From: Candidatus Omnitrophota bacterium
GTDB lineage: Bacteria; Ratteibacteria; UBA8468; MWAK01
Direction of reading: 5' to 3'
DNA: 58,226 nucleotides
Assembly (NCBI GenBank): GCA_043797665.1
Contig: JAZDPL010000039.1
Location: forward strand, 1 to 58,226
Part shown: positions 1 through 58,226 of the stretch, piece after piece
Layout of the letters: each line of letters begins with the position of its first letter
Numbering within the stretch: position 1 is the stretch's first letter
Notes under the pieces: generated by a model
The model's input: only the letters and a program-made list of their open reading frames with translations
What the model was told of the DNA's origin: nothing
The model's database searches: none
Program-made: the position numbers and the translations under genes

Positions 1-6
1 CAGTGG

Positions 7-2049
7 ATGGAAAATTGTTATGCCCGGATTCTGGTGGATAACCACATCACCGAAGATGACCCGTCGTTTATGACCAAGTTTGATCCGGCTAAGTACGTGG
101 CGATGATGAAGAATGCCGGGGTGGAAGCGGCGATGGTCTACGCCTGCTGTCATAACGGTAATTGCTACTATCCGACCAAGGTCGGGCATATGCACAAAAA
201 CCTTAACGGCCGGGACATCTTCGGTGAAATAGCGGGACTGCTTCGCAAGGAGGGCATCGTCACGGTGGCCTATTACACGGTGGTCTTCCACAACCAGTCT
301 TCCAAAACGCACCCGGACTGGCGTATAGAGGATTTTAACGGTCAGAGATTTGGCCGGTACTGGTTCACCTGTCCCAACAGCCGGGAGTACCGGGAATTCG
401 TGAAAAAACAGTTGGCGGAAATCCTTGCTTACGACATCGTCGGCGTATTCATTGATATGACCTTCTGGCCTATGGTCTGTGTGTGTCATAACTGCCGGAC
501 CAGATACCTCTGGGAGACAAAGAAAGAGATTCCTTCAATTATTGACTGGGGCAGTGAAGAATGGGTGACCTTCCAGCGGGCAAGAGAGAAGTGGCTGGCA
601 GAGTTCGGCCAGGAACTCACCTCCTTCGTTAAGGTAATTAAGCCTGAGGTAACCGTAACCCACCAGTTCTCGCCGGTACTGTCCGGCTGGGCTTTGGGTC
701 AGAGTCCCGGTTTAGCCTTAGCCAGCGACTACTCTTCCGGCGACTTTTACGGCGGCAAGTACCAGCAGTCGTTAGGGACCAAAGTCTTTTCTGCCTTTTC
801 CAAACACCTGCCGTTTGAGTTCATGACCTCCCGGTGTGTCAACCTGACCGACCATACTTCCACCAAGTCTGAGGCAGAGATGGTCTGCTCTGTCTCAACC
901 ACCTTAGCCAACGGAGGCGCCTACTTTTTCATTGACGCCATCAATCCGGACGGAACGTTGTGCGCAGAGGTCTACGAACGGTTAAGTGCGGTCAACCGGA
1001 AGGTACAACCTTTCCGGGATAAGGCCAAGGAATTGAAGCCGGTTTTAGCGGGAGACACCGGACTCTACTTTTCTATGGCTTCTATGGTCAATATGTCCGC
1101 CAACGGCGTAAGCCTGAAGAAAGATGAAGGGAAGGCACTCAGCCCGGAATCGGGCAGTAATCTCCCTCCGTTGGAAGAGATTCTGGGGACCTCCATTATC
1201 CTGGGCAAGGCACATATTCCTTGCCGGATAATCACCGACCGTACCCTGAATTTTGAAAACGTCAAGACCATCATCGTCAACAACGCGGCTTTTATGTCCG
1301 AAGAGGAGGGAGGGAAATTAAGGACTTTTGTCCGAAACGGGGGTACCCTTATCGCCACCGGTCTAACCTCTCTCTACAACCTTTCCGGCAAGACAACCGG
1401 AGACTTTGCCTTAAAGGATATCTTTGGAGTCTCCTACACCGGTAAGATGACCAAAAGGATTAACTACCTGGTATTCAAGGAGAAAGAAGATTTCATCTTC
1501 TCCCGTTACCCGGCGCCTCTGGTCAAAACGGTTTCCGCCACGGCCTCAGCCTTTGTTTCCGAGCCAATTTTTGACCCGGACGTTCCGGACCAATATGCCT
1601 CCATCCACAGCAACCCGCCCGGTCCAATCAGCGATTACCCCGGTCTGACCGTTAACACCTTTGGCAAAGGCAAATGCGTATACCTTTACTCCTCTTTACT
1701 TTCTTTACAGCAGGACGCCCAGCAGTCTTTCGGGGAAAGGCTTTTCAAAGAATACGGACCTTCCGGCATCATCGTCTCTACCAACGCACCGGCCTGCGTG
1801 GAGATTACCTTACTTAAGAGCAGTGTTAAGAACGTTTTTCTCCTCTGTTTTGTCAACTACCAGCAGGAACTACCCAACGTTCCGATACACAATCTTGAAG
1901 CAGTTATAAAATTACCGGGCAACCTTAAGCCCGGTTCCTGCCGCACCGTCTCAGACGGCAAAGAGGTTGAGTTTAAGGTGGAGAACGAGGAGACTCTTCT
2001 CAGCCTCGCCCGCCTGGACACCGTGGAGATGGTAGAAATTACGCTATAA
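7..2049 (+). CDS. Glycoside hydrolase, GHL6/GH151 alpha-L-fucosidase-like, with trimerisation-type domain (5' end may lie outside the window)
   Basis: RILVDNH, YACCHNG-x-CYYP, FIDM and PFEFMT motifs. Paralogous to 24632..26668. The frame is open to the window edge. Confidence 0.65.
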   Translation: MENCYARILVDNHITEDDPSFMTKFDPAKYVAMMKNAGVEAAMVYACCHNGNCYYPTKVGHMHKNLNGRDIFGEIAGLLRKEGIVTVAYYTVVFHNQSSKTHPDWRIEDFNGQRFGRYWFTCPNSREYREFVKKQLAEILAYDIVGVFIDMTFWPMVCVCHNCRTRYLWETKKEIPSIIDWGSEEWVTFQRAREKWLAEFGQELTSFVKVIKPEVTVTHQFSPVLSGWALGQSPGLALASDYSSGDFYGGKYQQSLGTKVFSAFSKHLPFEFMTSRCVNLTDHTSTKSEAEMVCSVSTTLANGGAYFFIDAINPDGTLCAEVYERLSAVNRKVQPFRDKAKELKPVLAGDTGLYFSMASMVNMSANGVSLKKDEGKALSPESGSNLPPLEEILGTSIILGKAHIPCRIITDRTLNFENVKTIIVNNAAFMSEEEGGKLRTFVRNGGTLIATGLTSLYNLSGKTTGDFALKDIFGVSYTGKMTKRINYLVFKEKEDFIFSRYPAPLVKTVSATASAFVSEPIFDPDVPDQYASIHSNPPGPISDYPGLTVNTFGKGKCVYLYSSLLSLQQDAQQSFGERLFKEYGPSGIIVSTNAPACVEITLLKSSVKNVFLLCFVNYQQELPNVPIHNLEAVIKLPGNLKPGSCRTVSDGKEVEFKVENEETLLSLARLDTVEMVEITL

Positions 2050-2097
2050 ATTTTAGGTACAATAAGAACAAAGACCGTAACCATTTTCCCCAATGCT

Positions 2098-4152
2098 ATG
2101 GCAGAAAAGAGAATCTCGTTCCGGAGCGGGTATCAACATATGGTACTGGACTATTATGTCAGGCGGGTTAGAGTCCTGCATCAGGAACGGACCGCCAGGT
2201 TGAAATCGATTCGTAACCGCCGGCAGGCGGAGAAGTATCAGGAAGAGATACGAACGGTTATAAACAGAGCTTTTCAGCCGGTACCTGAAAAGACCCCTTT
2301 AAAACCTCAGGTAACCGGAGTTCTTAATCGAAACGGGTACCGCATCGAAAAGGTGATTTTTGAAAGCCGGCCGAATTGTCTGGTTACCGCAAACCTTTAC
2401 CTGCCTCAGGAAATAACCCGAAAATTACCGGGAGTAATATTTCCCTGCGGGCATTCTCAGAACGGTAAGGCCTACTCATTTTATCAGGAAGCATGTCAGA
2501 GACTGGTACATGCCGGATTTGTGGTCTTGAGTTATGACCCGTTCAGCCAGGGGGAACGGGACCAGTATTTCCATCAGCCGCCAGGTGATGCCCTCCGAAC
2601 AAACTGCTGTTATGCGCACAACATGGCCGGGAAACAGATGGAACTGGCAGGTGAATTTTTCGGTATGTGGCGGGCCTGGGATGGTATCCGGGCACTGGAC
2701 TATCTTCTTACCAGGCCTGAGGTGGATAAGGCAGATATCGGTTTAACCGGTTCTTCCGGCGGCGGTACGATGACTTCCTGGCTCTGGGCGATAGAAGACC
2801 GGTTTACCATGGCGGCACCTTCCTGTTTTGTTACCACTTTCCTGGCCAATCTGGAGAACGAACTTCCGGCTGACTGCGAGCAGTACCCGCCCGGTGTTCT
2901 TGGTAGTGGACTGGAGATAGCCGATTTCATAATCAGCCGGGCGCCCAAGCCGTTAATCCTTTTAGGTGAAAAATACGATTTTTTTGACCTGCGGGGGCTG
3001 AAAGAGGCCTACGCTGAAATCCGCCGTTTCTACTCCCTCTTTGGAGCCGAGAAAAAATCCGGTATCTTTGTTGGTGACAATGTACATGGATACTCTTCTG
3101 AAGCACAGAAGGTGATGGTTACCTTCTTCTGTCACCAGGCGGGTTTAAAGGTGCCTCTTTCCGAACCTTCCCTTAAAGTAGAAAAGGACAAAACTCTCTT
3201 TGCTACTCCTCGGGGAGAAGTAATACCGGCCGGTAGCCGGCCCATCTATAATATGCTCGCTGAAAAATCCCAAAAGATGGTTCTGGTTAGAAAAGAACCT
3301 TCGCTGAGTAGCTTGCCGAAAAAGATTAGAAACCTTCTTTCTCTTTCTCCCCGGTTAGATATTCCCCACTACCGGGTTTTACGCTCTTTTTCTACCACTT
3401 CCCGGCCGGATTTCGGGAAGGTTCTTGCCGCGAATTGCCCCGCTTTAAAAGGCGATATAGTCTTTGCTCGTTTTGCGGTCGAAACAGAGGGAGAAGTCAG
3501 GGCTTTTCTGACAAAAAGGGTGAAGGGGTGTGATGCAGATATTTTTGTTGCCGATAAGGTGGCGAAGGTATTTCTGCCGCACCTTTGTTCGGAAGAAGAT
3601 ATCTTGAAAGACAAACTGGCGCATTCTTTAATGGTTGAGGGGCCGGTCTATTTCCTTGATGTGCGCGGTTTGGGGCAGTCCATTCCGGACGAGACGGGAT
3701 GTTTTTTCCAGCCTTACGGCATGGACTATCTCTTTCACGGGTATGGAATTATGCTGGGCGAAAGTTATCTGGGGCGCCGGGTGCACGACCTGTTGAGTGT
3801 TTGTGACCTGCTTGCAGCCGAAGGAAACGAGGAGATACACCTTTTCGGCCGGGGACAGGGAGCGATTATCGCTTTACTGGGTGCGGTATTACATCCCGGG
3901 GTGAAGAAGGTCATCCTGAAGAACAGCCCGGTTTCCTGTTACGAATGGACTCAGGAGGCGTTTGTTGCCTGGCCGTCAGCCAATTTTATCCGGGGCATGC
4001 TGCCGGAATTTGACCTCCCGGATTGTATCCGGGCACTGGCCGGGAAGGTAACCCTTATTGAACCCTGGAACGCCGAGATGAAGCCATACAGTAAAAAAGA
4101 TCTGCCGCAGGTTTTAGCCGAGGCGAAACTGACACGCAGTGTCATCTTTTAA
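2098..4152 (+). CDS. Two-domain alpha/beta hydrolase (acetylxylan esterase-like)
   Basis: IEKVIFES...VTANLYLP, PCGH, WDGIRALDYL, nucleophile elbow GLTGSSGGG; degenerate second hydrolase domain. Confidence 0.75.
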   Translation: MAEKRISFRSGYQHMVLDYYVRRVRVLHQERTARLKSIRNRRQAEKYQEEIRTVINRAFQPVPEKTPLKPQVTGVLNRNGYRIEKVIFESRPNCLVTANLYLPQEITRKLPGVIFPCGHSQNGKAYSFYQEACQRLVHAGFVVLSYDPFSQGERDQYFHQPPGDALRTNCCYAHNMAGKQMELAGEFFGMWRAWDGIRALDYLLTRPEVDKADIGLTGSSGGGTMTSWLWAIEDRFTMAAPSCFVTTFLANLENELPADCEQYPPGVLGSGLEIADFIISRAPKPLILLGEKYDFFDLRGLKEAYAEIRRFYSLFGAEKKSGIFVGDNVHGYSSEAQKVMVTFFCHQAGLKVPLSEPSLKVEKDKTLFATPRGEVIPAGSRPIYNMLAEKSQKMVLVRKEPSLSSLPKKIRNLLSLSPRLDIPHYRVLRSFSTTSRPDFGKVLAANCPALKGDIVFARFAVETEGEVRAFLTKRVKGCDADIFVADKVAKVFLPHLCSEEDILKDKLAHSLMVEGPVYFLDVRGLGQSIPDETGCFFQPYGMDYLFHGYGIMLGESYLGRRVHDLLSVCDLLAAEGNEEIHLFGRGQGAIIALLGAVLHPGVKKVILKNSPVSCYEWTQEAFVAWPSANFIRGMLPEFDLPDCIRALAGKVTLIEPWNAEMKPYSKKDLPQVLAEAKLTRSVIF

Positions 4153-4207
4153 TTTTCAACACTAACCTGATTGCAAAGGCCGGAGAAGATAGGGTAAAAT
4201 TTAGGAT

Positions 4208-5377
4208 ATGACCGAAAGGGAGAGATTTGTAGCCGCATTACTCTTTGGCAAGCCGGATAAGGTTCCCCTGATGACGGGCGGACCCCGGGAGTCTACCTTA
4301 GTTAGGTGGCATGAAGAAGGTTTGCCGAAGAACCGGAACTGGTACGAGGTTCTTTTGGAGAAGCTCGGCCTCCCTGAAGAGCCGGTCCGGGAACGGATAA
4401 GTTTAGATATTGACTTCCGGATGATACCCCAGTTTGAGGAGAAGGTTTTAGAGCACAAGGATGGCCACTACATCGTCCAGGACTGGATGGGTGCGATTAC
4501 GGAAATCTCCGATGAGTTTGACTACACCTACATCCGTTCCGCAAAAGATTTCGTTACCCGCAAGTGGCACAAGTTTCCGGTTGAGACCAGGAAAGACTGG
4601 GAAGAGATGAAGAAAAGGTTTGACCCGAAGACACCCGGCAAGGTGTCAGGGACACCCGGCAAGGTGTCAGGGACACCCGGCCGTTACCCGGTAGACCTTT
4701 CCGAAAGGTGCGCCAAATTACAGGACCGGGACTATCTTCTGACCATCTCTTTCAATGGTTCCTTCTGGCAATTGCGGGAGTGGTGCGGGTTTGAGAACCT
4801 CTGCATTCTTATGGCTGAAGACCCTGATTTTGTGTTGGAGATGACCCGGTTCTGGCAGGACTTTGTCTTAGCGGTCTTAGAACCGGTCCTTTCCCGAGTG
4901 ACCCCGGACCATATTCTCATCTCTGAGGATATGGCTTACAAGGTCAAGAGTATGATTTCCCCGGGTATGGTCCGGAAGTTTCTGATGCCGGTCTGGCAAG
5001 CCTGGACAGACAGGATTAGAAAGAGCGGCTGTCCGGTAATGGAGGTGGATTCCGACGGGTATATCGGAGAGCTGATTCCGCTCTGGATTGAATCCGGCAT
5101 CAACGTCTGCTCGCCGATTGAAGTGGCTGCCGGCAACGACCTGCTTGCCTACCGGAAACGGTTCGGCAAAAGAATGGCTTACCGGGGCGGGATTGACAAA
5201 CGGGCAATTGCAAAAGGCGGTAAAGTACTGGAAGACGAGGTTATGCGGTCTGTCCCTTCCCTTCTGAAAGAAGGCGGCTATATCCCCTCCTGTGACCACG
5301 CGGTACCGCCGGACATCTCCTATCAGAACTTTATTGATTACAGCAAACTCTTAGCCAAACTCACCGGCTGGCTGTGA
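4208..5377 (+). CDS. Uroporphyrinogen decarboxylase / MtaA-CmuA methyltransferase superfamily protein
   Basis: MTERERF start, EDMAYK, DSDG, GGIDK, GGYIPSCDH motifs. Confidence 0.8.
   Translation: MTERERFVAALLFGKPDKVPLMTGGPRESTLVRWHEEGLPKNRNWYEVLLEKLGLPEEPVRERISLDIDFRMIPQFEEKVLEHKDGHYIVQDWMGAITEISDEFDYTYIRSAKDFVTRKWHKFPVETRKDWEEMKKRFDPKTPGKVSGTPGKVSGTPGRYPVDLSERCAKLQDRDYLLTISFNGSFWQLREWCGFENLCILMAEDPDFVLEMTRFWQDFVLAVLEPVLSRVTPDHILISEDMAYKVKSMISPGMVRKFLMPVWQAWTDRIRKSGCPVMEVDSDGYIGELIPLWIESGINVCSPIEVAAGNDLLAYRKRFGKRMAYRGGIDKRAIAKGGKVLEDEVMRSVPSLLKEGGYIPSCDHAVPPDISYQNFIDYSKLLAKLTGWL
4630..4681. repeat. In-frame 21-nt tandem repeat (about 2.5 copies) with palindromic core
   Basis: GACACCCGGCAAGGTGTCAGG x2 plus GACACCCGGC; encodes TPGKVSG-TPGKVSG-TPG. 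Confidence 0.9.
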
Positions 5378-5401
5378 CACGGCGCTCTGCCCCCCGAATA
5401 T

Positions 5402-5430
5402 TTGAAAAAGTTGTATTTTCTTGGTAAAAT
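5402..5430 (+). promoter_or_regulatory. Putative sigma70 promoter of the DGR target gene
   Basis: TTGAAA-17 nt-TAAAAT with extended TG. Confidence 0.45.
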
Positions 5431-5507
5431 AGATATACAAAAGATAAACCAATCAATTCGTTTCTGGATTGCGCATGTCTCCTGGGGAGACACCTGGAGA
5501 ATGGCGA

Positions 5508-7637
5508 ATGAGTGAGAAAATAACAGGCTTTATAAAAAGAGGAGGATTGGTATCCGGGTTAATTCTTTTAATCTTTTTGATGAGTGGAGGGGTTTTTGGT
5601 CAGGAAACGACACCGCGCATCTGGGTAGTGTCTGTAGGAGTTAGCAAGTATGTTCAGGCGTTCCAGACATTAGAGCAGGCGGCAGAAGGCGCCAGGGATG
5701 TGGCGAAAGCCTTGGAGAAATGCCAGCCCTCTTCCACCAGAACTTATATCTTGACCACAGATTCGCCGGATGAAACCTTTCAACCCACCCGCGGGAATAT
5801 TGCGAAAATCCTGGGTAAACTATCACAGCAGGTTTCCTTGAACGACCTGGTTATTTTCTATTTTTCCGGTCATGGGGTAGATATAGAAGGTCAGCAATTA
5901 TTATTAATGAAAGATGCTGACCTGATAGATAAAGATACCCGCGATGTTACGACAATTCCTCTCACCTATCTGCGGGATAAGTTAGAAGGATTACCCTGTC
6001 AGGGCAGGTTATTATGGTTGGATGCCTGCCGGGAGACAGTAGAGTCTTTAAGTAAGAAAGCAGGGATAAGTGATGTAATGATGAGCAAAGATTTTCTGAC
6101 CAACGGTGGAGGGTGGAGTATACAGGAGGGAAGAGTATCAGCGACACTGTTCAGTTGCCGGGAAGGACAAAAGAGTTACTATGGCAAAGAAGGCTCATTC
6201 TTCAATCGGGCCCTGGTAGAAGGATTATCTGGCAAGGCGGCTGACCCGATGGGACAGGTAACATTATCATCCCTGGTTTCCTATATTCAAGGACGGGTAC
6301 CTGTTCTTCTGAAGGAAGAAAAGGGTGGGGAGTTTCAACAACAGCCAGTAATCCTGCCGGGAGTACCAGAAGTTATTCTCAGTCCGGCGCCCCCTGCCTA
6401 CATTGCCTGCCCGCCGTTCAGCGGTGAGAAATACGGAGACTTATTTGCTGAGACACTGCAGACCCAGTTAGCAAAATCAAGAGCAGTAAATTTAGTGGAG
6501 CGGATACAATTGGATAAAGCGCTGAATGAAATCAAACTAAAGATATCCGGCATTACCGAAGATGCTCTTAATCTTGAAGCCGGGAAGATGGTTGGAGCAA
6601 AGTATGTTCTGATTGGTTCCTCAAAAACTGCACCAGGGAATCAACTCTGTGTAAATGTAAGATTGGTTGAAGTAAAGACCGGAAAACAAATATCCGGAGT
6701 TGCTGGTAAATGTACCTTTAATCCCGAAGACAAAGACGAGTGGGAGGCCGCCCTGAATAATTTATCCGGGGAACTCCTTGCCGGTATGCAGGGAGAAGTA
6801 ATACCGGAAGAGACCCGGAGAGCAAGTTTACCGGTTAGTAAAAAATCTACTGGAAAGAAGGAGATAACCATAGACTTAGGCAAGGGAATAACGATGGAGA
6901 TGGTCCTTATCCCGCCAGGAGAGTTTCTGATGGGCTCTCCAGAAGGAGAAGGGGGCAATGACGAACACCCCCAGCACAAGGTAAAGATAACCAAATCCTT
7001 CTATTTAGGTAAGTATGAGGTAACCCAGGAGCAATGGGAAGCAGTTATGGGTAACAACCCCAGTAACTTCAAAGGAGTAAAGAACCCGGTAGAACAGGTT
7101 TCCTATGATGTCTGCCAGGACTTCCTCAGGGGACTAAACCGATTATTCCCTGGTAAGAACTTCCGGCTGCCCACTGAGGCCGAATGGGAGTATGCAGCCC
7201 GGGGCACCGATAGCCGAAGGTATCCCTGGGGAGATACCTGGGACAGGACCAGACTAAATTCCGCCTCTAAATGGGCCGGTATGGATATTATGAACAATGA
7301 TGATTGGAATAAATACTATTATAAAAGCGGTAAAGGAGAAGCATTCAAAAACTCAAGAACAGAGTCAGTAGGAAGTTATGAAAACGGGACGAGCCCTTTT
7401 GGTCTCTATGACATGGCTGGCAATGTTTGGGAGTGGTGCCGTGACTGGTATGATGCCAACTACTACCAGAATAGCCCAACTGAAGACCCGGAAGGACCTC
7501 CTACTGGCAGTTTCCGTGTTCTGCGCGGCGGCTCCTGGGGCATCGATGCTAACTACTGCCGGCCTGCCAGTCGCGACTGGATCGCCCCGACGAACTGGCT
7601 CAGCCTCGACGGGTTCCGCTGCGCTTCGTCGCCATAG
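5508..7637 (+). CDS. DGR target protein: signal/TM segment + caspase-like (peptidase C14) domain + CsgG/FlgO-like domain + FGE-sulfatase (CLec) domain with C-terminal VR
   Basis: Hydrophobic N-terminus GLVSGLILLIFLMSGGVFG. FYFSGHG and WLDACR give a His/Cys dyad. LVERIQLDKALNE...AGKMVGAKYVLIGS...VRLVEVKTG is CsgG-like. PPGEFLMGS, RLPTEAEWEYAARG, YDMAGNVWEW and RVLRGGSW are FGE motifs. Start placed at ATG 5508 after GGAGA; the ORF track begins at 5469. Confidence 0.9.
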   Translation: MSEKITGFIKRGGLVSGLILLIFLMSGGVFGQETTPRIWVVSVGVSKYVQAFQTLEQAAEGARDVAKALEKCQPSSTRTYILTTDSPDETFQPTRGNIAKILGKLSQQVSLNDLVIFYFSGHGVDIEGQQLLLMKDADLIDKDTRDVTTIPLTYLRDKLEGLPCQGRLLWLDACRETVESLSKKAGISDVMMSKDFLTNGGGWSIQEGRVSATLFSCREGQKSYYGKEGSFFNRALVEGLSGKAADPMGQVTLSSLVSYIQGRVPVLLKEEKGGEFQQQPVILPGVPEVILSPAPPAYIACPPFSGEKYGDLFAETLQTQLAKSRAVNLVERIQLDKALNEIKLKISGITEDALNLEAGKMVGAKYVLIGSSKTAPGNQLCVNVRLVEVKTGKQISGVAGKCTFNPEDKDEWEAALNNLSGELLAGMQGEVIPEETRRASLPVSKKSTGKKEITIDLGKGITMEMVLIPPGEFLMGSPEGEGGNDEHPQHKVKITKSFYLGKYEVTQEQWEAVMGNNPSNFKGVKNPVEQVSYDVCQDFLRGLNRLFPGKNFRLPTEAEWEYAARGTDSRRYPWGDTWDRTRLNSASKWAGMDIMNNDDWNKYYYKSGKGEAFKNSRTESVGSYENGTSPFGLYDMAGNVWEWCRDWYDANYYQNSPTEDPEGPPTGSFRVLRGGSWGIDANYCRPASRDWIAPTNWLSLDGFRCASSP
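7512..7634 (+). repeat. DGR variable repeat (VR), ending in the invariant GC-rich/IMH segment
   Basis: 123-nt ungapped match to 8679-8801 with 17 mismatches, all opposite template A; the last 24 nt are identical. Confidence 0.97.
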
Positions 7638-7664
7638 ACTCATTACCCTTTGCCCTTTTACCCT

Positions 7665-7680
7665 CCCGCCGTAAGGCGGG
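7665..7680 (+). promoter_or_regulatory. Post-VR hairpin/cruciform (DGR homing determinant candidate)
   Basis: CCCGCC-GTAA-GGCGGG perfect stem about 30 nt downstream of the VR; absent after the TR. Confidence 0.7.
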
Positions 7681-7739
7681 CCGCGCTAATTTTTTAACTA
7701 TTACCAAATATGCTATAATTGTATTGCCAGGAGGCCAAT

Positions 7740-7955
7740 ATGTCACCAGCGAAAGTGTTAATATCTGAGGCTCTTCAATTAAAACCCGCGGAACGGTTTA
7801 TCGTTATTGAAGCTTTAATCAAAAGTTTAGATGTTCCCGATCCTCAAATTGAAAAAGCGTGGGCAGAGGAAGCGGGAAAAAGATTGAAAGCCTATAAGAG
7901 CGGAAAACTTCCGATTGTATCCTTTAAGGATATGTTCGGAAAAGAAACCGCATGA
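7740..7955 (+). CDS. Putative addiction-module antitoxin (TIGR02574-like)
   Basis: EALQLKPAER...LIKSLD...IEKAWAEEA..RL pattern. ATG 7740 follows AGGAGG, with TGCTATAAT upstream. Overlaps the toxin start (ATGA). Confidence 0.8.
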   Translation: MSPAKVLISEALQLKPAERFIVIEALIKSLDVPDPQIEKAWAEEAGKRLKAYKSGKLPIVSFKDMFGKETA

Positions 7956-8254
7956 AAATAGGGATTGTAAGGATTGCCCACCAGGAATTTTTAGAAGCCA
8001 AGGATTTTTATGAAATTGAACAGCCTGGTTTGGGCATACGTTTTGAAAAAGAAATAAAACATTCCCTTTTACGTATAAAGCAATATCCTTCTGCCTGGCC
8101 ACCTGAATCCAAAGAAATACGCCGTTATTTCGTCCATAAATTCCCGTATAAAATTCTTTATTCTGTTCAAAAAGATATTATCGTAATACTTGCGTTTGCG
8201 CACTTACATAGAAAACCATATTACTGGGCAGATAGATTAGAAGTAACTTCTTGA
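7952..8254 (+). CDS. RelE/ParE-family toxin
   Basis: EFLEAKDFYE..PGLG.RF, IRRYFVHKFPYKILY, ILAFAHLHRKPYYW. Confidence 0.85.
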   Translation: MKIGIVRIAHQEFLEAKDFYEIEQPGLGIRFEKEIKHSLLRIKQYPSAWPPESKEIRRYFVHKFPYKILYSVQKDIIVILAFAHLHRKPYYWADRLEVTS

Positions 8255-8319
8255 GGGTTGCCGAACAATGAAGTTAATAATTATGGCTAAAGGAAATGCA
8301 AAATTTTTCTTGAAAATTT

Positions 8320-8670
8320 ATGAATGAGCAAACTGAACTGACAGTAATAACCAAAACTTACGACTTGATACTCTGGTGGCTTCCTCAGATTATTAAGTTT
8401 CCGAGAGCATACCGTTTTTCGCTCGGTAACAGGGTAGAAGACTTATTGTTTGAAATTCTGGAAGACTCAATTGAGGCTAAATATATGAAGGATAAAATAG
8501 AAATATTACAAAGGATAAACCTGAAACTGGAAAAACTAAGATTTCTGACCCGGATTTGTAAGGACCTGCATTTTATCAATCTGAACAAATACGAGTTTGT
8601 CGCAAATCAGGTAACCGACATCGGAAAGTCTGTTGGCGGGTGGTTACGCCAGCAGAAGGGGGTAGGTTAA
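8320..8670 (+). CDS. avd: DGR accessory variability determinant Avd (four-helix bundle)
   Basis: KTYDL..W, KFPR.YRFSLG.R, LEKLRFL.R, C-terminal IGKSVGGW; lies directly upstream of the TR. Confidence 0.92.
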   Translation: MNEQTELTVITKTYDLILWWLPQIIKFPRAYRFSLGNRVEDLLFEILEDSIEAKYMKDKIEILQRINLKLEKLRFLTRICKDLHFINLNKYEFVANQVTDIGKSVGGWLRQQKGVG

Positions 8671-8678
8671 ATTGGGCG

Positions 8679-8801
8679 TTCCGTGTTCTGCGCGGCGGCT
8701 CCTGGAACAACAATGCTAACAACTGCCGGCCTGCCAATCGCAACAGGAACGACCCGACGAACAGGAACAACAACAACGGGTTCCGCTGCGCTTCGTCGCC
8801 A
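8679..8801 (+). ncRNA. DGR template repeat (TR)
   Basis: Adenine-rich copy of the VR with 13 AAY codons and 31 A in total; located between avd and the RT. Confidence 0.95.
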
Positions 8802-8995
8802 AGTCTCTTTATATCCCGAAGTGCCTTCGGGATACCGCCAGAATTAGTAAGTTTACGGACTTACTGAGCGTGCATCTGTTGAGTCTAAAACCTGTCTCCT
8901 GTGCCGAATTCCCTGAATGGATGAGGCCGAATATAAAAACAGTCAGCGGCAACCAGTAGCCTTAGAGAGCGAAAGTTGCCGCTGCACTCACAGCA
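8802..8995 (+). ncRNA. Structured TR-RT spacer (3' part of the DGR RNA)
   Basis: Stems TATCCCGAA/TTCGGGATA (8812-8834) and CAGCGGCAAC/GTTGCCGCTG (8944-8984). Confidence 0.55.
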
Positions 8996-10036
8996 ATGGC
9001 GGAAACATACCGAAATCTCTACGATAGGCTTTGCTCATTTGAAAACCTTCTGCTGGCAGGCAAGAAGGCACAAAAGGGTAAAAAATTTAAAGAGAATACC
9101 GCCAGGTTCAATTTTTATCTGGAACCGGAGTTGTTAAGATTGCAGGACGAACTATTAAGCCAGACCTATCAGCCAGGCAAATACCGAAAGTTTGTAGTCT
9201 ATGATCCCAAGAGACGGCTCATCAGCGCCGCCCCTTATCGGGACAGGGTCGTTCATCATGCTTTATGCAACATAATCCAACCGCTTTTAGAAAAAAGTTT
9301 TATCTTTGACACCTATGCCAATCGCATAGGCAAAGGAACTCATAAGGCGATTATACGATGCCAGGAATTTAGCCGAAAGAATAAATATGTTCTGAAATTT
9401 GATATCGTAAAATATTTCGACAGTATAGACCGAAAAATCCTTTTTCAAACAGTAGCCCGGAAGATAAGAGACGAAAAGGTGTTGTGGCTTGTCCGGCAGA
9501 TTTTGGCTCTGTCCAAAAATTACCTGGACGACTCAAACCAACCTTCCCTGTTCCCGGATGTTAAAGGAATGCCTATCGGCAATCTTACCAGCCAGTTCTT
9601 TGCCAACCTCTACCTGGATGGTTTCGACCATTTCGTAAAAGAACGCCTTGGATGCCGGTATTACATCCGCTATGTTGATGATTTCGTCATCCTTGACGAC
9701 GATAAGAAGAAACTGCGGGAAATAAGAAACAAGGTAGAAGGATACCTTGCCGGAATTCACCTGAAGATACATCCGGGCAAAACGCAGATTTTCCCGGTAA
9801 TGCAGGGTGTAGAATTTCTGGGTTTCAGAATTTTCCCCACGCACCGCCTCTTAAAAAAGCAGAATTTTTTCCATTATAGAAGGCATTTGAAGTGCTTGCA
9901 TAAACTATACACTGAAGGTAATCTGAGTTTCGCAAAGTTAAAACAATCTGTAGATTCTTGGGTTGCACATGTGCGTTGGGGTGACACCTGGGGATTGAGA
10001 AAGAAGCTGTTTGCCGAATTCCCTATGTCTATTTGA
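8996..10036 (+). CDS. DGR reverse transcriptase
   Basis: PKRRLISAAPYRDRVVHHAL, GKGTH, FDIVKYFDSI, GMPIGNLTSQFFAN (DGR-type SQ motif), RYVDDF, FLGF; 346 aa with no maturase or endonuclease tail. Confidence 0.95.
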   Translation: MAETYRNLYDRLCSFENLLLAGKKAQKGKKFKENTARFNFYLEPELLRLQDELLSQTYQPGKYRKFVVYDPKRRLISAAPYRDRVVHHALCNIIQPLLEKSFIFDTYANRIGKGTHKAIIRCQEFSRKNKYVLKFDIVKYFDSIDRKILFQTVARKIRDEKVLWLVRQILALSKNYLDDSNQPSLFPDVKGMPIGNLTSQFFANLYLDGFDHFVKERLGCRYYIRYVDDFVILDDDKKKLREIRNKVEGYLAGIHLKIHPGKTQIFPVMQGVEFLGFRIFPTHRLLKKQNFFHYRRHLKCLHKLYTEGNLSFAKLKQSVDSWVAHVRWGDTWGLRKKLFAEFPMSI

Positions 10037-10055
10037 ATGGAGTATACACTTTTAC

Positions 10056-11159
10056 ATGACCAAAAGAGAGAATTATACCCGGATATTGAAGAAAGAGCGA
10101 GCCGAAAGGCTTCCCTTTGTACCGAATTTTGACCACTGGCTCAATGTCAACCGCACCAACAAAACCCTGCCCAAAGAATACCAGGATATGAGTCGCAACG
10201 ATATCGTCCGGGCAGTGGGGGGTACCATCTGGGCCCGCACCGGCGTTATAGAAACAAGTTACAGCCCGGAGATTGAGGTCACCAAAAGCGAGTCTGGCGA
10301 CAGAATCATCACCGAATACCGGACACCGGTCGGTACCGTCCGGACTCTACACCAGTACGCTACCGACCTTACCCGGGCTCTCTTCCTGAAGGAACACTGG
10401 GTTAAGAAGGTTGATGATATCCGGGTAGTTAAGTATATCGCCGAACATATCCGCTATTCCCTGAATACGGACCCTTTCTTGCAGAGCGAGCGGGAGGTGG
10501 GCGAGGACGGACTCTCCCTGGTTTCCCCGCCCCTCTGCCTTCCTTATATTGAGTTCGGTAAGAACGATGCCGGCTGGGAGAGGGGGATCTACCTTTTTGC
10601 TGATTACCAGAAAGAGGTAGAGGAGCTGATGGAAGTTTATACCTTTAAGGCAGAGGAAGCGGCTCGCCTGCTGGCCTCAAGTCCGGTTCTGGTCGTCCAT
10701 CAGGGAGACAATATGGACGAGTGGACCACTCCACCCGGAACCTTCCGGAAGTACGCCATTCCTTTCTACCGCAGGATCGCCCATATTCTCCACCAGGCCG
10801 GGAAGATCTATGAAGTTCACTGGTGCGGCCGGACCGAACATCTCCTTCCTTTTGTCCCGGAATGTGATATTGATGTCGTGGAGGCAATGGCAACCAGGCC
10901 GATGAGCAGACTGACCATTCCGGAAGCCCTGAAACTTGTTGGTGAAAACGTGGTGATTCAGGGTGGAATTCCTTCGGTACTGCTCTGTTCTCAGGGCGGC
11001 AGCCGGCAAGATTTTAAGGATTACCTGGAAAACCTCCTTCCCGGAGTTCCGCACGGGTACCGTTTTGCCCTCGGGATGGGCGACAATGTTCCGCCGGACG
11101 CTGATTTTGAACGGGTGAAGATGGTTGCAGAAATCCTGAAATTGTCGGCATCCGTTTAG
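10056..11159 (+). CDS. URO-D/MtaA superfamily protein
   Basis: MTKREN start (10056), EYRTPVG, GDN, HWCG, GGIPS, GMGDNVPP. Confidence 0.75.
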   Translation: MTKRENYTRILKKERAERLPFVPNFDHWLNVNRTNKTLPKEYQDMSRNDIVRAVGGTIWARTGVIETSYSPEIEVTKSESGDRIITEYRTPVGTVRTLHQYATDLTRALFLKEHWVKKVDDIRVVKYIAEHIRYSLNTDPFLQSEREVGEDGLSLVSPPLCLPYIEFGKNDAGWERGIYLFADYQKEVEELMEVYTFKAEEAARLLASSPVLVVHQGDNMDEWTTPPGTFRKYAIPFYRRIAHILHQAGKIYEVHWCGRTEHLLPFVPECDIDVVEAMATRPMSRLTIPEALKLVGENVVIQGGIPSVLLCSQGGSRQDFKDYLENLLPGVPHGYRFALGMGDNVPPDADFERVKMVAEILKLSASV

Positions 11160-11266
11160 GTTTTCCGTACGGGGTTGCTTTTGTATTCTGAATATACTAC
11201 AATTGTATTCAAATATAACTACGAAGATCGGGCATTAACAATACAATTTATACGAGGGCGGAGACT

Positions 11267-12505
11267 ATGAAAAAAAAGTATGTTTTAGCGGGAGCAAGCG
11301 GCCGGGCACTCTATATGTACGGTCTGCCCCTGAAGGAAAGGTTTAGTGACGTAGCGGAAGTGGTAGGAATTCTGGACGTTAACCCGATCCGCGCCGAAAA
11401 GGTAAGGGAGATGGCTGGTTTGACCTGTAAGGTCTATTCCGATTTTGATGCGATGGTTAAGGAGACTAAGCCGGACGTCTCCATCGTCACTACGGTTGAC
11501 CGGTTTCATCACCTCTATATAGTTAAGTCTTTAGAGGCGGGTCTTGATGCGATTACGGAAAAGCCGATGACCATTGATGCGGAAAAGTGCAACGCCATCC
11601 TGGAGGCAGAGAAGAAGACCGGCAAAAAGGTAATCGTTACCTTTAACTACCGGTTTACACCTTACATCACCCGGATAAAGGAGTTGCTGTTGGAGGGTGC
11701 GGTAGGCAAGATTCTCAGTGTTCATTTTGAGTGGCTCCTGGACACTTCCCACGGTGCGGATTACTTCCGCAGATGGCACCGCCGGCTGGAAAACTCCGGC
11801 GGACTTTTGGTTCATAAGGCAACCCACCATTTTGACATAGTCAACTGGTGGTTGGAAGAAGAGCCGGAGACGGTAATGGCGTACGGCTCATTAAGATTTT
11901 ACGGACCAACCCGCAAAGAACGGGGGGAACGTTGTCTGGACTGCAAATATAAAAAAACCTGCGAGTTTTACTTTGATTTAACCGCTGAGGGTGGATTTCC
12001 TTCAAAACAACTTTACCTGGAGACGGAGAAGGCTGACGGCTACTACCGGGACCGGTGCGTTTTCAGCGAGGAGATAGACATTTACGACACGATGAGCGTT
12101 AATGTCAAGTACTCCGGCGGCGCGTTCTTAACCTATTCCCTGACTGCCCACAGCCCTTACGAGGGGTTTAAGGCATCCCTCAACGGAACTGCGGGCCGGA
12201 TGGAAATCGCCGAGTATCACAGCGGTCAGCGGGTAAGCGAACCAGTCTATTACCTGGACCTTTATAACCGAAAGGGAGAAAAGGTCAATTACACGGTACC
12301 CAAGGCAGTCGGCGGGCACGGCGGCGGCGACGAAAAACTTCAGGATATGCTTTTCCGGGGCGGTATCCCTGACCCTCTGGGTCACCAGGCCGGTTCTTAT
12401 GCCGGAGCCATATCCATCCTGATTGGTGCCTCTGCCAACAAATCTATTGTCGAAGGAAAACCAATCCGGCTCAAGGACCTGGTTCCCTTAGACCGGTATA
12501 AGTAG
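11267..12505 (+). CDS. Gfo/Idh/MocA-family oxidoreductase (YteT-like)
   Basis: EKPM, FNYRF, HGADYFRRWH, GGLLVHKATHHFD, GHGGGD. Confidence 0.85.
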   Translation: MKKKYVLAGASGRALYMYGLPLKERFSDVAEVVGILDVNPIRAEKVREMAGLTCKVYSDFDAMVKETKPDVSIVTTVDRFHHLYIVKSLEAGLDAITEKPMTIDAEKCNAILEAEKKTGKKVIVTFNYRFTPYITRIKELLLEGAVGKILSVHFEWLLDTSHGADYFRRWHRRLENSGGLLVHKATHHFDIVNWWLEEEPETVMAYGSLRFYGPTRKERGERCLDCKYKKTCEFYFDLTAEGGFPSKQLYLETEKADGYYRDRCVFSEEIDIYDTMSVNVKYSGGAFLTYSLTAHSPYEGFKASLNGTAGRMEIAEYHSGQRVSEPVYYLDLYNRKGEKVNYTVPKAVGGHGGGDEKLQDMLFRGGIPDPLGHQAGSYAGAISILIGASANKSIVEGKPIRLKDLVPLDRYK

Positions 12506-12578
12506 GGGCTTGATTCATCAAGCCCGCGGGTCGGATAAACCTGTCCCTGTGTGTAGTAAACAGGGATCCGACCCCTAC
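12502..12578. repeat. GTAG-type REP doublet carrying a nested 27-nt insertion
   Basis: GTAGGGGCTTGATTCATCAAGCCCGCGGGTCGGATAAA[27 nt]TCCGACCCCTAC; supplies the TAG stop of the upstream gene. Confidence 0.9.
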
Positions 12579-12583
12579 GTCAA

Positions 12584-14038
12584 ATGGATATTGAGAAGTT
12601 TGCAGGTTTACTACCCGGATATCATCCGTACCCGGAGTCGTTCCGCCAGAGAGGCGGGGCCTCTTTGCCGGGAGGCGGGGCCTCTTTTATAATGGTGCGG
12701 GATGAGCAACAGAAGTACCTGGCGGTATCAGGTGAAGGAAGCAAAAAATTTGAAGGTACTGTTTTAAACGACAGCCTCAGGATGTGTCCGCTGAACGGAC
12801 GCAACGCCGCACGCATCCGGGAAATCTTTCCGGAACTTAAACCGGTACCAGCCAGCCAAAAAATTTCCTTTGGGTTTGGTGACCGTTTGGGTTTAGCCAC
12901 GCCCGGCCATATAAAAAGTTTAGGAGCCCGGCCGGTCTTTCCTGTTTTTGCCCAGCAGTCGGTCCGGGAGAACGCCCGCACCAAAAGGACTCCCCGGGAT
13001 GTCGTGGACGATGCCTCCTGGGGCTGCCTTCAGGCCGGATATATTGGTCCCTTTGGTGCTGACGCCGACCACCTGAAGGAGATTTCCCAATTAAAAGAGG
13101 CGGTATCCGCAGGCTATTCTATGTTCACCATAGACCTCTCCGACTATATCAAAAACCCGGCGGAGATGCCTCCGGAAGAGGAAGCGCGCTGTTTAGCTTT
13201 AATACCTAATATCAACGAAGTTGAGGACTTCTTCCAGGAGAAAGAGTATACCATTGCCGGCAAATCCTACCGGTTCTCCTTACCGGAGATAAGACGGCTG
13301 ATTGTTACCTTTGTGCCGGGTTTAAGATTTGCGATTGAGTGCTGCCAAATTCTGGAAGCGTCTTTGCCCGCGTTTGACTTTGAAGTTTCGGTTGACGAGA
13401 CCAAACAGACCACCACACCTTTAGCCCACATCTTTGTCGTGGAGTATCTGCGGAGGAACAAAGTTCCCTTCACCAGCCTTGCCCCAAAATTCCCCGGTGA
13501 GTTCGAAAAGGCGATTGATTATAAAGGAGACCTTGCGGAATTTGAAGAGATCTTCCGCCGACACACCGAAATCTGCCGGTTCTTTGGCGGGTATAAGATG
13601 AGTATCCATTCCGGAAGCGATAAGTTTGCGGTCTACCCCATCATCCGGAAAATCAGCGACGCCTTCCACGTCAAGACCGCAGGAACCAGTTGGCTCCAGG
13701 CGGTCAAGACTCTGGCGTTGAGAACGCCTTCTTTTTACCGCCGGATTCATCAATGTGCGCTCAACAACATCAGCCAGGACCGGATAGGATACTCGGTCAA
13801 CCTTGATATAAATAAGATTCCACCGCTGGATAGCATTGAGGACGGTGGTCTCACCACCCTGTTTTCCCTCCCGGATTGCCGGCAGCTGCTTCACATTACC
13901 TACGGTTCGGTTCTGGCTCAGTTCCGGTCGGAAATGTTTGGTTCGCTCCAACGCTATGAGGAAGACCATTACCGGTTAATAACCGAACACCTGAACAAAC
14001 ACCTGGATTTACTTCTTCCCGGATGTCATTCTGAGTGA
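12584..14038 (+). CDS. uxaE: Tagaturonate/fructuronate epimerase UxaE family
   Basis: SFGFGDRLGLATPGH, AQQSVRE, GADADHLK, DFEVSVDE, HSGSDKF, HVKTAGTSW, RQLLHITYGSVL. Confidence 0.88.
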   Translation: MDIEKFAGLLPGYHPYPESFRQRGGASLPGGGASFIMVRDEQQKYLAVSGEGSKKFEGTVLNDSLRMCPLNGRNAARIREIFPELKPVPASQKISFGFGDRLGLATPGHIKSLGARPVFPVFAQQSVRENARTKRTPRDVVDDASWGCLQAGYIGPFGADADHLKEISQLKEAVSAGYSMFTIDLSDYIKNPAEMPPEEEARCLALIPNINEVEDFFQEKEYTIAGKSYRFSLPEIRRLIVTFVPGLRFAIECCQILEASLPAFDFEVSVDETKQTTTPLAHIFVVEYLRRNKVPFTSLAPKFPGEFEKAIDYKGDLAEFEEIFRRHTEICRFFGGYKMSIHSGSDKFAVYPIIRKISDAFHVKTAGTSWLQAVKTLALRTPSFYRRIHQCALNNISQDRIGYSVNLDINKIPPLDSIEDGGLTTLFSLPDCRQLLHITYGSVLAQFRSEMFGSLQRYEEDHYRLITEHLNKHLDLLLPGCHSE

Positions 14039-14080
14039 AACGAAGAATCTCGAGATCCTTCGCTGGCGCTCAGGATGACA
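14024..14080. repeat. TGTCATTC-type palindromic doublet
   Basis: TGTCATTCTGAGTGAAACGAAGAATCT..GAGATCCTTCGCTGGCGCTCAGGATGACA; provides the last codons and stop of uxaE. Confidence 0.85.
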
Positions 14081-14101
14081 TTCTATGTCATTGAGGGGGT
14101 T

Positions 14102-15199
14102 ATGGAATACAGCGACAAGTATTTAGCCTTTATGGGTAAGGCGCCCAAGCGCATACCCCACTGGGAACACTGGTCCTGTCCGGATGCGGAGACCTACCTT
14201 ACCGGCATAGACTATTACGAACATCCTAAACTCTGCCGGGTGAAGATGAAGGAACTCTATCCCCGGTTAGAACTCCCGGTTCCGGAGACCGACGAACCAA
14301 AACCAAAACCCCAACTCAGCCCGGACGGCGAAAGTTCCATGGAAGACGAGGAAGGCAGGCATCACGTCCGTTGGGGTGACGGAATAACCACTCACTGGGA
14401 CTGGGGAAAAGAGTTTAAGAACGCGAAAGATGTCTTTGCTTTTTCTCCACTCCGGCACGCTGATTTTAATAAGACACCGGTGGTTGAATCCCGTGACTAT
14501 TCCGACGAGGAAAAGTTATACCAGGAATACCGGAAGAACTACCCGGCGGGGGGGGGAGATAAGGCGCCGGAAGGTTCCACGGAAAGCGTTGGGTTCTACA
14601 ACACGATGTTTATGTGGCCCCTTCTCACCTTTGGCTGGGAACTCTTTTTAGAGACCTGCTTAGATTCCAGGTTTGAGAGGATAATGGATGAGTTTGCGGA
14701 GATTAACCGCCGGGTTTTCCGGGTCTTTAGCCGTTTGCCGGTCAGGTTTGTCATCTGCCACGACGACATCGTTAACGCCCGCGGACCGGTCTGCTCCCCT
14801 GCCTGGATGCACAAGTATGTTTTTCCCCGTTACGAAGAGTTCTGGGGCATAGTAAAGAGCGCCGGTAAAGAAGTTCTCTTTATGGCGGACGGCTGTATGG
14901 ACGTTTACGCAGACGATGTCTTTGCCTGCGGTGCCCGGGGAATCATTACCGAGCCTTATACCGACTTTAAAACGATTGCCCGTAAACACAAAGACTGTTT
15001 TCTGGCCGGCGAAGGCGACAACCGTATTCTCTGCCGCAACGCCACCGATGAAATTAAAAAGATGGTGGGCAATATGGTGGAGACCGCCAGGATGACCGGT
15101 GGTTACATGATGTGTATCGGCAACCACATTCCCTGGAACGTACCGCCGGAAGCAATCAAGGCGTACCTTGACCTTTCTGCGGAGTTAGCCCGGCGGTAA
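14102..15199 (+). CDS. URO-D/MtaA superfamily protein
   Basis: CHDDI, YVFPRY, FMADG, EPYTD, CIGNHIPWNVP. Start at ATG 14102 after GAGGGGG; the ATG at 14075 lies within a repeat. Confidence 0.72.
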   Translation: MEYSDKYLAFMGKAPKRIPHWEHWSCPDAETYLTGIDYYEHPKLCRVKMKELYPRLELPVPETDEPKPKPQLSPDGESSMEDEEGRHHVRWGDGITTHWDWGKEFKNAKDVFAFSPLRHADFNKTPVVESRDYSDEEKLYQEYRKNYPAGGGDKAPEGSTESVGFYNTMFMWPLLTFGWELFLETCLDSRFERIMDEFAEINRRVFRVFSRLPVRFVICHDDIVNARGPVCSPAWMHKYVFPRYEEFWGIVKSAGKEVLFMADGCMDVYADDVFACGARGIITEPYTDFKTIARKHKDCFLAGEGDNRILCRNATDEIKKMVGNMVETARMTGGYMMCIGNHIPWNVPPEAIKAYLDLSAELARR

Positions 15200-15206
15200 A
15201 AAAAGT

Positions 15207-15263
15207 TGTCATTCTGAACGGAGTGAAGAATCTCGAGATCCTTCGCTGGCGCTCAGGATGACA
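15207..15263. repeat. TGTCATTC-type palindromic doublet
   Basis: Close copy of 14024-14080. Confidence 0.85.
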
Positions 15264-15291
15264 CTACTCTTATAAGTATCCGGAGGTGTTT

Positions 15292-16332
15292 ATGGCTAAG
15301 GTGAAGAGAAATTTTTCAATGAAGGCGTACTGGGACAAGATTACCGAAGACTGGGAACCGGTCCTTAAGTTCAAGGGAAAGACCAAGGCTGACTGGGAGG
15401 AGTGGCGCATCAAGGCTTCTGCCAAATACCTGGAACTTTTGGGCCCTTTTCCCGGAAGAGTTCCCCTGGAAGCGATGGTTGAGTCTTCGGTAGAAGACGG
15501 GGACTTGATTCGGGAACGGGTGGTCTTTAATTCCGAAGAGTTTATGTCGGTGCCCTGCCAGGTCCTTAAGCCTAAGGATATGAAACCGGACCGGAGTAAC
15601 CCGGCGATTCTGTGCAGTCACGGACACGGTCCGTTCGGGAAGGATGCGGTGGCTGGAGTAAAGTCGGGAAGCGAACTGCTCGCCAGCATCAAGGAGCATA
15701 ATTACAACTACGCCGAGCAGATGGCCAAGGCGGGTTTTCTCACCATCGCGCCGGACTTGCGGGTTTTCGGTGAACGCCGGGACGGGCTTGACCCGTTTCC
15801 CGGACGGGACCCCTGCAACGTCAACTTTATCAAAGGCGCCCTTTTGGGTATCTACACCCTGACCCTTAACATCTGGGATATGATGTGCTGTGTTGACTAC
15901 CTGGAGACCAGGCCTGAGGTTGATAAGAACCGGATCGGTATGATGGGACTCTCCCAGGGCGGAACGATGACCACCTTTGCCACCGCGGCGGAACCCAGAA
16001 TCAAGGCGGCCGACATCATCGGCTACGCCGGCCCCTGGCGGGAGTTCGGGATAAAGAGGGCAAACTTCTGTGGTTCCCAGATAGTACCGGGCATCCACCG
16101 GTACTTTGACACCGACGACATCCAGGGTCTAATCGCACCCCGGCCCCTCCTCCTGGAGATGGGTATCTATGACAACTGCTTCTTCATCCAGCATATGCTC
16201 CAGGGCTACCAGGGCGTGAAAAATATTTACCGGTCCGCCGGCGTTGAAGACCGGCTCTGGGCAGACATCTACCCCGGTCCCCACGCCTTTGCCGGCAAAA
16301 AAGCCTTTGAATTTTTTAAAAAGTACTTGTAG
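15292..16332 (+). CDS. Alpha/beta hydrolase (acetylxylan esterase / dienelactone hydrolase-like)
   Basis: HGHG, APDLRVFGER, DYLETRPEVD..RIGMMGLSQGG, IAPRPLL, GPHAF. Confidence 0.8.
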   Translation: MAKVKRNFSMKAYWDKITEDWEPVLKFKGKTKADWEEWRIKASAKYLELLGPFPGRVPLEAMVESSVEDGDLIRERVVFNSEEFMSVPCQVLKPKDMKPDRSNPAILCSHGHGPFGKDAVAGVKSGSELLASIKEHNYNYAEQMAKAGFLTIAPDLRVFGERRDGLDPFPGRDPCNVNFIKGALLGIYTLTLNIWDMMCCVDYLETRPEVDKNRIGMMGLSQGGTMTTFATAAEPRIKAADIIGYAGPWREFGIKRANFCGSQIVPGIHRYFDTDDIQGLIAPRPLLLEMGIYDNCFFIQHMLQGYQGVKNIYRSAGVEDRLWADIYPGPHAFAGKKAFEFFKKYL

Positions 16333-16378
16333 GGGCTTGATTTATCAAGCCCGCGGGTCGGATGAATCCGACCCCTAC
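16329..16378. repeat. GTAG-type REP doublet
   Basis: GTAGGGGCTTGATTTATCAAGCCCGCGGGTCGGATGAATCCGACCCCTAC; supplies the TAG stop of the upstream gene. Confidence 0.9.
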
Positions 16379-16388
16379 AATTGTTAAC

Positions 16389-17573
16389 ATGAATAAAACG
16401 GTTCCGCTGGAAGAAGTGCTGGGACTAATTAAAAAAGAGGTGGACCCGGCTTTATTAAAGAAAGCGCAGGAACGCCAGACTGCGGTCTGGGAAGGCCGGG
16501 AACCGGACTACCTGCCGTTAATCGTGTCCGCGCCGCTTCCGGAGCGTTCTAATTATCCCACCTATGATTTGAAGGAACAGTTTTACGATCCGGAGAAGAT
16601 GCTCTACGAGCAACTCTGGCCGGTTTTGGGTACCCTGCGGGCAAAGGCGGACGGAGTTCCTTCAATCCGGGCAAACTTTGGTACTGCATTCCTGGCATCC
16701 GTCTTTGGTTTGGAACAGGAGGTCTTTTCGGACAAGATGCCCTGGCTCCAGAAACATCTCACTAAAGAAGTGGTTCTCCGTCTTAAGCCGGAAGGATTAG
16801 AGCCGATTTCCGGGAAAGGGTTAATGCCGGAATGCCGGCGATACATTGCGTTTTATCAGGAGAAAATAGGCGACCTTCCCATTAAAATCTACCTGCCGGA
16901 TACCCAGGGACCTTTTGACTTGGCGCACCTGGTTCTGGGTGATGCTATCTTTACGGAACTTTACGACGACCCGGATTTTGTAGCGCACCTTTTAGGTTTG
17001 ACCGCCTATGTCTACCGGCAAGCGTCCCGGACAATCAAAGGCTGGTTTGGCGAACCGGAGAATGGAGGCTGTCACGGCGGCAACCTCTATATGACTAATT
17101 GTGGAGTGCGGTCCTGCGAAGATACCACCACCTTGCTCGCTCCGTCTTCTATCAAAATGATTGTTCCCTTCCTCCGGGAAGCCCTGGCTCCGTTTGGCGG
17201 CTGGCTCCACTTCTGCGGAGGTGGCAAGCACCTTCTGGAGCCGTTTCTGGCATTACCGGAAGTAAAAGGCGTTAATTTTGGCAACCCGGAGAAGTACGAC
17301 TGGGAAAAGACCATAAAACAGATTGCCGATGCCGGAAAGGTCTATTACGGCAATGTTCCCAGAAAAGAGGCTGAGCCTCCCGGCAAAGAGACCGAGCCTC
17401 TTGCCGAATACTTCCGGCGTGTTCTCGCTCCCCTGAAGAGGAAAGGCAACCTCATCTTTTGTCCCACCCTTAACGAAGCCGGGTTTCTCTGTAAAGGGAC
17501 CGAGTCTCAAGAGACCGAGTCTCCCGCGGAAGCCATCGCTACCTGGCACCAGGTCCAGGATTCCCTTTTTTAA
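16389..17573 (+). CDS. URO-D/MtaA-like protein
   Basis: PDTQGPFDLA, ELYDDPDFV, SCED, HFCG, GVNFG. Start moved to 16389 because the ATG at 16362 is repeat-derived. Confidence 0.65.
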   Translation: MNKTVPLEEVLGLIKKEVDPALLKKAQERQTAVWEGREPDYLPLIVSAPLPERSNYPTYDLKEQFYDPEKMLYEQLWPVLGTLRAKADGVPSIRANFGTAFLASVFGLEQEVFSDKMPWLQKHLTKEVVLRLKPEGLEPISGKGLMPECRRYIAFYQEKIGDLPIKIYLPDTQGPFDLAHLVLGDAIFTELYDDPDFVAHLLGLTAYVYRQASRTIKGWFGEPENGGCHGGNLYMTNCGVRSCEDTTTLLAPSSIKMIVPFLREALAPFGGWLHFCGGGKHLLEPFLALPEVKGVNFGNPEKYDWEKTIKQIADAGKVYYGNVPRKEAEPPGKETEPLAEYFRRVLAPLKRKGNLIFCPTLNEAGFLCKGTESQETESPAEAIATWHQVQDSLF

Positions 17574-17620
17574 CCTCTTCCTTGACACGAATCTGCAAAA
17601 ATTTATAGTCTCCTCCTTTG

Positions 17621-18658
17621 TTAAAGCGGATAAGAACCAACCTCCCTGGCAGTTTGAATCATCGCCTGCAGGTTCTCCGGTTTGACTCCGGAGGAGATGG
17701 TGTTGGAGGAAGAAAGGATGTACCTTCCGCCCGGGGAGATTCTTCCGATGCTTTCTTTGGTTTCCTTAGCCACCTCTTCCGCTGAACCCCTGACCAGATG
17801 GTCCACGTTAATACTGCCCATGACGGACACCCTTGGGTAGCGGCTCTTGATTTGGGATAGGTCCACACCGGCATTCTCCTGCAACGGCCCCAGGCAGTCA
17901 AGACCGGTGCCCACCAGCATGTCCATAATCTTCCAGATGTTGCCGTCGGTGTGCTTGATGCAGTATGCGCCGGCTTTATGGATTTCCGCAACTATCCTGG
18001 TAAGACCGGGCAGGATAAACCGCTGAAAATCGGCCGGAGAGACCAAAGGTCCGGTCTTGCCGGCGTAATCGTCTCCCAGGAGAATGATTTCAATCCCTTC
18101 CTTGATGACCCGGCGGTAGAGTTCAATGTGATAATCCGTTACCATCTTTGCCAGCCGCTCCGCTAAGGAGGGGTTGAGTTTGAAGTCAATCAGGAGGTTT
18201 TCCAGTCCGCCCCGCAAATATTGTGGGGCGGCGAAAGCGTCTTCACCCACAAAGATGAGGGCTTTCTTGTCTTTGAACCGGTTGACCATCTCCTTGACTT
18301 CATTGATGATGGCCGGATTTGCCGGGTCCGGAGGGGTGTAGGAGGCAAGGTCCGTCTCCGAATCGATGCGGATCGGAGGAACGACAAAGGGGATGGCTTC
18401 CGCGGTAAACTGCTGGTGTGCTCCCCACTTGTCCCGGGAGATTTTTTTCTTCTCATCCACCCAGTCAATGTCCGGGCTGACTACTCCGGCCAGAGAATTG
18501 ACGGCATCGTAGTATCCGGACTCCTCAATGAAATCATAGTAGGAGCGGCCGGGGTAGAGGGACTGAAAGACCTTGGGGTCAATCCAGAGTTCCGCAATCG
18601 GGACCCGGTCGGGAATCTTGCCGTCCAGGACCGCAAAGATGCGTTCTACTGAATTCAT
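17621..18658 (-). CDS. URO-D/MtaA superfamily protein
   Basis: MNSVERI..PDRVP, GDDYAG, KHTDGN, MGSIN, GGRYILSSSN; coupled to the upstream gene by an ATGA overlap. Confidence 0.8.
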   Translation of the reverse strand: MNSVERIFAVLDGKIPDRVPIAELWIDPKVFQSLYPGRSYYDFIEESGYYDAVNSLAGVVSPDIDWVDEKKKISRDKWGAHQQFTAEAIPFVVPPIRIDSETDLASYTPPDPANPAIINEVKEMVNRFKDKKALIFVGEDAFAAPQYLRGGLENLLIDFKLNPSLAERLAKMVTDYHIELYRRVIKEGIEIILLGDDYAGKTGPLVSPADFQRFILPGLTRIVAEIHKAGAYCIKHTDGNIWKIMDMLVGTGLDCLGPLQENAGVDLSQIKSRYPRVSVMGSINVDHLVRGSAEEVAKETKESIGRISPGGRYILSSSNTISSGVKPENLQAMIQTAREVGSYPL

Positions 18659-19587
18659 CTTTTTTCCCTCCCGATTGTTTTCTGCACGGTTCTGGCTATC
18701 TTTTCCGGGGACATGCCGTACTTGTCTCGCAGCCATTCCTGGTGGCCGACCAGGGAGACGTAGATGTCCGGGAAGGCGATGCGCTTAAACTTAACGCCGG
18801 TGACGCTGTTGTCAGCCAGGACTTCCGCCACGGCGCTGCCCATTCCGCCGGAGAGGTTATGCTCCTCCACGGTAATGATGGCGCCGGTCTCTTGGGCGGC
18901 CTTGACTATCGCCCTGGAATCTATGGGCTTGATGGTGTGCAGGCTGACCAGCCGGCATTTGATTCCCTTCTTGACAAGGATGTCGTTTGCCAGAAGGACG
19001 TTGTACCCGATGGGACCGGTGAAGATTATGGCGGCGTCCTTGCCCTCTTTGACGGTAAGGGCTTTGCCGACCTTGAAGTCAATCTTTGTCTGGTGGATGT
19101 CCTTTTCGCCCTTGTAGCCGCAGCGGTAGTAAACCGGGCCGTCGTGCTCAATCATTGCCCGGGTGGCCGCCTCCGCTTCCACGCAGTCGCAGGGACAGAA
19201 GACCAGCATGTTGGGGAGGGCGCGCATGATGGCGATGTCCTCGGTGGAGTGGTGGGAGATACCCAAAGGACCGTAGGCAACCCCGCCGCCGATGATTACT
19301 ATCTTGACGTTGGCGTTGTGGTAGCAGACGTCGTTGCGTATCTGCTCCAGGCAGCGCAGGGTGGGGAAGTTGGCGATGGAATAGGTAACCGCGATGTTGC
19401 CTTCCATGGCAATGCCGCAGGCGACCCCGGTCATGTTCTGTTCGGCGACCCCGACATTGAAGTAGCGTTCCGGGAAGGCGTCCCGGAAGGGCTCAATCTC
19501 GCCGTAGCCGATATCGCCTAAAACCATGTAAATCTTTTTGTTCTTCCGGGCCAGTTCCAACAGCGTCTTGTTGAATATTTTTCTCAT
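18655..19587 (-). CDS. Transketolase C-terminal (pyrimidine-binding) subunit
   Basis: NVGVAEQNM, EQIRND, G.SHH.TED, TVEEH...GG.GSAVAE; start MRKIF at 19587. Confidence 0.88.
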   Translation of the reverse strand: MRKIFNKTLLELARKNKKIYMVLGDIGYGEIEPFRDAFPERYFNVGVAEQNMTGVACGIAMEGNIAVTYSIANFPTLRCLEQIRNDVCYHNANVKIVIIGGGVAYGPLGISHHSTEDIAIMRALPNMLVFCPCDCVEAEAATRAMIEHDGPVYYRCGYKGEKDIHQTKIDFKVGKALTVKEGKDAAIIFTGPIGYNVLLANDILVKKGIKCRLVSLHTIKPIDSRAIVKAAQETGAIITVEEHNLSGGMGSAVAEVLADNSVTGVKFKRIAFPDIYVSLVGHQEWLRDKYGMSPEKIARTVQKTIGREKR

Positions 19588-20405
19588 GGTTTTACCCCCA
19601 GCTCCTGACAGGCCTGTATCAGTTCCTGGTCGTTGGCGCACTTGTAGTGACTGGCAACGGTATCCTCAAAAAAGGAGACGCCCTTGCCCTTGACGGTGTG
19701 GCAAATGAGAAAAGAAGGTTTGCCGGTTTGGAAGGGCAGGGTGGAAAGAGCGTCTTCTATCGCCTGGACGTTGTGGCCGTCTATCTTTTTTGCCTCCCAG
19801 TGGAAGTCGGTCAGTTTTTGGACAAACGGCTCCAGGTTGATGATGTCTTTCGCTCTGCCCAGGGCCTGAATCTTGTTGTAGTCGACGATGGCGACCAGGT
19901 TGTCCAGGTGGTGCTGAGCGGCAAACATGATCGCCTCCCAGGTGGAACCCTCGTTGCAGTCGCCGTCGCTCATCAGACAGAAGATGCGGTAGTTTTTGTT
20001 GTTGCGTTTGGCATGGATTGCCATGCCGACGGCAACCGGGAGTCCGTGCCCCAGGGAGCCGGTGGAAAACTCCACCCCGGGCACATGGTGGCTGATGTGT
20101 CCCATCAGGTGTCCGTCGTTCTGGTAGTAAGTCAGCAGCCAGTCCCTGGGAAAGAATCCCATCTCCGCTAAAACGGCATAGACCCCTGCGGCGGCATGTC
20201 CCTTGCTTAAGATGAAACGGTCTCTATCCGGCCATTTTGGTTTCTTGGGATCCACCCTCAATATCCTGGTGTAGAGGACCGCCAGGATATCGGCCATCGA
20301 AAGGGTGCTGCCCACGTGCCCGCTCTTGCCCCGGTGGGTCATCCTGACCGCTTGCGCCCGGATATTATTGGCAAGGCAGCGGTAGTACTCCATTCGGTTT
20401 TTCAT
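19584..20405 (-). CDS. Transketolase N-terminal (ThDP-binding) subunit
   Basis: GHVGS, DRFILSKGH, STGSLGHGL, SDGDCNEG..WEA, TVKGKG. Confidence 0.9.
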   Translation of the reverse strand: MKNRMEYYRCLANNIRAQAVRMTHRGKSGHVGSTLSMADILAVLYTRILRVDPKKPKWPDRDRFILSKGHAAAGVYAVLAEMGFFPRDWLLTYYQNDGHLMGHISHHVPGVEFSTGSLGHGLPVAVGMAIHAKRNNKNYRIFCLMSDGDCNEGSTWEAIMFAAQHHLDNLVAIVDYNKIQALGRAKDIINLEPFVQKLTDFHWEAKKIDGHNVQAIEDALSTLPFQTGKPSFLICHTVKGKGVSFFEDTVASHYKCANDQELIQACQELGVKP

Positions 20406-20420
20406 GGGATTTATCTCCTT

Positions 20421-21215
20421 TCATGTAATTGTAATGCCCCCATCAGCCGCGATAACAACACCGTTGAGATATGACGATTCATCCGATGCCAGGAACAACG
20501 CCACCCTGGCTATCTCTTCCGGGGTACCCCAGCGTCTGACCGGTGTCGTCCTGAGAAAAACGCTTTCATCAAAATCAGGGTCACCGAAATTGCTCTGCTG
20601 TACCATATCGGTGAGTATGGCAGCCGGAGCAATGCAGTTGACCCTGACCTTATGCGGACCGTATTCCACCGCCATTGAGCGCGTCAGGGAGATTGTCGCA
20701 CCCTTCGTAGCAGTATAGGCATCGCACTTCGGTATGCCAATAAGGCCGGCGCTTGACGAGGTATTAATGACCGAACCACCTCCGCTTTGAATGATCTGCG
20801 GTATCCCAATTTTACAGCAATGGAACAGCCCGGTCAGGTTGATGCCGAGTATTTTGTTCCACATATCTATGCCAAGGTCTGCTACTGCAGAATCCTGTCC
20901 ACCGAGAAAAACCGAGGCATTATTGTAAAGCACGTGCAGGCAACCAAACGAGTTCAGGGCATCATTAAAAGCTTTTTTCACACTTTCAAAATCGGCAACA
21001 TCGGTCTGGATAAATTTCGCCTTTCCGCCTGCGCGGACGATTTCTTTCTCCGTATCTTGCCCCGCTTTCTCGTTAATCTCGAGTATGGCAACCCGCGCTC
21101 CTTCCCTGGCAAAAAGGAGAGCTGCCGCACGCCCAATTCCATTCCCACTACCCGTAATTGCCGCTACTTTATCTTTCAAACGCATGACCTTCCTCTCCAC
21201 CTCATCACCCATCAC
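20421..21215 (-). CDS. Short-chain dehydrogenase/reductase
   Basis: TGSGNGIG, NNA, YTATK (YxxxK), RVNCIAP, ADGG. Confidence 0.9.
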   Translation of the reverse strand: MMGDEVERKVMRLKDKVAAITGSGNGIGRAAALLFAREGARVAILEINEKAGQDTEKEIVRAGGKAKFIQTDVADFESVKKAFNDALNSFGCLHVLYNNASVFLGGQDSAVADLGIDMWNKILGINLTGLFHCCKIGIPQIIQSGGGSVINTSSSAGLIGIPKCDAYTATKGATISLTRSMAVEYGPHKVRVNCIAPAAILTDMVQQSNFGDPDFDESVFLRTTPVRRWGTPEEIARVALFLASDESSYLNGVVIAADGGITIT

Positions 21216-22546
21216 ACCGCCCCTGCCACCGCGTAACCTTTACTGAGAATAAAATGATTCCGTTCGGCACGCTTCACAGCTCCTCCTTGCCAGACAACGT
21301 CTCTCATGTTTTCATGCTGGGTGAGGGGTCCAAAAAAGGCCTGGTAAGCAGGGATTGCACTGCCCAGGAGGACATCTTTCCGGCCGAGCTTGCCCCGCAC
21401 AATGTTTGTCTCTCTGAATTCCGGAGAAACTCTAAGTTGTTTACATCTTTCCCGAATAATCTTCGTGAAAATACCGGTATCTTCTTCGATGACGTACCCA
21501 ACGAGCATGATACATTGGGGGTCAAAATAGTTGACCAACTGGGCAATAGCTTCGCCCATATGGCAGCCTGCATCCTGCACTACCCGGGAAGCGAGAGAAT
21601 CACCGTTTTCTGCAGCTTGAAAGATCATGCTTATGGCCTCGCGACTTGAGGCCTTTTCCACTTCCCTGGGCAGAACCGTGTTGTAGCTTTCCCGCAATTC
21701 CGTAATTCGGCTTATCATGGCTGGTCCAGAGGCGACTGTCTCCAGACACCCCTTTTTTCCACACTTGCACAAAGGACCATTTGGAGCAACAACGGTATGG
21801 CCGATCTCTCCTTCCATGTAGTTAGCGCCATGGTAAATCCGGTTGTTGACGATGATGGCAGCCCCGATGCCGACATCTACAAGGATACTCACGATGTTCT
21901 CGAACCCCTTTGCTGCACCGAACCAGTATTCGCCCAGCGTTTTTGCCTGGGTGAAACCCTCTACAAAGGTTGTGAAATTTGAAAGCTTCTCCAGTTTTTC
22001 CCGTACCGGAATGTTACGCCAACCCGAGCGCGCAAAATACACAAGAATACCTGCTTCGGAATCAACTATTCCTTCAAAAACTGCGCAGTTGGCAATAATA
22101 GCTTCCCGGGCAACGGGGAGTTCGGAAATGAGCTTCTCAAGGGCCTCCGAAGCATTCTGAAGGAGAATGTCTATGTCCGTTGTTGCCACGGCAAAACATG
22201 ATTCTTTGAGAACGTTCCCGGCAAGATCAAGTATGCCGATGCGCACTTCATGAACATCGAAAAAGATCATACATCCTACATATCTGGCATGTGTGTTGAA
22301 ACGGAAAATCACCGGTTTTCTGCCGCCGGTAGAAACAGAGGAGCCTATATCCTGAATGAATCCTTCCTTCCGCAGTTTTTTTATAATGTTGGTTACAGTG
22401 CCCGGGCTCAGACCGGTTTCCCTCACAAGCTGTACTTGTGAAATCTGCTGGTGCCGGTTGATGGTGCGCATAACCAGTTTCTTATTCCAGGTTCCAACTT
22501 CGCAATTGTTCGCAGTCATTCTCATAGTCAAAATCCTGCTGGTCAT
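21212..22546 (-). CDS. ROK-family transcriptional regulator
   Basis: N-terminal HTH, GGRKP, GEIGH, CKCGKKGCLE zinc motif. Confidence 0.9.
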   Translation of the reverse strand: MTSRILTMRMTANNCEVGTWNKKLVMRTINRHQQISQVQLVRETGLSPGTVTNIIKKLRKEGFIQDIGSSVSTGGRKPVIFRFNTHARYVGCMIFFDVHEVRIGILDLAGNVLKESCFAVATTDIDILLQNASEALEKLISELPVAREAIIANCAVFEGIVDSEAGILVYFARSGWRNIPVREKLEKLSNFTTFVEGFTQAKTLGEYWFGAAKGFENIVSILVDVGIGAAIIVNNRIYHGANYMEGEIGHTVVAPNGPLCKCGKKGCLETVASGPAMISRITELRESYNTVLPREVEKASSREAISMIFQAAENGDSLASRVVQDAGCHMGEAIAQLVNYFDPQCIMLVGYVIEEDTGIFTKIIRERCKQLRVSPEFRETNIVRGKLGRKDVLLGSAIPAYQAFFGPLTQHENMRDVVWQGGAVKRAERNHFILSKGYAVAGAV

Positions 22547-22711
22547 TTTTTAATACTTAATTTAACACCTAAATCGTAGCACCTTTTCATACCTTTGTCA
22601 AGAGAACGAATCGCCTCACCAAAAATCTAAACGAAAACAACACTGTTTATTATTTATAAACTTCGGAGGCCGCCCCCCCTGGGAATAATCTGAGAGTATA
22701 AACCCACCCGT

Positions 22712-22764
22712 TACAACTTAAGAGTTGTACGTAATTTGACAATACAACCAATAAGTTGTATAAT
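22712..22764 (+). promoter_or_regulatory. Consensus sigma70 promoter with two TACAAC-N6-GTTGTA operators
   Basis: TTGACA (22736-41)-17 nt-TATAAT (22759-64); palindromes at 22712-22729 and 22743-22760. Confidence 0.75.
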
Positions 22765-22772
22765 TAAACGAA

Positions 22773-23483
22773 ATGGAATGGATACAGGAGATAAAGGATA
22801 TACTTTCCGCGGTTAAGAACAGGACCGGGTCTTTCTATCTTGCCGGAGGTACTGCCTTATCCCTTTTTTACTTTCAACACCGCCTCTCCGAAGACCTTGA
22901 TTTCTTTACACAAAATTTTGACCTTGGGGAGATTAAAAAAGTGATTGAAACTATAGAGTCCTTTACCGGTCAAAAGGCAGATTTAAAGGCTGAAAATACT
23001 CAACCGGGGTTCGTAAAAATGCAGGTCTTTGATATCCAGATGCGTTCTGGAACGAAACTCAAAGTGGATTTTGTCCAGGATTCTTTAAAACTTTTGAAGG
23101 GACTGAACGAATTTAACGGGATACCGGTACTGTCAGTAGAGGATATTTACTTAAGAAAAATTTTTGCTGTCTCCGGTTCTTTGGTTACCACCAACTTAGT
23201 GGGAAGACCGGATATTGCGGGAGGACGGCAGGAAGCCAAGGACCATGTTGACCTTTATGTTCTTTCCCATACTTTTATGCCGCTCTCTAAGTTTGCCCGG
23301 GAATTTTGTGGTCCGGTTCAAAAAGAAGGTCTGATTCGTTGGTTCAATACCTTTGACCGGTTCCGGATGAAGTCCGGGCTGTTAGAACTTAGAACAAAAG
23401 TCCCACATGACTGGCAGATTATGGAGAGGCATTTCAAGGATGAGATTGGACGGCTGATAGCGATGGAAGTTGATTCAATATGA
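22773..23483 (+). CDS. Nucleotidyltransferase, AbiEii/AbiGii toxin family
   Basis: FYLAGGTAL..HRLSEDLDFF, KVDF, R.EAKD.VDLY. Confidence 0.85.
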   Translation: MEWIQEIKDILSAVKNRTGSFYLAGGTALSLFYFQHRLSEDLDFFTQNFDLGEIKKVIETIESFTGQKADLKAENTQPGFVKMQVFDIQMRSGTKLKVDFVQDSLKLLKGLNEFNGIPVLSVEDIYLRKIFAVSGSLVTTNLVGRPDIAGGRQEAKDHVDLYVLSHTFMPLSKFAREFCGPVQKEGLIRWFNTFDRFRMKSGLLELRTKVPHDWQIMERHFKDEIGRLIAMEVDSI

Positions 23484-24004
23484 CCAACTGGCTCTGGGAC
23501 CGTAATATTACCGAAGAAGAGGCAAAAAAGGGGTTAGCCAATCCGGAAGGCGCTGATTTTATAGAACTGGCAAGCCTGCTTTTGAGTCGCGACGGTATTC
23601 CGGAAGAGGTCTTCTCCCACTATTTAAGCCGGGAAAGTTTTGTCACCCATTGGGTCCGGATAAAACGACGGATGCGCACAAATTCCTGGAATGACCCGCG
23701 TATCATTTTCTGGCAGGCTATTTATGACTATCTGAAAAAAAAGTTTAAAAAGTCCGGAATCAGATTGAGAGAAGAGAAGGTTGTTCCCGACCGGTTTCTT
23801 AAAGAGTTAGGCGATATGTTCCGGGCATCCCGTAAAAAAATGGGTTTAACTCAGAAGGAACTGGCTGAAAGGTTGAATATCGCTCAGCAGGTCATCTCAC
23901 GTTTGGAGCGGGGTGCAAGCAACAGTAGTATTAAAACTCTTCAGCGAATCGCCCGGGCTTTGGGTGCCGAACTTAGGACTACCCTTTCTTTCGGTCCTGA
24001 CTAG
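23480..24004 (+). CDS. XRE-type HTH protein with an uncharacterised N-terminal domain (putative antitoxin/regulator)
   Basis: C-terminal RKKMGLTQKELAERLNIAQQVISRLERG; ATGA-coupled to the NTase gene. Confidence 0.75.
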   Translation: MTNWLWDRNITEEEAKKGLANPEGADFIELASLLLSRDGIPEEVFSHYLSRESFVTHWVRIKRRMRTNSWNDPRIIFWQAIYDYLKKKFKKSGIRLREEKVVPDRFLKELGDMFRASRKKMGLTQKELAERLNIAQQVISRLERGASNSSIKTLQRIARALGAELRTTLSFGPD

Positions 24005-24023
24005 TGTCCTGTAATTTGTAGAA

Positions 24024-24317
24024 TTATGATTCGACCATCCGGGGAATCTGCCGGTAAATCTCTTTGCGATGCCCCACCCTGACCACAAGAATTTTGATTA
24101 CTTCGTCCTGGATGATGCAGATTATCCGGTAATTCCCCACCCGGTATTTCCAAAATTTTCCGGATTTTTCTCCACGAAGGGGTTCTCCTAAACTGCGGGG
24201 ATTTTGAAGCGGGGCAATCCGTTCTCTCAAAAAAGCAATTACCCTTCGGCGTCCGGTAAGGTCAAGCGCCCTTAAGTCTTTTTCAACCCTGGGCTCAAAC
24301 TCTATTATCCAACCCAA
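24024..24317 (-). CDS. RelE/StbE-family toxin
   Basis: NPRSLGEPLRG, FWKYRVGNYRII, VVRVGHRKEIY. Confidence 0.9.
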   Translation of the reverse strand: MGWIIEFEPRVEKDLRALDLTGRRRVIAFLRERIAPLQNPRSLGEPLRGEKSGKFWKYRVGNYRIICIIQDEVIKILVVRVGHRKEIYRQIPRMVES

Positions 24318-24513
24318 GTCTGTGCTCCATTTCTTTAAGGGAGATACCCGGAAGGTTCTCTTCTAATCTGGAGGCGGCAAGGTAAAGGTCCTCCAGGTCA
24401 TCCAGATACTCAAGAATTGCCTCCCGAACGTAGAAAGTTTTGGTGCGCCCCGTCTGCTGGGCCAACACTGCAATCCGGTTTTCAATCTCTTTTGGTAGTC
24501 TTACCGCTAACAT
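24295..24513 (-). CDS. RHH antitoxin (RelB-like)
   Basis: MLAVRLPKEIENR..LA..TGRTKTFYVREAILEYLDDLEDLYLA; start after AAGGAGG. Confidence 0.85.
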   Translation of the reverse strand: MLAVRLPKEIENRIAVLAQQTGRTKTFYVREAILEYLDDLEDLYLAASRLEENLPGISLKEMEHRLGLDNRV

Positions 24514-24631
24514 ATGTTTGCCTCCTTGATATACAAGTATAACATAAGGGATGCTATTTGTAAATACCATGGACTTTCGGTTCGGAAAAGTGATAGAATA
24601 TTGTGACCATATTAAAAAACGAGGAGAGATT

Positions 24632-26668
24632 ATGGAGCACTGGAGGTTAAGGCAGATACATCTGGATTTTCATACTTCGCCCAGGATTAATGATGTAGGA
24701 GTGGAGTTTGATGCGGAAGAGTTTGCCCGGACGCTTTCGGAGGCAAACGTCGGCTGGGTAACGCTGTTTGCCAAGTGCCACCACGGGATGTGTTATTATC
24801 CCAGCAAGGTCGGGCCACAACATCCGGGTCTGAGGTTTGACCTGCTGGGCAGGCAGGTGGAAGCCTGCCGGAAAAGGGGAATCGTTACGCCAGCCTATAT
24901 CAGCCTCCGGGTTGACCAGCACATGGGAGAAAAACATCCGGAATGGGTTACCAGACTGGCAGACGGAAAACTCTGGGGACCCGCCGTTTTTGATGCTTTC
25001 TGGTACCAAATCTGCCTGAACCATAAGGAGTACATAGATTATGCGGAGGCGATGACCGAGGAGGTTCTGAAAAGGTATGACGTGGAGGGTATCTTCTACG
25101 ATATGTGCTATTACCCGCCCTATCCGGGCTGTTTCTGTCAGACCTGTTTAGAGCGAATGGCAAAGAAAGGGATTGATCGTAAAGACGAAAAAACCCATTG
25201 GTACCAGGAGTTTGAGGTTACCCGGGAATATACCAAACGGCTGGCAAGCGCTATTCGTAAGATTAAACCGAAAGCCTCGGTCTTCTTTAATAGTCGTTTA
25301 GGTCCCAACATCCGGCACGAATTAGATGTTTATACCCACTTTGAGATTGAGGCTCTGCCTACCGGCGGCTGGGGGTACCACTATTTCCCTTTCTGGGCAA
25401 GGTTTTTACGCAACTTCGGGAAACCGACCCAGGGGATGACCGGGAAGTTCCACAAGAGTTGGGCGGACTTTGGCGGTCTGAAGACTGTGGACCAGTTACG
25501 TTTTGAAGCCGGAACGATTCTGGCAACCGGTTCTGCGGTCAACGTCGGCGACCAACTTCATCCCCGGGGCAGGTTGGATAAAGGGACCTACCAGGTTATC
25601 GGGACGGTCTTCAAGGAAGTAAAGGAGAAGGAACCCTGGTGTTTTAACGCTAAGCCCCTAACCGAGATTGCGGTTATTTACCTTTCCAGAAAGAAAGGGG
25701 AGTTTTTGCCCGATCCTAACGAGTCTACTGAGGGTGCGGCCAGGATGCTTCTGGAATTGAAAAGCCAGTTCAACGTTGAGACTTCGGAAGGGGATTTGAG
25801 TAAGTATCGTCTCCTTATCCTGCCGGATACCGGCGTGGTGGATAAAAATTTGCGTAACAAACTCACTGCTTTTCTGAAGACTGGCGGCAGTCTCATTGTG
25901 AGCCACCAGGCCGGGGCCTGCCCCGGTATGTACCAGGCCGGGGTTGATTTAGAATCCGGGGAGTTTACGATTCCGGAAATCGGAGTGCGTTATCACGACA
26001 TTAACCCCTATCAGCCGTCATTCCTCCGCTTATCCGATGGAAAAAGCGGGGCCGGTCTATTTAAAGAAACTGTTCTCAACAGGGAGACAGACTATGTCTG
26101 TTACGGAGCCAGTTCTTTAGTGGAGGCCGAGAAGGGGAGCACAAGTTACGGCAGACTTGTTTCCAGTTACTTTAACCGGGATTACAACCACTTTACTTCG
26201 CACCGGCACAGCCCGGCCGATAAGGTAATGAAAAAGTATCCGGTAGCAATAAAATCCGGCAATATAATCTATTTTGCTCCGGAACTGTTTACCGGGTACC
26301 GCCAGCACGGCTACTGGGTCTACAAAAGTATGGTAGCCAGTGCGTTAAACGTTCTTTTGCCGGACCCTCTGGTAAAGACCAGGGCTCCGGCCGGGATGGA
26401 GATATCTCTGACCGCTCAGGCGAACCCCAAACGGATAATGGTACACCTGGTTAATTACCAGCCCCAGCGTCGGCACACCGAAATAGAATATATTGAAACG
26501 CTCTGGCCGGTTAAGGATATAGAGGTGGCGGTACGTACTGCTAAAAAACCGGCGCAGGTCTACCTGACTCCACAAAAGAACCGGGTCCCCTTCGTTTTTA
26601 ATAAGGGCTATACTTCTTTCGTGGTGCCGGAAGTATCCAGCCACCGGATCGTGGTTCTGGAATGGTAG
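24632..26668 (+). CDS. Glycoside hydrolase, GH151/GHL6 alpha-L-fucosidase-like
   Basis: RQIHLDFHTS, FAKCHHG..YYP, EALPTGGWGY, TGKFHKSWADFGG, GDQLHPRG; start at ATG 24632 after GAGGAG. Confidence 0.75.
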   Translation: MEHWRLRQIHLDFHTSPRINDVGVEFDAEEFARTLSEANVGWVTLFAKCHHGMCYYPSKVGPQHPGLRFDLLGRQVEACRKRGIVTPAYISLRVDQHMGEKHPEWVTRLADGKLWGPAVFDAFWYQICLNHKEYIDYAEAMTEEVLKRYDVEGIFYDMCYYPPYPGCFCQTCLERMAKKGIDRKDEKTHWYQEFEVTREYTKRLASAIRKIKPKASVFFNSRLGPNIRHELDVYTHFEIEALPTGGWGYHYFPFWARFLRNFGKPTQGMTGKFHKSWADFGGLKTVDQLRFEAGTILATGSAVNVGDQLHPRGRLDKGTYQVIGTVFKEVKEKEPWCFNAKPLTEIAVIYLSRKKGEFLPDPNESTEGAARMLLELKSQFNVETSEGDLSKYRLLILPDTGVVDKNLRNKLTAFLKTGGSLIVSHQAGACPGMYQAGVDLESGEFTIPEIGVRYHDINPYQPSFLRLSDGKSGAGLFKETVLNRETDYVCYGASSLVEAEKGSTSYGRLVSSYFNRDYNHFTSHRHSPADKVMKKYPVAIKSGNIIYFAPELFTGYRQHGYWVYKSMVASALNVLLPDPLVKTRAPAGMEISLTAQANPKRIMVHLVNYQPQRRHTEIEYIETLWPVKDIEVAVRTAKKPAQVYLTPQKNRVPFVFNKGYTSFVVPEVSSHRIVVLEW

Positions 26669-26840
26669 GAATTATCTTTCCGGTTTCAATAAATTTCACT
26701 GGTGATATTTATAGTTTACGCCAATTTTCAGGAAAAGTCAGGCAGTGTTGCGACTGGGTGGTGGGGTGGTACTTGGCGGGGGTCTCATTAACCAGGTCGA
26801 CGGTCTGAAAATTTCCCGACCATCCTGTAAAACAACGGGG

Positions 26841-27250
26841 TTAGGTAATTGGTGCCGTATGTATTTGGTTTATAGAAAACGACCCAGGCGCCAGTTCCGC
26901 TAATTCCTTATTTTTTCGCGCATAAGGAAAAGCAAAGATAGCTTTCTTTGTTGGGAAACGCTCACGACAGATTCTGATCGCAGGAGATAAATCGGTATCT
27001 CCTGAAAGAATTACGACGTGGTCCGCGGCGTTCGTAAAGCAAACCTCAAGGAGTTTTACGGCTATTGCCACATCCGTCTCTTTTTCTTCGTGTTTTAGAA
27101 TCATGCTGTCACACCTGGGGCAGTAGATATCTTTCCTCTTGAAACGGCCCACCACGGTTTTAATTCCTGTAGATTTAAGACACAGAATATAGTTTTCCTG
27201 GTGCTGGATTCTATCGGGGTTTTGGGCCAGATAATAGGTCTCTGAAAAAG
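26841..27250 (-). pseudogene. NYN-domain (LabA/DUF88) protein, 5'-truncated
   Basis: EEKETDV, ILSGDTDL motifs. The frame extends to about 27240 (YYLAQNPDRI...GIKTVVGRF) without a start or the N-terminal IDG motif. Confidence 0.6.
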
Positions 27251-27353
27251 TACCTGGGTGTCACCCTGAACACGGGTATCCTTACAGTTGAATCTGTAAG
27301 GGAGTGAAGGGTCTCGTTTATCGACGACGGCCAGATTCTTAGCGAAGTTGAAC

Positions 27354-27382
27354 TTGACAAAACCTGCAAAAACAGTTATACT
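27354..27382 (+). promoter_or_regulatory. Putative sigma70 promoter
   Basis: TTGACA-17 nt-TATACT upstream of the ATPase gene. Confidence 0.6.
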
Positions 27383-27417
27383 AATATTGCAATGAGTGCA
27401 TAAAAAGTGAGGGTGCT

Positions 27418-28722
27418 ATGATTATTGAAAGAGACCTGCTCCAAAGGATACAGCCTTTTTTGAAAAGGGATGAGTTTATCTCTATCATCGGACCCCGGCA
27501 GTCAGGGAAGACTACCTTTTTGCAACTACTGAAGGAGTATTTAACCAGAGAAGTGAAGGCGGGTAGCGAATCTATTCAGGAGGTTACTTTTGAAGACAGA
27601 AAACTGTTCGTGGAATTTGAAACTGACCCTGTCCGGTTTATCCGTTCATTTTTCCCGCGCAACACCAGCCAAGAATTATATTTGATGATTGACGAATTTC
27701 AATATGCCGAAGACGGTGGACAAAAATTAAAACTAATCTACGATACAATAAAAGGTATAAAGATTATCATTACCGGTTCCTCTTCTTTAGATATAAAAGC
27801 AAAAGTTGGAAAGTTTATGGTTGGCCGGATGCTGAATTTTTATCTCTATCCGTTCAATTTCCGGGAGTATCTGAAGGTACACGACCAGAGATTGGAGAGA
27901 GTGTATACAGAAAACAACGGTAAAGTCGTTGAGTATCTTCTGAAAGGGAGACAATTCAAAATAAAGAGCGGTCGGGACCTTCTAAGTGCAGAGTTTATCT
28001 CCCATTACGAGAGATTTTCGATTTGGGGAGGATATCCTGCGGTGGTTTTGACCAAAGGAGAGGCTGAACGCAAAAAGGTTCTTACGGATATTTACAACAA
28101 CTATATATTGAAAGACATAAAAACCCTTTTGGAACTGGCAACCGAAAAAAATCTCTTTTTATTGTCTCAATACCTGGCGACCCAGACTGGCAATATTGTG
28201 GTATATCAAAACTTAAGTCAGGCCACTGGTTTGAACTATCGTAATCTCAAAAAGCATCTGAATATTCTTGAGGAGACATTTATTTGTCGCGAAGTAAAAC
28301 CCTTTTTTAAAAACAGGCAGAAGGAACTTTCCAAAAACCCGAAGATATACTTTCTCGATATGGGATTCAGAAATAACCTGATGGAAAATATGAATAGCCT
28401 GGAGAAGCGTTCTGATGCCGGAGCCATCGTGGAGAACACCTGTTTCATAAGGTTGAACGAACCGTATGAAGGGATAAACAAAATAAACTTCTGGAGGACA
28501 AAAACAGGTGCAGAAGTGGATTTTATTTTGCACTCAGAAGGCAATGTTGTACCTGTTGAGATAAAGTACTCACCTTTTACCGGAGAGAAATTATCAAAAA
28601 GTTTTGTCAGTTTTATTGACTCCTTTAAGCCAGCCTATGGCTTGATCTTAACCAAAGATTTCTGGGGAGAAGTACGCCGGGACAAGACGAAAATCCTATT
28701 TGTTCCTGTTTATTATTTATAA
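27418..28722 (+). CDS. AAA_14 ATPase with DUF4143 / PD-(D/E)xK C-terminus
   Basis: GPRQSGKTT, IDEFQ, TGSS, GGYP, PKIYFLDMG, EVDFI..PVEIK. Confidence 0.88.
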   Translation: MIIERDLLQRIQPFLKRDEFISIIGPRQSGKTTFLQLLKEYLTREVKAGSESIQEVTFEDRKLFVEFETDPVRFIRSFFPRNTSQELYLMIDEFQYAEDGGQKLKLIYDTIKGIKIIITGSSSLDIKAKVGKFMVGRMLNFYLYPFNFREYLKVHDQRLERVYTENNGKVVEYLLKGRQFKIKSGRDLLSAEFISHYERFSIWGGYPAVVLTKGEAERKKVLTDIYNNYILKDIKTLLELATEKNLFLLSQYLATQTGNIVVYQNLSQATGLNYRNLKKHLNILEETFICREVKPFFKNRQKELSKNPKIYFLDMGFRNNLMENMNSLEKRSDAGAIVENTCFIRLNEPYEGINKINFWRTKTGAEVDFILHSEGNVVPVEIKYSPFTGEKLSKSFVSFIDSFKPAYGLILTKDFWGEVRRDKTKILFVPVYYL

Positions 28723-28782
28723 ACTTCAGAGGTCGCCCCCCTGGAAGTGGGAATAAAGGGTTCCCGAAAATACTTATCAGGG

Positions 28783-30126
28783 TCAACTATTATTCAGGAG
28801 GGAAGGAATTAACGAGGTTACGAAGGCAGGCAAAAAATAGACTTTGAACCCATTGGTGGATACTTCTGTCCAGTTATCTTTGTTTATTACCACCGCAAAA
28901 GGGGACTGGTATTGCTTAACAAAGGAAGAGACAGAAGCCGGGACCTTTTGTAGTGAGCCTGATTTGACCTCAATCGGAATCACTTTTTCGTCGGACCGCA
29001 GGATAAAATCTATTTCCGTCTGGTGCTGGGTACGCCAGTATAATATTTCCATACCCGGCTTTAAACTTTTTTTCAACTCATTGTAGACCGCGCTTTCCTG
29101 CAGGCGACCTTTGTCCAAACGCTGGTTGAAGGGAGAAAAGTTGTTGAGCAAACAATTTCTGATTCCATTGTCATAAAAAACCGTCTTTTTCTCCCGGGAG
29201 AGTTCTTTCCTTTTGTTGGTGTAGAAAGGGTTGAGCAGCCAGTTAACAAAGGTGTTCTCCAGGATAAAGAGAGCCTTTTCCAATTCTTTCCGGGACAGAC
29301 GCAGGGTATTTGACAAGGAATGAATATTGCTCAGCGAGGAACTTTCCTCTGCCAGGAGAACCATAAGTTTGTTAAAAACCGAAAGGTTTTCTGAACCCAC
29401 CAACCCTTTAATATCCTTCTGAAGATAAGAACTGCAGATTTCTTCCAGGAGTGCCCGACGTTCCCGGAAGTCTGGTTCTAAGATTATCTTAGGCATTCCG
29501 CCCCAAACCGTGAACTCTTCAAACAGCCGGACAAAGATACTGCGCAATGGAACGCTGAGGGGTTTTATAACGTTGACTTCTTCAAAGTAGGCCGCCTCTT
29601 TAAGGTTTTGAAAACGGAGAAATTCCACAAAGGTCAGAGGGAAGATATTGATAACGCGTTTTCTGCCCACCAGTGACTCTTGAAGGTTTTTCTGGATTTC
29701 CACCGAAGAGGAGCCGGAAGCAACGGTCTTAATTTGAGGAAAGTTGTCAATGATTGCTTTCAGGAATTTACCCGCCTGGGGGATATATTGAAACTCGTCG
29801 ATAAAGAGATAAAGATAATTGGATGAGATCCTTCGCTGACACTCAGGATGACATACTACGTCATTTTGGATAGGCTCGGTTGTAAGTCTTACTCCTTGTG
29901 CGGTCAAATACTCCAAAAAGCCTTCCGGACCATTGGAGAAGAGGGACAGGTGGGAGGGCAATTCTAAATTGAAATAATAGGTTTTTTGGTCCTCTTTTTT
30001 CAGGTCTTCTTCTATCTTCTTTATCAGCGTGGTTTTTCCCACTTGCCGACTTCCGGTCAGAATCAGGCAGGGTTCTTTATTAAGGGTTGCCTTCAGATAC
30101 TCTAAAATTTCCCGCTTTATATACAT
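28783..30126 (-). CDS. AAA_14 ATPase with DUF4143 C-terminus
   Basis: GSRQVGKTT, IDEFQ, SGSS, GGMP, EIDFI..PIEVKS; start MYIKRE; contains a repeat-derived insert. Confidence 0.85.
   Translation of the reverse strand: MYIKREILEYLKATLNKEPCLILTGSRQVGKTTLIKKIEEDLKKEDQKTYYFNLELPSHLSLFSNGPEGFLEYLTAQGVRLTTEPIQNDVVCHPECQRRISSNYLYLFIDEFQYIPQAGKFLKAIIDNFPQIKTVASGSSSVEIQKNLQESLVGRKRVINIFPLTFVEFLRFQNLKEAAYFEEVNVIKPLSVPLRSIFVRLFEEFTVWGGMPKIILEPDFRERRALLEEICSSYLQKDIKGLVGSENLSVFNKLMVLLAEESSSLSNIHSLSNTLRLSRKELEKALFILENTFVNWLLNPFYTNKRKELSREKKTVFYDNGIRNCLLNNFSPFNQRLDKGRLQESAVYNELKKSLKPGMEILYWRTQHQTEIDFILRSDEKVIPIEVKSGSLQKVPASVSSFVKQYQSPFAVVINKDNWTEVSTNGFKVYFLPAFVTSLIPSLLNNS
29825..29853. repeat. Half copy of the TGTCATTC-type repeat inside the ATPase gene
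   Basis: GAGATCCTTCGCTGACACTCAGGATGACA, read in frame as CHPECQRRIS. Confidence 0.8.
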
Positions 30127-30206
30127 AATTTTACCGGATTCAGTAAATCTCACTAGTGATATTTATAGTTTACGCCAATTTTCAGCAAATGTCAAGCTGG
30201 TCTGCC

Positions 30207-31247
30207 TTAGGTCAGGAAATGGGAGGGGCGGTGTCCGCAGAGGAATTCGCCTGCGGTCATCTTCCTTTTGCCGGCAGGCTGTAATTGGGTAATTAAGAGA
30301 GCGGTCTCACCGCCGCAGGCGACCAGAATCCCGGTTTTGTCCGCTTTCAGGACCGTACCGGGTGTTATCCCCCCCACCTTTCCTCCCCCCTCTCCCGATT
30401 CAACGGGAAGGGGACCCGCATCAAGGGGGAGGAAAATGTAGGGGTCGGATTTATCCGACCCGCGGGCTCGATGAATCGAGCCCCTACTTTCTTCTGAGGG
30501 GGAGACAACTGCCTGCCAGATAATTACTGGAGCCGGGCTATCCGGCAGAAAGGTATAGGCGTGGGGCCATTGGACAAAGGCGCGTACCTTTGCTGAAATT
30601 TCATTTGCATCCTTACCCCAGTCAATTTTTCCTTCCTCTTTCTTTATCTTTGGCGCGTAGGTGGCGTCCGCTTCTTTCTGGTCGACAAAAAAGGCAATGC
30701 CTTTCTCTATCTGCGCTATTCCTTTTACGGTCAGGTCTGCGCAGGGTTCTGCCAAACGATCGGTCAGCGTTACCGCATCGTCTTCCGGAAGTATGGGTAA
30801 TTTTTCCTGGATAAGAATCGGTCCGGCGTCCATCCGTTCCGTAATTCTGATGACCGTTACGCCGGTCTCGGTCTCCCGGTTTAAGAGCGCCCGCTCTATC
30901 GGTGCGGCGCCCCGGTATTTCGGCAGAAGCGACGGGTGGATGTTGAGAATATTCTTACCGGGGATTTCCAGAATTCCTCTTTTAATCATCTGGCCAAAGG
31001 CGGCGACCAAAATAATATCCGGCGGGCACTGATTTATCTGTCTGATGAAATCAGTCTGATTGATGTCCGGAGTGGTCAGGACCGGCAGGTTCAGAGAGAG
31101 TGCTAATTCCTTGACCGGTGTGGCGCGGGTTTTCAACCCCCGGCCGGCCGGTTTGTCCGGCGCGGTCACCACCAGAACCACCCGGTCCGCTAACCTTCGC
31201 AATGCCGGTAGACCAATCTCGCCGCTTCCCACAAACAAAATTTTCAT
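30207..31247 (-). CDS. fmt: Methionyl-tRNA formyltransferase with a repeat-derived insertion
   Basis: PDKPAGRG, NIHPSLLPKYRGAAPI, MDAGPI, TYAPKI.KEEG.IDW, LQPAGKR.M. Confidence 0.93.
   Translation of the reverse strand: MKILFVGSGEIGLPALRRLADRVVLVVTAPDKPAGRGLKTRATPVKELALSLNLPVLTTPDINQTDFIRQINQCPPDIILVAAFGQMIKRGILEIPGKNILNIHPSLLPKYRGAAPIERALLNRETETGVTVIRITERMDAGPILIQEKLPILPEDDAVTLTDRLAEPCADLTVKGIAQIEKGIAFFVDQKEADATYAPKIKKEEGKIDWGKDANEISAKVRAFVQWPHAYTFLPDSPAPVIIWQAVVSPSEESRGSIHRARGSDKSDPYIFLPLDAGPLPVESGEGGGKVGGITPGTVLKADKTGILVACGGETALLITQLQPAGKRKMTAGEFLCGHRPSHFLT
30369..30487. repeat. Compound palindromic insertion in fmt (C/G-run hairpin plus GTAG REP doublet)
   Basis: 30369-30433 nested CCCC/GGGG hairpins; 30438-30487 GTAGGGGTCGGATTTATCCGACCCGCGGGCTCGATGAATCGAGCCCCTAC. 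Confidence 0.85.
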
Positions 31248-31295
31248 ATATGGTCGTTAATACAAACGCATTAAATAGATTTACATCATAAAACT

Positions 31296-31345
31296 GCAGG
31301 GGCTTGATTCATCAAGCCCGCGGGCGCCATGAATGGCGCCCCTAC
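31296..31345. repeat. GTAG-type REP doublet (flanked by a 14-bp inverted repeat)
   Basis: GCAGGGGCTTGATTCATCAAGCCCGCGGGCGCCATGAATGGCGCCCCTAC. Confidence 0.85.
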
Positions 31346-31374
31346 GTTAAATAATTTAATGCGTTTGATTCGTT

Positions 31375-32433
31375 TTATCTTTTGCCGTATTTTTTGACCA
31401 GGTCAAAATAATAGAGCGCGTTGTCTATGGGGATGTTTGCCGGAATATGGTTGCCTACCGCCATAATGAAACCCGGGCAGGTCTTGGCAACATCCATACA
31501 CCTTTTGACCTCTCTCTCAATATCTTCTTTCGTGTTAAAGGTCAAAATCCGGCAGTCAGCGTTGCCCACAATGACGTGGGTCTTGCCGTACTTTTGCACA
31601 ATCAGTTCCAGGCTGGTCAGCGGTTCAAAAATAAAGCCGTCTGCACCGGCCGAAGCGATGTCATCCACAAACTCGGTAAAGTTCCCGTCGGAACAGAATA
31701 AGATCTTTATCCCCTTTTCTTTGAGCGGTTGCCACAACTTTTTGTACCTGGGAAAGACATACTTCCGGTACCACTCAGGTTTAAAGATGGCGCCCCGGGT
31801 CCAGACCATATCGTCGTGGGAGACGAAGACCTTGATGTCGGTTCCTGCCCAGGCTTTGATGTTGGCTAAAGTAAGTTGAAAAAACCCTTCCAGAACGTAT
31901 TCGCCAAACCGCTCCGGGTCAGTGCCCACACCCAAAAGAAACATATCCCAGCCAAAGGACTGGATACACCCGGAGACGATGGTCTTGTAGTATCCGCCCG
32001 GGAAGACCATGTCGGGGTAATTCTTCTGTCCTTCTAAATAGTTTTGCTGAAAGTATTTAGCCCGTTCGGCAATGTCCGGCAAGCCGTACTCTTTAGCCGC
32101 ATCGAAGGAAAGGACCTCTTCCGGAGTTTTGAAAGGGCAGACCAGATTGTCCCGGAAGTCAGTGCCGCCTTCCATATAGACCGCGTGTCCCATATCAGTG
32201 ATCCGACCCAAATCCGGCCAGGCTACCGGGCCGTCATTATTGTTCCACAGGAAGTCAAAGTTCAGTTCCTGATAGAACTTCTGACGGGCTTTTTTCTGTT
32301 CTTCCGGGTCTTTGCTGAGCGGGTCAAAGCCGGTGATGTGGCGCACCAGAGTGGTGTGGTCGCAGTACTCGGTCCGGCCCACCCGTTCCGGCATCTGCAG
32401 GTTCATTATCTCCATCCCTATCTCATACGACAT
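31375..32433 (-). CDS. URO-D/MtaA superfamily protein
   Basis: SHDDM, YVFPRY, FCSDG, FEPLT, GNADCR, AVGNHIP; paralog of 14102..15199. Confidence 0.78.
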   Translation of the reverse strand: MSYEIGMEIMNLQMPERVGRTEYCDHTTLVRHITGFDPLSKDPEEQKKARQKFYQELNFDFLWNNNDGPVAWPDLGRITDMGHAVYMEGGTDFRDNLVCPFKTPEEVLSFDAAKEYGLPDIAERAKYFQQNYLEGQKNYPDMVFPGGYYKTIVSGCIQSFGWDMFLLGVGTDPERFGEYVLEGFFQLTLANIKAWAGTDIKVFVSHDDMVWTRGAIFKPEWYRKYVFPRYKKLWQPLKEKGIKILFCSDGNFTEFVDDIASAGADGFIFEPLTSLELIVQKYGKTHVIVGNADCRILTFNTKEDIEREVKRCMDVAKTCPGFIMAVGNHIPANIPIDNALYYFDLVKKYGKR

Positions 32434-32460
32434 ATGCCTCCAATTTTACTCCCCATTTTT

Positions 32461-32510
32461 GTAGGGGTTTGATTTATCAAACCCGCGGGTCGGATAAATC
32501 CGACCCCTAC
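32461..32510. repeat. GTAG-type REP doublet
   Basis: GTAGGGGTTTGATTTATCAAACCCGCGGGTCGGATAAATCCGACCCCTAC. Confidence 0.9.
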
Positions 32511-32519
32511 GGCGTTATA

Positions 32520-33482
32520 TTATGTCAGGCGGATGCGCGGGTCGTTGAAAGCCAGAAGGATGTCCGCGACCAGGTTCCCAATCACTAAAAGGATACCGCC
32601 GAAGAAGAGCGAAGCCATAACTACATAAAGGTCCTGGCTCATCACCGCGGTCAGCAGTAACTGCCCTAAGCCGGGCCAGGATAAAATAATTTCCACCAGC
32701 GCCACTCCGGAGATGAGCCCGGAGAGTTCGTATCCGAAGAGCGTAATCAAAGGGTTAAGGCTGTTCCGGAAGACATGGCGGTAGACCTTTCCTTCCGGAA
32801 GTCCCTTACCCCGTAACGCGGTCACAAACGGAGCGGAGAGGTTCTCCATAAAGTTTGCCCGGGTCACCCGCAGGAGTCCGCCAAACCCGGTGAGAGTTAA
32901 AACCAGGGCGGGCAGACTTAAGTGCCAGAGTCTGTCTGCCATTCTTAGTCCAAAAGGAAGTTTTTCCGCAAAGATACTTTCCGTACCACCTAAGGGGAAT
33001 AACCCGGTTCGGGCAGCCAAAACCAGAAAGAGAAGCGCTAAAAAGAAAGAAGGGAAAGAGATGCTGGCAAAGGCGGCCGCGGAGATAATTTTGTCCGGGA
33101 GCCGGTTAGCCCTGACCGCAGCCAGGACCCCTAAAGGAACGCTGAACAGCCAGGTTAAGACAAGGGTAGTAAACGAAAGGAGCAGGGTATTGGCTAACCT
33201 TTGCCGGATGATGTCTATTACCGGGATATGGTAAACAAAAGAGACCCCTAAGTTAAGGGTAAAGAGGTTTTTGAGCCACTTCAGGTATTGGATGACCAGG
33301 TTCTGGTCCAGACCAAACTCTTTCCGCATCATCTGCAGGGTCTGGGGGGAAATCTGGGGGTCCAGGGACATTTTGGTGAAGTAGTCGCCCGGTGCCAGAT
33401 GGAGGACCAGAAAGGAGATGAAGGTCATCCCGAAGATAAGGGGGATAAGATGTAAAAACCGTTGTCCTACGTATCGCCACAT
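32520..33482 (-). CDS. Peptide/nickel ABC transporter permease (DppB/OppB-like)
   Basis: LAPGD, GLDQ..QY..W, TALRGKGL (EAA-like), RNSLNP, WPGLG, DPRIR; start MWRYV. Confidence 0.9.
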   Translation of the reverse strand: MWRYVGQRFLHLIPLIFGMTFISFLVLHLAPGDYFTKMSLDPQISPQTLQMMRKEFGLDQNLVIQYLKWLKNLFTLNLGVSFVYHIPVIDIIRQRLANTLLLSFTTLVLTWLFSVPLGVLAAVRANRLPDKIISAAAFASISFPSFFLALLFLVLAARTGLFPLGGTESIFAEKLPFGLRMADRLWHLSLPALVLTLTGFGGLLRVTRANFMENLSAPFVTALRGKGLPEGKVYRHVFRNSLNPLITLFGYELSGLISGVALVEIILSWPGLGQLLLTAVMSQDLYVVMASLFFGGILLVIGNLVADILLAFNDPRIRLT

Positions 33483-33645
33483 CGTAACTATTTTACCCTG
33501 CCTCACCCCCACCGTCAAACCCATCAGTATAATTATGTCTTGCAATTTATGTATTCGTTAATTCTAATACATATAAGCATTTGGAATAAATTGGAGGGAT
33601 TATTGGCAGGGGGTAGCGGATAGGACGCTGGTTTTTGGAGATTAT

Positions 33646-34812
33646 CTAAGGGAAAATAGCGGCGACACTTTTCCAATTGAGCACCTGGGCTAAGGTTCTT
33701 TTTTGATTTTCGTCTCCGTTATATATTAAAAATGAGCCGTTACTTTCTCCCCCAGCCAGGATTTCCCAGTATTTCAATCCTTTAAAAAAGTCCTCCGTAA
33801 TGGTTTTGCCGGACTTTATTTCTACCCGGAGTAGTGCGTCGGGCATTTCTATTATGCAGTCAATTTCGTGGCCGGTTTTATCTTTCCAGTAATAACAACT
33901 TGGTTCCATCCCCCGGTTGAGTCTATATTTTATTATTTCTGATAAAATAAAGGTTTCAAAGAGACTTCCTTTTAGATAATGGACCGAAATCTGCGCCTTA
34001 TTCTGAATACCCAGAAGGGCGCAAACCAGGCCGGTATCGTAGAAATATAGTTTGGGCATCCTTATTAAACGTTTGTTAAAATTCTTATAATAGGGTTTTA
34101 AGAGATAAATGATGTAACTGGACTCAAGAACTGAAATCCATGCTTTTGCGGTATTATGTGTGATTCCGCAATCGTTGCCCAAAGACGATAAATTAAGTGC
34201 CTGGCCGGTTCGACCAGCACACATCCTTACGAATTTCTGGAAAGTATTCAGGTCTGAGATATTCTTTATCAATCGGGCGTCCCTTTCTATATATGTCTGA
34301 ATGTAATTTGGATACCAGTCGTGAGGAGGGATTTTTCGATCATATATTCGGGGATAAAATCCTTTTAAGATATAATCCTCTGAATTAGGCATTTCATAGG
34401 AAGTTCCTATTAATTCTTCCAGACTTAGCGGTGCCAGAGTTAAAAGCGCGGTACGTCCGGCTAAAGTTTGAGATATTTTTTCCTGGAGCAGAATATTTTG
34501 TGAACCGGTAAGAATGAATTGTCCTCCCGTTTGTCGTTTATCAACCATGGTCTGAATGTAGGAAAGGAGATGGGGTACTCTTTGGACTTCGTCGATGATG
34601 GCCCCTTTGTGATGGGTGGAAAGAAAACCTCGCGGGTCACTGAGGGCAAATTCTCTGGTGTCTAAATCTTCCAGAGACACGTATGGCATTTGTGGGAAGG
34701 CCATTTTTACCAGGGTTGTTTTGCCTGACTGTCGGGGTCCCACTACGGTAATAACCGGGAATTTCCGCGCTAAAGTTTTTAATTTTGTGGACAGGATTCG
34801 TTTAATCAGCAT
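33646..34812 (-). CDS. AAA_14 ATPase with DUF4143 C-terminus
   Basis: GPRQSGKTT, IDEVQ, LTGSQ, GFYP, PKLYFYDTG, EIDC..VEIKS. Confidence 0.9.
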   Translation of the reverse strand: MLIKRILSTKLKTLARKFPVITVVGPRQSGKTTLVKMAFPQMPYVSLEDLDTREFALSDPRGFLSTHHKGAIIDEVQRVPHLLSYIQTMVDKRQTGGQFILTGSQNILLQEKISQTLAGRTALLTLAPLSLEELIGTSYEMPNSEDYILKGFYPRIYDRKIPPHDWYPNYIQTYIERDARLIKNISDLNTFQKFVRMCAGRTGQALNLSSLGNDCGITHNTAKAWISVLESSYIIYLLKPYYKNFNKRLIRMPKLYFYDTGLVCALLGIQNKAQISVHYLKGSLFETFILSEIIKYRLNRGMEPSCYYWKDKTGHEIDCIIEMPDALLRVEIKSGKTITEDFFKGLKYWEILAGGESNGSFLIYNGDENQKRTLAQVLNWKSVAAIFP

Positions 34813-34891
34813 AAAAACATTATATCTTCTTTCGGACAAATTGTCAATCTCATTGACAATCTGTCCGGTCCTAATTAGACTCTGTAGAAAG

Positions 34892-36337
34892 CTATTTAAC
34901 CACCAGGCAATCTACGTTTAAGATTTCGGCTAAGTCTATTAATTCCTCAGTGACCTCATCGTGAACGATTGCCCAGTGCTGGGTTATACCGGTCATTACA
35001 ATTTGGGTAAAAAACTCTTTTAAAGGGACCTTCAGTTTGACTAAGATATGGGGGGAACCTTCCAAGAAAATTTTCCCGGCCACTGCCTCGCCGGAAGTGA
35101 TGACAAACTTAAATTTCTCTGTGTCACAAAAGATACTCAAAAGGGTTACCTTACCTCCTTTTGCCCTGAAGAGCATACTGGCGGTTTCTGGTTCTACCTC
35201 GCAGTATTCGTAATCCGGTACAATCCTTACCATAATGTCATTGCACGGCAATCTCAACTCCTCTTTTCTCTCCCTTTCCGCCAGTCTGATATCCATCATA
35301 CCAGCATGCCCAGCCAGAATAGCATTCTCCTTTTCGTCAAAGGTAAAGATTTCCGCATACATGGTTGGCTTGCCGGTAAGCCTTTTCAAGATGAGGAGCG
35401 CCACAGCAGCACCGACATCTCCTTCCATACTGACCACTGCCTTTTCAAAAATAGATGGTACCGAAAGGCAGGGACGTAAGCCGATAACCTGATGAAGTTC
35501 TTCGTCTAAATCCTGTAAAGCCAGGCAATCCAACCGGAACTCATTTATTACTTCAGCCAGACCTAACGAAGCCTTGGCCGCTTTAAATAAAGCCGCATCA
35601 GAAACGCCACAGACACGGTAATTATCTTTCAGCTTTTTTATATACTCCTCAGTTTTCTTTTCCGGAATGGTTTCCACAATTTTAGCATACTGCCGGACCG
35701 AGATATGTTCAACCTGAGGTCCAATCTCTTTCTTAAGCCGGGGTTCATCTACAAAGGTGCCGGACATCGCCCGGCAGGGTCCAGGCAAAAGCCCAATTCT
35801 GACTTTCTTCAAGTCAGAAGCCAATTTTGCCGTATAACTGTAATTGATGATAGTTTTAATTGTCTCTCGGTTTTCCGGGGAACCAAAGGCGAAGCCGAAT
35901 TTCCGGCCTAATCTTCTTAACGGGCCGCTTGCCTGGACCGTGGCTACCGGTCCGCTCCGCCGGAAGAGTTCTGCCATATTCAGGTTTTTCGGTATCCTGG
36001 CAGACGGAGTATAGCACCACAGAAGAATCGGCGTGTGCGGAAATTTTTTGAGAAAGTCTAAAAAAAGATAGTCCTCTCCCCACATCAGGTAACAGACCAG
36101 AATGAGGTCAATCTGAGCCTGTTGAAAAGTTTTGGTCGCTTCCCCGATTCTCTCTGCAGAATTTACTATCCCCGGATTGATAACTTCTAACTCTTTTCCG
36201 AGAGCCTGAACAATATAGTGGCTATCTTCGATTAGCCGGTGGGGTAGGTCCTGGTAGAGACCTTTGTGGGCGCCGATTTGCTTAAACCATTCGCCCGTAA
36301 GCAATAAAAAACCCACCCTTGGTTTATCTCTTTTCAT
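34892..36337 (-). CDS. L-fucose/L-arabinose isomerase-family protein
   Basis: MEGDV, Y.E, GHAG, G.VTLL, GITQHWAI pattern. Confidence 0.7.
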   Translation of the reverse strand: MKRDKPRVGFLLLTGEWFKQIGAHKGLYQDLPHRLIEDSHYIVQALGKELEVINPGIVNSAERIGEATKTFQQAQIDLILVCYLMWGEDYLFLDFLKKFPHTPILLWCYTPSARIPKNLNMAELFRRSGPVATVQASGPLRRLGRKFGFAFGSPENRETIKTIINYSYTAKLASDLKKVRIGLLPGPCRAMSGTFVDEPRLKKEIGPQVEHISVRQYAKIVETIPEKKTEEYIKKLKDNYRVCGVSDAALFKAAKASLGLAEVINEFRLDCLALQDLDEELHQVIGLRPCLSVPSIFEKAVVSMEGDVGAAVALLILKRLTGKPTMYAEIFTFDEKENAILAGHAGMMDIRLAERERKEELRLPCNDIMVRIVPDYEYCEVEPETASMLFRAKGGKVTLLSIFCDTEKFKFVITSGEAVAGKIFLEGSPHILVKLKVPLKEFFTQIVMTGITQHWAIVHDEVTEELIDLAEILNVDCLVVK

Positions 36338-36950
36338 CGGTATTTCTTCCAGGTTTCAACCATCGTTTCTACCCCCTCCCAGGGTGTATCGGGAAATAAC
36401 CCGTCAACCGGGTGAAGGATAAAACGGTTGGTTGGTCCTAAGATATCCAGAGCGCGGCTTACCTCTTTCCCCGTTCCACCACCATATCCACGCCATCTGT
36501 TGCCGCGGCCAATTGCGTTCGCGCCAAATCAGTCCCGGCAATAATGTCAATCAGTTCTCCGAAGGCCTTCGGCTCATCCATCGCCAACATTACTGCACCC
36601 TGGGTACCGGCCAACCAGACGACCGCATCCATCCCAAAGGCTGACCAGGCCTGAACCGCCACTTCATTTTGGTCAACAAACCCTTTTACTCTTTTCATCC
36701 TTTCCGAAAACCAAGACCTGGCCTCTGTGTCTGGTGGCTGGAAAAGGTACCGGATTACCGGTACATCGGATACTTTACTCACTGCATGTTCTACTGCCCT
36801 GGGGATATTGTAATCTTCAAATAAGGGTACGTAATCGGGCTGGATGACCCAACCAGAACCCGGGTCTTCTCCTGTCTTACGAACCGCATGACGCAAAGGT
36901 CCGAAAGGAGTCCGGTATTCCCGCACCATTACCGGATATCTTGTTGCATA
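36334..36950 (-). pseudogene. URO-D-like gene remnant (5' end lost, internal deletion with frameshift)
   Basis: REYRTPFG...DMVVERG is joined out of frame to KEVSRALDILGPTNRFILHPVDGLFPDTPWEG...KKYR*; that stop overlaps the isomerase ATG. Confidence 0.7.
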
Positions 36951-36953
36951 GGC

Positions 36954-36997
36954 ATCTCCTTCTTCCCCCTTTGAAAAAGGGGGATTGAGGGGGATTT
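36954..36997. repeat. CCCCCTT..AAGGGGG palindromic element
   Basis: TCCCCCTTTGAAAAAGGGGGATTGAGGGGGATTT at the truncation point of the pseudogene. Confidence 0.65.
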
Positions 36998-37034
36998 CTT
37001 TTATACCGGAAATTATAGTAAAGAAAAAGAAACA

Positions 37035-37063
37035 TTGACAAAATCTTTTATTTTCGGTATACT
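37035..37063 (+). promoter_or_regulatory. Sigma70 promoter (leaderless transcript)
   Basis: TTGACA-17 nt-TATACT; 4 nt separate it from the ATG at 37068. Confidence 0.65.
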
Positions 37064-37067
37064 TTTG

Positions 37068-37256
37068 ATGAAATTAGATAAACTCCAAAGAAAAGAATTG
37101 GCAAAAGCACTATACGATGTTGGTAAATTAATTCTAACAGTTTTGGTTCTGGGGCAATTAATAGGAAAAGTAGTAAATATTTTTGCTTTCTCACTTGGTA
37201 TAGCCATTTTTATTGCTTGTTTTATAGAAGCAACTATTTTAAATAAGGAGGAATGA
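37068..37256 (+). CDS. Small two-TM membrane protein
   Basis: MKLDKLQRKELAKALYDVGKL followed by two hydrophobic segments; AT-rich. Confidence 0.6.
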   Translation: MKLDKLQRKELAKALYDVGKLILTVLVLGQLIGKVVNIFAFSLGIAIFIACFIEATILNKEE

Positions 37257-37357
37257 AAATGTTGGGACTTAATATTTTTTTGGGTGGAATTCTGCTTTTT
37301 GTCCTTATTTTTGGCGGCATGGCAATTTATCAAATGAGACATAAGAAGACAATGTAA
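37253..37357 (+). CDS. Small single-TM peptide (32-34 aa)
   Basis: AAGGAGG RBS and ATGA overlap; MKMLGLNIFLGGILLFVLIFGGMAIYQMRHKKTM. Confidence 0.5.
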   Translation: MKMLGLNIFLGGILLFVLIFGGMAIYQMRHKKTM

Positions 37358-37456
37358 ATCCATAAGTTTTGGATGCATTTTCTTTGGAAATAATGTATGT
37401 CTCAGGAGTTTTCCCATTCCAGACCGCCAGTATCCTCTCTTTTGACGTCATCGGCC

Positions 37457-38008
37457 TTATTCTGCAACCGCCCGGATAAATTCCTCAGCCTTTTGATCTA
37501 TTTCTGTGTCGTCAGAAGTGGCGGTAATACCGAATCCGGCTCCCAGTCCCCGGTCGGAAACGCCAATGCTGACGTTGATGGACCGGCCCAAAATGTCGTC
37601 GGTCCGGGGCAGCATTCCTTTCTTATACTCTACCTTACTCTTGTAATACGGGCAGGTAAAGGGACATTGCTCCGGAGTTACGGTAAGTTGGTTCAGAATC
37701 TGTTCCATATTGTTGTAAACGTGCCAGCCAGATTGGTCAACCGTCCCAGTTTTTAGTACCTGGGCGACCTTCTGCGCCTTCTCTCTGGTAGGGAGGATGA
37801 CCGTAAGAATAGTGGCGCACTCGCCGGCCGGGTCGTTAATCTTGCGGAACTCAAAGTCCCCGCAGCCGGTTATTTTCTCTTTGAATCTGGCTTTCTTTTC
37901 GCGCATTATCTTTACAATCCTGTCTAATTTCCGTAACTGGCCCAAAAGGACCGCCGCGGTCAGTTCGGTCATCCGGAAGTCCAGGCCGATGAAGGGCCGT
38001 TTACCCAC
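37457..38008 (-). pseudogene. DegT/DnrJ/EryC1/StrS aminotransferase, C-terminal fragment
   Basis: GLDFRMTELTAAVLLGQL.KLD and downstream pattern; the N-terminal PLP-binding half is missing. Confidence 0.7.
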
Positions 38009-38179
38009 CTCCTACCTTCCTCCCTACATAGATGAATCCATGTCGGGGAGGGCGTGATAAAATCTTGTTACACATATGACACCTCCAAATCTGAAGTTCT
38101 CGAAGGGATAAAACCTTTTTTTCTCCTCCTCTTTTTTGTGTTGTTCTCTTGCGTAAACATTGTTACCTCCTGTTCTTGA

Positions 38180-39184
38180 TTAATGCGGGGGCGAGGTAGA
38201 TTTCCTCACCACCAGTTCTGGTTTAAAAATGACCTTTTGGACCGGTCCGTCTTCTCCTCTTTTTATTCTTTCTAAAAGGATTTCGGCAGATTTGCGACCT
38301 ATCTCATAATTAGGTTGGGAAATAGTCGTCAGGGGGATGTGGAAAAGGGATAAGAAATCGATATTGTCGTACCCTACTATGGACATATCCTCCGGTACTT
38401 TAAGGCCCTTCTCTTCCAGGGATTTCAGGATATTAATGGCGAGAAGGTCATTCCAGGCAACGATGGCGGTTGGTTTGTTCTGAAGCGAAATTAATTTCTC
38501 TAAATTATCCTTCAAGGTTTGGGTTGTGGTGTTTCCCCAATTAACCAATTCCTCTTTAAATTCTATCCCGTGGTTCTTTAGCCCTGACTGGTAACCACCC
38601 AGGAGTTGCCGGTCAGAATAGAGCTGGGAAGAGTTCCCGAAGTAGGCGATATTTTTGTGACCTAAACTTATTAGATACTCAGTAGCCATCCGGCCACCTT
38701 CAAAATCATCTTCTCCTACAAAGTCACAACTTATCCCGTCAGCCATTTCACTCATCAAAACAAAGGGGATTTGGGATTGGGTGACCATTTTGAGAAGGTT
38801 GGAATCGCTTCCAAAAGGCGTCAGAATAAGGCCGTCAACCTTTCGGGAAATTAAGGCATTTATCTGCTCTCTTTCCTCTTTCGGGTTACCTTCGTGAAGA
38901 CAGGAGATGAGGATATAGTTATTTTGTAAACAGGCATCCTGAATACCTTTGAGTCTTTGGTAGGTGGTAGGGTTTTCCAGATATGGTGTCACCAGGCCTA
39001 AAGCATTCGTTTTTTTGTTTACCAGAGAGCGCGCGATGGAGTTAGGCAAATATCCTAATTCTTCGGCTGCTTTCTTTATTTTTCTTCTTGTAACCGAAGA
39101 AACATCCTCTTTTCCGTTGAGAGCTTTTGATACGGTGGCAGTAGAAACCCCGGTTTTTTCTGCAATTTCTTTAAGCGTAGTCAT
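38180..39184 (-). CDS. LacI-family transcriptional regulator
   Basis: TLKEIAEKTGVSTATVSKALNG, Y.PN..ARSL, VPEDMSIVGYD, LTTI.QP. Confidence 0.93.
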   Translation of the reverse strand: MTTLKEIAEKTGVSTATVSKALNGKEDVSSVTRRKIKKAAEELGYLPNSIARSLVNKKTNALGLVTPYLENPTTYQRLKGIQDACLQNNYILISCLHEGNPKEEREQINALISRKVDGLILTPFGSDSNLLKMVTQSQIPFVLMSEMADGISCDFVGEDDFEGGRMATEYLISLGHKNIAYFGNSSQLYSDRQLLGGYQSGLKNHGIEFKEELVNWGNTTTQTLKDNLEKLISLQNKPTAIVAWNDLLAINILKSLEEKGLKVPEDMSIVGYDNIDFLSLFHIPLTTISQPNYEIGRKSAEILLERIKRGEDGPVQKVIFKPELVVRKSTSPPH

Positions 39185-39186
39185 TC

Positions 39187-39324
39187 TAAACGTTTTCGGA
39201 TGATATGCCAAAATGTTAGATTTATAATTTTATATTATTATACCTTAAGAATTTGATTTTGTCAAGTCCTATGGGAAAAGCCGTTGTTGTACCAATAGCC
39301 CTGTTATTTCTTAAACGTTTTCGG
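39187..39324 (-). promoter_or_regulatory. LacI promoter with two putative operators
   Basis: Minus-strand TTGACA (39260-65)-17 nt-TATAAT (39237-42); TAAACGTTTTCGG at 39187-99 and 39312-24. Confidence 0.6.
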
Positions 39325-39339
39325 GAATTAGATTGCCAC

Positions 39340-39399
39340 GCCCTGCTTATTGCATGCAGGGACAGGCTGGATTCTCGCTTAAAGCATGCGGGAATGACA
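39340..39399. repeat. CCTG micro-hairpin plus GTCATTCCCGC-type repeat arm
   Basis: CCCTGC-9 nt-GCAGGG-ACAGG followed by GGATTCTCGC-9 nt-GCGGGAATGACA. Confidence 0.7.
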
Positions 39400-39419
39400 A
39401 AACGGACAGGAATGACATA

Positions 39420-40202
39420 TTATGGGAGGAGGGAGATTCGGTTGTAGAGGCTGCCTTTTACCAATACTTTAATCTGGGAATTATCCCTGGATTGAGAACT
39501 TTCCGGACCGATGTCGTATTCCACCTCAACCAGGCCTTCTCCCTCTCCGGCCAAAAGATGACCTTCGCCAAAGTATAAGGTTCCGTTTCCGCCGCAGGCA
39601 TATTTGGCTGGTATTGGTATCGTTTCGTCGGGATTTTCCATAAGGAGGGTTCTGGTTTCTACTCCGAACTTCAGGCATTTGATACTGCGATAGGCGGTCT
39701 GGCCCTGATAGACATACCGGGTGACCATTTTGAGCGGGAGATTCATACCTTCCACCGGTGCCAGTACCGGCATCTGGCGCTGGCTGAGCCAGGAAGCATT
39801 TGGAGTGAGCGTAAATTCGGGGAGTTCCGGAAATAACCCGGAGATGAGTAAAGAGTCTTCCGGAGTGAGTCCCGATTCAATATTTCCGGTTGGACCGACC
39901 TGGCAGGAAAAGGTACGGAGAGCGGCCCGGTTCGGTTCTTCCGTATCTACCTGGAGGGTAGTGGTGCCATCCTGGTAGATTTTAATTACCTTCAGAGTGA
40001 CCATCCGGGAACTTTCTAGATTTATCGGTGTTCCCTGGCTGGCACCACTTTGCGTCGTCAGGCTGCCCTTAAACTCCACCCTGTACCGCAGGGTCTGGTC
40101 CGGCTGAAACTGGTAACGCGGTGTCAGGGTAGGCTCAGCCCAGGCCAGCCGGGAAAGAAATAGTAAAACCAGTAATAATAATCCGTGTTTGACAGTAGGC
40201 AT
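39420..40202 (-). CDS. Hypothetical secreted protein
   Basis: Signal peptide (LLLLVLLFLSRLAWA); beta-strand-rich body. Confidence 0.6.
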   Translation of the reverse strand: MPTVKHGLLLLVLLFLSRLAWAEPTLTPRYQFQPDQTLRYRVEFKGSLTTQSGASQGTPINLESSRMVTLKVIKIYQDGTTTLQVDTEEPNRAALRTFSCQVGPTGNIESGLTPEDSLLISGLFPELPEFTLTPNASWLSQRQMPVLAPVEGMNLPLKMVTRYVYQGQTAYRSIKCLKFGVETRTLLMENPDETIPIPAKYACGGNGTLYFGEGHLLAGEGEGLVEVEYDIGPESSQSRDNSQIKVLVKGSLYNRISLLP

Positions 40203-40215
40203 CTTATAAAGAAGC

Positions 40216-40241
40216 GATTCTTCGCTACGCTCAGAATGACA
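40216..40241. repeat. Half TGTCATTC-type repeat
   Basis: GATTCTTCGCTACGCTCAGAATGACA. Confidence 0.75.
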
Positions 40242-40243
40242 AC

Positions 40244-40870
40244 TTAATTTCGGGCGTTGCGGACGAAGAGAGACATTTTTTCCCGGCTTTTTAAACCGGT
40301 CTTCTCCTCCACACCGCTGGCAACGTCTACCGCAAAGGGATTTACTTGCCGGCAGGCTTCAGTCACATTTTCCGGAGTAAGGCCGCCGGCCAGAAATATG
40401 GGGCGGTGAAACCGCTTTGCCTGAACTGCTAAATCCCAGGGGAAAGTCTCGCCGGTTCCGCCGTAGAGTTTATCACTTTTGGTGTCCAGAAGGAAATAGT
40501 CAACCGTCTCCCGGTATTGTTTTAGTACCTCTAAGTCTTTGGTTGTCGCAAGCCTAAACGCTTTTATTATTGGTTTTCCGATTCTTGTTTTTACCTTCCG
40601 GCAGAATTCCGGGGATTCGTCGCCGTGCAACTGGACCAGGTCCAGACCACAATCTTTTACGAGCCGGGCAATTTCGTCCGGCTCGCTGTTGACAAAGAGA
40701 GCCACTTTTTGGCAGGATTTGGCTTCTGTAACCAGTTCCTTCATCTGGTCCGGGGAGACATAACGCGGACTTTTAGGGTAGAGGTTGAACCCGATAAAGT
40801 TCGCTTTCAATTCTTCTGCCCACCTGACTTCTTCCGGGGTCCGTAGTCCGCAGAACTTAATCTTAACCAT
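40244..40870 (-). CDS. trpF: Phosphoribosylanthranilate isomerase
   Basis: KIKFCG, SPRYV, VQLHGDE, GGTG, LAGGL.PENV, VDVASGVE. Confidence 0.95.
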   Translation of the reverse strand: MVKIKFCGLRTPEEVRWAEELKANFIGFNLYPKSPRYVSPDQMKELVTEAKSCQKVALFVNSEPDEIARLVKDCGLDLVQLHGDESPEFCRKVKTRIGKPIIKAFRLATTKDLEVLKQYRETVDYFLLDTKSDKLYGGTGETFPWDLAVQAKRFHRPIFLAGGLTPENVTEACRQVNPFAVDVASGVEEKTGLKSREKMSLFVRNARN

Positions 40871-40893
40871 CTAATAAGAATTTGACGTCAAGG

Positions 40894-40940
40894 GTAGCGG
40901 TGCGATTTATCGCACAAAGTCGCATAAATGCGACCGCTAC
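40894..40940. repeat. GTAG-type REP doublet variant
   Basis: GTAGCGGTGCGATTTATCGCACAAAGTCGCATAAATGCGACCGCTAC. Confidence 0.8.
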
Positions 40941-40943
40941 AAA

Positions 40944-43208
40944 TTATATTGCATTCAGAATGTAGCGCTTGCCGGGGGCGGTCTGATAGAATACGGTTCG
41001 GGACAGCCTTTTTGTCTTTTTAATTGTTTTCTTCCCCGAAGAAAGAATTATCTTTGCCGGCTTGGGTAGTTGGATTCGGCACACCCCGCCTTTCCGGGAG
41101 AAAACACGGACCTCAGTAATTTTTCCTTCCTGCCAGGAGATGTCAATTTCAAAACCGCCCCGGGCACACAGACCGGTAACCTTTCCGGTTCGCCAGGAGG
41201 GCGGAAGCGCCGGCAGAACCCGGAGGATTCCTGCGTGAGACTGAAGGAGCATCTCCGCGATGGCTGCGGTTCCGCCCAGGTTGCCGTCTATCTGGAATAT
41301 CCTTGGCGGATGGAGGTCAAGGAGGGTGTCGGTGGTGAATTTGGATAAGAGGTAGTGGAGACTCTGGAGCGCCCGAAACCCTTTGCCTAACCGGGCAAAA
41401 GAACAGGCTAACCAGGCGCTGCTCCAGCCGGTATGGCCGCCGCCATGTGCCAACCGGGATTCTAATGATATTTCCACGGCTTTAGCCAATTTTGGAGTTT
41501 TATCTATGGTAATCTGGTCACCCGGAAAGAAGCCGAAGAGATGGGAGAGGTGCCGGTGTCCTGGTTCAGCCTCCTGGTAGTCTTCTAACCATTCCTGTAA
41601 CTGGCCGTATTTACCACTTCGCAACGGCGGAAGTTTTTTTAGAATATGGCGCCATTTTTTCCGCTTCCCTTCGTCTACGTTCAGGAGCCTGCCGGCAGAT
41701 ATCGCGTGGGTTAGGACGTCATAAATCAGTTCTATTTCCATGGTGGCACCGATACAGAGCGATACCGGGCTGGTGCCTCCCACAAAGGTATTCTCCGGAG
41801 ACTGGGAGGGTACCGGCACCAGAAAACCGTCCTGGTCCCGGACCAGAAAGTCTTCGTAAAAGGCCGCCACCTCTTTCAAAAAAGGATAGGCGCGGTCCTT
41901 CAAGAAGTTCTTGTCTAAAGTGTACTCATAATGCCACCAGAAGTGCTGACCCAGCCAGGCAGCCGCACCGGTCCAGACGTCCCAGCCGCGTGCTTCCGGA
42001 GTCGCCCGTCCCCAGGGGTCGGTCTGGATGGGCAGGTAGACACCTTTACAACCGTAGATCTTCCGGGAAACTTCTCTACCGTGCGGAACAAACCGCTCTA
42101 AGTGGTCAAAGAGGGGGTTAGTACATTCGGAAAGATTGCAAACCTCGGCCGGCCAGTAGTTCATCTGGAGGTTAATGTCCTGGTGTAAATCGCAGTCCCA
42201 CGGTGGTCTAATCTCTTCGTTCCACTTGCCTTGTAAGTTTGCCGGGAGTTTTGATTTTGGGGAACTGCTGGTTAAAAGGAGGTACCGGCCGAAATTGAAA
42301 TAGAGTGCGTAGATACTGTAATCGTTGCGCCCCCACCGAAGTCCTTCCAGACGCTGGTCCGTGGGTGTTTCGTCATTTGGTTCGCCTATCTGCAGGCTGA
42401 CCCGGTGGTAGAACTTTTGATGTTCTTTAACGTGGCTTTCCACTAATTCTGCCCAGGAAAGCGGGATGGAGTTTAGTTCCTTATCGCAGGCCGGTATCGG
42501 GTCCTCGCCGTCCAACGAAACCGAGGCGGTAAGAAAGAGAAGGGTTTCCCGGCAGTTCTGGATTTTAAGGGTCTTTATTCCAAACTTAATTCCTTCCGGA
42601 AAGGCTCCGGTAAAGATAACCTGGTTATCTTTTGTTAATGCGGTTATCCGGCACTCCGGGTCTTCAGACCGGGTAAGAGATATTTCGGTGTTAAGCAATC
42701 CGTTCCCAACGGCGTTCTCAACGGAGAGGCGGATGCAGATTAAGTTATGTACCGCGTGGACAAAATATTCCCGGCGAAATTTAGTATGAGCAACGGTATA
42801 GGAGACGGTAACCAGCGCCTTCTCCAGGTCGAGTTCCCTGCGGTAATCGGAGACATCTTTATGACCAAAATTGAGGAACAGGTCCGCCAGGGGCTGATAA
42901 GGGTCAACCCGGTTACGCTGGCCTTTTGCGGTGAGTATTCCTCCTAATCCGCCTAATTTTTCGTTTGCTAACGTCGCGGCTTCCAAGACCTTACCCGCAA
43001 AAAAGAGGCGCCGGATTTCTTTTAAATTCTGATATTTTGGTTCGACGTCCCTTTTGCGGTTCTTGCCCCGCCACAGTAATTCGTGGTTGAGCGCTATCCG
43101 TTCCCGGGGAACTCCACCCATAACCATTCCGGCTAAGATACCGTTGCCTATGGGCAAGCCTTCCTTCCATTCCGAGGCGGGTTTTTTATACCAGAGTAAG
43201 GAATTCAT
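40944..43208 (-). CDS. GH95 alpha-L-fucosidase-like glycoside hydrolase
   Basis: LPIGNG, GRYLL, PANLQG.WN, INLQMNYW, SPEN, GQLQEW, HRHLSHL, FQIDGN.G..A.IAEMLLQSH. Confidence 0.92.
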   Translation of the reverse strand: MNSLLWYKKPASEWKEGLPIGNGILAGMVMGGVPRERIALNHELLWRGKNRKRDVEPKYQNLKEIRRLFFAGKVLEAATLANEKLGGLGGILTAKGQRNRVDPYQPLADLFLNFGHKDVSDYRRELDLEKALVTVSYTVAHTKFRREYFVHAVHNLICIRLSVENAVGNGLLNTEISLTRSEDPECRITALTKDNQVIFTGAFPEGIKFGIKTLKIQNCRETLLFLTASVSLDGEDPIPACDKELNSIPLSWAELVESHVKEHQKFYHRVSLQIGEPNDETPTDQRLEGLRWGRNDYSIYALYFNFGRYLLLTSSSPKSKLPANLQGKWNEEIRPPWDCDLHQDINLQMNYWPAEVCNLSECTNPLFDHLERFVPHGREVSRKIYGCKGVYLPIQTDPWGRATPEARGWDVWTGAAAWLGQHFWWHYEYTLDKNFLKDRAYPFLKEVAAFYEDFLVRDQDGFLVPVPSQSPENTFVGGTSPVSLCIGATMEIELIYDVLTHAISAGRLLNVDEGKRKKWRHILKKLPPLRSGKYGQLQEWLEDYQEAEPGHRHLSHLFGFFPGDQITIDKTPKLAKAVEISLESRLAHGGGHTGWSSAWLACSFARLGKGFRALQSLHYLLSKFTTDTLLDLHPPRIFQIDGNLGGTAAIAEMLLQSHAGILRVLPALPPSWRTGKVTGLCARGGFEIDISWQEGKITEVRVFSRKGGVCRIQLPKPAKIILSSGKKTIKKTKRLSRTVFYQTAPGKRYILNAI

Positions 43209-43999
43209 CTGTGGCAGGTACCGGATAAACCGGAAACGAACTTTTTGGCTGCGGACAAGTAATCCTTCCCGGCTTTTTCTATGCAGGCAAGAAGCGCACT
43301 GCCCACGATGATGCCGTCAACAAAGGGAAGTATTGTTCTTGCCTGGTCCGGGTTACTCACGCCAAAACCCAGACAGACCGGTTTTTTGGTATAGCGCCGG
43401 ATGTGGGAAATCTTTTTACTGATGTTTACCGGCAGAGATTTCCGGGCACCGGTGACACCGGTAACCGAGACGTAATAGATAAAGGGATAACTCTTCCGGC
43501 TGACTAATTTTATTCTTTCGGTGGTACTGGTCGGCGCTAAGAGAAAGATAACGCCGATATCCGATTTTCCGGTTAGCCGGAGCAGGGGTTCTGCCTCGTC
43601 CGGCGGTAAATCCGGAATAATTAAGCCATCCACGCCAACCTTCTGACAATCCGTAACGAACCTGGCTAACCCGTAGGCTAAAACCGGATTGTAGTAGCCC
43701 ATCAGGACAAGGGGTATCCGGCTCTCTTTTCTGATCTGAGACACGGTTCCCAGTATTCTGGTCAGGGTCGTTCCCTGCGCCAGGGCGGCGGCGCTGGTCT
43801 TCTGGATGGTGACGCCGTCTGCGATAGGGTCGGAGAAGGGCACGCCTAATTCTATGATGTCCGCACCGGCCCGTTCTAATTCCGGCACTAACCTTCTGGT
43901 TGCGGCAAGGTTGGGATAACCTGCGGTAATATAAAGAATCAGCGTCTTTTTATTCTCTTTCTTCAGTCTCTGAAACTTCTCTTCAATCCGATTCATCAT
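43205..43999 (-). CDS. trpA: Tryptophan synthase alpha chain
   Basis: ELGVPFSDPIADG, LMGYYNP, PDLP, VTGVTG, GFGV, DGIIVGSA. Confidence 0.97.
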   Translation of the reverse strand: MMNRIEEKFQRLKKENKKTLILYITAGYPNLAATRRLVPELERAGADIIELGVPFSDPIADGVTIQKTSAAALAQGTTLTRILGTVSQIRKESRIPLVLMGYYNPVLAYGLARFVTDCQKVGVDGLIIPDLPPDEAEPLLRLTGKSDIGVIFLLAPTSTTERIKLVSRKSYPFIYYVSVTGVTGARKSLPVNISKKISHIRRYTKKPVCLGFGVSNPDQARTILPFVDGIIVGSALLACIEKAGKDYLSAAKKFVSGLSGTCHR

Positions 44000-44004
44000 T
44001 CTTT

Positions 44005-44068
44005 TGTCATTCTGAGGCGTCAGCCGAAGAATCCAAAAAATAGATTCTTCGTTTCACTCAGAATGACA
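44005..44068. repeat. TGTCATTC-type palindromic doublet
   Basis: TGTCATTCTGAGGCG..GAAGAATC...GATTCTTCGTTTCACTCAGAATGACA between trpB and trpA. Confidence 0.85.
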
Positions 44069-44074
44069 TATGCC

Positions 44075-45250
44075 CTATGTAGTATTTTCTACTCTAAGTA
44101 CTTCTTCTAAGTCCTTGTCGCCCCGGCCGGAGAGACACAAAACCACTAATTTTCGCCGGAAATCTTTCTTTGTTTTTACTAAATAAGCTAAGGCGTGGGC
44201 TGGTTCTAAAGCCGGAATAATTCCTTCCTTTTCCGAGAGAAGGTGGAAGGCCGAGAGCGCTTCTTTATCCGTAACCGAAACGTACTTTGCCCGGCTGCTG
44301 TCTTTGTAAAAACTGTGCTCCGGACCTACCCCGGGATAGTCTAAACCGGCGGCGACGGAATGGGCAATCTTGACCTGACCGTCCTTGTCCTGAAGGAGGT
44401 AACTGTAACTGCCGTGGAGCACCCCGGGTTTGCCGGCGCCCAGGGTTACGGAATGGTGTCCGCTCTTTATTCCCAGGCCGGCGGCCTCAACTCCGATGAA
44501 GTCTACCTTATCCCGGTAAAAAGGATAAAACAGTCCTAAACTGTTACTGCCTCCGCCTACGCAAGCGCACAAAATATCAGGTAGACGACCTTCCACTTTC
44601 AAAATCTGTCTTCTGGTCTCCTCGCCGATAACCGACTGAAAATCGCGGACGATGTCAGGAAAGGGATGCGGTCCCACCACCGAACCTAAAAGGTAATGGG
44701 TGTTCCGGACGTTGGTAACCCAGTCGCGCATTGCTTCATTGATGGCGTCCTTCAGGGTCTGGCTGCCGGATTCCACCGGTACCACCGTAGCGCCCAGGAG
44801 TTTCATCCGGTAGACGTTTGGTTTCTGGCGTTCCACATCGACCTTACCCATATAGACTACGCATTTTAAGTTAAGGAGCGCACCGGCAAGGGCAGTGGCG
44901 ACACCGTGCTGACCCGCACCGGTCTCAGCCACGATTCTGGTTTTGCCCATCATCTTGGCTAAGAGCGCCTGACCCAACGTATTATTTATCTTGTGCGCAC
45001 CGGAATGGAGCAGGTCTTCCCGTTTCAGGTAGAGTTTAAATCCTAATGCCGGCGAGAGGTTTTCCGCAAAGTAGAGGGGGGTGGGTCGGCCGGCGTAGTT
45101 AGTCAGAAGGTAAGAGAGCCGCTTCTTAAACCGCTGGCTCCGGCCGATTGTGCAATAGGCGGATTCTAATTCCTGGAGCGCCGGGATTAAGGTCTCCGGC
45201 ACAAACCTGCCGCCAAAATCCCCGAAATACCCCTTCTTCCCCATCTTCAT
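44075..45250 (-). CDS. trpB: Tryptophan synthase beta chain
   Basis: [46 protein letters not shown]. Confidence 0.97.
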
Positions 45251-46056
45251 TTTTCTGGCTGGGGTGCCGGCGCGATCTTTCCCGCCATCTTCTTCATCAT
45301 TTCGGTCATGTCCATTACCTGAACACCTTCCGGTACCTTGAAGGTAAATAATTCCGGAGAAAGGTTCTGGTTAGTCTTGACATTTTTCATCTCAACGGAC
45401 ATCACCGTCTTCCCTTCCTGGGAATAAAATTCCGTTAACTCCGGGAAAGAGGATGTTTTATTGACCCAGATACCGATGCCCTGAAAAGGCATATTTGCCG
45501 GCAGGTTAACTCCCGCGCCGGACATGCTGCTCTTTTGGACAAAGTTGGCGATGTCCGTGGTTTCCAGAAAGTAATAACCCTTGCCGTCTTTTTCCTTTTC
45601 GCTGATCTGATAAGATACCTCCGGAAGGGAATAGAGCGGTTTTGACATTGAACCCATCATTCCTTCTTTTATTTTTCCTTCCAGAGAAGCAAAGTCTATT
45701 TTAGTCACCATATTCATCATCGGCATTAACTGCCACATCGTCTTGCCGTCAAAAACCATCAGCATCTTCATCGGTTCGGTAGTCGGCGCCCCCATACTGC
45801 CGGCCGGCATAGTCATTTCCATTCGGAAGAGTTTTTCTTTCTGCCAAACCGTGCCCTCCATCTTCATGGTGGTGCCCATCATCTCCATATTGAGAGCCAT
45901 GTCGGCCTGAAAGTCCTTAGCATTACCCCAGCACTCTTTGATTTTGGCTGAGATTTGTTCTGCGGTCATCGTCTGGCTGAAGCCCGGCGTCAGGAATGCC
46001 AGCCCGATAATTCCCGCAAAAACCAAAACCATCCCTTTTCTTAATCCCTTCTTCAT
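45247..46056 (-). CDS. LolA-like exported protein (lipoprotein carrier fold)
   Basis: Signal peptide; FRME..., VFDGKTMW, C-terminal [15 protein letters not shown]. Confidence 0.65.
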
Positions 46057-46160
46057 CTCTCCCCCTATTTTTTAATCTTTAAATGGATAGTATACCACAT
46101 TTTTCATCCACTTCTGCAGAATGAGCAACAGAAAGGGTTCTGTGTGGTACAATATATCCG

Positions 46161-47159
46161 GTGAAGATAGGGTTATTGGGGTATTCCGGCAGCGGTAAGA
46201 CCACGCTGTCCGCAATTCTGGCTGGTAAGAGGGTGGAGAGTTTTGACCCTCTTAAGCCGGCAATGTTGGCAATAAAGTTGGTTGATGTGCGCCTGAAACG
46301 GTTAGCCGAAATTCTGAAATCACCCAAATCCTCCTCTCCCGAAGTTACTCTTTTTGACTTTAAGGGCGTACCGAAAGAGACCGGGTTTGGCGAAAAGGAA
46401 CTGGCCGGTTTCCTGGAGGTGGATTTGGTGTTACAGGTGGTAGGTGGATTTCCTGAAGGCGGTCAGCCGGCCAGCGACCTGGAATCCCTCCAGTTAGAAC
46501 TTATCTTTCATGATATTGAACGTCTGTCCGGTTTAACCGAAAAACGGAACGCCGAGATAAAGCAGGGCAGACGCAAAGATAACCCACTTGAAGAAGGTGT
46601 TTTAGAGAAAACAAAAAACTGGTTGGAATCAGAAAAGCCGGTACGGCTCCTTCATTTGACGCCGGGCATCTTTAATCCGCCGGAGAAGGTTTTTCTTTCC
46701 TCCCTGGGTTTGATTACCACTAAGGATATGATGGTTCTGTTAAACGGGAAGGCCGAACCTTCCGGGAAGACCGGGTCTTCGGAATTTTCGGGAACCAGCC
46801 AAAGATTTTCTTTACCAACCTTATCCTGGGACCTTCCGGACGAAACCTCCCGGCAGGAAAAATCTTCTCAATTCTGGTCTAATATCCTTTCGGCAGCCGG
46901 TTTAATCACCTTCTATACGTTCAACGCAAAAGAGGTCAGAGCCTGGTTCTTACGTAAAGGCGCGACTGCTTTAGAGGCAGCCGGCCAGATTCATACCGAC
47001 ATTGCGCACGGGTTCATCCGGGCCGAGGTGGTTAACTACGCAGACTTTGAGCGGTTGGGTTCTTCCGTCGCCTGCCGGGAGAAAGGGCTTTTGCGGTTAG
47101 AAGGCAAGGAATATCCGGTTGCCGACGGCGACCTCCTCCAGATTCGTTTCTCTCGTTAG
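46161..47159 (+). CDS. ychF: YchF/Obg-like P-loop NTPase with DUF933/TGS C-terminus (divergent)
   Basis: GYSGSGKT, DxxG, EVRAW..GATA.EAAGQIHTD..GFIRAEV, RLEGKEY.V.DGD. Confidence 0.7.
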   Translation: MKIGLLGYSGSGKTTLSAILAGKRVESFDPLKPAMLAIKLVDVRLKRLAEILKSPKSSSPEVTLFDFKGVPKETGFGEKELAGFLEVDLVLQVVGGFPEGGQPASDLESLQLELIFHDIERLSGLTEKRNAEIKQGRRKDNPLEEGVLEKTKNWLESEKPVRLLHLTPGIFNPPEKVFLSSLGLITTKDMMVLLNGKAEPSGKTGSSEFSGTSQRFSLPTLSWDLPDETSRQEKSSQFWSNILSAAGLITFYTFNAKEVRAWFLRKGATALEAAGQIHTDIAHGFIRAEVVNYADFERLGSSVACREKGLLRLEGKEYPVADGDLLQIRFSR

Positions 47160-47169
47160 TCCCCTATTT
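47098..47169 (+). repeat. Direct repeat, copy 1 (3' end of the ychF-like gene)
   Basis: Matches 48163-48238 with 5 substitutions and a 4-nt indel. Confidence 0.9.
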
Positions 47170-47180
47170 CCCCCCCTTCC

Positions 47181-47373
47181 TTAGATACGCACCCGGACTT
47201 CTTCTCCGATCTTTTCTGATAGATAAACCTTGATCAGGGATTGGTAAGGGGTCCCTTTTTTATTGGCGATGGTTTTTAACTGGTTCAGAAGATAGCGGGG
47301 CATCTTGATAGAAATCATCTTTCTCTTCCACCTCATCTTTAAATCCCGGCCCGCTCTTTAATCTTCTCTTCAT
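47181..47373 (-). pseudogene. BrnA/CopG-like antitoxin remnant with internal deletion
   Basis: MKRRLKSGPGFKDEVEE is joined out of frame to MISIKMPRYLLNQLKTIANKKGTPYQSLIKVYLSEK. Confidence 0.65.
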
Positions 47374-47618
47374 AAAATCTTCTCTCCTTTCGGCTCATTA
47401 TATACCATATTTTTTTATTTCGTCAAGGGCAGCGAATTTTTGTGTCCGCCCTTAGTATTTCAAGGAGAACCGATTACCTTACCAAACGCAAGTAGTTTTG
47501 CATTTGGTAATACTATATGCAAGTATGCAAGGGGAAAAGTATCCGGAAGGCAAAAATTAGGTTGTCTGCCGGGACATTTTTTTGATTTCCGGATAAACCC
47601 ATGTTATAATTATCTTGA

Positions 47619-47918
47619 ATGACAATCGACGAAATACAACAAGTTTTTGTAGAAAAACGGTTTCGTTATACCAAACATGGTCTTGAACAGAGAATTAATA
47701 GAAACGTAGGTTCGGAAGAAATTGAACAGGTGATACTTAGTGGGGAGATAATAGAAAATTATCCTTCGGACAAATATGGACCAAGTTGCCTTGTGTATGG
47801 AAAGACAAAAGAAGGGAGACCATTGCATATCCAGATTGCATTTTTCCCGATGATAAGCATTGTAACCGTATACGAACCTAATCCGGAGGAATGGATTGAT
47901 AATAGGTTAAGGAGGTAA
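47619..47918 (+). CDS. DUF4258-family putative toxin
   Basis: TKHG..R..R, GEIIENYP.DKYGPSCLVYG, RPLH, IVTVYEP..W. Confidence 0.8.
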   Translation: MTIDEIQQVFVEKRFRYTKHGLEQRINRNVGSEEIEQVILSGEIIENYPSDKYGPSCLVYGKTKEGRPLHIQIAFFPMISIVTVYEPNPEEWIDNRLRR

Positions 47919-47924
47919 AGAATT

Positions 47925-48149
47925 ATGGGTAAATGTTCTGTTTGTCATAATGGCACCATCTCTAAGATTATTACGTATAGCCAGTGGTTTAAAGAGAAAT
48001 TGGTTGCTGTAGAAAATGTACCCGCTGAAATTTGCCCTGTTTGCGGTGAAGAATATTTTTCTCCCAGCGTTGCCGATAAAATTCAGAAAGCAATTGAATC
48101 ATACCGCACCTGTAAAACTTTAGAAGTACCGGTTTACCATTTTGCCTAA
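47925..48149 (+). CDS. YgiT-type zinc-finger protein (MqsA-like antitoxin)
   Basis: CSVC...VENVPAEICPVCGEEYF. Confidence 0.82.
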   Translation: MGKCSVCHNGTISKIITYSQWFKEKLVAVENVPAEICPVCGEEYFSPSVADKIQKAIESYRTCKTLEVPVYHFA

Positions 48150-48162
48150 TCGGCTTCTACCA

Positions 48163-48238
48163 TAGAAGGCAAGGAATATCCGGTTGCGGACGGTGACCTC
48201 CTCCAGTTCCGTTTCTCTCCTTAGTTAGTCCCCTATTT
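48163..48238 (+). repeat. Direct repeat, copy 2 (duplicated ychF 3' end)
   Basis: TAGAAGGCAAGGAATATCCGGTTGCGGACGGTGACCTCCTCCAG...TTAGTCCCCTATTT. Confidence 0.9.
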
Positions 48239-48407
48239 ATAAATCAAAGGGTATTTTTCTGGATTCTCAAGTAAATCTATCTCTAAATCAATGTCCAAAT
48301 CTGGCCAAGAAAAATTCACGACCATTTACATATATCCAGATGCCACGATTAGAAATATTCTGCACCTCAACTTCTGAAATGTTCTTTCCACGCTTTTGTG
48401 ATTTCAT
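48233..48407 (-). pseudogene. DUF2442-family gene remnant with internal deletion
   Basis: MKSQKRGKNISEVEVQNISNRGIWIYVNGREFFL is joined out of frame to WPDLDIDLEIDLLENPEKYPLIYK*. Confidence 0.7.
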
Positions 48408-48417
48408 TTCTGCATGT

Positions 48418-48708
48418 CTATTTTCTATGTTTCCAATACTCCGGGTTCCTATGTAGGTGCATAACAGCGAGGATGAAGATGCCGTCTGATTCAATGCTGT
48501 AAAGCACACCGTAAGGGAACCGGCTGGTCAGGCAACGGCGAACGTCATCCTCAAGTACGGACCAGGCGACAGGATGCGAAACAATACTTTTTATCGTGAA
48601 ATAGACCTCCAGTGCAAAATCATCGCCGAGACCATGTTCGCACTCTTCGTAATATCGAATTGCCTCGTTCAATTCCGTTTCAGCTTCCGGATGGAAGGAG
48701 AAAGTCAT
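48418..48708 (-). CDS. RelE/ParE-family toxin
   Basis: FHPEAE.EL..A..YYE...GLG, RRCLT.RFPYGVLY, ILAVMHLHR.P.YW. Confidence 0.88.
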   Translation of the reverse strand: MTFSFHPEAETELNEAIRYYEECEHGLGDDFALEVYFTIKSIVSHPVAWSVLEDDVRRCLTSRFPYGVLYSIESDGIFILAVMHLHRNPEYWKHRK

Positions 48709-48935
48709 CAACCTAATCTTTCCTTGATGCGCGAGAAAACTTCATCACCGGGAACGGCTCGAACACGACCTGAACGCAACTCTGCCAGACGACGCTTGGC
48801 TACAGCAACCCACTGCCGGTCAATTTCGGTGTCGGTTACATTCAGAGAGCGAAGAAGTGAGTCAACCACAATCACTCGTTCCTCGACTGGGAGTGATGTC
48901 GCTTCCTGTATGATTTCTTTTGTTCCGTGCATCAT
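48708..48935 (-). CDS. Putative addiction-module antitoxin (TIGR02574-like)
   Basis: EATSLPVEER..VVDSLLRSL...IDRQW...RRL.EL.SG; same family as 7740..7955. Confidence 0.85.
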   Translation of the reverse strand: MMHGTKEIIQEATSLPVEERVIVVDSLLRSLNVTDTEIDRQWVAVAKRRLAELRSGRVRAVPGDEVFSRIKERLG

Positions 48936-49281
48936 ATACCTCCGTTTGAATAATCAAACATTATCACGCGTTCATATGTAAATATTCAGCAATCTCCTCT
49001 AGGTAAATATCCAACTACACCGTTGAAATATATTCTACCCTTTCCCCGTCATTATCGTCAAATTTAATTTCCACGGAAATACTAAGGTTTACATAAAACT
49101 ATAAAATTTGTCAAGTATCAGTTGACTTTTACTGAATAATGTGCATAAATTGCTGCCTATTCACCGATTTTGCCGGTCTTCCTGGTTTACAACTTTGATG
49201 GTTATCTTGAATTATATTGTTTGTCAAGGCGTTTGTGTGTTAAAAATGTAAAAAAATCAAGCCGTAATTACCACATTTTCG

Positions 49282-50265
49282 TTAGTATTTCAGGAGGGGG
49301 AGGAGCTTGAGGGCTATCTCGGAGGCGGACACGTTCAGGGCTTTGACAACCGCGGAATCAAAACTCAAGGCGCTGGCTTCGGTCTCAACCTTTGACCGGA
49401 GGATTTCTTTTCCTTCTCTGTTCAGGAGCCGGACGTCTAATTTTGACTTAGCGCCGATCAGACCGGCTTCATTCTTACCCGGTTCCGCGGAGGCTTCTCC
49501 GATAATGTAGTACCAGGCGGTCAGTGCCCTGGGGAATTCCCGGAATTCGTTGGCAAAATAAAATTTGCTGTATGCGCGTAATAAGCCGGTCTCACCGTCA
49601 TTAATCGTAAATTTAGCCGATTCTAAATAATAATGTAAGGTGGATTCTGCAAGGAGCATCAGTGATATCTGGCCGCCTATCTTTTCGGAAATAGCCAGCG
49701 CGACCGGAGGCCGGGGACACTTCTGTAAAAAGGGAAGGATACTGGTCACCATATCGCTGTCCCGCTCGGAAGTCAGTCTTAAGGAATCCCGGTCAAGGAG
49801 GTAACGCACGATTTCCCTCCCCATTTTGTGCAGAATGTCCCTCTTTTCCTGGACAACACATTCCTGGATGAAGACCCGGCTGCGGTTGGTTAAGAGGTCA
49901 AAAGCGGAGATTTCGTACTTTACTCCGTGGTTAGGTTCGGGTTCAGCCCGGCCGGAGATGAGGTACCGGACATCCAATTCGGTGAGGAGGACCGGATAGA
50001 AACTTTCCATAGGGTAATCCGGTCGGGAAGCCTGTTCCGCTTGCAGTACCGGCTCAAACTTGTCCGGCAGAAGGATGGGGTATTTACCGCCGACCGTGTT
50101 TGTTATGTAGTTGGTTGCCTCCTGGCCGAGTTTGGCGTCAGAGGATTCAATCGGGTATAACGCCACCTTCTGTCGTGCCCAGAGGTTATCGGCGAACAGG
50201 AAACAGATTAAAAGTAATAACCAGACAACTGATATTCTCCGCCGCATTTTACGATGCATCCACAA
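49282..50265 (-). CDS. Hypothetical secreted protein
   Basis: Positively charged N-terminus, hydrophobic signal, possible cleavage after LWA; no family recognised. Confidence 0.55.
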   Translation of the reverse strand: MWMHRKMRRRISVVWLLLLICFLFADNLWARQKVALYPIESSDAKLGQEATNYITNTVGGKYPILLPDKFEPVLQAEQASRPDYPMESFYPVLLTELDVRYLISGRAEPEPNHGVKYEISAFDLLTNRSRVFIQECVVQEKRDILHKMGREIVRYLLDRDSLRLTSERDSDMVTSILPFLQKCPRPPVALAISEKIGGQISLMLLAESTLHYYLESAKFTINDGETGLLRAYSKFYFANEFREFPRALTAWYYIIGEASAEPGKNEAGLIGAKSKLDVRLLNREGKEILRSKVETEASALSFDSAVVKALNVSASEIALKLLPLLKY

Positions 50266-50275
50266 ATAAGTAGGG

Positions 50276-50344
50276 CGTCATTCCTGTGGGTAGTAAACAG
50301 GAATCTAAATCCTGGATTCCTGCCTGATGCGTGCAGGAATGACA
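50276..50344. repeat. GTCATTCC-type palindromic doublet
   Basis: CGTCATTCCTGT-9 nt-ACAGGAATC...GGATTCCTGC-9 nt-GCAGGAATGACA. Confidence 0.8.
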
Positions 50345-50351
50345 GCGACGA

Positions 50352-52274
50352 TTACAGCATTTCCTTTATGGTATCGGCAAGACCCTGCTGGTCTAAGCCT
50401 TCTTTCTGGTACAGGGCTTCCGGAGTACCGCTCTGGCCGTAACCCGTAACCCCTAACTTTTTAAACTTAACCGCTACTTCTCTTTCGGCTAAAAAGTTGG
50501 CAACCAGGGACCCCAGACCGGTCCGGATATGATGGTCTTCGTAGGTAATGAGCCGGCCGGTGACCGCCGCTTTCAGGACCGCATCTTTGTCTAATTCCAG
50601 GGGAGTCGCAATGTTGAGGACGCCGACCTGGATGCCGTCCTGGCGTAATCTGTCGCTGACCGTAACCGCATAGGTGGACATCGGTGCACCGATGGTGATT
50701 ACCACGATGTCCTTGCCGTCACGGAGCCAGTCTCCTTTTCCGTATTGGAACCGGTAATTTTCGCCGAAGTAGGGTGTGCCGTCTTCTTTTGTGATGATGG
50801 GGATTTTGGAGCGTCCCATGGTGACCAGAAAGTTTCCGAACTCTTTGGCGATAAACCGGATTACCCTGTCGGTCTGGTTCGGGTCTGCCGGTACGATTAC
50901 CTTAAATCCAAAGAGGTTGGCAAAGATACCGATGTAGTCAATGCACTGGTGGGTTTTTCCGTCTTCACCCACATCTAATCCGCAGTGGGTGCAGATAACC
51001 TTAAGGTTGGTGTGGTTAAGATCGTTGAGCCGATGCTGGTTGTAAGTTTCGTCCACGCCAAAGACGCCGAAGTCGGCAAAGAAGGTAACTACACCGGCTG
51101 CGGAAAGACTGCCGGCGATGGTTGCGGCCGTATGTTCCTGAACCCCGGCCTCAAAGAAGGAGCAGGGTGAGAGTTTCGCAAAATCTTCGGTCCGCACCGA
51201 ACTGGCTAAGTCACAGTCAATGACCGCAATCGGCGTTTTCCCGGAAACGCCGCAGGTATTCCCGGCGATTGATTTTAAGGCTTTTCCGAAGGCGCCCCGG
51301 TTATCCGCCTTATCCGTAGACTGGTAGGTTATCGGCTGACCGGTGTCAACCGCTACCGGATAGGACATATTTCTACGGGGAATAGAAAATGACCAGTTAC
51401 GGCGCATCTGGGAAAGTTTTTCTAAATCGTCCGGAACACATAGTTCTGATAGAGCCTTTTTGCACTCTTCGGGTTTAAGAGTAACACCGTGGTACTGGTA
51501 CTGGTGTTCCATAAAGGAAATGCCTTTGCCCATCACCGTTTCAGCTAAGATAGCGGTTGGCTCTCCGTCGGTGGCCCCTTCCCGGAGCGCCTGGTAGACA
51601 GCCTGATGGTCGTGACCGTCTATCGGGAGAACTTTCCAACCGTCGGCGAGATAATTATCCTTGATGTTCTGGGGCATTACCTCCTCTAATCGTCCGCTGA
51701 TCTGGATGTGGTTGTAGTCTATGATGACCGTGAGGTTGGCCAGGCCGTATTTTTTGGCAAAACGCCTGGCTTCCGCAACCTGACCCTTGGCTTGTTCGCC
51801 GTCACTCATCGCCACAAAGGTGTGGTATTCTTTACCCAGGAGACCGCTGGCTAAAGCGAATCCGCAGCCGGCGGAAAGTCCCTGTCCCAGGTTTCCGCTC
51901 CCCCATTCCAAACCCGGCAGGTCCCGGACAACGTGGCCTTCAAAGGGCGTGTCCATGCTACGGAAACCGCTGACGGCTGCTTCAATGGGGAAGAACCCTA
52001 ACCGTCCTAAAACCGTATAGGCAGCCGGTGAGGTATGTCCGTGGCTGATGACGATTCGGTCCCGGTCCGGATGGTCCGGCTCGGCCGGGCTGATTCCGGC
52101 ATACTTATAAAGAACCAGGTAGATGTCTAACGAAGATATGGAACCGCCGGGATGACCACAGCCGGCTAAGGTGGTCATCTTCAGAATGTCCCCTTTGCAG
52201 AGGGTAGAGAGCCGGGTTAGTGACTTCAGTTCTTCCGGGGAGAGTTTTTCGTTAAGAAATCTTGGAGGCAACAT
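50352..52274 (-). CDS. tkt: Transketolase (single chain)
   Basis: GHPGGS, DRIVISHGH, G.LGQG, SDGEQ.KG, GKG, EAGVQEH, THCG.DVGEDG.THQ, EDH. Confidence 0.88.
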   Translation of the reverse strand: MLPPRFLNEKLSPEELKSLTRLSTLCKGDILKMTTLAGCGHPGGSISSLDIYLVLYKYAGISPAEPDHPDRDRIVISHGHTSPAAYTVLGRLGFFPIEAAVSGFRSMDTPFEGHVVRDLPGLEWGSGNLGQGLSAGCGFALASGLLGKEYHTFVAMSDGEQAKGQVAEARRFAKKYGLANLTVIIDYNHIQISGRLEEVMPQNIKDNYLADGWKVLPIDGHDHQAVYQALREGATDGEPTAILAETVMGKGISFMEHQYQYHGVTLKPEECKKALSELCVPDDLEKLSQMRRNWSFSIPRRNMSYPVAVDTGQPITYQSTDKADNRGAFGKALKSIAGNTCGVSGKTPIAVIDCDLASSVRTEDFAKLSPCSFFEAGVQEHTAATIAGSLSAAGVVTFFADFGVFGVDETYNQHRLNDLNHTNLKVICTHCGLDVGEDGKTHQCIDYIGIFANLFGFKVIVPADPNQTDRVIRFIAKEFGNFLVTMGRSKIPIITKEDGTPYFGENYRFQYGKGDWLRDGKDIVVITIGAPMSTYAVTVSDRLRQDGIQVGVLNIATPLELDKDAVLKAAVTGRLITYEDHHIRTGLGSLVANFLAEREVAVKFKKLGVTGYGQSGTPEALYQKEGLDQQGLADTIKEML

Positions 52275-52288
52275 AATTTATAATGTAT

Positions 52289-52346
52289 GAATTCCCGCTT
52301 ACTACCCCTGCCTACTGCCTGCAGGGGCAGGCACGCGGAAATGACA
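52289..52346. repeat. GTCATTCC-type arm with a nested 27-nt CCTG micro-hairpin
   Basis: Removing 52305-52331 restores (minus strand) TGTCATTTCCGC-GTGTAGTAA-GCGGGAATTC. Confidence 0.75.
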
Positions 52347-52352
52347 CTGGAA

Positions 52353-53141
52353 TTAATGGATGCTCTTTTCAAACCGTCTGGCTTGTTCTTCCGCGTACTT
52401 ATAATAATCCTTCCGCTGGAGACAGGTGGCAGCATCTTCGTCTATAATTACTACCACTTTTGGGTGAATCTGGAGGATGGAGGCGGTAATCAGGCTGGTG
52501 ACCGCGCCTTCAAGCGCCTTGGCTACGATTTCCGCTTTTCCTTTTCCGCTGGCGATAAAGAGTATCTCTTTAGCTTCCATAATCGTTCCGATACCCATGG
52601 TGATGGCGAACCGCGGTACCTCGTTGACGTTCTGGAAGAACCGGCTGTTGTCTTTGATAGTCTGTTCGTCAAGGGTCTTTACCCGGGTACGTGATGCTAA
52701 AGACGAACCGGGTTCGTTAAAGGCGATATGGCCATCCCCGCCGATTCCCACGACCTGCAGGTCGATGCCGCCGACCTTTTCAATCTCATCTTCATACCAT
52801 TGGCAGAACTTCTCCGGATTCGGGGTTAAACCGTCCGGAATATGAACGTTCTCCTTGGGTATATCCACCTGTCTGAAAAGGTGCTGATTCATAAAGTAAT
52901 GGTAACTCTGGGGGTGGTCTGGTTCCAGGCCGATATATTCATCCAGGTTAAAGGTGCGCACCTTGGCGAAAGATAAGCCTTCCTTTTTGTACAGCCGGAC
53001 CAGTTCCTGATATAAGCCAATCGGTGTACTGCCGGTGGCTAACCCTAATACCAAATCAGGTTTTGTTTCCAGTCGGTTTTTTACGACCGCAGCCGCTTCC
53101 TGACTCATCTCAGGGAAGTCTTTGGTGAGAATTATCCTCAT
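52353..53141 (-). CDS. nagB: Glucosamine-6-phosphate deaminase
   Basis: LGLATGSTP, TFNLDEY, GIG.DGHIAFNEPG, AITMGIGTI. Confidence 0.96.
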   Translation of the reverse strand: MRIILTKDFPEMSQEAAAVVKNRLETKPDLVLGLATGSTPIGLYQELVRLYKKEGLSFAKVRTFNLDEYIGLEPDHPQSYHYFMNQHLFRQVDIPKENVHIPDGLTPNPEKFCQWYEDEIEKVGGIDLQVVGIGGDGHIAFNEPGSSLASRTRVKTLDEQTIKDNSRFFQNVNEVPRFAITMGIGTIMEAKEILFIASGKGKAEIVAKALEGAVTSLITASILQIHPKVVVIIDEDAATCLQRKDYYKYAEEQARRFEKSIH

Positions 53142-54511
53142 TCCTTCTCCTTTACCTTCTTTTCCGGTTTTTCTTCGGTTTCCTTTTCAACCTTCTCTTC
53201 GGATTTTTCGGGCGGTGGCAGAATCTGCTTCCGGCCCAACGAAATACGCCTCTTCTCCGGGTCGAGATTTAAGACCACCACCTCTATTTTGTCCCCTTTC
53301 TTCAGGATATCGGAGGGGTGTTTTACCTTTTCCCAGGCAAGGTCCTTAACGTGCAAAAGCCCTTCAATCCCTTTTTCAATTTCAATAAAAGCGCCGTAGG
53401 TTGCAAGGCTGTAGACCTTACCTTTAATAACCGTTCCCACCGGATACTTCTCGATCATCCCTTCCCAGGGATTGGGTTCCAGCGCCTTCATACTGAAGGA
53501 TATCTTTTGTTTATCCGGTTCCAGAGCGATTATCTGTGCCTCGACGTTGTCGCCCATGGTCAGGACATCTGAAGGGGACTTAATCTTTGCGGTCCAGGAG
53601 ACCTCTGAGATATGGAGCAGACCTTCCACACCGTCTTCTAACTTAATGAAAGCGCCGTAATCGGTGAGGTTGACCACCTTGCCCTGAATCCGGCTTCCCA
53701 CCGGATACCGTTCTTCAATTTTATCCCAGGGGTTGGAACCTAACTGTTTGATGCCTAAGGAAACCTCTCCTTTCTCCTCGCTTATCTTGAGGATTTTGAC
53801 CTCCACATTATCACCTACCGCAACCACCTGGGAGGGGTGGTTGATCCGGCTCCAGGAGAGGTCGTTAATATGAACCAGACCGGTAATCTCTCCCAGATCA
53901 ACAAAGACACCGTAGTCGGTGATATTACGTACCGTCCCTTGCAGGTTTTGACCTATCTGGAACTTCTCCAGGGCGGCTCTTTTTCGTACTTTTTCTTCTT
54001 CTTCCATAATGTCCCGCCGGGAAACGACGATGTTGTTTTTCATCCGGTCCAACTTAATTACCTTGAACTCAAAGACCTGGTTAAGGAGATTCTTATGGTC
54101 GGTAATGGGCTTCAGGTCAGCCTGGCTGGCCGGTAAGAATGCCGGTATTCCGATATCAACCCGGAAACCGCCTTTAACCGAGGCCAGAATCTTGCCTTTA
54201 ATCCTGGTACCGTTACGGCAGGCGGTCTCAACCCGGTCCCAGTTTAAGACTAAGTCAGCCTTTTCTTTGGAGAGCGGAATAAAACCGCTGTCGTTTGCAT
54301 CAACCTCTTCCAGCATTACCTTAACTTCCTGACCCAGCTCCAAGGCTTCAAAGTCCTTAAATTCGGCTTTGGGAACGCAGCCCTCGGTTTTGTAACCGAT
54401 ATCTACCACAACCTGGCCCTCTTTCAACTCCACAATCCGTCCCGAAATGATGTTGCCGGGCTTAAAAGCATCCATCTGTTTCCATAAATTTTCAAAAACG
54501 TTCTCTGCCAT
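53138..54511 (-). CDS. rpsA: 30S ribosomal protein S1
   Basis: Five S1 repeats (DIGYKTEG; AFLPASQ; YGVFVDLG; YGAFIKLE; YGAFIEIE) and a K/E-rich tail. Confidence 0.92.
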   Translation of the reverse strand: MAENVFENLWKQMDAFKPGNIISGRIVELKEGQVVVDIGYKTEGCVPKAEFKDFEALELGQEVKVMLEEVDANDSGFIPLSKEKADLVLNWDRVETACRNGTRIKGKILASVKGGFRVDIGIPAFLPASQADLKPITDHKNLLNQVFEFKVIKLDRMKNNIVVSRRDIMEEEEKVRKRAALEKFQIGQNLQGTVRNITDYGVFVDLGEITGLVHINDLSWSRINHPSQVVAVGDNVEVKILKISEEKGEVSLGIKQLGSNPWDKIEERYPVGSRIQGKVVNLTDYGAFIKLEDGVEGLLHISEVSWTAKIKSPSDVLTMGDNVEAQIIALEPDKQKISFSMKALEPNPWEGMIEKYPVGTVIKGKVYSLATYGAFIEIEKGIEGLLHVKDLAWEKVKHPSDILKKGDKIEVVVLNLDPEKRRISLGRKQILPPPEKSEEKVEKETEEKPEKKVKEKE

Positions 54512-54547
54512 TCAGTTCACATCCTTTCTTTTTTTGACATTTGAAAT

Positions 54548-54597
54548 GTAGGGGCTCAATTTATTGAGCCCGCGGGTCGGATAAATCCGACCCCTAC
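54548..54597. repeat. GTAG-type REP doublet
   Basis: GTAGGGGCTCAATTTATTGAGCCCGCGGGTCGGATAAATCCGACCCCTAC; supplies the ispH stop. Confidence 0.9.
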
Positions 54598-55439
54598 AAA
54601 CGCTGCAATGTTATCAAGGGCGTTTGTGTTAATCGTTCTTTAACTTCTTCAATTGTTTCCCGGGGTGTTGAGGTTCCGGAAACCAGACCTACCTTAATCT
54701 TTGGGGTACACCACCTCTTTTGGACCTCCTTTTCCCCGCTCACTAAATAGGTTGCCTTCTTTTCCTGGCGCAAGAGGCGGTATAGGTTGGTGGTGTTGGC
54801 GCTTTTCTTAGAACCTACCACCAGTAAAACGTCAACTTTTTTTGCCAGATGCCTGGCGTCTGCCTGGCGTCTCTCCGTAACCCGGCAGACCGTATTAAAA
54901 ATGCGGATTTCTGAGGGCAGCCCTAATTTTAAGAGAGAAAGCACCACCTGACGATACTCTTGCTGGGTACTCGTAGTCTGGCTTACGACCGCAACCTTCT
55001 TTTCTTGCAGCCATTCTGTTCGTACCGGGTAAATAAAGCCCTGCTTTCCGGCGACGCCGGCCAGCGCGGTTACCTCCGGGTGGGCCGGTTTACCCGCGAT
55101 GATGATGGTATATCTTTCTTTCCGTAACTCGGCCACTAAATTCTGGACTCCCTGGACAAAGGGACAGGTGGCATCAATTACCACCCGGCTCTTTTTCTCT
55201 AATTCCTTCCGGACTTCCGGATGAACACCGTGGCTCCGGATAATAACCGGTTCCCCTTTAATTTCAGCGAGGTCACAGACCTTTAAGCCGGATGCGGCTA
55301 ATTTTTCAATGACCCTTTCGTTGTGGATAATCGGTCCTAACGAGACGCAGGTTTTGTATTTCTTTAATGCTTTCTCACCAATGGAGATGGCGCGCTTTAC
55401 GCCAAAACAGAAGCCAATTTCCTGCGCGGTCACTACCAT
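54594..55439 (-). CDS. ispH: 4-hydroxy-3-methylbut-2-enyl diphosphate reductase
   Basis: GFCFGV.RA, IIHN, RSHG, DATCP.V, HPEV, SQTT, NTVC...RQ, S.N, GTSTP. Confidence 0.93.
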   Translation of the reverse strand: MVVTAQEIGFCFGVKRAISIGEKALKKYKTCVSLGPIIHNERVIEKLAASGLKVCDLAEIKGEPVIIRSHGVHPEVRKELEKKSRVVIDATCPFVQGVQNLVAELRKERYTIIIAGKPAHPEVTALAGVAGKQGFIYPVRTEWLQEKKVAVVSQTTSTQQEYRQVVLSLLKLGLPSEIRIFNTVCRVTERRQADARHLAKKVDVLLVVGSKKSANTTNLYRLLRQEKKATYLVSGEKEVQKRWCTPKIKVGLVSGTSTPRETIEEVKERLTQTPLITLQRL

Positions 55440-55444
55440 TAACT

Positions 55445-56029
55445 TTATTGTTCGGCAACCCCTAACTGCCCGATGGCATTCATCACCATTTCGGCGAAGG
55501 ACTGATAATCCCCGCAGAAATATATTGGTTTTCCGTACCGGATTTCTATGCTTACCGGCCGGAACATCCTCGCCCGGAGGGGAAGCGCCTTTTCGGCTCC
55601 TTTTATGAATGCCGGTATCACCGGCACCCCGGTTCCTGCGGCTAAAAGAGATATTCCCGGGCTACCGGGGAGAAGAAATCTTTTGGTGGTATTCCGGGTT
55701 CCTTCCGGAAAGATGACCAGCGGCATACCTTTTTTCAATAACCGCAGCACCGATTTCAGACCAAAGGGGGTTTCCTGACGTACGGGAATTACCCATAAAT
55801 TATTAAGGAAAAATCGGGGTAACGCTCTTCGGTACAGTATCGTCTTGGATATAAATTGTACCTTCCGGTGGATTTTTAGAGCTACCAGGGGTCCGTCAAG
55901 GTAACTGCGGTGGTTAGCCGCTAAGATAAACCCGCCTCGCTTAGGAATATGCGAGGTTCCGGTAACTTTAAGATGAAAAAAGATAAAACTGAAGACGTAT
56001 CCAAATATCTTCAGGAAAGTGTATAGCAT
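55445..56029 (-). CDS. plsC: 1-acyl-sn-glycerol-3-phosphate acyltransferase
   Basis: NHRSYLD (HX4D), IFPEGTR, VPVIP. Confidence 0.88.
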   Translation of the reverse strand: MLYTFLKIFGYVFSFIFFHLKVTGTSHIPKRGGFILAANHRSYLDGPLVALKIHRKVQFISKTILYRRALPRFFLNNLWVIPVRQETPFGLKSVLRLLKKGMPLVIFPEGTRNTTKRFLLPGSPGISLLAAGTGVPVIPAFIKGAEKALPLRARMFRPVSIEIRYGKPIYFCGDYQSFAEMVMNAIGQLGVAEQ

Positions 56030-56113
56030 CTAAGCCGTCAATCTTCTTATTGTAATCGTTTTTGTCATTTCAAGTCAAATCCCTGAAGCAGTAGTCTTCC
56101 ATCGCCTTTAATA

Positions 56114-56896
56114 TTATCCCGGCAGGAAGAGGGTGCCGGTGGTTTCGCCGGCCAGGATGCGGGCAAGGGTTTTTTCTTTTCGGCCGTTGGCGATAACCAT
56201 CACTTTTCCCTCTTCGGTAACGATTTTTGCCGCCTCCAATTTGGTCGCCATCCCGCCGATGGTCTTTTCGGAGTTACTGCCCTTAGCTTCCGCCATAATG
56301 TAAGGCGAGATGGTCCGTACTTCCGGGCAGAGTTTATGGTTCAGATAGAGGCCGTCCACGTCGGAAAGGATAACGAGGAGGTCTGCGGAGACTAATTTCA
56401 GAACCAGGGCGGAGAGGGTGTCATTATCCCCGAACCGTATCTCTTCCACCGCCACCGCATCGTTTTCGTTAATGATGGGTATGACACCCAGGGAAAACAG
56501 TTTTCCCAGAGTATTCCGGGCGTTCCGGTACCGTTCCGGGTCAAGGACGGTGTCCCGGGTCAGAAGAACCTGACCCACTACAAAGCCCTGTTCTTTGAAG
56601 AGCCGTTCGTAGGTACGCATCAGGTTGCTCTGACCGACCGCAGCCGCAGCCTGGAGCGTCGCCACGTCGTTGGGCCGTTCCTTAATCCCTAAACTTTTCA
56701 TCCCGGCCGCAATCGCACCGGAAGTTACCAGAGCAATCTCTCTGTTATTCCGGCGCAGTGCGGCAATCTCCTCCACCAATTCTTCAATGTAAGAGGTATC
56801 CAGGCGGTTGGTGCCGGTAGTGAGAATGCTGGTTCCTACCTTTACGACTAACCGGCGTACTCGGGAAAAGATTTTGGTTCGCTCTTTTTTATCCAT
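56114..56896 (-). CDS. proB: Glutamate 5-kinase (short form, no PUA domain)
   Basis: VVKVGTS, SGAIAAG, AAVGQ, PIINEND, FGDND, SDVDGLY, GGM.TKL.AA. Confidence 0.95.
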   Translation of the reverse strand: MDKKERTKIFSRVRRLVVKVGTSILTTGTNRLDTSYIEELVEEIAALRRNNREIALVTSGAIAAGMKSLGIKERPNDVATLQAAAAVGQSNLMRTYERLFKEQGFVVGQVLLTRDTVLDPERYRNARNTLGKLFSLGVIPIINENDAVAVEEIRFGDNDTLSALVLKLVSADLLVILSDVDGLYLNHKLCPEVRTISPYIMAEAKGSNSEKTIGGMATKLEAAKIVTEEGKVMVIANGRKEKTLARILAGETTGTLFLPG

Positions 56897-56907
56897 TGTT
56901 TATAAGA

Positions 56908-56974
56908 TGTCATTCTGAGTGCAACGAAGAATCTGATTTCAATACGAGACCCTTCACTTCCGTTCAGGGTGACA
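56908..56974. repeat. TGTCATTC-type palindromic doublet
   Basis: TGTCATTCTGAGTGCAACGAAGAATCT...GAGACCCTTCAC..GTTCAGGGTGACA. Confidence 0.8.
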
Positions 56975-56987
56975 GATTATACCGCTT

Positions 56988-58070
56988 TTATATTTCTACG
57001 GGTTGGCCGGTGGCCAGGCTTTCGTGAACCGCGGATGCCATCCGGGTTGCCGCTAAGCCGTCAAAGCCCAAACCGGTGGCGGTCCCGGCCAGGGTTTTGG
57101 CGTCGCCTCCGTTTTTCAGAAACTCCAGGTTTTCTACAAAGTCCGCGATAGACTCTATACCGTAGCCGACCCGAACCTCATTCCCTTTTTTGTCCTTTTT
57201 TTCCTGCATAAAACCTAAGTTATGGGTCTGCATTCCGGAGGAGGTAAAGCAGGTGCGCATTCCCCGGTCCTGGCTGTCCACTTCTGCCACGCCCTTATCA
57301 CCCACCAAGCGGAAGCCCTGGTTGACGACCGCCTCAAACCCTTCCGGAATAATCCAGGAGGTATCAAAGGTTATGGTTGCTCCGCCTTCGAACTCTATCT
57401 TTGCCTGGATGGAATCATAGGTATCTATACCCAAACCGGCCAGGACGTGCTTTATACCGGAGGCATAGACTTTTTTGGGTTCTTTTTTAATAATCCACCG
57501 GATGAGGTCGTAGAAATGGACCCCTAAAAACCAGGCAGGGGAGGAGCGGGGTGCCCAGCCGGGAAACCAGTCCCGCGGTACAAAAATTTTGTCTTCCATA
57601 TGCACGTATCCGTACTGGATTTCGCCAAAGGCGCCTTCCCGGACTAACCTTTCGGTCTCCTGGTGGTAAGGGTCAAACCGTTTGTGGAAGTCAACCTGCA
57701 GGAAAACACGGTTTGCTTCTGCGGCGCTAATGATTTCCTGACAGCCTTCCACGGTAACGTCCAACGGCTTCTCAACCAGTACGTGCTTTTTGGATTTAAC
57801 CGCATCAAGTGCCACCGGGCGGTGGGCAAAGTCCGGGGTGGCGATGGAGACCGCATCTAATTCTTCTTCCGCTAACATCTTTTTGTGGTCAGGGTAGCCT
57901 TTGATTCCAAACCGGGCGGTCTGCGTCTTCAGAATTTCCGGGTTCAGGTCAGCCAGGCCGGCTAATTTTACCCTGCCTTGCCGTTCCAATTGCTTAAAGG
58001 TAATCAGGTGGTTTGTTCCGAACTTCCCACCGCCAATCACCCCTATCCGTAGCATTTCTTTTCCACCCAT
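56988..58070 (-). CDS. Gfo/Idh/MocA-family oxidoreductase
   Basis: IGVIGGG.FG, ATPD..H, VEKP, DFHKRFDP, HFYD; the true start may be 58055. Confidence 0.88.
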   Translation of the reverse strand: MGGKEMLRIGVIGGGKFGTNHLITFKQLERQGRVKLAGLADLNPEILKTQTARFGIKGYPDHKKMLAEEELDAVSIATPDFAHRPVALDAVKSKKHVLVEKPLDVTVEGCQEIISAAEANRVFLQVDFHKRFDPYHQETERLVREGAFGEIQYGYVHMEDKIFVPRDWFPGWAPRSSPAWFLGVHFYDLIRWIIKKEPKKVYASGIKHVLAGLGIDTYDSIQAKIEFEGGATITFDTSWIIPEGFEAVVNQGFRLVGDKGVAEVDSQDRGMRTCFTSSGMQTHNLGFMQEKKDKKGNEVRVGYGIESIADFVENLEFLKNGGDAKTLAGTATGLGFDGLAATRMASAVHESLATGQPVEI

Positions 58071-58143
58071 GGCTTTGTCATTCCGGGTAACAGTTAAGTT
58101 TTCCTAAAAAATAGTAGTGGTAAGAGAGAAAAATACTTTTTGT

Positions 58144-58210
58144 TGTCATTCTGAGCCGCTTTTGCGAAGAATCCCTATTTTGAGATTCTTCACTGTCGTT
58201 CAGAATGACA
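58144..58210. repeat. TGTCATTC-type palindromic doublet
   Basis: TGTCATTCTGAGCC..GCGAAGAATC...GAGATTCTTCACTGTCGTTCAGAATGACA. Confidence 0.82.
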
Positions 58211-58226
58211 GATGAATACAGTATTT

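Follow-up and report, generated by a model that had tools for sequence, protein, structure and literature searches.

A probably intact chromosomal diversity-generating retroelement with a caspase-bearing C-type lectin target in an uncultured Ratteibacteria lineage

Gene content and genomic setting

The window analysed here is the whole of a 58,226-nucleotide stretch of DNA from Candidatus Omnitrophota bacterium (Ratteibacteria; contig JAZDPL010000039.1, assembly GCA_043797665.1), and all positions refer to it. On one strand it carries a target gene that ends in a variable repeat (VR), a toxin–antitoxin pair, avd, a template repeat (TR), a structured spacer and a reverse transcriptase (RT) gene (Table 1), i.e. 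the parts of a diversity-generating retroelement (DGR). The preliminary description of this DNA did not cover the domain make-up of the target, the toxin–antitoxin pair or the RT stub that precedes the target.

Table 1. Positions of the features of the DGR and its upstream stub
Feature	Position	Strand	Remarks
3' stub of second DGR RT	5393..5515	+	about 38 codons match, E 1e-6; stop overlaps target start
Target gene	5508..7637	+	709 aa; start agrees with database record; signal peptide, Peptidase_C14 caspase, CsgG-like domain, FGE-type CLec with VR
Probable Sec signal peptide	5508..5600	+	by eye and hydropathy
Caspase (C14) domain	5631..6353	+	His122, Cys174 intact; Asp172 kept; Gly61 at TbMCA2 S1 Asp95
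CsgG/LpoB-like alpha-beta domain	6390..6800	+	Pfam match to part of domain, 27.5 bits, cut-off 20.8
FGE-sulfatase-type C-type-lectin (CLec) fold	6897..7634	+	without Cys-bearing insert of true FGE enzymes
Variable repeat (VR)	7512..7634	+	13 codons changed
IMH-like segment	7609..7645	+	GC-rich VR 3' end identical to TR, then imperfect 11-nt extension beyond stop
Pyrimidine-rich 7-8-nt repeats, then hairpin	7641..7680	+	hairpin 7665-7680: 6-bp all-GC stem, loop GTAA
Antitoxin	7740..7955	+	Unstab_antitox PF09720; nested passenger
ParE-family toxin	7952..8254	+	nested passenger, after antitoxin, before avd
avd accessory gene	8320..8670	+	116 aa; NF033474 105.8 bits (cut-off 80); PF22296
Template repeat (TR)	8679..8801	+	31 A, 13 AAY codons; IMH*-like end to about 8811
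TR-RT spacer	8802..8995	+	structured RNA, covarying 10-bp helix about 8846-8869
DGR reverse transcriptase	8996..10036	+	346 aa, catalytic motifs intact

As described beforehand, avd and RT are intact: both frames are open, and the RT contains GNLTSQ as well as YVDD. No clear ribosome-binding site lies upstream of either gene, and no second RT or second caspase was found in the genome. The best PDB match of the RT is the 328-aa 'Reverse transcriptase' 8ub7 (6.6e-60), which we take to be the Bordetella bRT; the best group II intron RT scores 3e-21. In phylogenetic placement, the check proposed earlier, the RT groups among DGR RTs with TR/VR pairs from Elusimicrobiota and Firestonebacteria, and in a quick tree it forms a three-row clade (SH-aLRT 96) with the RTs of two loci, L010 and L024, which have A-specific TR/VR pairs and a gene order identical to that of the present cassette. 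Could it nonetheless be a group II intron-like or defence RT lying beside a chance gene duplication? The best NCBIfam match, TIGR04416, points that way, at 158.9 far below its cut-off of 300; this reading is refuted because all TR–VR mismatches fall on TR adenines (see below), the presence of Avd and the placement among TR/VR-bearing RTs also speak against it, and its probability is negligible.

The DGR forms a 4.7-kb low-GC island flanked by two sugar-metabolism genes, which adjoin each other with 49 nt between them in a relative (G002); such an empty site is seen in one of the three family genomes that possess both flanking orthologues. A low-GC island that includes a toxin–antitoxin pair and is patchy in the phylum (Avd scores above its cut-off in 1 of 65 genomes) might suggest a prophage or other mobile element diversifying a host-recognition protein, as in BPP-1. 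Against this, none of the eight flanking genes matches a PHROG phage family, the island holds neither integrase nor transposase, its target bears a signal peptide and is neither a tail-fibre protein nor one with an Mtd-like domain, and the TR/VR pattern was found in no viral contig; that the DGR belongs to a prophage or other mobile element is thus largely refuted and highly improbable, and the earlier attribution to a cellular, non-phage DGR on the chromosome holds.

The cassette was probably acquired horizontally from a pool common to Elusimicrobiota and Firestonebacteria, and it now sits behind the remnant of an earlier, related DGR. The stub is 66% identical to the L010 RT and 53% to the resident RT. 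Within it, at 5402-5430, lies the strongest sigma-70-like match in the region; a promoter here is only a lead, because this is the best of nine matches where 7.1 +- 3.0 are expected by chance.

Repeats, cis elements and the question of activity

Recomputation of the ungapped 123-nt TR/VR pair reproduced every figure reported before, and both quoted peptides were correct. Each of the 17 mismatches has an adenine on the TR side (7 A>G, 7 A>T, 3 A>C), for which the hypergeometric probability by chance is 8.9e-13 given 31 A among 123 positions, and 0 of the 92 non-A positions differ. The recounted TR composition (Table 1) also agrees: no A substitution can yield a stop, and the AAY codons alone allow 15^13 = 1.95e15 protein variants, a space that grows to 2.8e17 once the remaining A-bearing codons are included. 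Perfect adenine specificity is in itself ordinary, since 26 of the 55 related loci with A-biased repeats are equally clean; these 55 share the same anatomy and come from a set of 77, of which 64 have an avd match.

The IMH-like segment was delimited by the definition in Wu et al. (PMC5758913, in part). Downstream, the pyrimidine repeats and hairpin recur in the same layout 3' of the VR in L010 and L012, and hairpin position and stem are conserved with L010; on such 7-8-nt repeats the literature held nothing relevant among the matches listed. With its short stem and GTAA loop the hairpin departs from the BPP-1 consensus (7-10 bp, GRNA), its energy is not unusual (z -1.1), and a post-VR hairpin is not universal, being reported for 34% of DGRs (PMC5758913, in part). 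The idea that it is a genome-wide REP was dropped; the exact hairpin occurs once in the genome. Of 200 shuffled versions of the spacer, 198 fold less well than the native sequence, which is 66% identical to the L010 spacer over 145 nt. In its helix, 9 of 10 pairs show changes on both sides among eight loci, as counted on the same alignment of eight hand-picked rows that yielded the helix. Rfam gave no match, and one of the two pattern forms of a GGTAG-type spacer motif was without enrichment.

The locus thus has the TR/VR pair, RT class, Avd and in-frame 3' VR in a CLec target by which a DGR is defined, along with IMH/IMH*-like ends and a structured spacer as judged by sequence and covariation. 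As a whole it is very probably an intact chromosomal avd-TR-RT-type DGR that harbours two passenger genes. The BPP-1-type architecture claimed for it earlier stands for the order target-avd-TR-RT; it does not extend to the target, which is not of the Mtd class, or to the two unrelated genes nested inside. By the mechanism established for BPP-1, an avd-TR-spacer RNA would be bound by RT and Avd, cDNA would be primed from the spacer with misincorporation opposite template adenines, and this cDNA would replace the VR, guided by the IMH and the downstream hairpin. Up to 17 codons might in this way be rewritten on the CLec binding face, at the end of a presumably exported, caspase-bearing protein.

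Is the DGR still active? The preliminary description held it to be recently or currently active. The identity of all non-A positions, which bounds TR/VR divergence at < ~8% over 37 silent sites, loosely supports recent activity. It is possible but doubtful that the DGR is genuine and now dormant, having written this VR once and then fallen silent, for instance because the nested toxin–antitoxin pair altered avd-TR-RT transcription or the hairpin drifted. The gap from VR to avd is 686 nt here, whereas 43 of 44 related loci have gaps of 61-262 nt, GNA triloops and not GTAA cap 15 of the 19 hairpins found, the genome contains the RT stub and five frozen paralogues, and recent activity has been reported for only 50-75% of DGRs per group (Roux et al., PMC8144416, in part). 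On the other hand, all frames are open, the catalytic motifs and spacer helix are intact, the non-A positions are unchanged, and ORFs nested within the cassette are a known feature of various DGR architectures (PMC5758913, in part).

The frozen paralogues emerged from the proposed search for remote TR targets, which covered the assembly at 86% completeness: these five dispersed CLec genes have 12-30 non-A differences each, and are therefore not current targets. Together with the RT stub, they imply that an earlier DGR has decayed in this genome. An NNY third-position footprint was rejected as proof that the present DGR wrote them: in a control, scores of 9-13 of 13 were likewise reached by the CLec ends of unrelated metagenome contigs and of other genomes in the phylum. 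None of 15 metagenome pattern matches was a conspecific locus; all were distant FGE genes that lack both RT and Avd. The clusters of target, RT and Avd contain a single member each, which reflects missing data, since the cluster of the flanking URO-D gene likewise has one member.

The target protein and its possible role

The N-terminus of the target, with a basic N-region, a single hydrophobic stretch and no lipobox Cys, and with no further membrane segment behind it, indicates probable export via a Sec signal peptide. The caspase fold and its His-Cys dyad were confirmed, and each of 10 close homologues, at 38-48% identity, retains H122, D172 and C174. In the S1 pocket, as compared with TbMCA2, the equivalent of Asp211 (D172) is retained and that of Asp95 is Gly61, next to Glu60; Gly occupies this position in all nine alignment rows that cover it. 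A true FGE enzyme was ruled out by a 3-residue gap and the absence of a matching Cys pair relative to 6muj/2q17. Against TvpA the VR region can be aligned with no gap and ends at the identical C-terminal residue, and by this alignment the target is of the FGE/CLec (TvpA) class and not Mtd; the CLec part of the structure model has pLDDT < 50. A search for defence-system membership gave one weak PADLOC caspase match and no system.

What would variation at the tip of such a protein achieve? With roughly even confidence, we propose that cell lineages differ in the ligand- or substrate-docking specificity of the protease that each displays outside the cytoplasm. It is possible, if somewhat unlikely, that the DGR works but varies what is essentially a surface or periplasmic adhesin or receptor, in which the caspase is a housekeeping module or a scaffold carried along and protease output is uncoupled from the tip. 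The closest DGR targets contain no caspase (CsgG-CLec in L010; zinc ribbon-TM-CLec in L024), a caspase match lies near the DGR in only 1 of 77 related loci (L071), three of nine close homologues have the caspase-CsgG head without an FGE domain, and the Gly at the S1 Asp site fits as well. The invariance of the dyad and Asp172 over such divergence, and the recurrence of caspase-CLec fusions in several phyla, argue against this reading.

A more far-reaching version of the proposed variable-protease role is improbable when all its parts are taken jointly. The target would be an antibody-like exported protease of a small caspase subfamily with a remodelled S1 pocket; the tip, with about 1e17 possible sequences, would set its activation or substrate choice; the population would sample foreign proteins (phage parts, competitor or host surface proteins) extracellularly, cutting them or signalling by cleavage; and one DGR would have replaced another, the tail of the old RT now serving as the target promoter and the VRs of the orphaned paralogues fitting a different template.

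As a DGR the locus is ordinary, a clean example from an uncultured lineage with few DGRs; our literature search found no paper naming both Ratteibacteria and DGRs. Its value is that of a compact single-gene test case for the role of caspase-CLec proteins and for a possible control of the protease by its variable tip, and because an intact cognate TR and RT lie next to it, the library of natural variants is exactly definable.

Comparison with known systems

This kind of DGR is already well known, and the combination of an exported caspase with a hypervariable CLec has already been described in other bacteria. The cassette resembles that of Bordetella phage BPP-1 in its A-specific VR, IMH/IMH*-like ends, GC hairpin 3' of the VR and the closest solved relative of its RT (8ub7, taken as bRT). 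The BPP-1 cassette (mtd-avd-TR-brt; B1 of Wu et al., PMC5758913, in part) shares the order target-avd-TR-spacer-RT on one strand; the present DGR differs in being chromosomal, in its target, in its hairpin and in its nested pair, which makes it B1-X in the same notation. Closer still are L010 (Elusimicrobia bacterium CG1_02_37_114; RT 65% identical, TR identical at 84/105 nt, same post-VR tract and hairpin) and L024 (Ca. Firestonebacteria; RT 63%, TR 81/105 nt), both with similar spacers and, unlike the present cassette, no nested toxin–antitoxin pair.

Treponema denticola TvpA (PDB 2Y3C) is exported, as is predicted for the present target, and has a C-terminal VR in an FGE-type CLec, which Wu et al. 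class as target category 'b' (FGE-sulfatase, CLec1); an HRDC gene forms part of its cassette (architecture C), whereas the present target has caspase and CsgG-like domains in front, and targets b4 and b5 of that survey carry 'protease-related' domains (PMC5758913, in part). Caspase-CLec DGR targets have been published as the orthocaspase-CLec variable proteins of cyanobacteria (PMC7517822), and Thiohalocapsa has CHAT/TIR-CLec sensors (PMC10907252); in these systems too, a caspase-like protease is fused to a DGR-varied CLec tip, with dispersed paralogues. Those proteins are mostly predicted to be cytosolic, in NTPase conflict systems, whereas the present target has no STAND, MoxR or TIR neighbour and bears a signal peptide, a CsgG-like linker domain and Gly in place of the S1 Asp.

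Retroelement core and adenine-specific repeats

The locus is a real, intact, chromosomal diversity-generating retroelement (DGR). Its accessory gene avd matches NF033474 at 105.8 bits (cut-off 80), and the closest solved relative of its reverse transcriptase (RT), the only RT found in the source assembly, is 8ub7 (E = 6.6e-60), which we take to be the Bordetella bRT, with group II intron RTs far behind (3e-21). Placement of the RT in a phylogeny, as proposed in the preliminary description, was carried out as a quick tree of 68 rows comprising loci L010-L071 and the RTs of five of six relatives (it does not include L072-L086, nor L007, which yielded no segment); the resident RT groups with those of L010 (Elusimicrobia bacterium CG1_02_37_114, Elusimicrobiota) and L024 (Candidatus Firestonebacteria) with a support of 96. 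Among the 77 related loci that a genome scan yielded for comparison, 64 have an avd match and 55 an adenine-biased repeat pair as called by our own thresholds, and the order avd-template repeat (TR)-RT is found in 18 of the 50 having all three parts. In L071 (Pseudomonadota), two genes joining a caspase to a C-type-lectin fold (CLec) lie upstream of avd-RT-TR; in L021 the whole target-avd-RT-TR cassette stands in exact tandem duplicate with different variable repeats (VRs).

The resident VR and TR align without gaps and differ at 17 positions, every one facing a TR adenine (7 G, 7 T, 3 C), for which the chance probability is 8.9e-13. The TR holds 31 A and 13 AAY codons, no stop is reachable by A substitution, and the protein space encoded amounts to 1.95e15 (AAY codons) or 2.8e17 (all); the mismatch, A, AAY and stop results restate earlier claims, which recomputation reproduced. 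All 13 codons changed in the VR are changed non-synonymously. Of the TR adenines, 14 stay A in the VR and 7 read G, 7 T and 3 C, in agreement with the pooled related loci (46, 23, 24 and 7%). Besides this pair, the DGR part of the window holds no other long direct repeats. The absence of non-A differences sets a divergence ceiling of about 8% at 37 silent sites; equally clean pairs occur in 26 of the 55 related loci, and recent activity has been reported for 50-75% of DGRs (Roux et al., PMC8144416). A metagenome pattern scan and the protein clusters of target, RT and Avd gave no conspecific copy of the locus. The resident DGR is probably active at present, and retrohoming here would, by analogy, follow the BPP-1 steps as summarised in PMC12875486.

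Positions of the features discussed
Feature	Sequence	Positions
Island	window	~5378-10040
RT stub	window	5393-5515
Sigma-70 match in stub	window	5402-5430
Target gene	window	5508-7637 (+)
VR	window	7512-7634
Post-VR repeats	window	7635-7680
Antitoxin-ParE pair	window	7740-8254
avd	window	8320-8670
TR	window	8679-8801
RT	window	8996-10036
Sigma-70 look-alike in RT	window	9896-9924
REP-like double hairpins, family one	window	12497-12554, 16324-16381, 30433-30490, 31291-31348, 32456-32513, 54543-54600
REP-like double hairpins, family two	window	14024-14080, 15207-15263
AAA-ATPase paralogues	window	27418-28722, 28783-30153, 33646-34839
YchF-like repeat region	window	47098-48935
Second antitoxin/ParE pair	window	near 48424-48935
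Tandem CLec paralogues	G000 (source genome), C36	2858-5000 (-)
Caspase-CLec genes	L071	2209-6510
Duplicated cassette	L021	50-8883
Second DGR of the phylum (L002)	G021, C154	1-1474

Chromosomal setting and traces of other elements

On either side lie sugar-metabolism and URO-D-like genes, with no PHROG match among the eight scanned, which bears out the earlier view of a cellular, non-phage DGR. Their orthologues lie 49 nt apart in G002, another genome of the phylum, which delimits the island, and are non-adjacent in G007 and G008. The named relatives closest to the host's TrpB carry the labels Ca. Omnitrophota and Ca. Ratteibacteria, which makes the host a probable member of Ratteibacteria. Across 65 sampled genomes of the phylum, all of one class, Avd exceeds the cut-off in one, and the caspase-CsgG head of the target has weak or partial matches at most elsewhere; horizontal gain of the DGR is the simplest reading. 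L002, whose contig is too short to reveal an avd or target gene, has an RT that is 45% identical and belongs to a different RT branch, with an AAC-rich TR-like stretch directly after it.

The preliminary description mentioned neither the 3' stub of another DGR RT upstream of the target nor the antitoxin-ParE pair between target and avd. The stub is 66% identical to the L010 RT over 32 aa, versus 53% to the resident RT. It contains a sigma-70 match (10/12, with extended -10), and the same codons in the resident RT form a weaker look-alike upstream of the URO-D gene, neither being above regional chance. Five CLec paralogues bear VR-like ends (two on contig C36, one of them frameshifted, and one each on C56, C5 and C47) with 12-30 non-A differences; compared in register with 47 templates, three ends are closest to the resident TR and two to the L010 TR (12 and 15 versus 18 non-A differences). 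A 12-nt post-stop motif has three copies genome-wide, each directly behind such an end. These features hint at related DGRs that were present earlier and at targets that are now frozen, but a third-position test of this idea failed its control. The C36 paralogues stand in tandem, and an internal deletion with a frameshift has disrupted one of them; the small ribbon-helix-helix-like gene between them lies behind a hairpin-and-promoter stretch that also precedes the window antitoxin.

No counterpart of the antitoxin-ParE pair was found at the same place in the 77 related loci, a search that distant pairs would escape; a second such pair lies elsewhere in the window, and DGRs are known to carry nested ORFs that are not conserved (PMC5758913). 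Small toxin-antitoxin-like genes in that second region are flanked by a 63-nt direct repeat, which corresponds to the 3' end of a YchF-like gene; the ParE/antitoxin pair comes next. The window also holds two families of REP-like intergenic double hairpins and three AAA-ATPase paralogues of similar build, dispersed among metabolic genes.

Spacer helix and post-VR tract

The TR-RT spacer folds strongly (z = -2.7) and resembles that of L010; of the 10 pairs in its helix, 9 have changed on both sides across eight hand-picked loci, a count biased in the helix's favour because the structure was drawn from the same alignment. Pyrimidine-rich repeats 3' of the VR are followed by a 6-bp GC hairpin that departs from the BPP-1 consensus (PMC3240598) yet is kept in L010. 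Post-VR hairpins, which are not universal (34% of DGRs; PMC5758913), follow 19 of 63 VRs of this comparison set; 15 of the 19 GC-rich hairpins (L010-L086, 20-75 nt after the VR) have a three-base GNA loop in place of the four-base GRNA seen in phage DGRs. The repeats, with a period of 7-8 nt, occur 3' of the VR and not of the TR (45 nt after 63 VRs, L010-L086 plus the window), with autocorrelations of 0.36 and 0.42 versus 0.279 ± 0.009 in shuffles, the genomes being related and so not independent. They may be a cis element of this DGR clade that has gone unremarked; a literature search for such repeats after the VR showed nothing relevant among the papers listed.

The target protein and known DGR targets

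The target (709 aa from its ATG) comprises, from N to C terminus, a probable signal peptide, a Peptidase_C14 domain (the only C14 domain found in the source assembly), a CsgG-like domain and an FGE-type CLec. In fold comparisons its predicted model (mean pLDDT 70; <50 in the VR region) best matches MALT1, metacaspases and caspases, along with FGE and TvpA, the Treponema denticola DGR target; the last 79 residues of the target align ungapped with TvpA and are missing the Cys insert that true FGE enzymes have. The caspase-CsgG head recurs in nine close homologues that are 38-48% identical overall, six of which also have an FGE end, and His122, Asp172 and Cys174 are invariant among them and the target. 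Gly61 of the target aligns with the alpha-1 Asp that belongs to the S1 pocket, Asp95 in the metacaspase TbMCA2 (PMC4357240). This position is Gly in 9 of 9 close rows covering the site; 10 of 10 homologues that are more distant have Asp there, and the preceding residue is frequently acidic. What might such a protein do? We infer a protease that is exported and whose variable tip serves for docking or sensing.

The main text of PMC11661182 mentions neither caspase, CsgG nor these phyla, and our literature search met no paper naming both 'Ratteibacteria' and 'DGR'. FGE-type CLec domains form the largest class of DGR targets, including two compositions with protease-related domains (PMC5758913), and the caspase-CsgG-FGE composition may already be among the targets in the figures or supplement of that study. 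Cyanobacteria have orthocaspase-CLec variable proteins together with remote paralogues (PMC7517822), and Thiohalocapsa has caspase-like CHAT targets and exported targets (PMC10907252).
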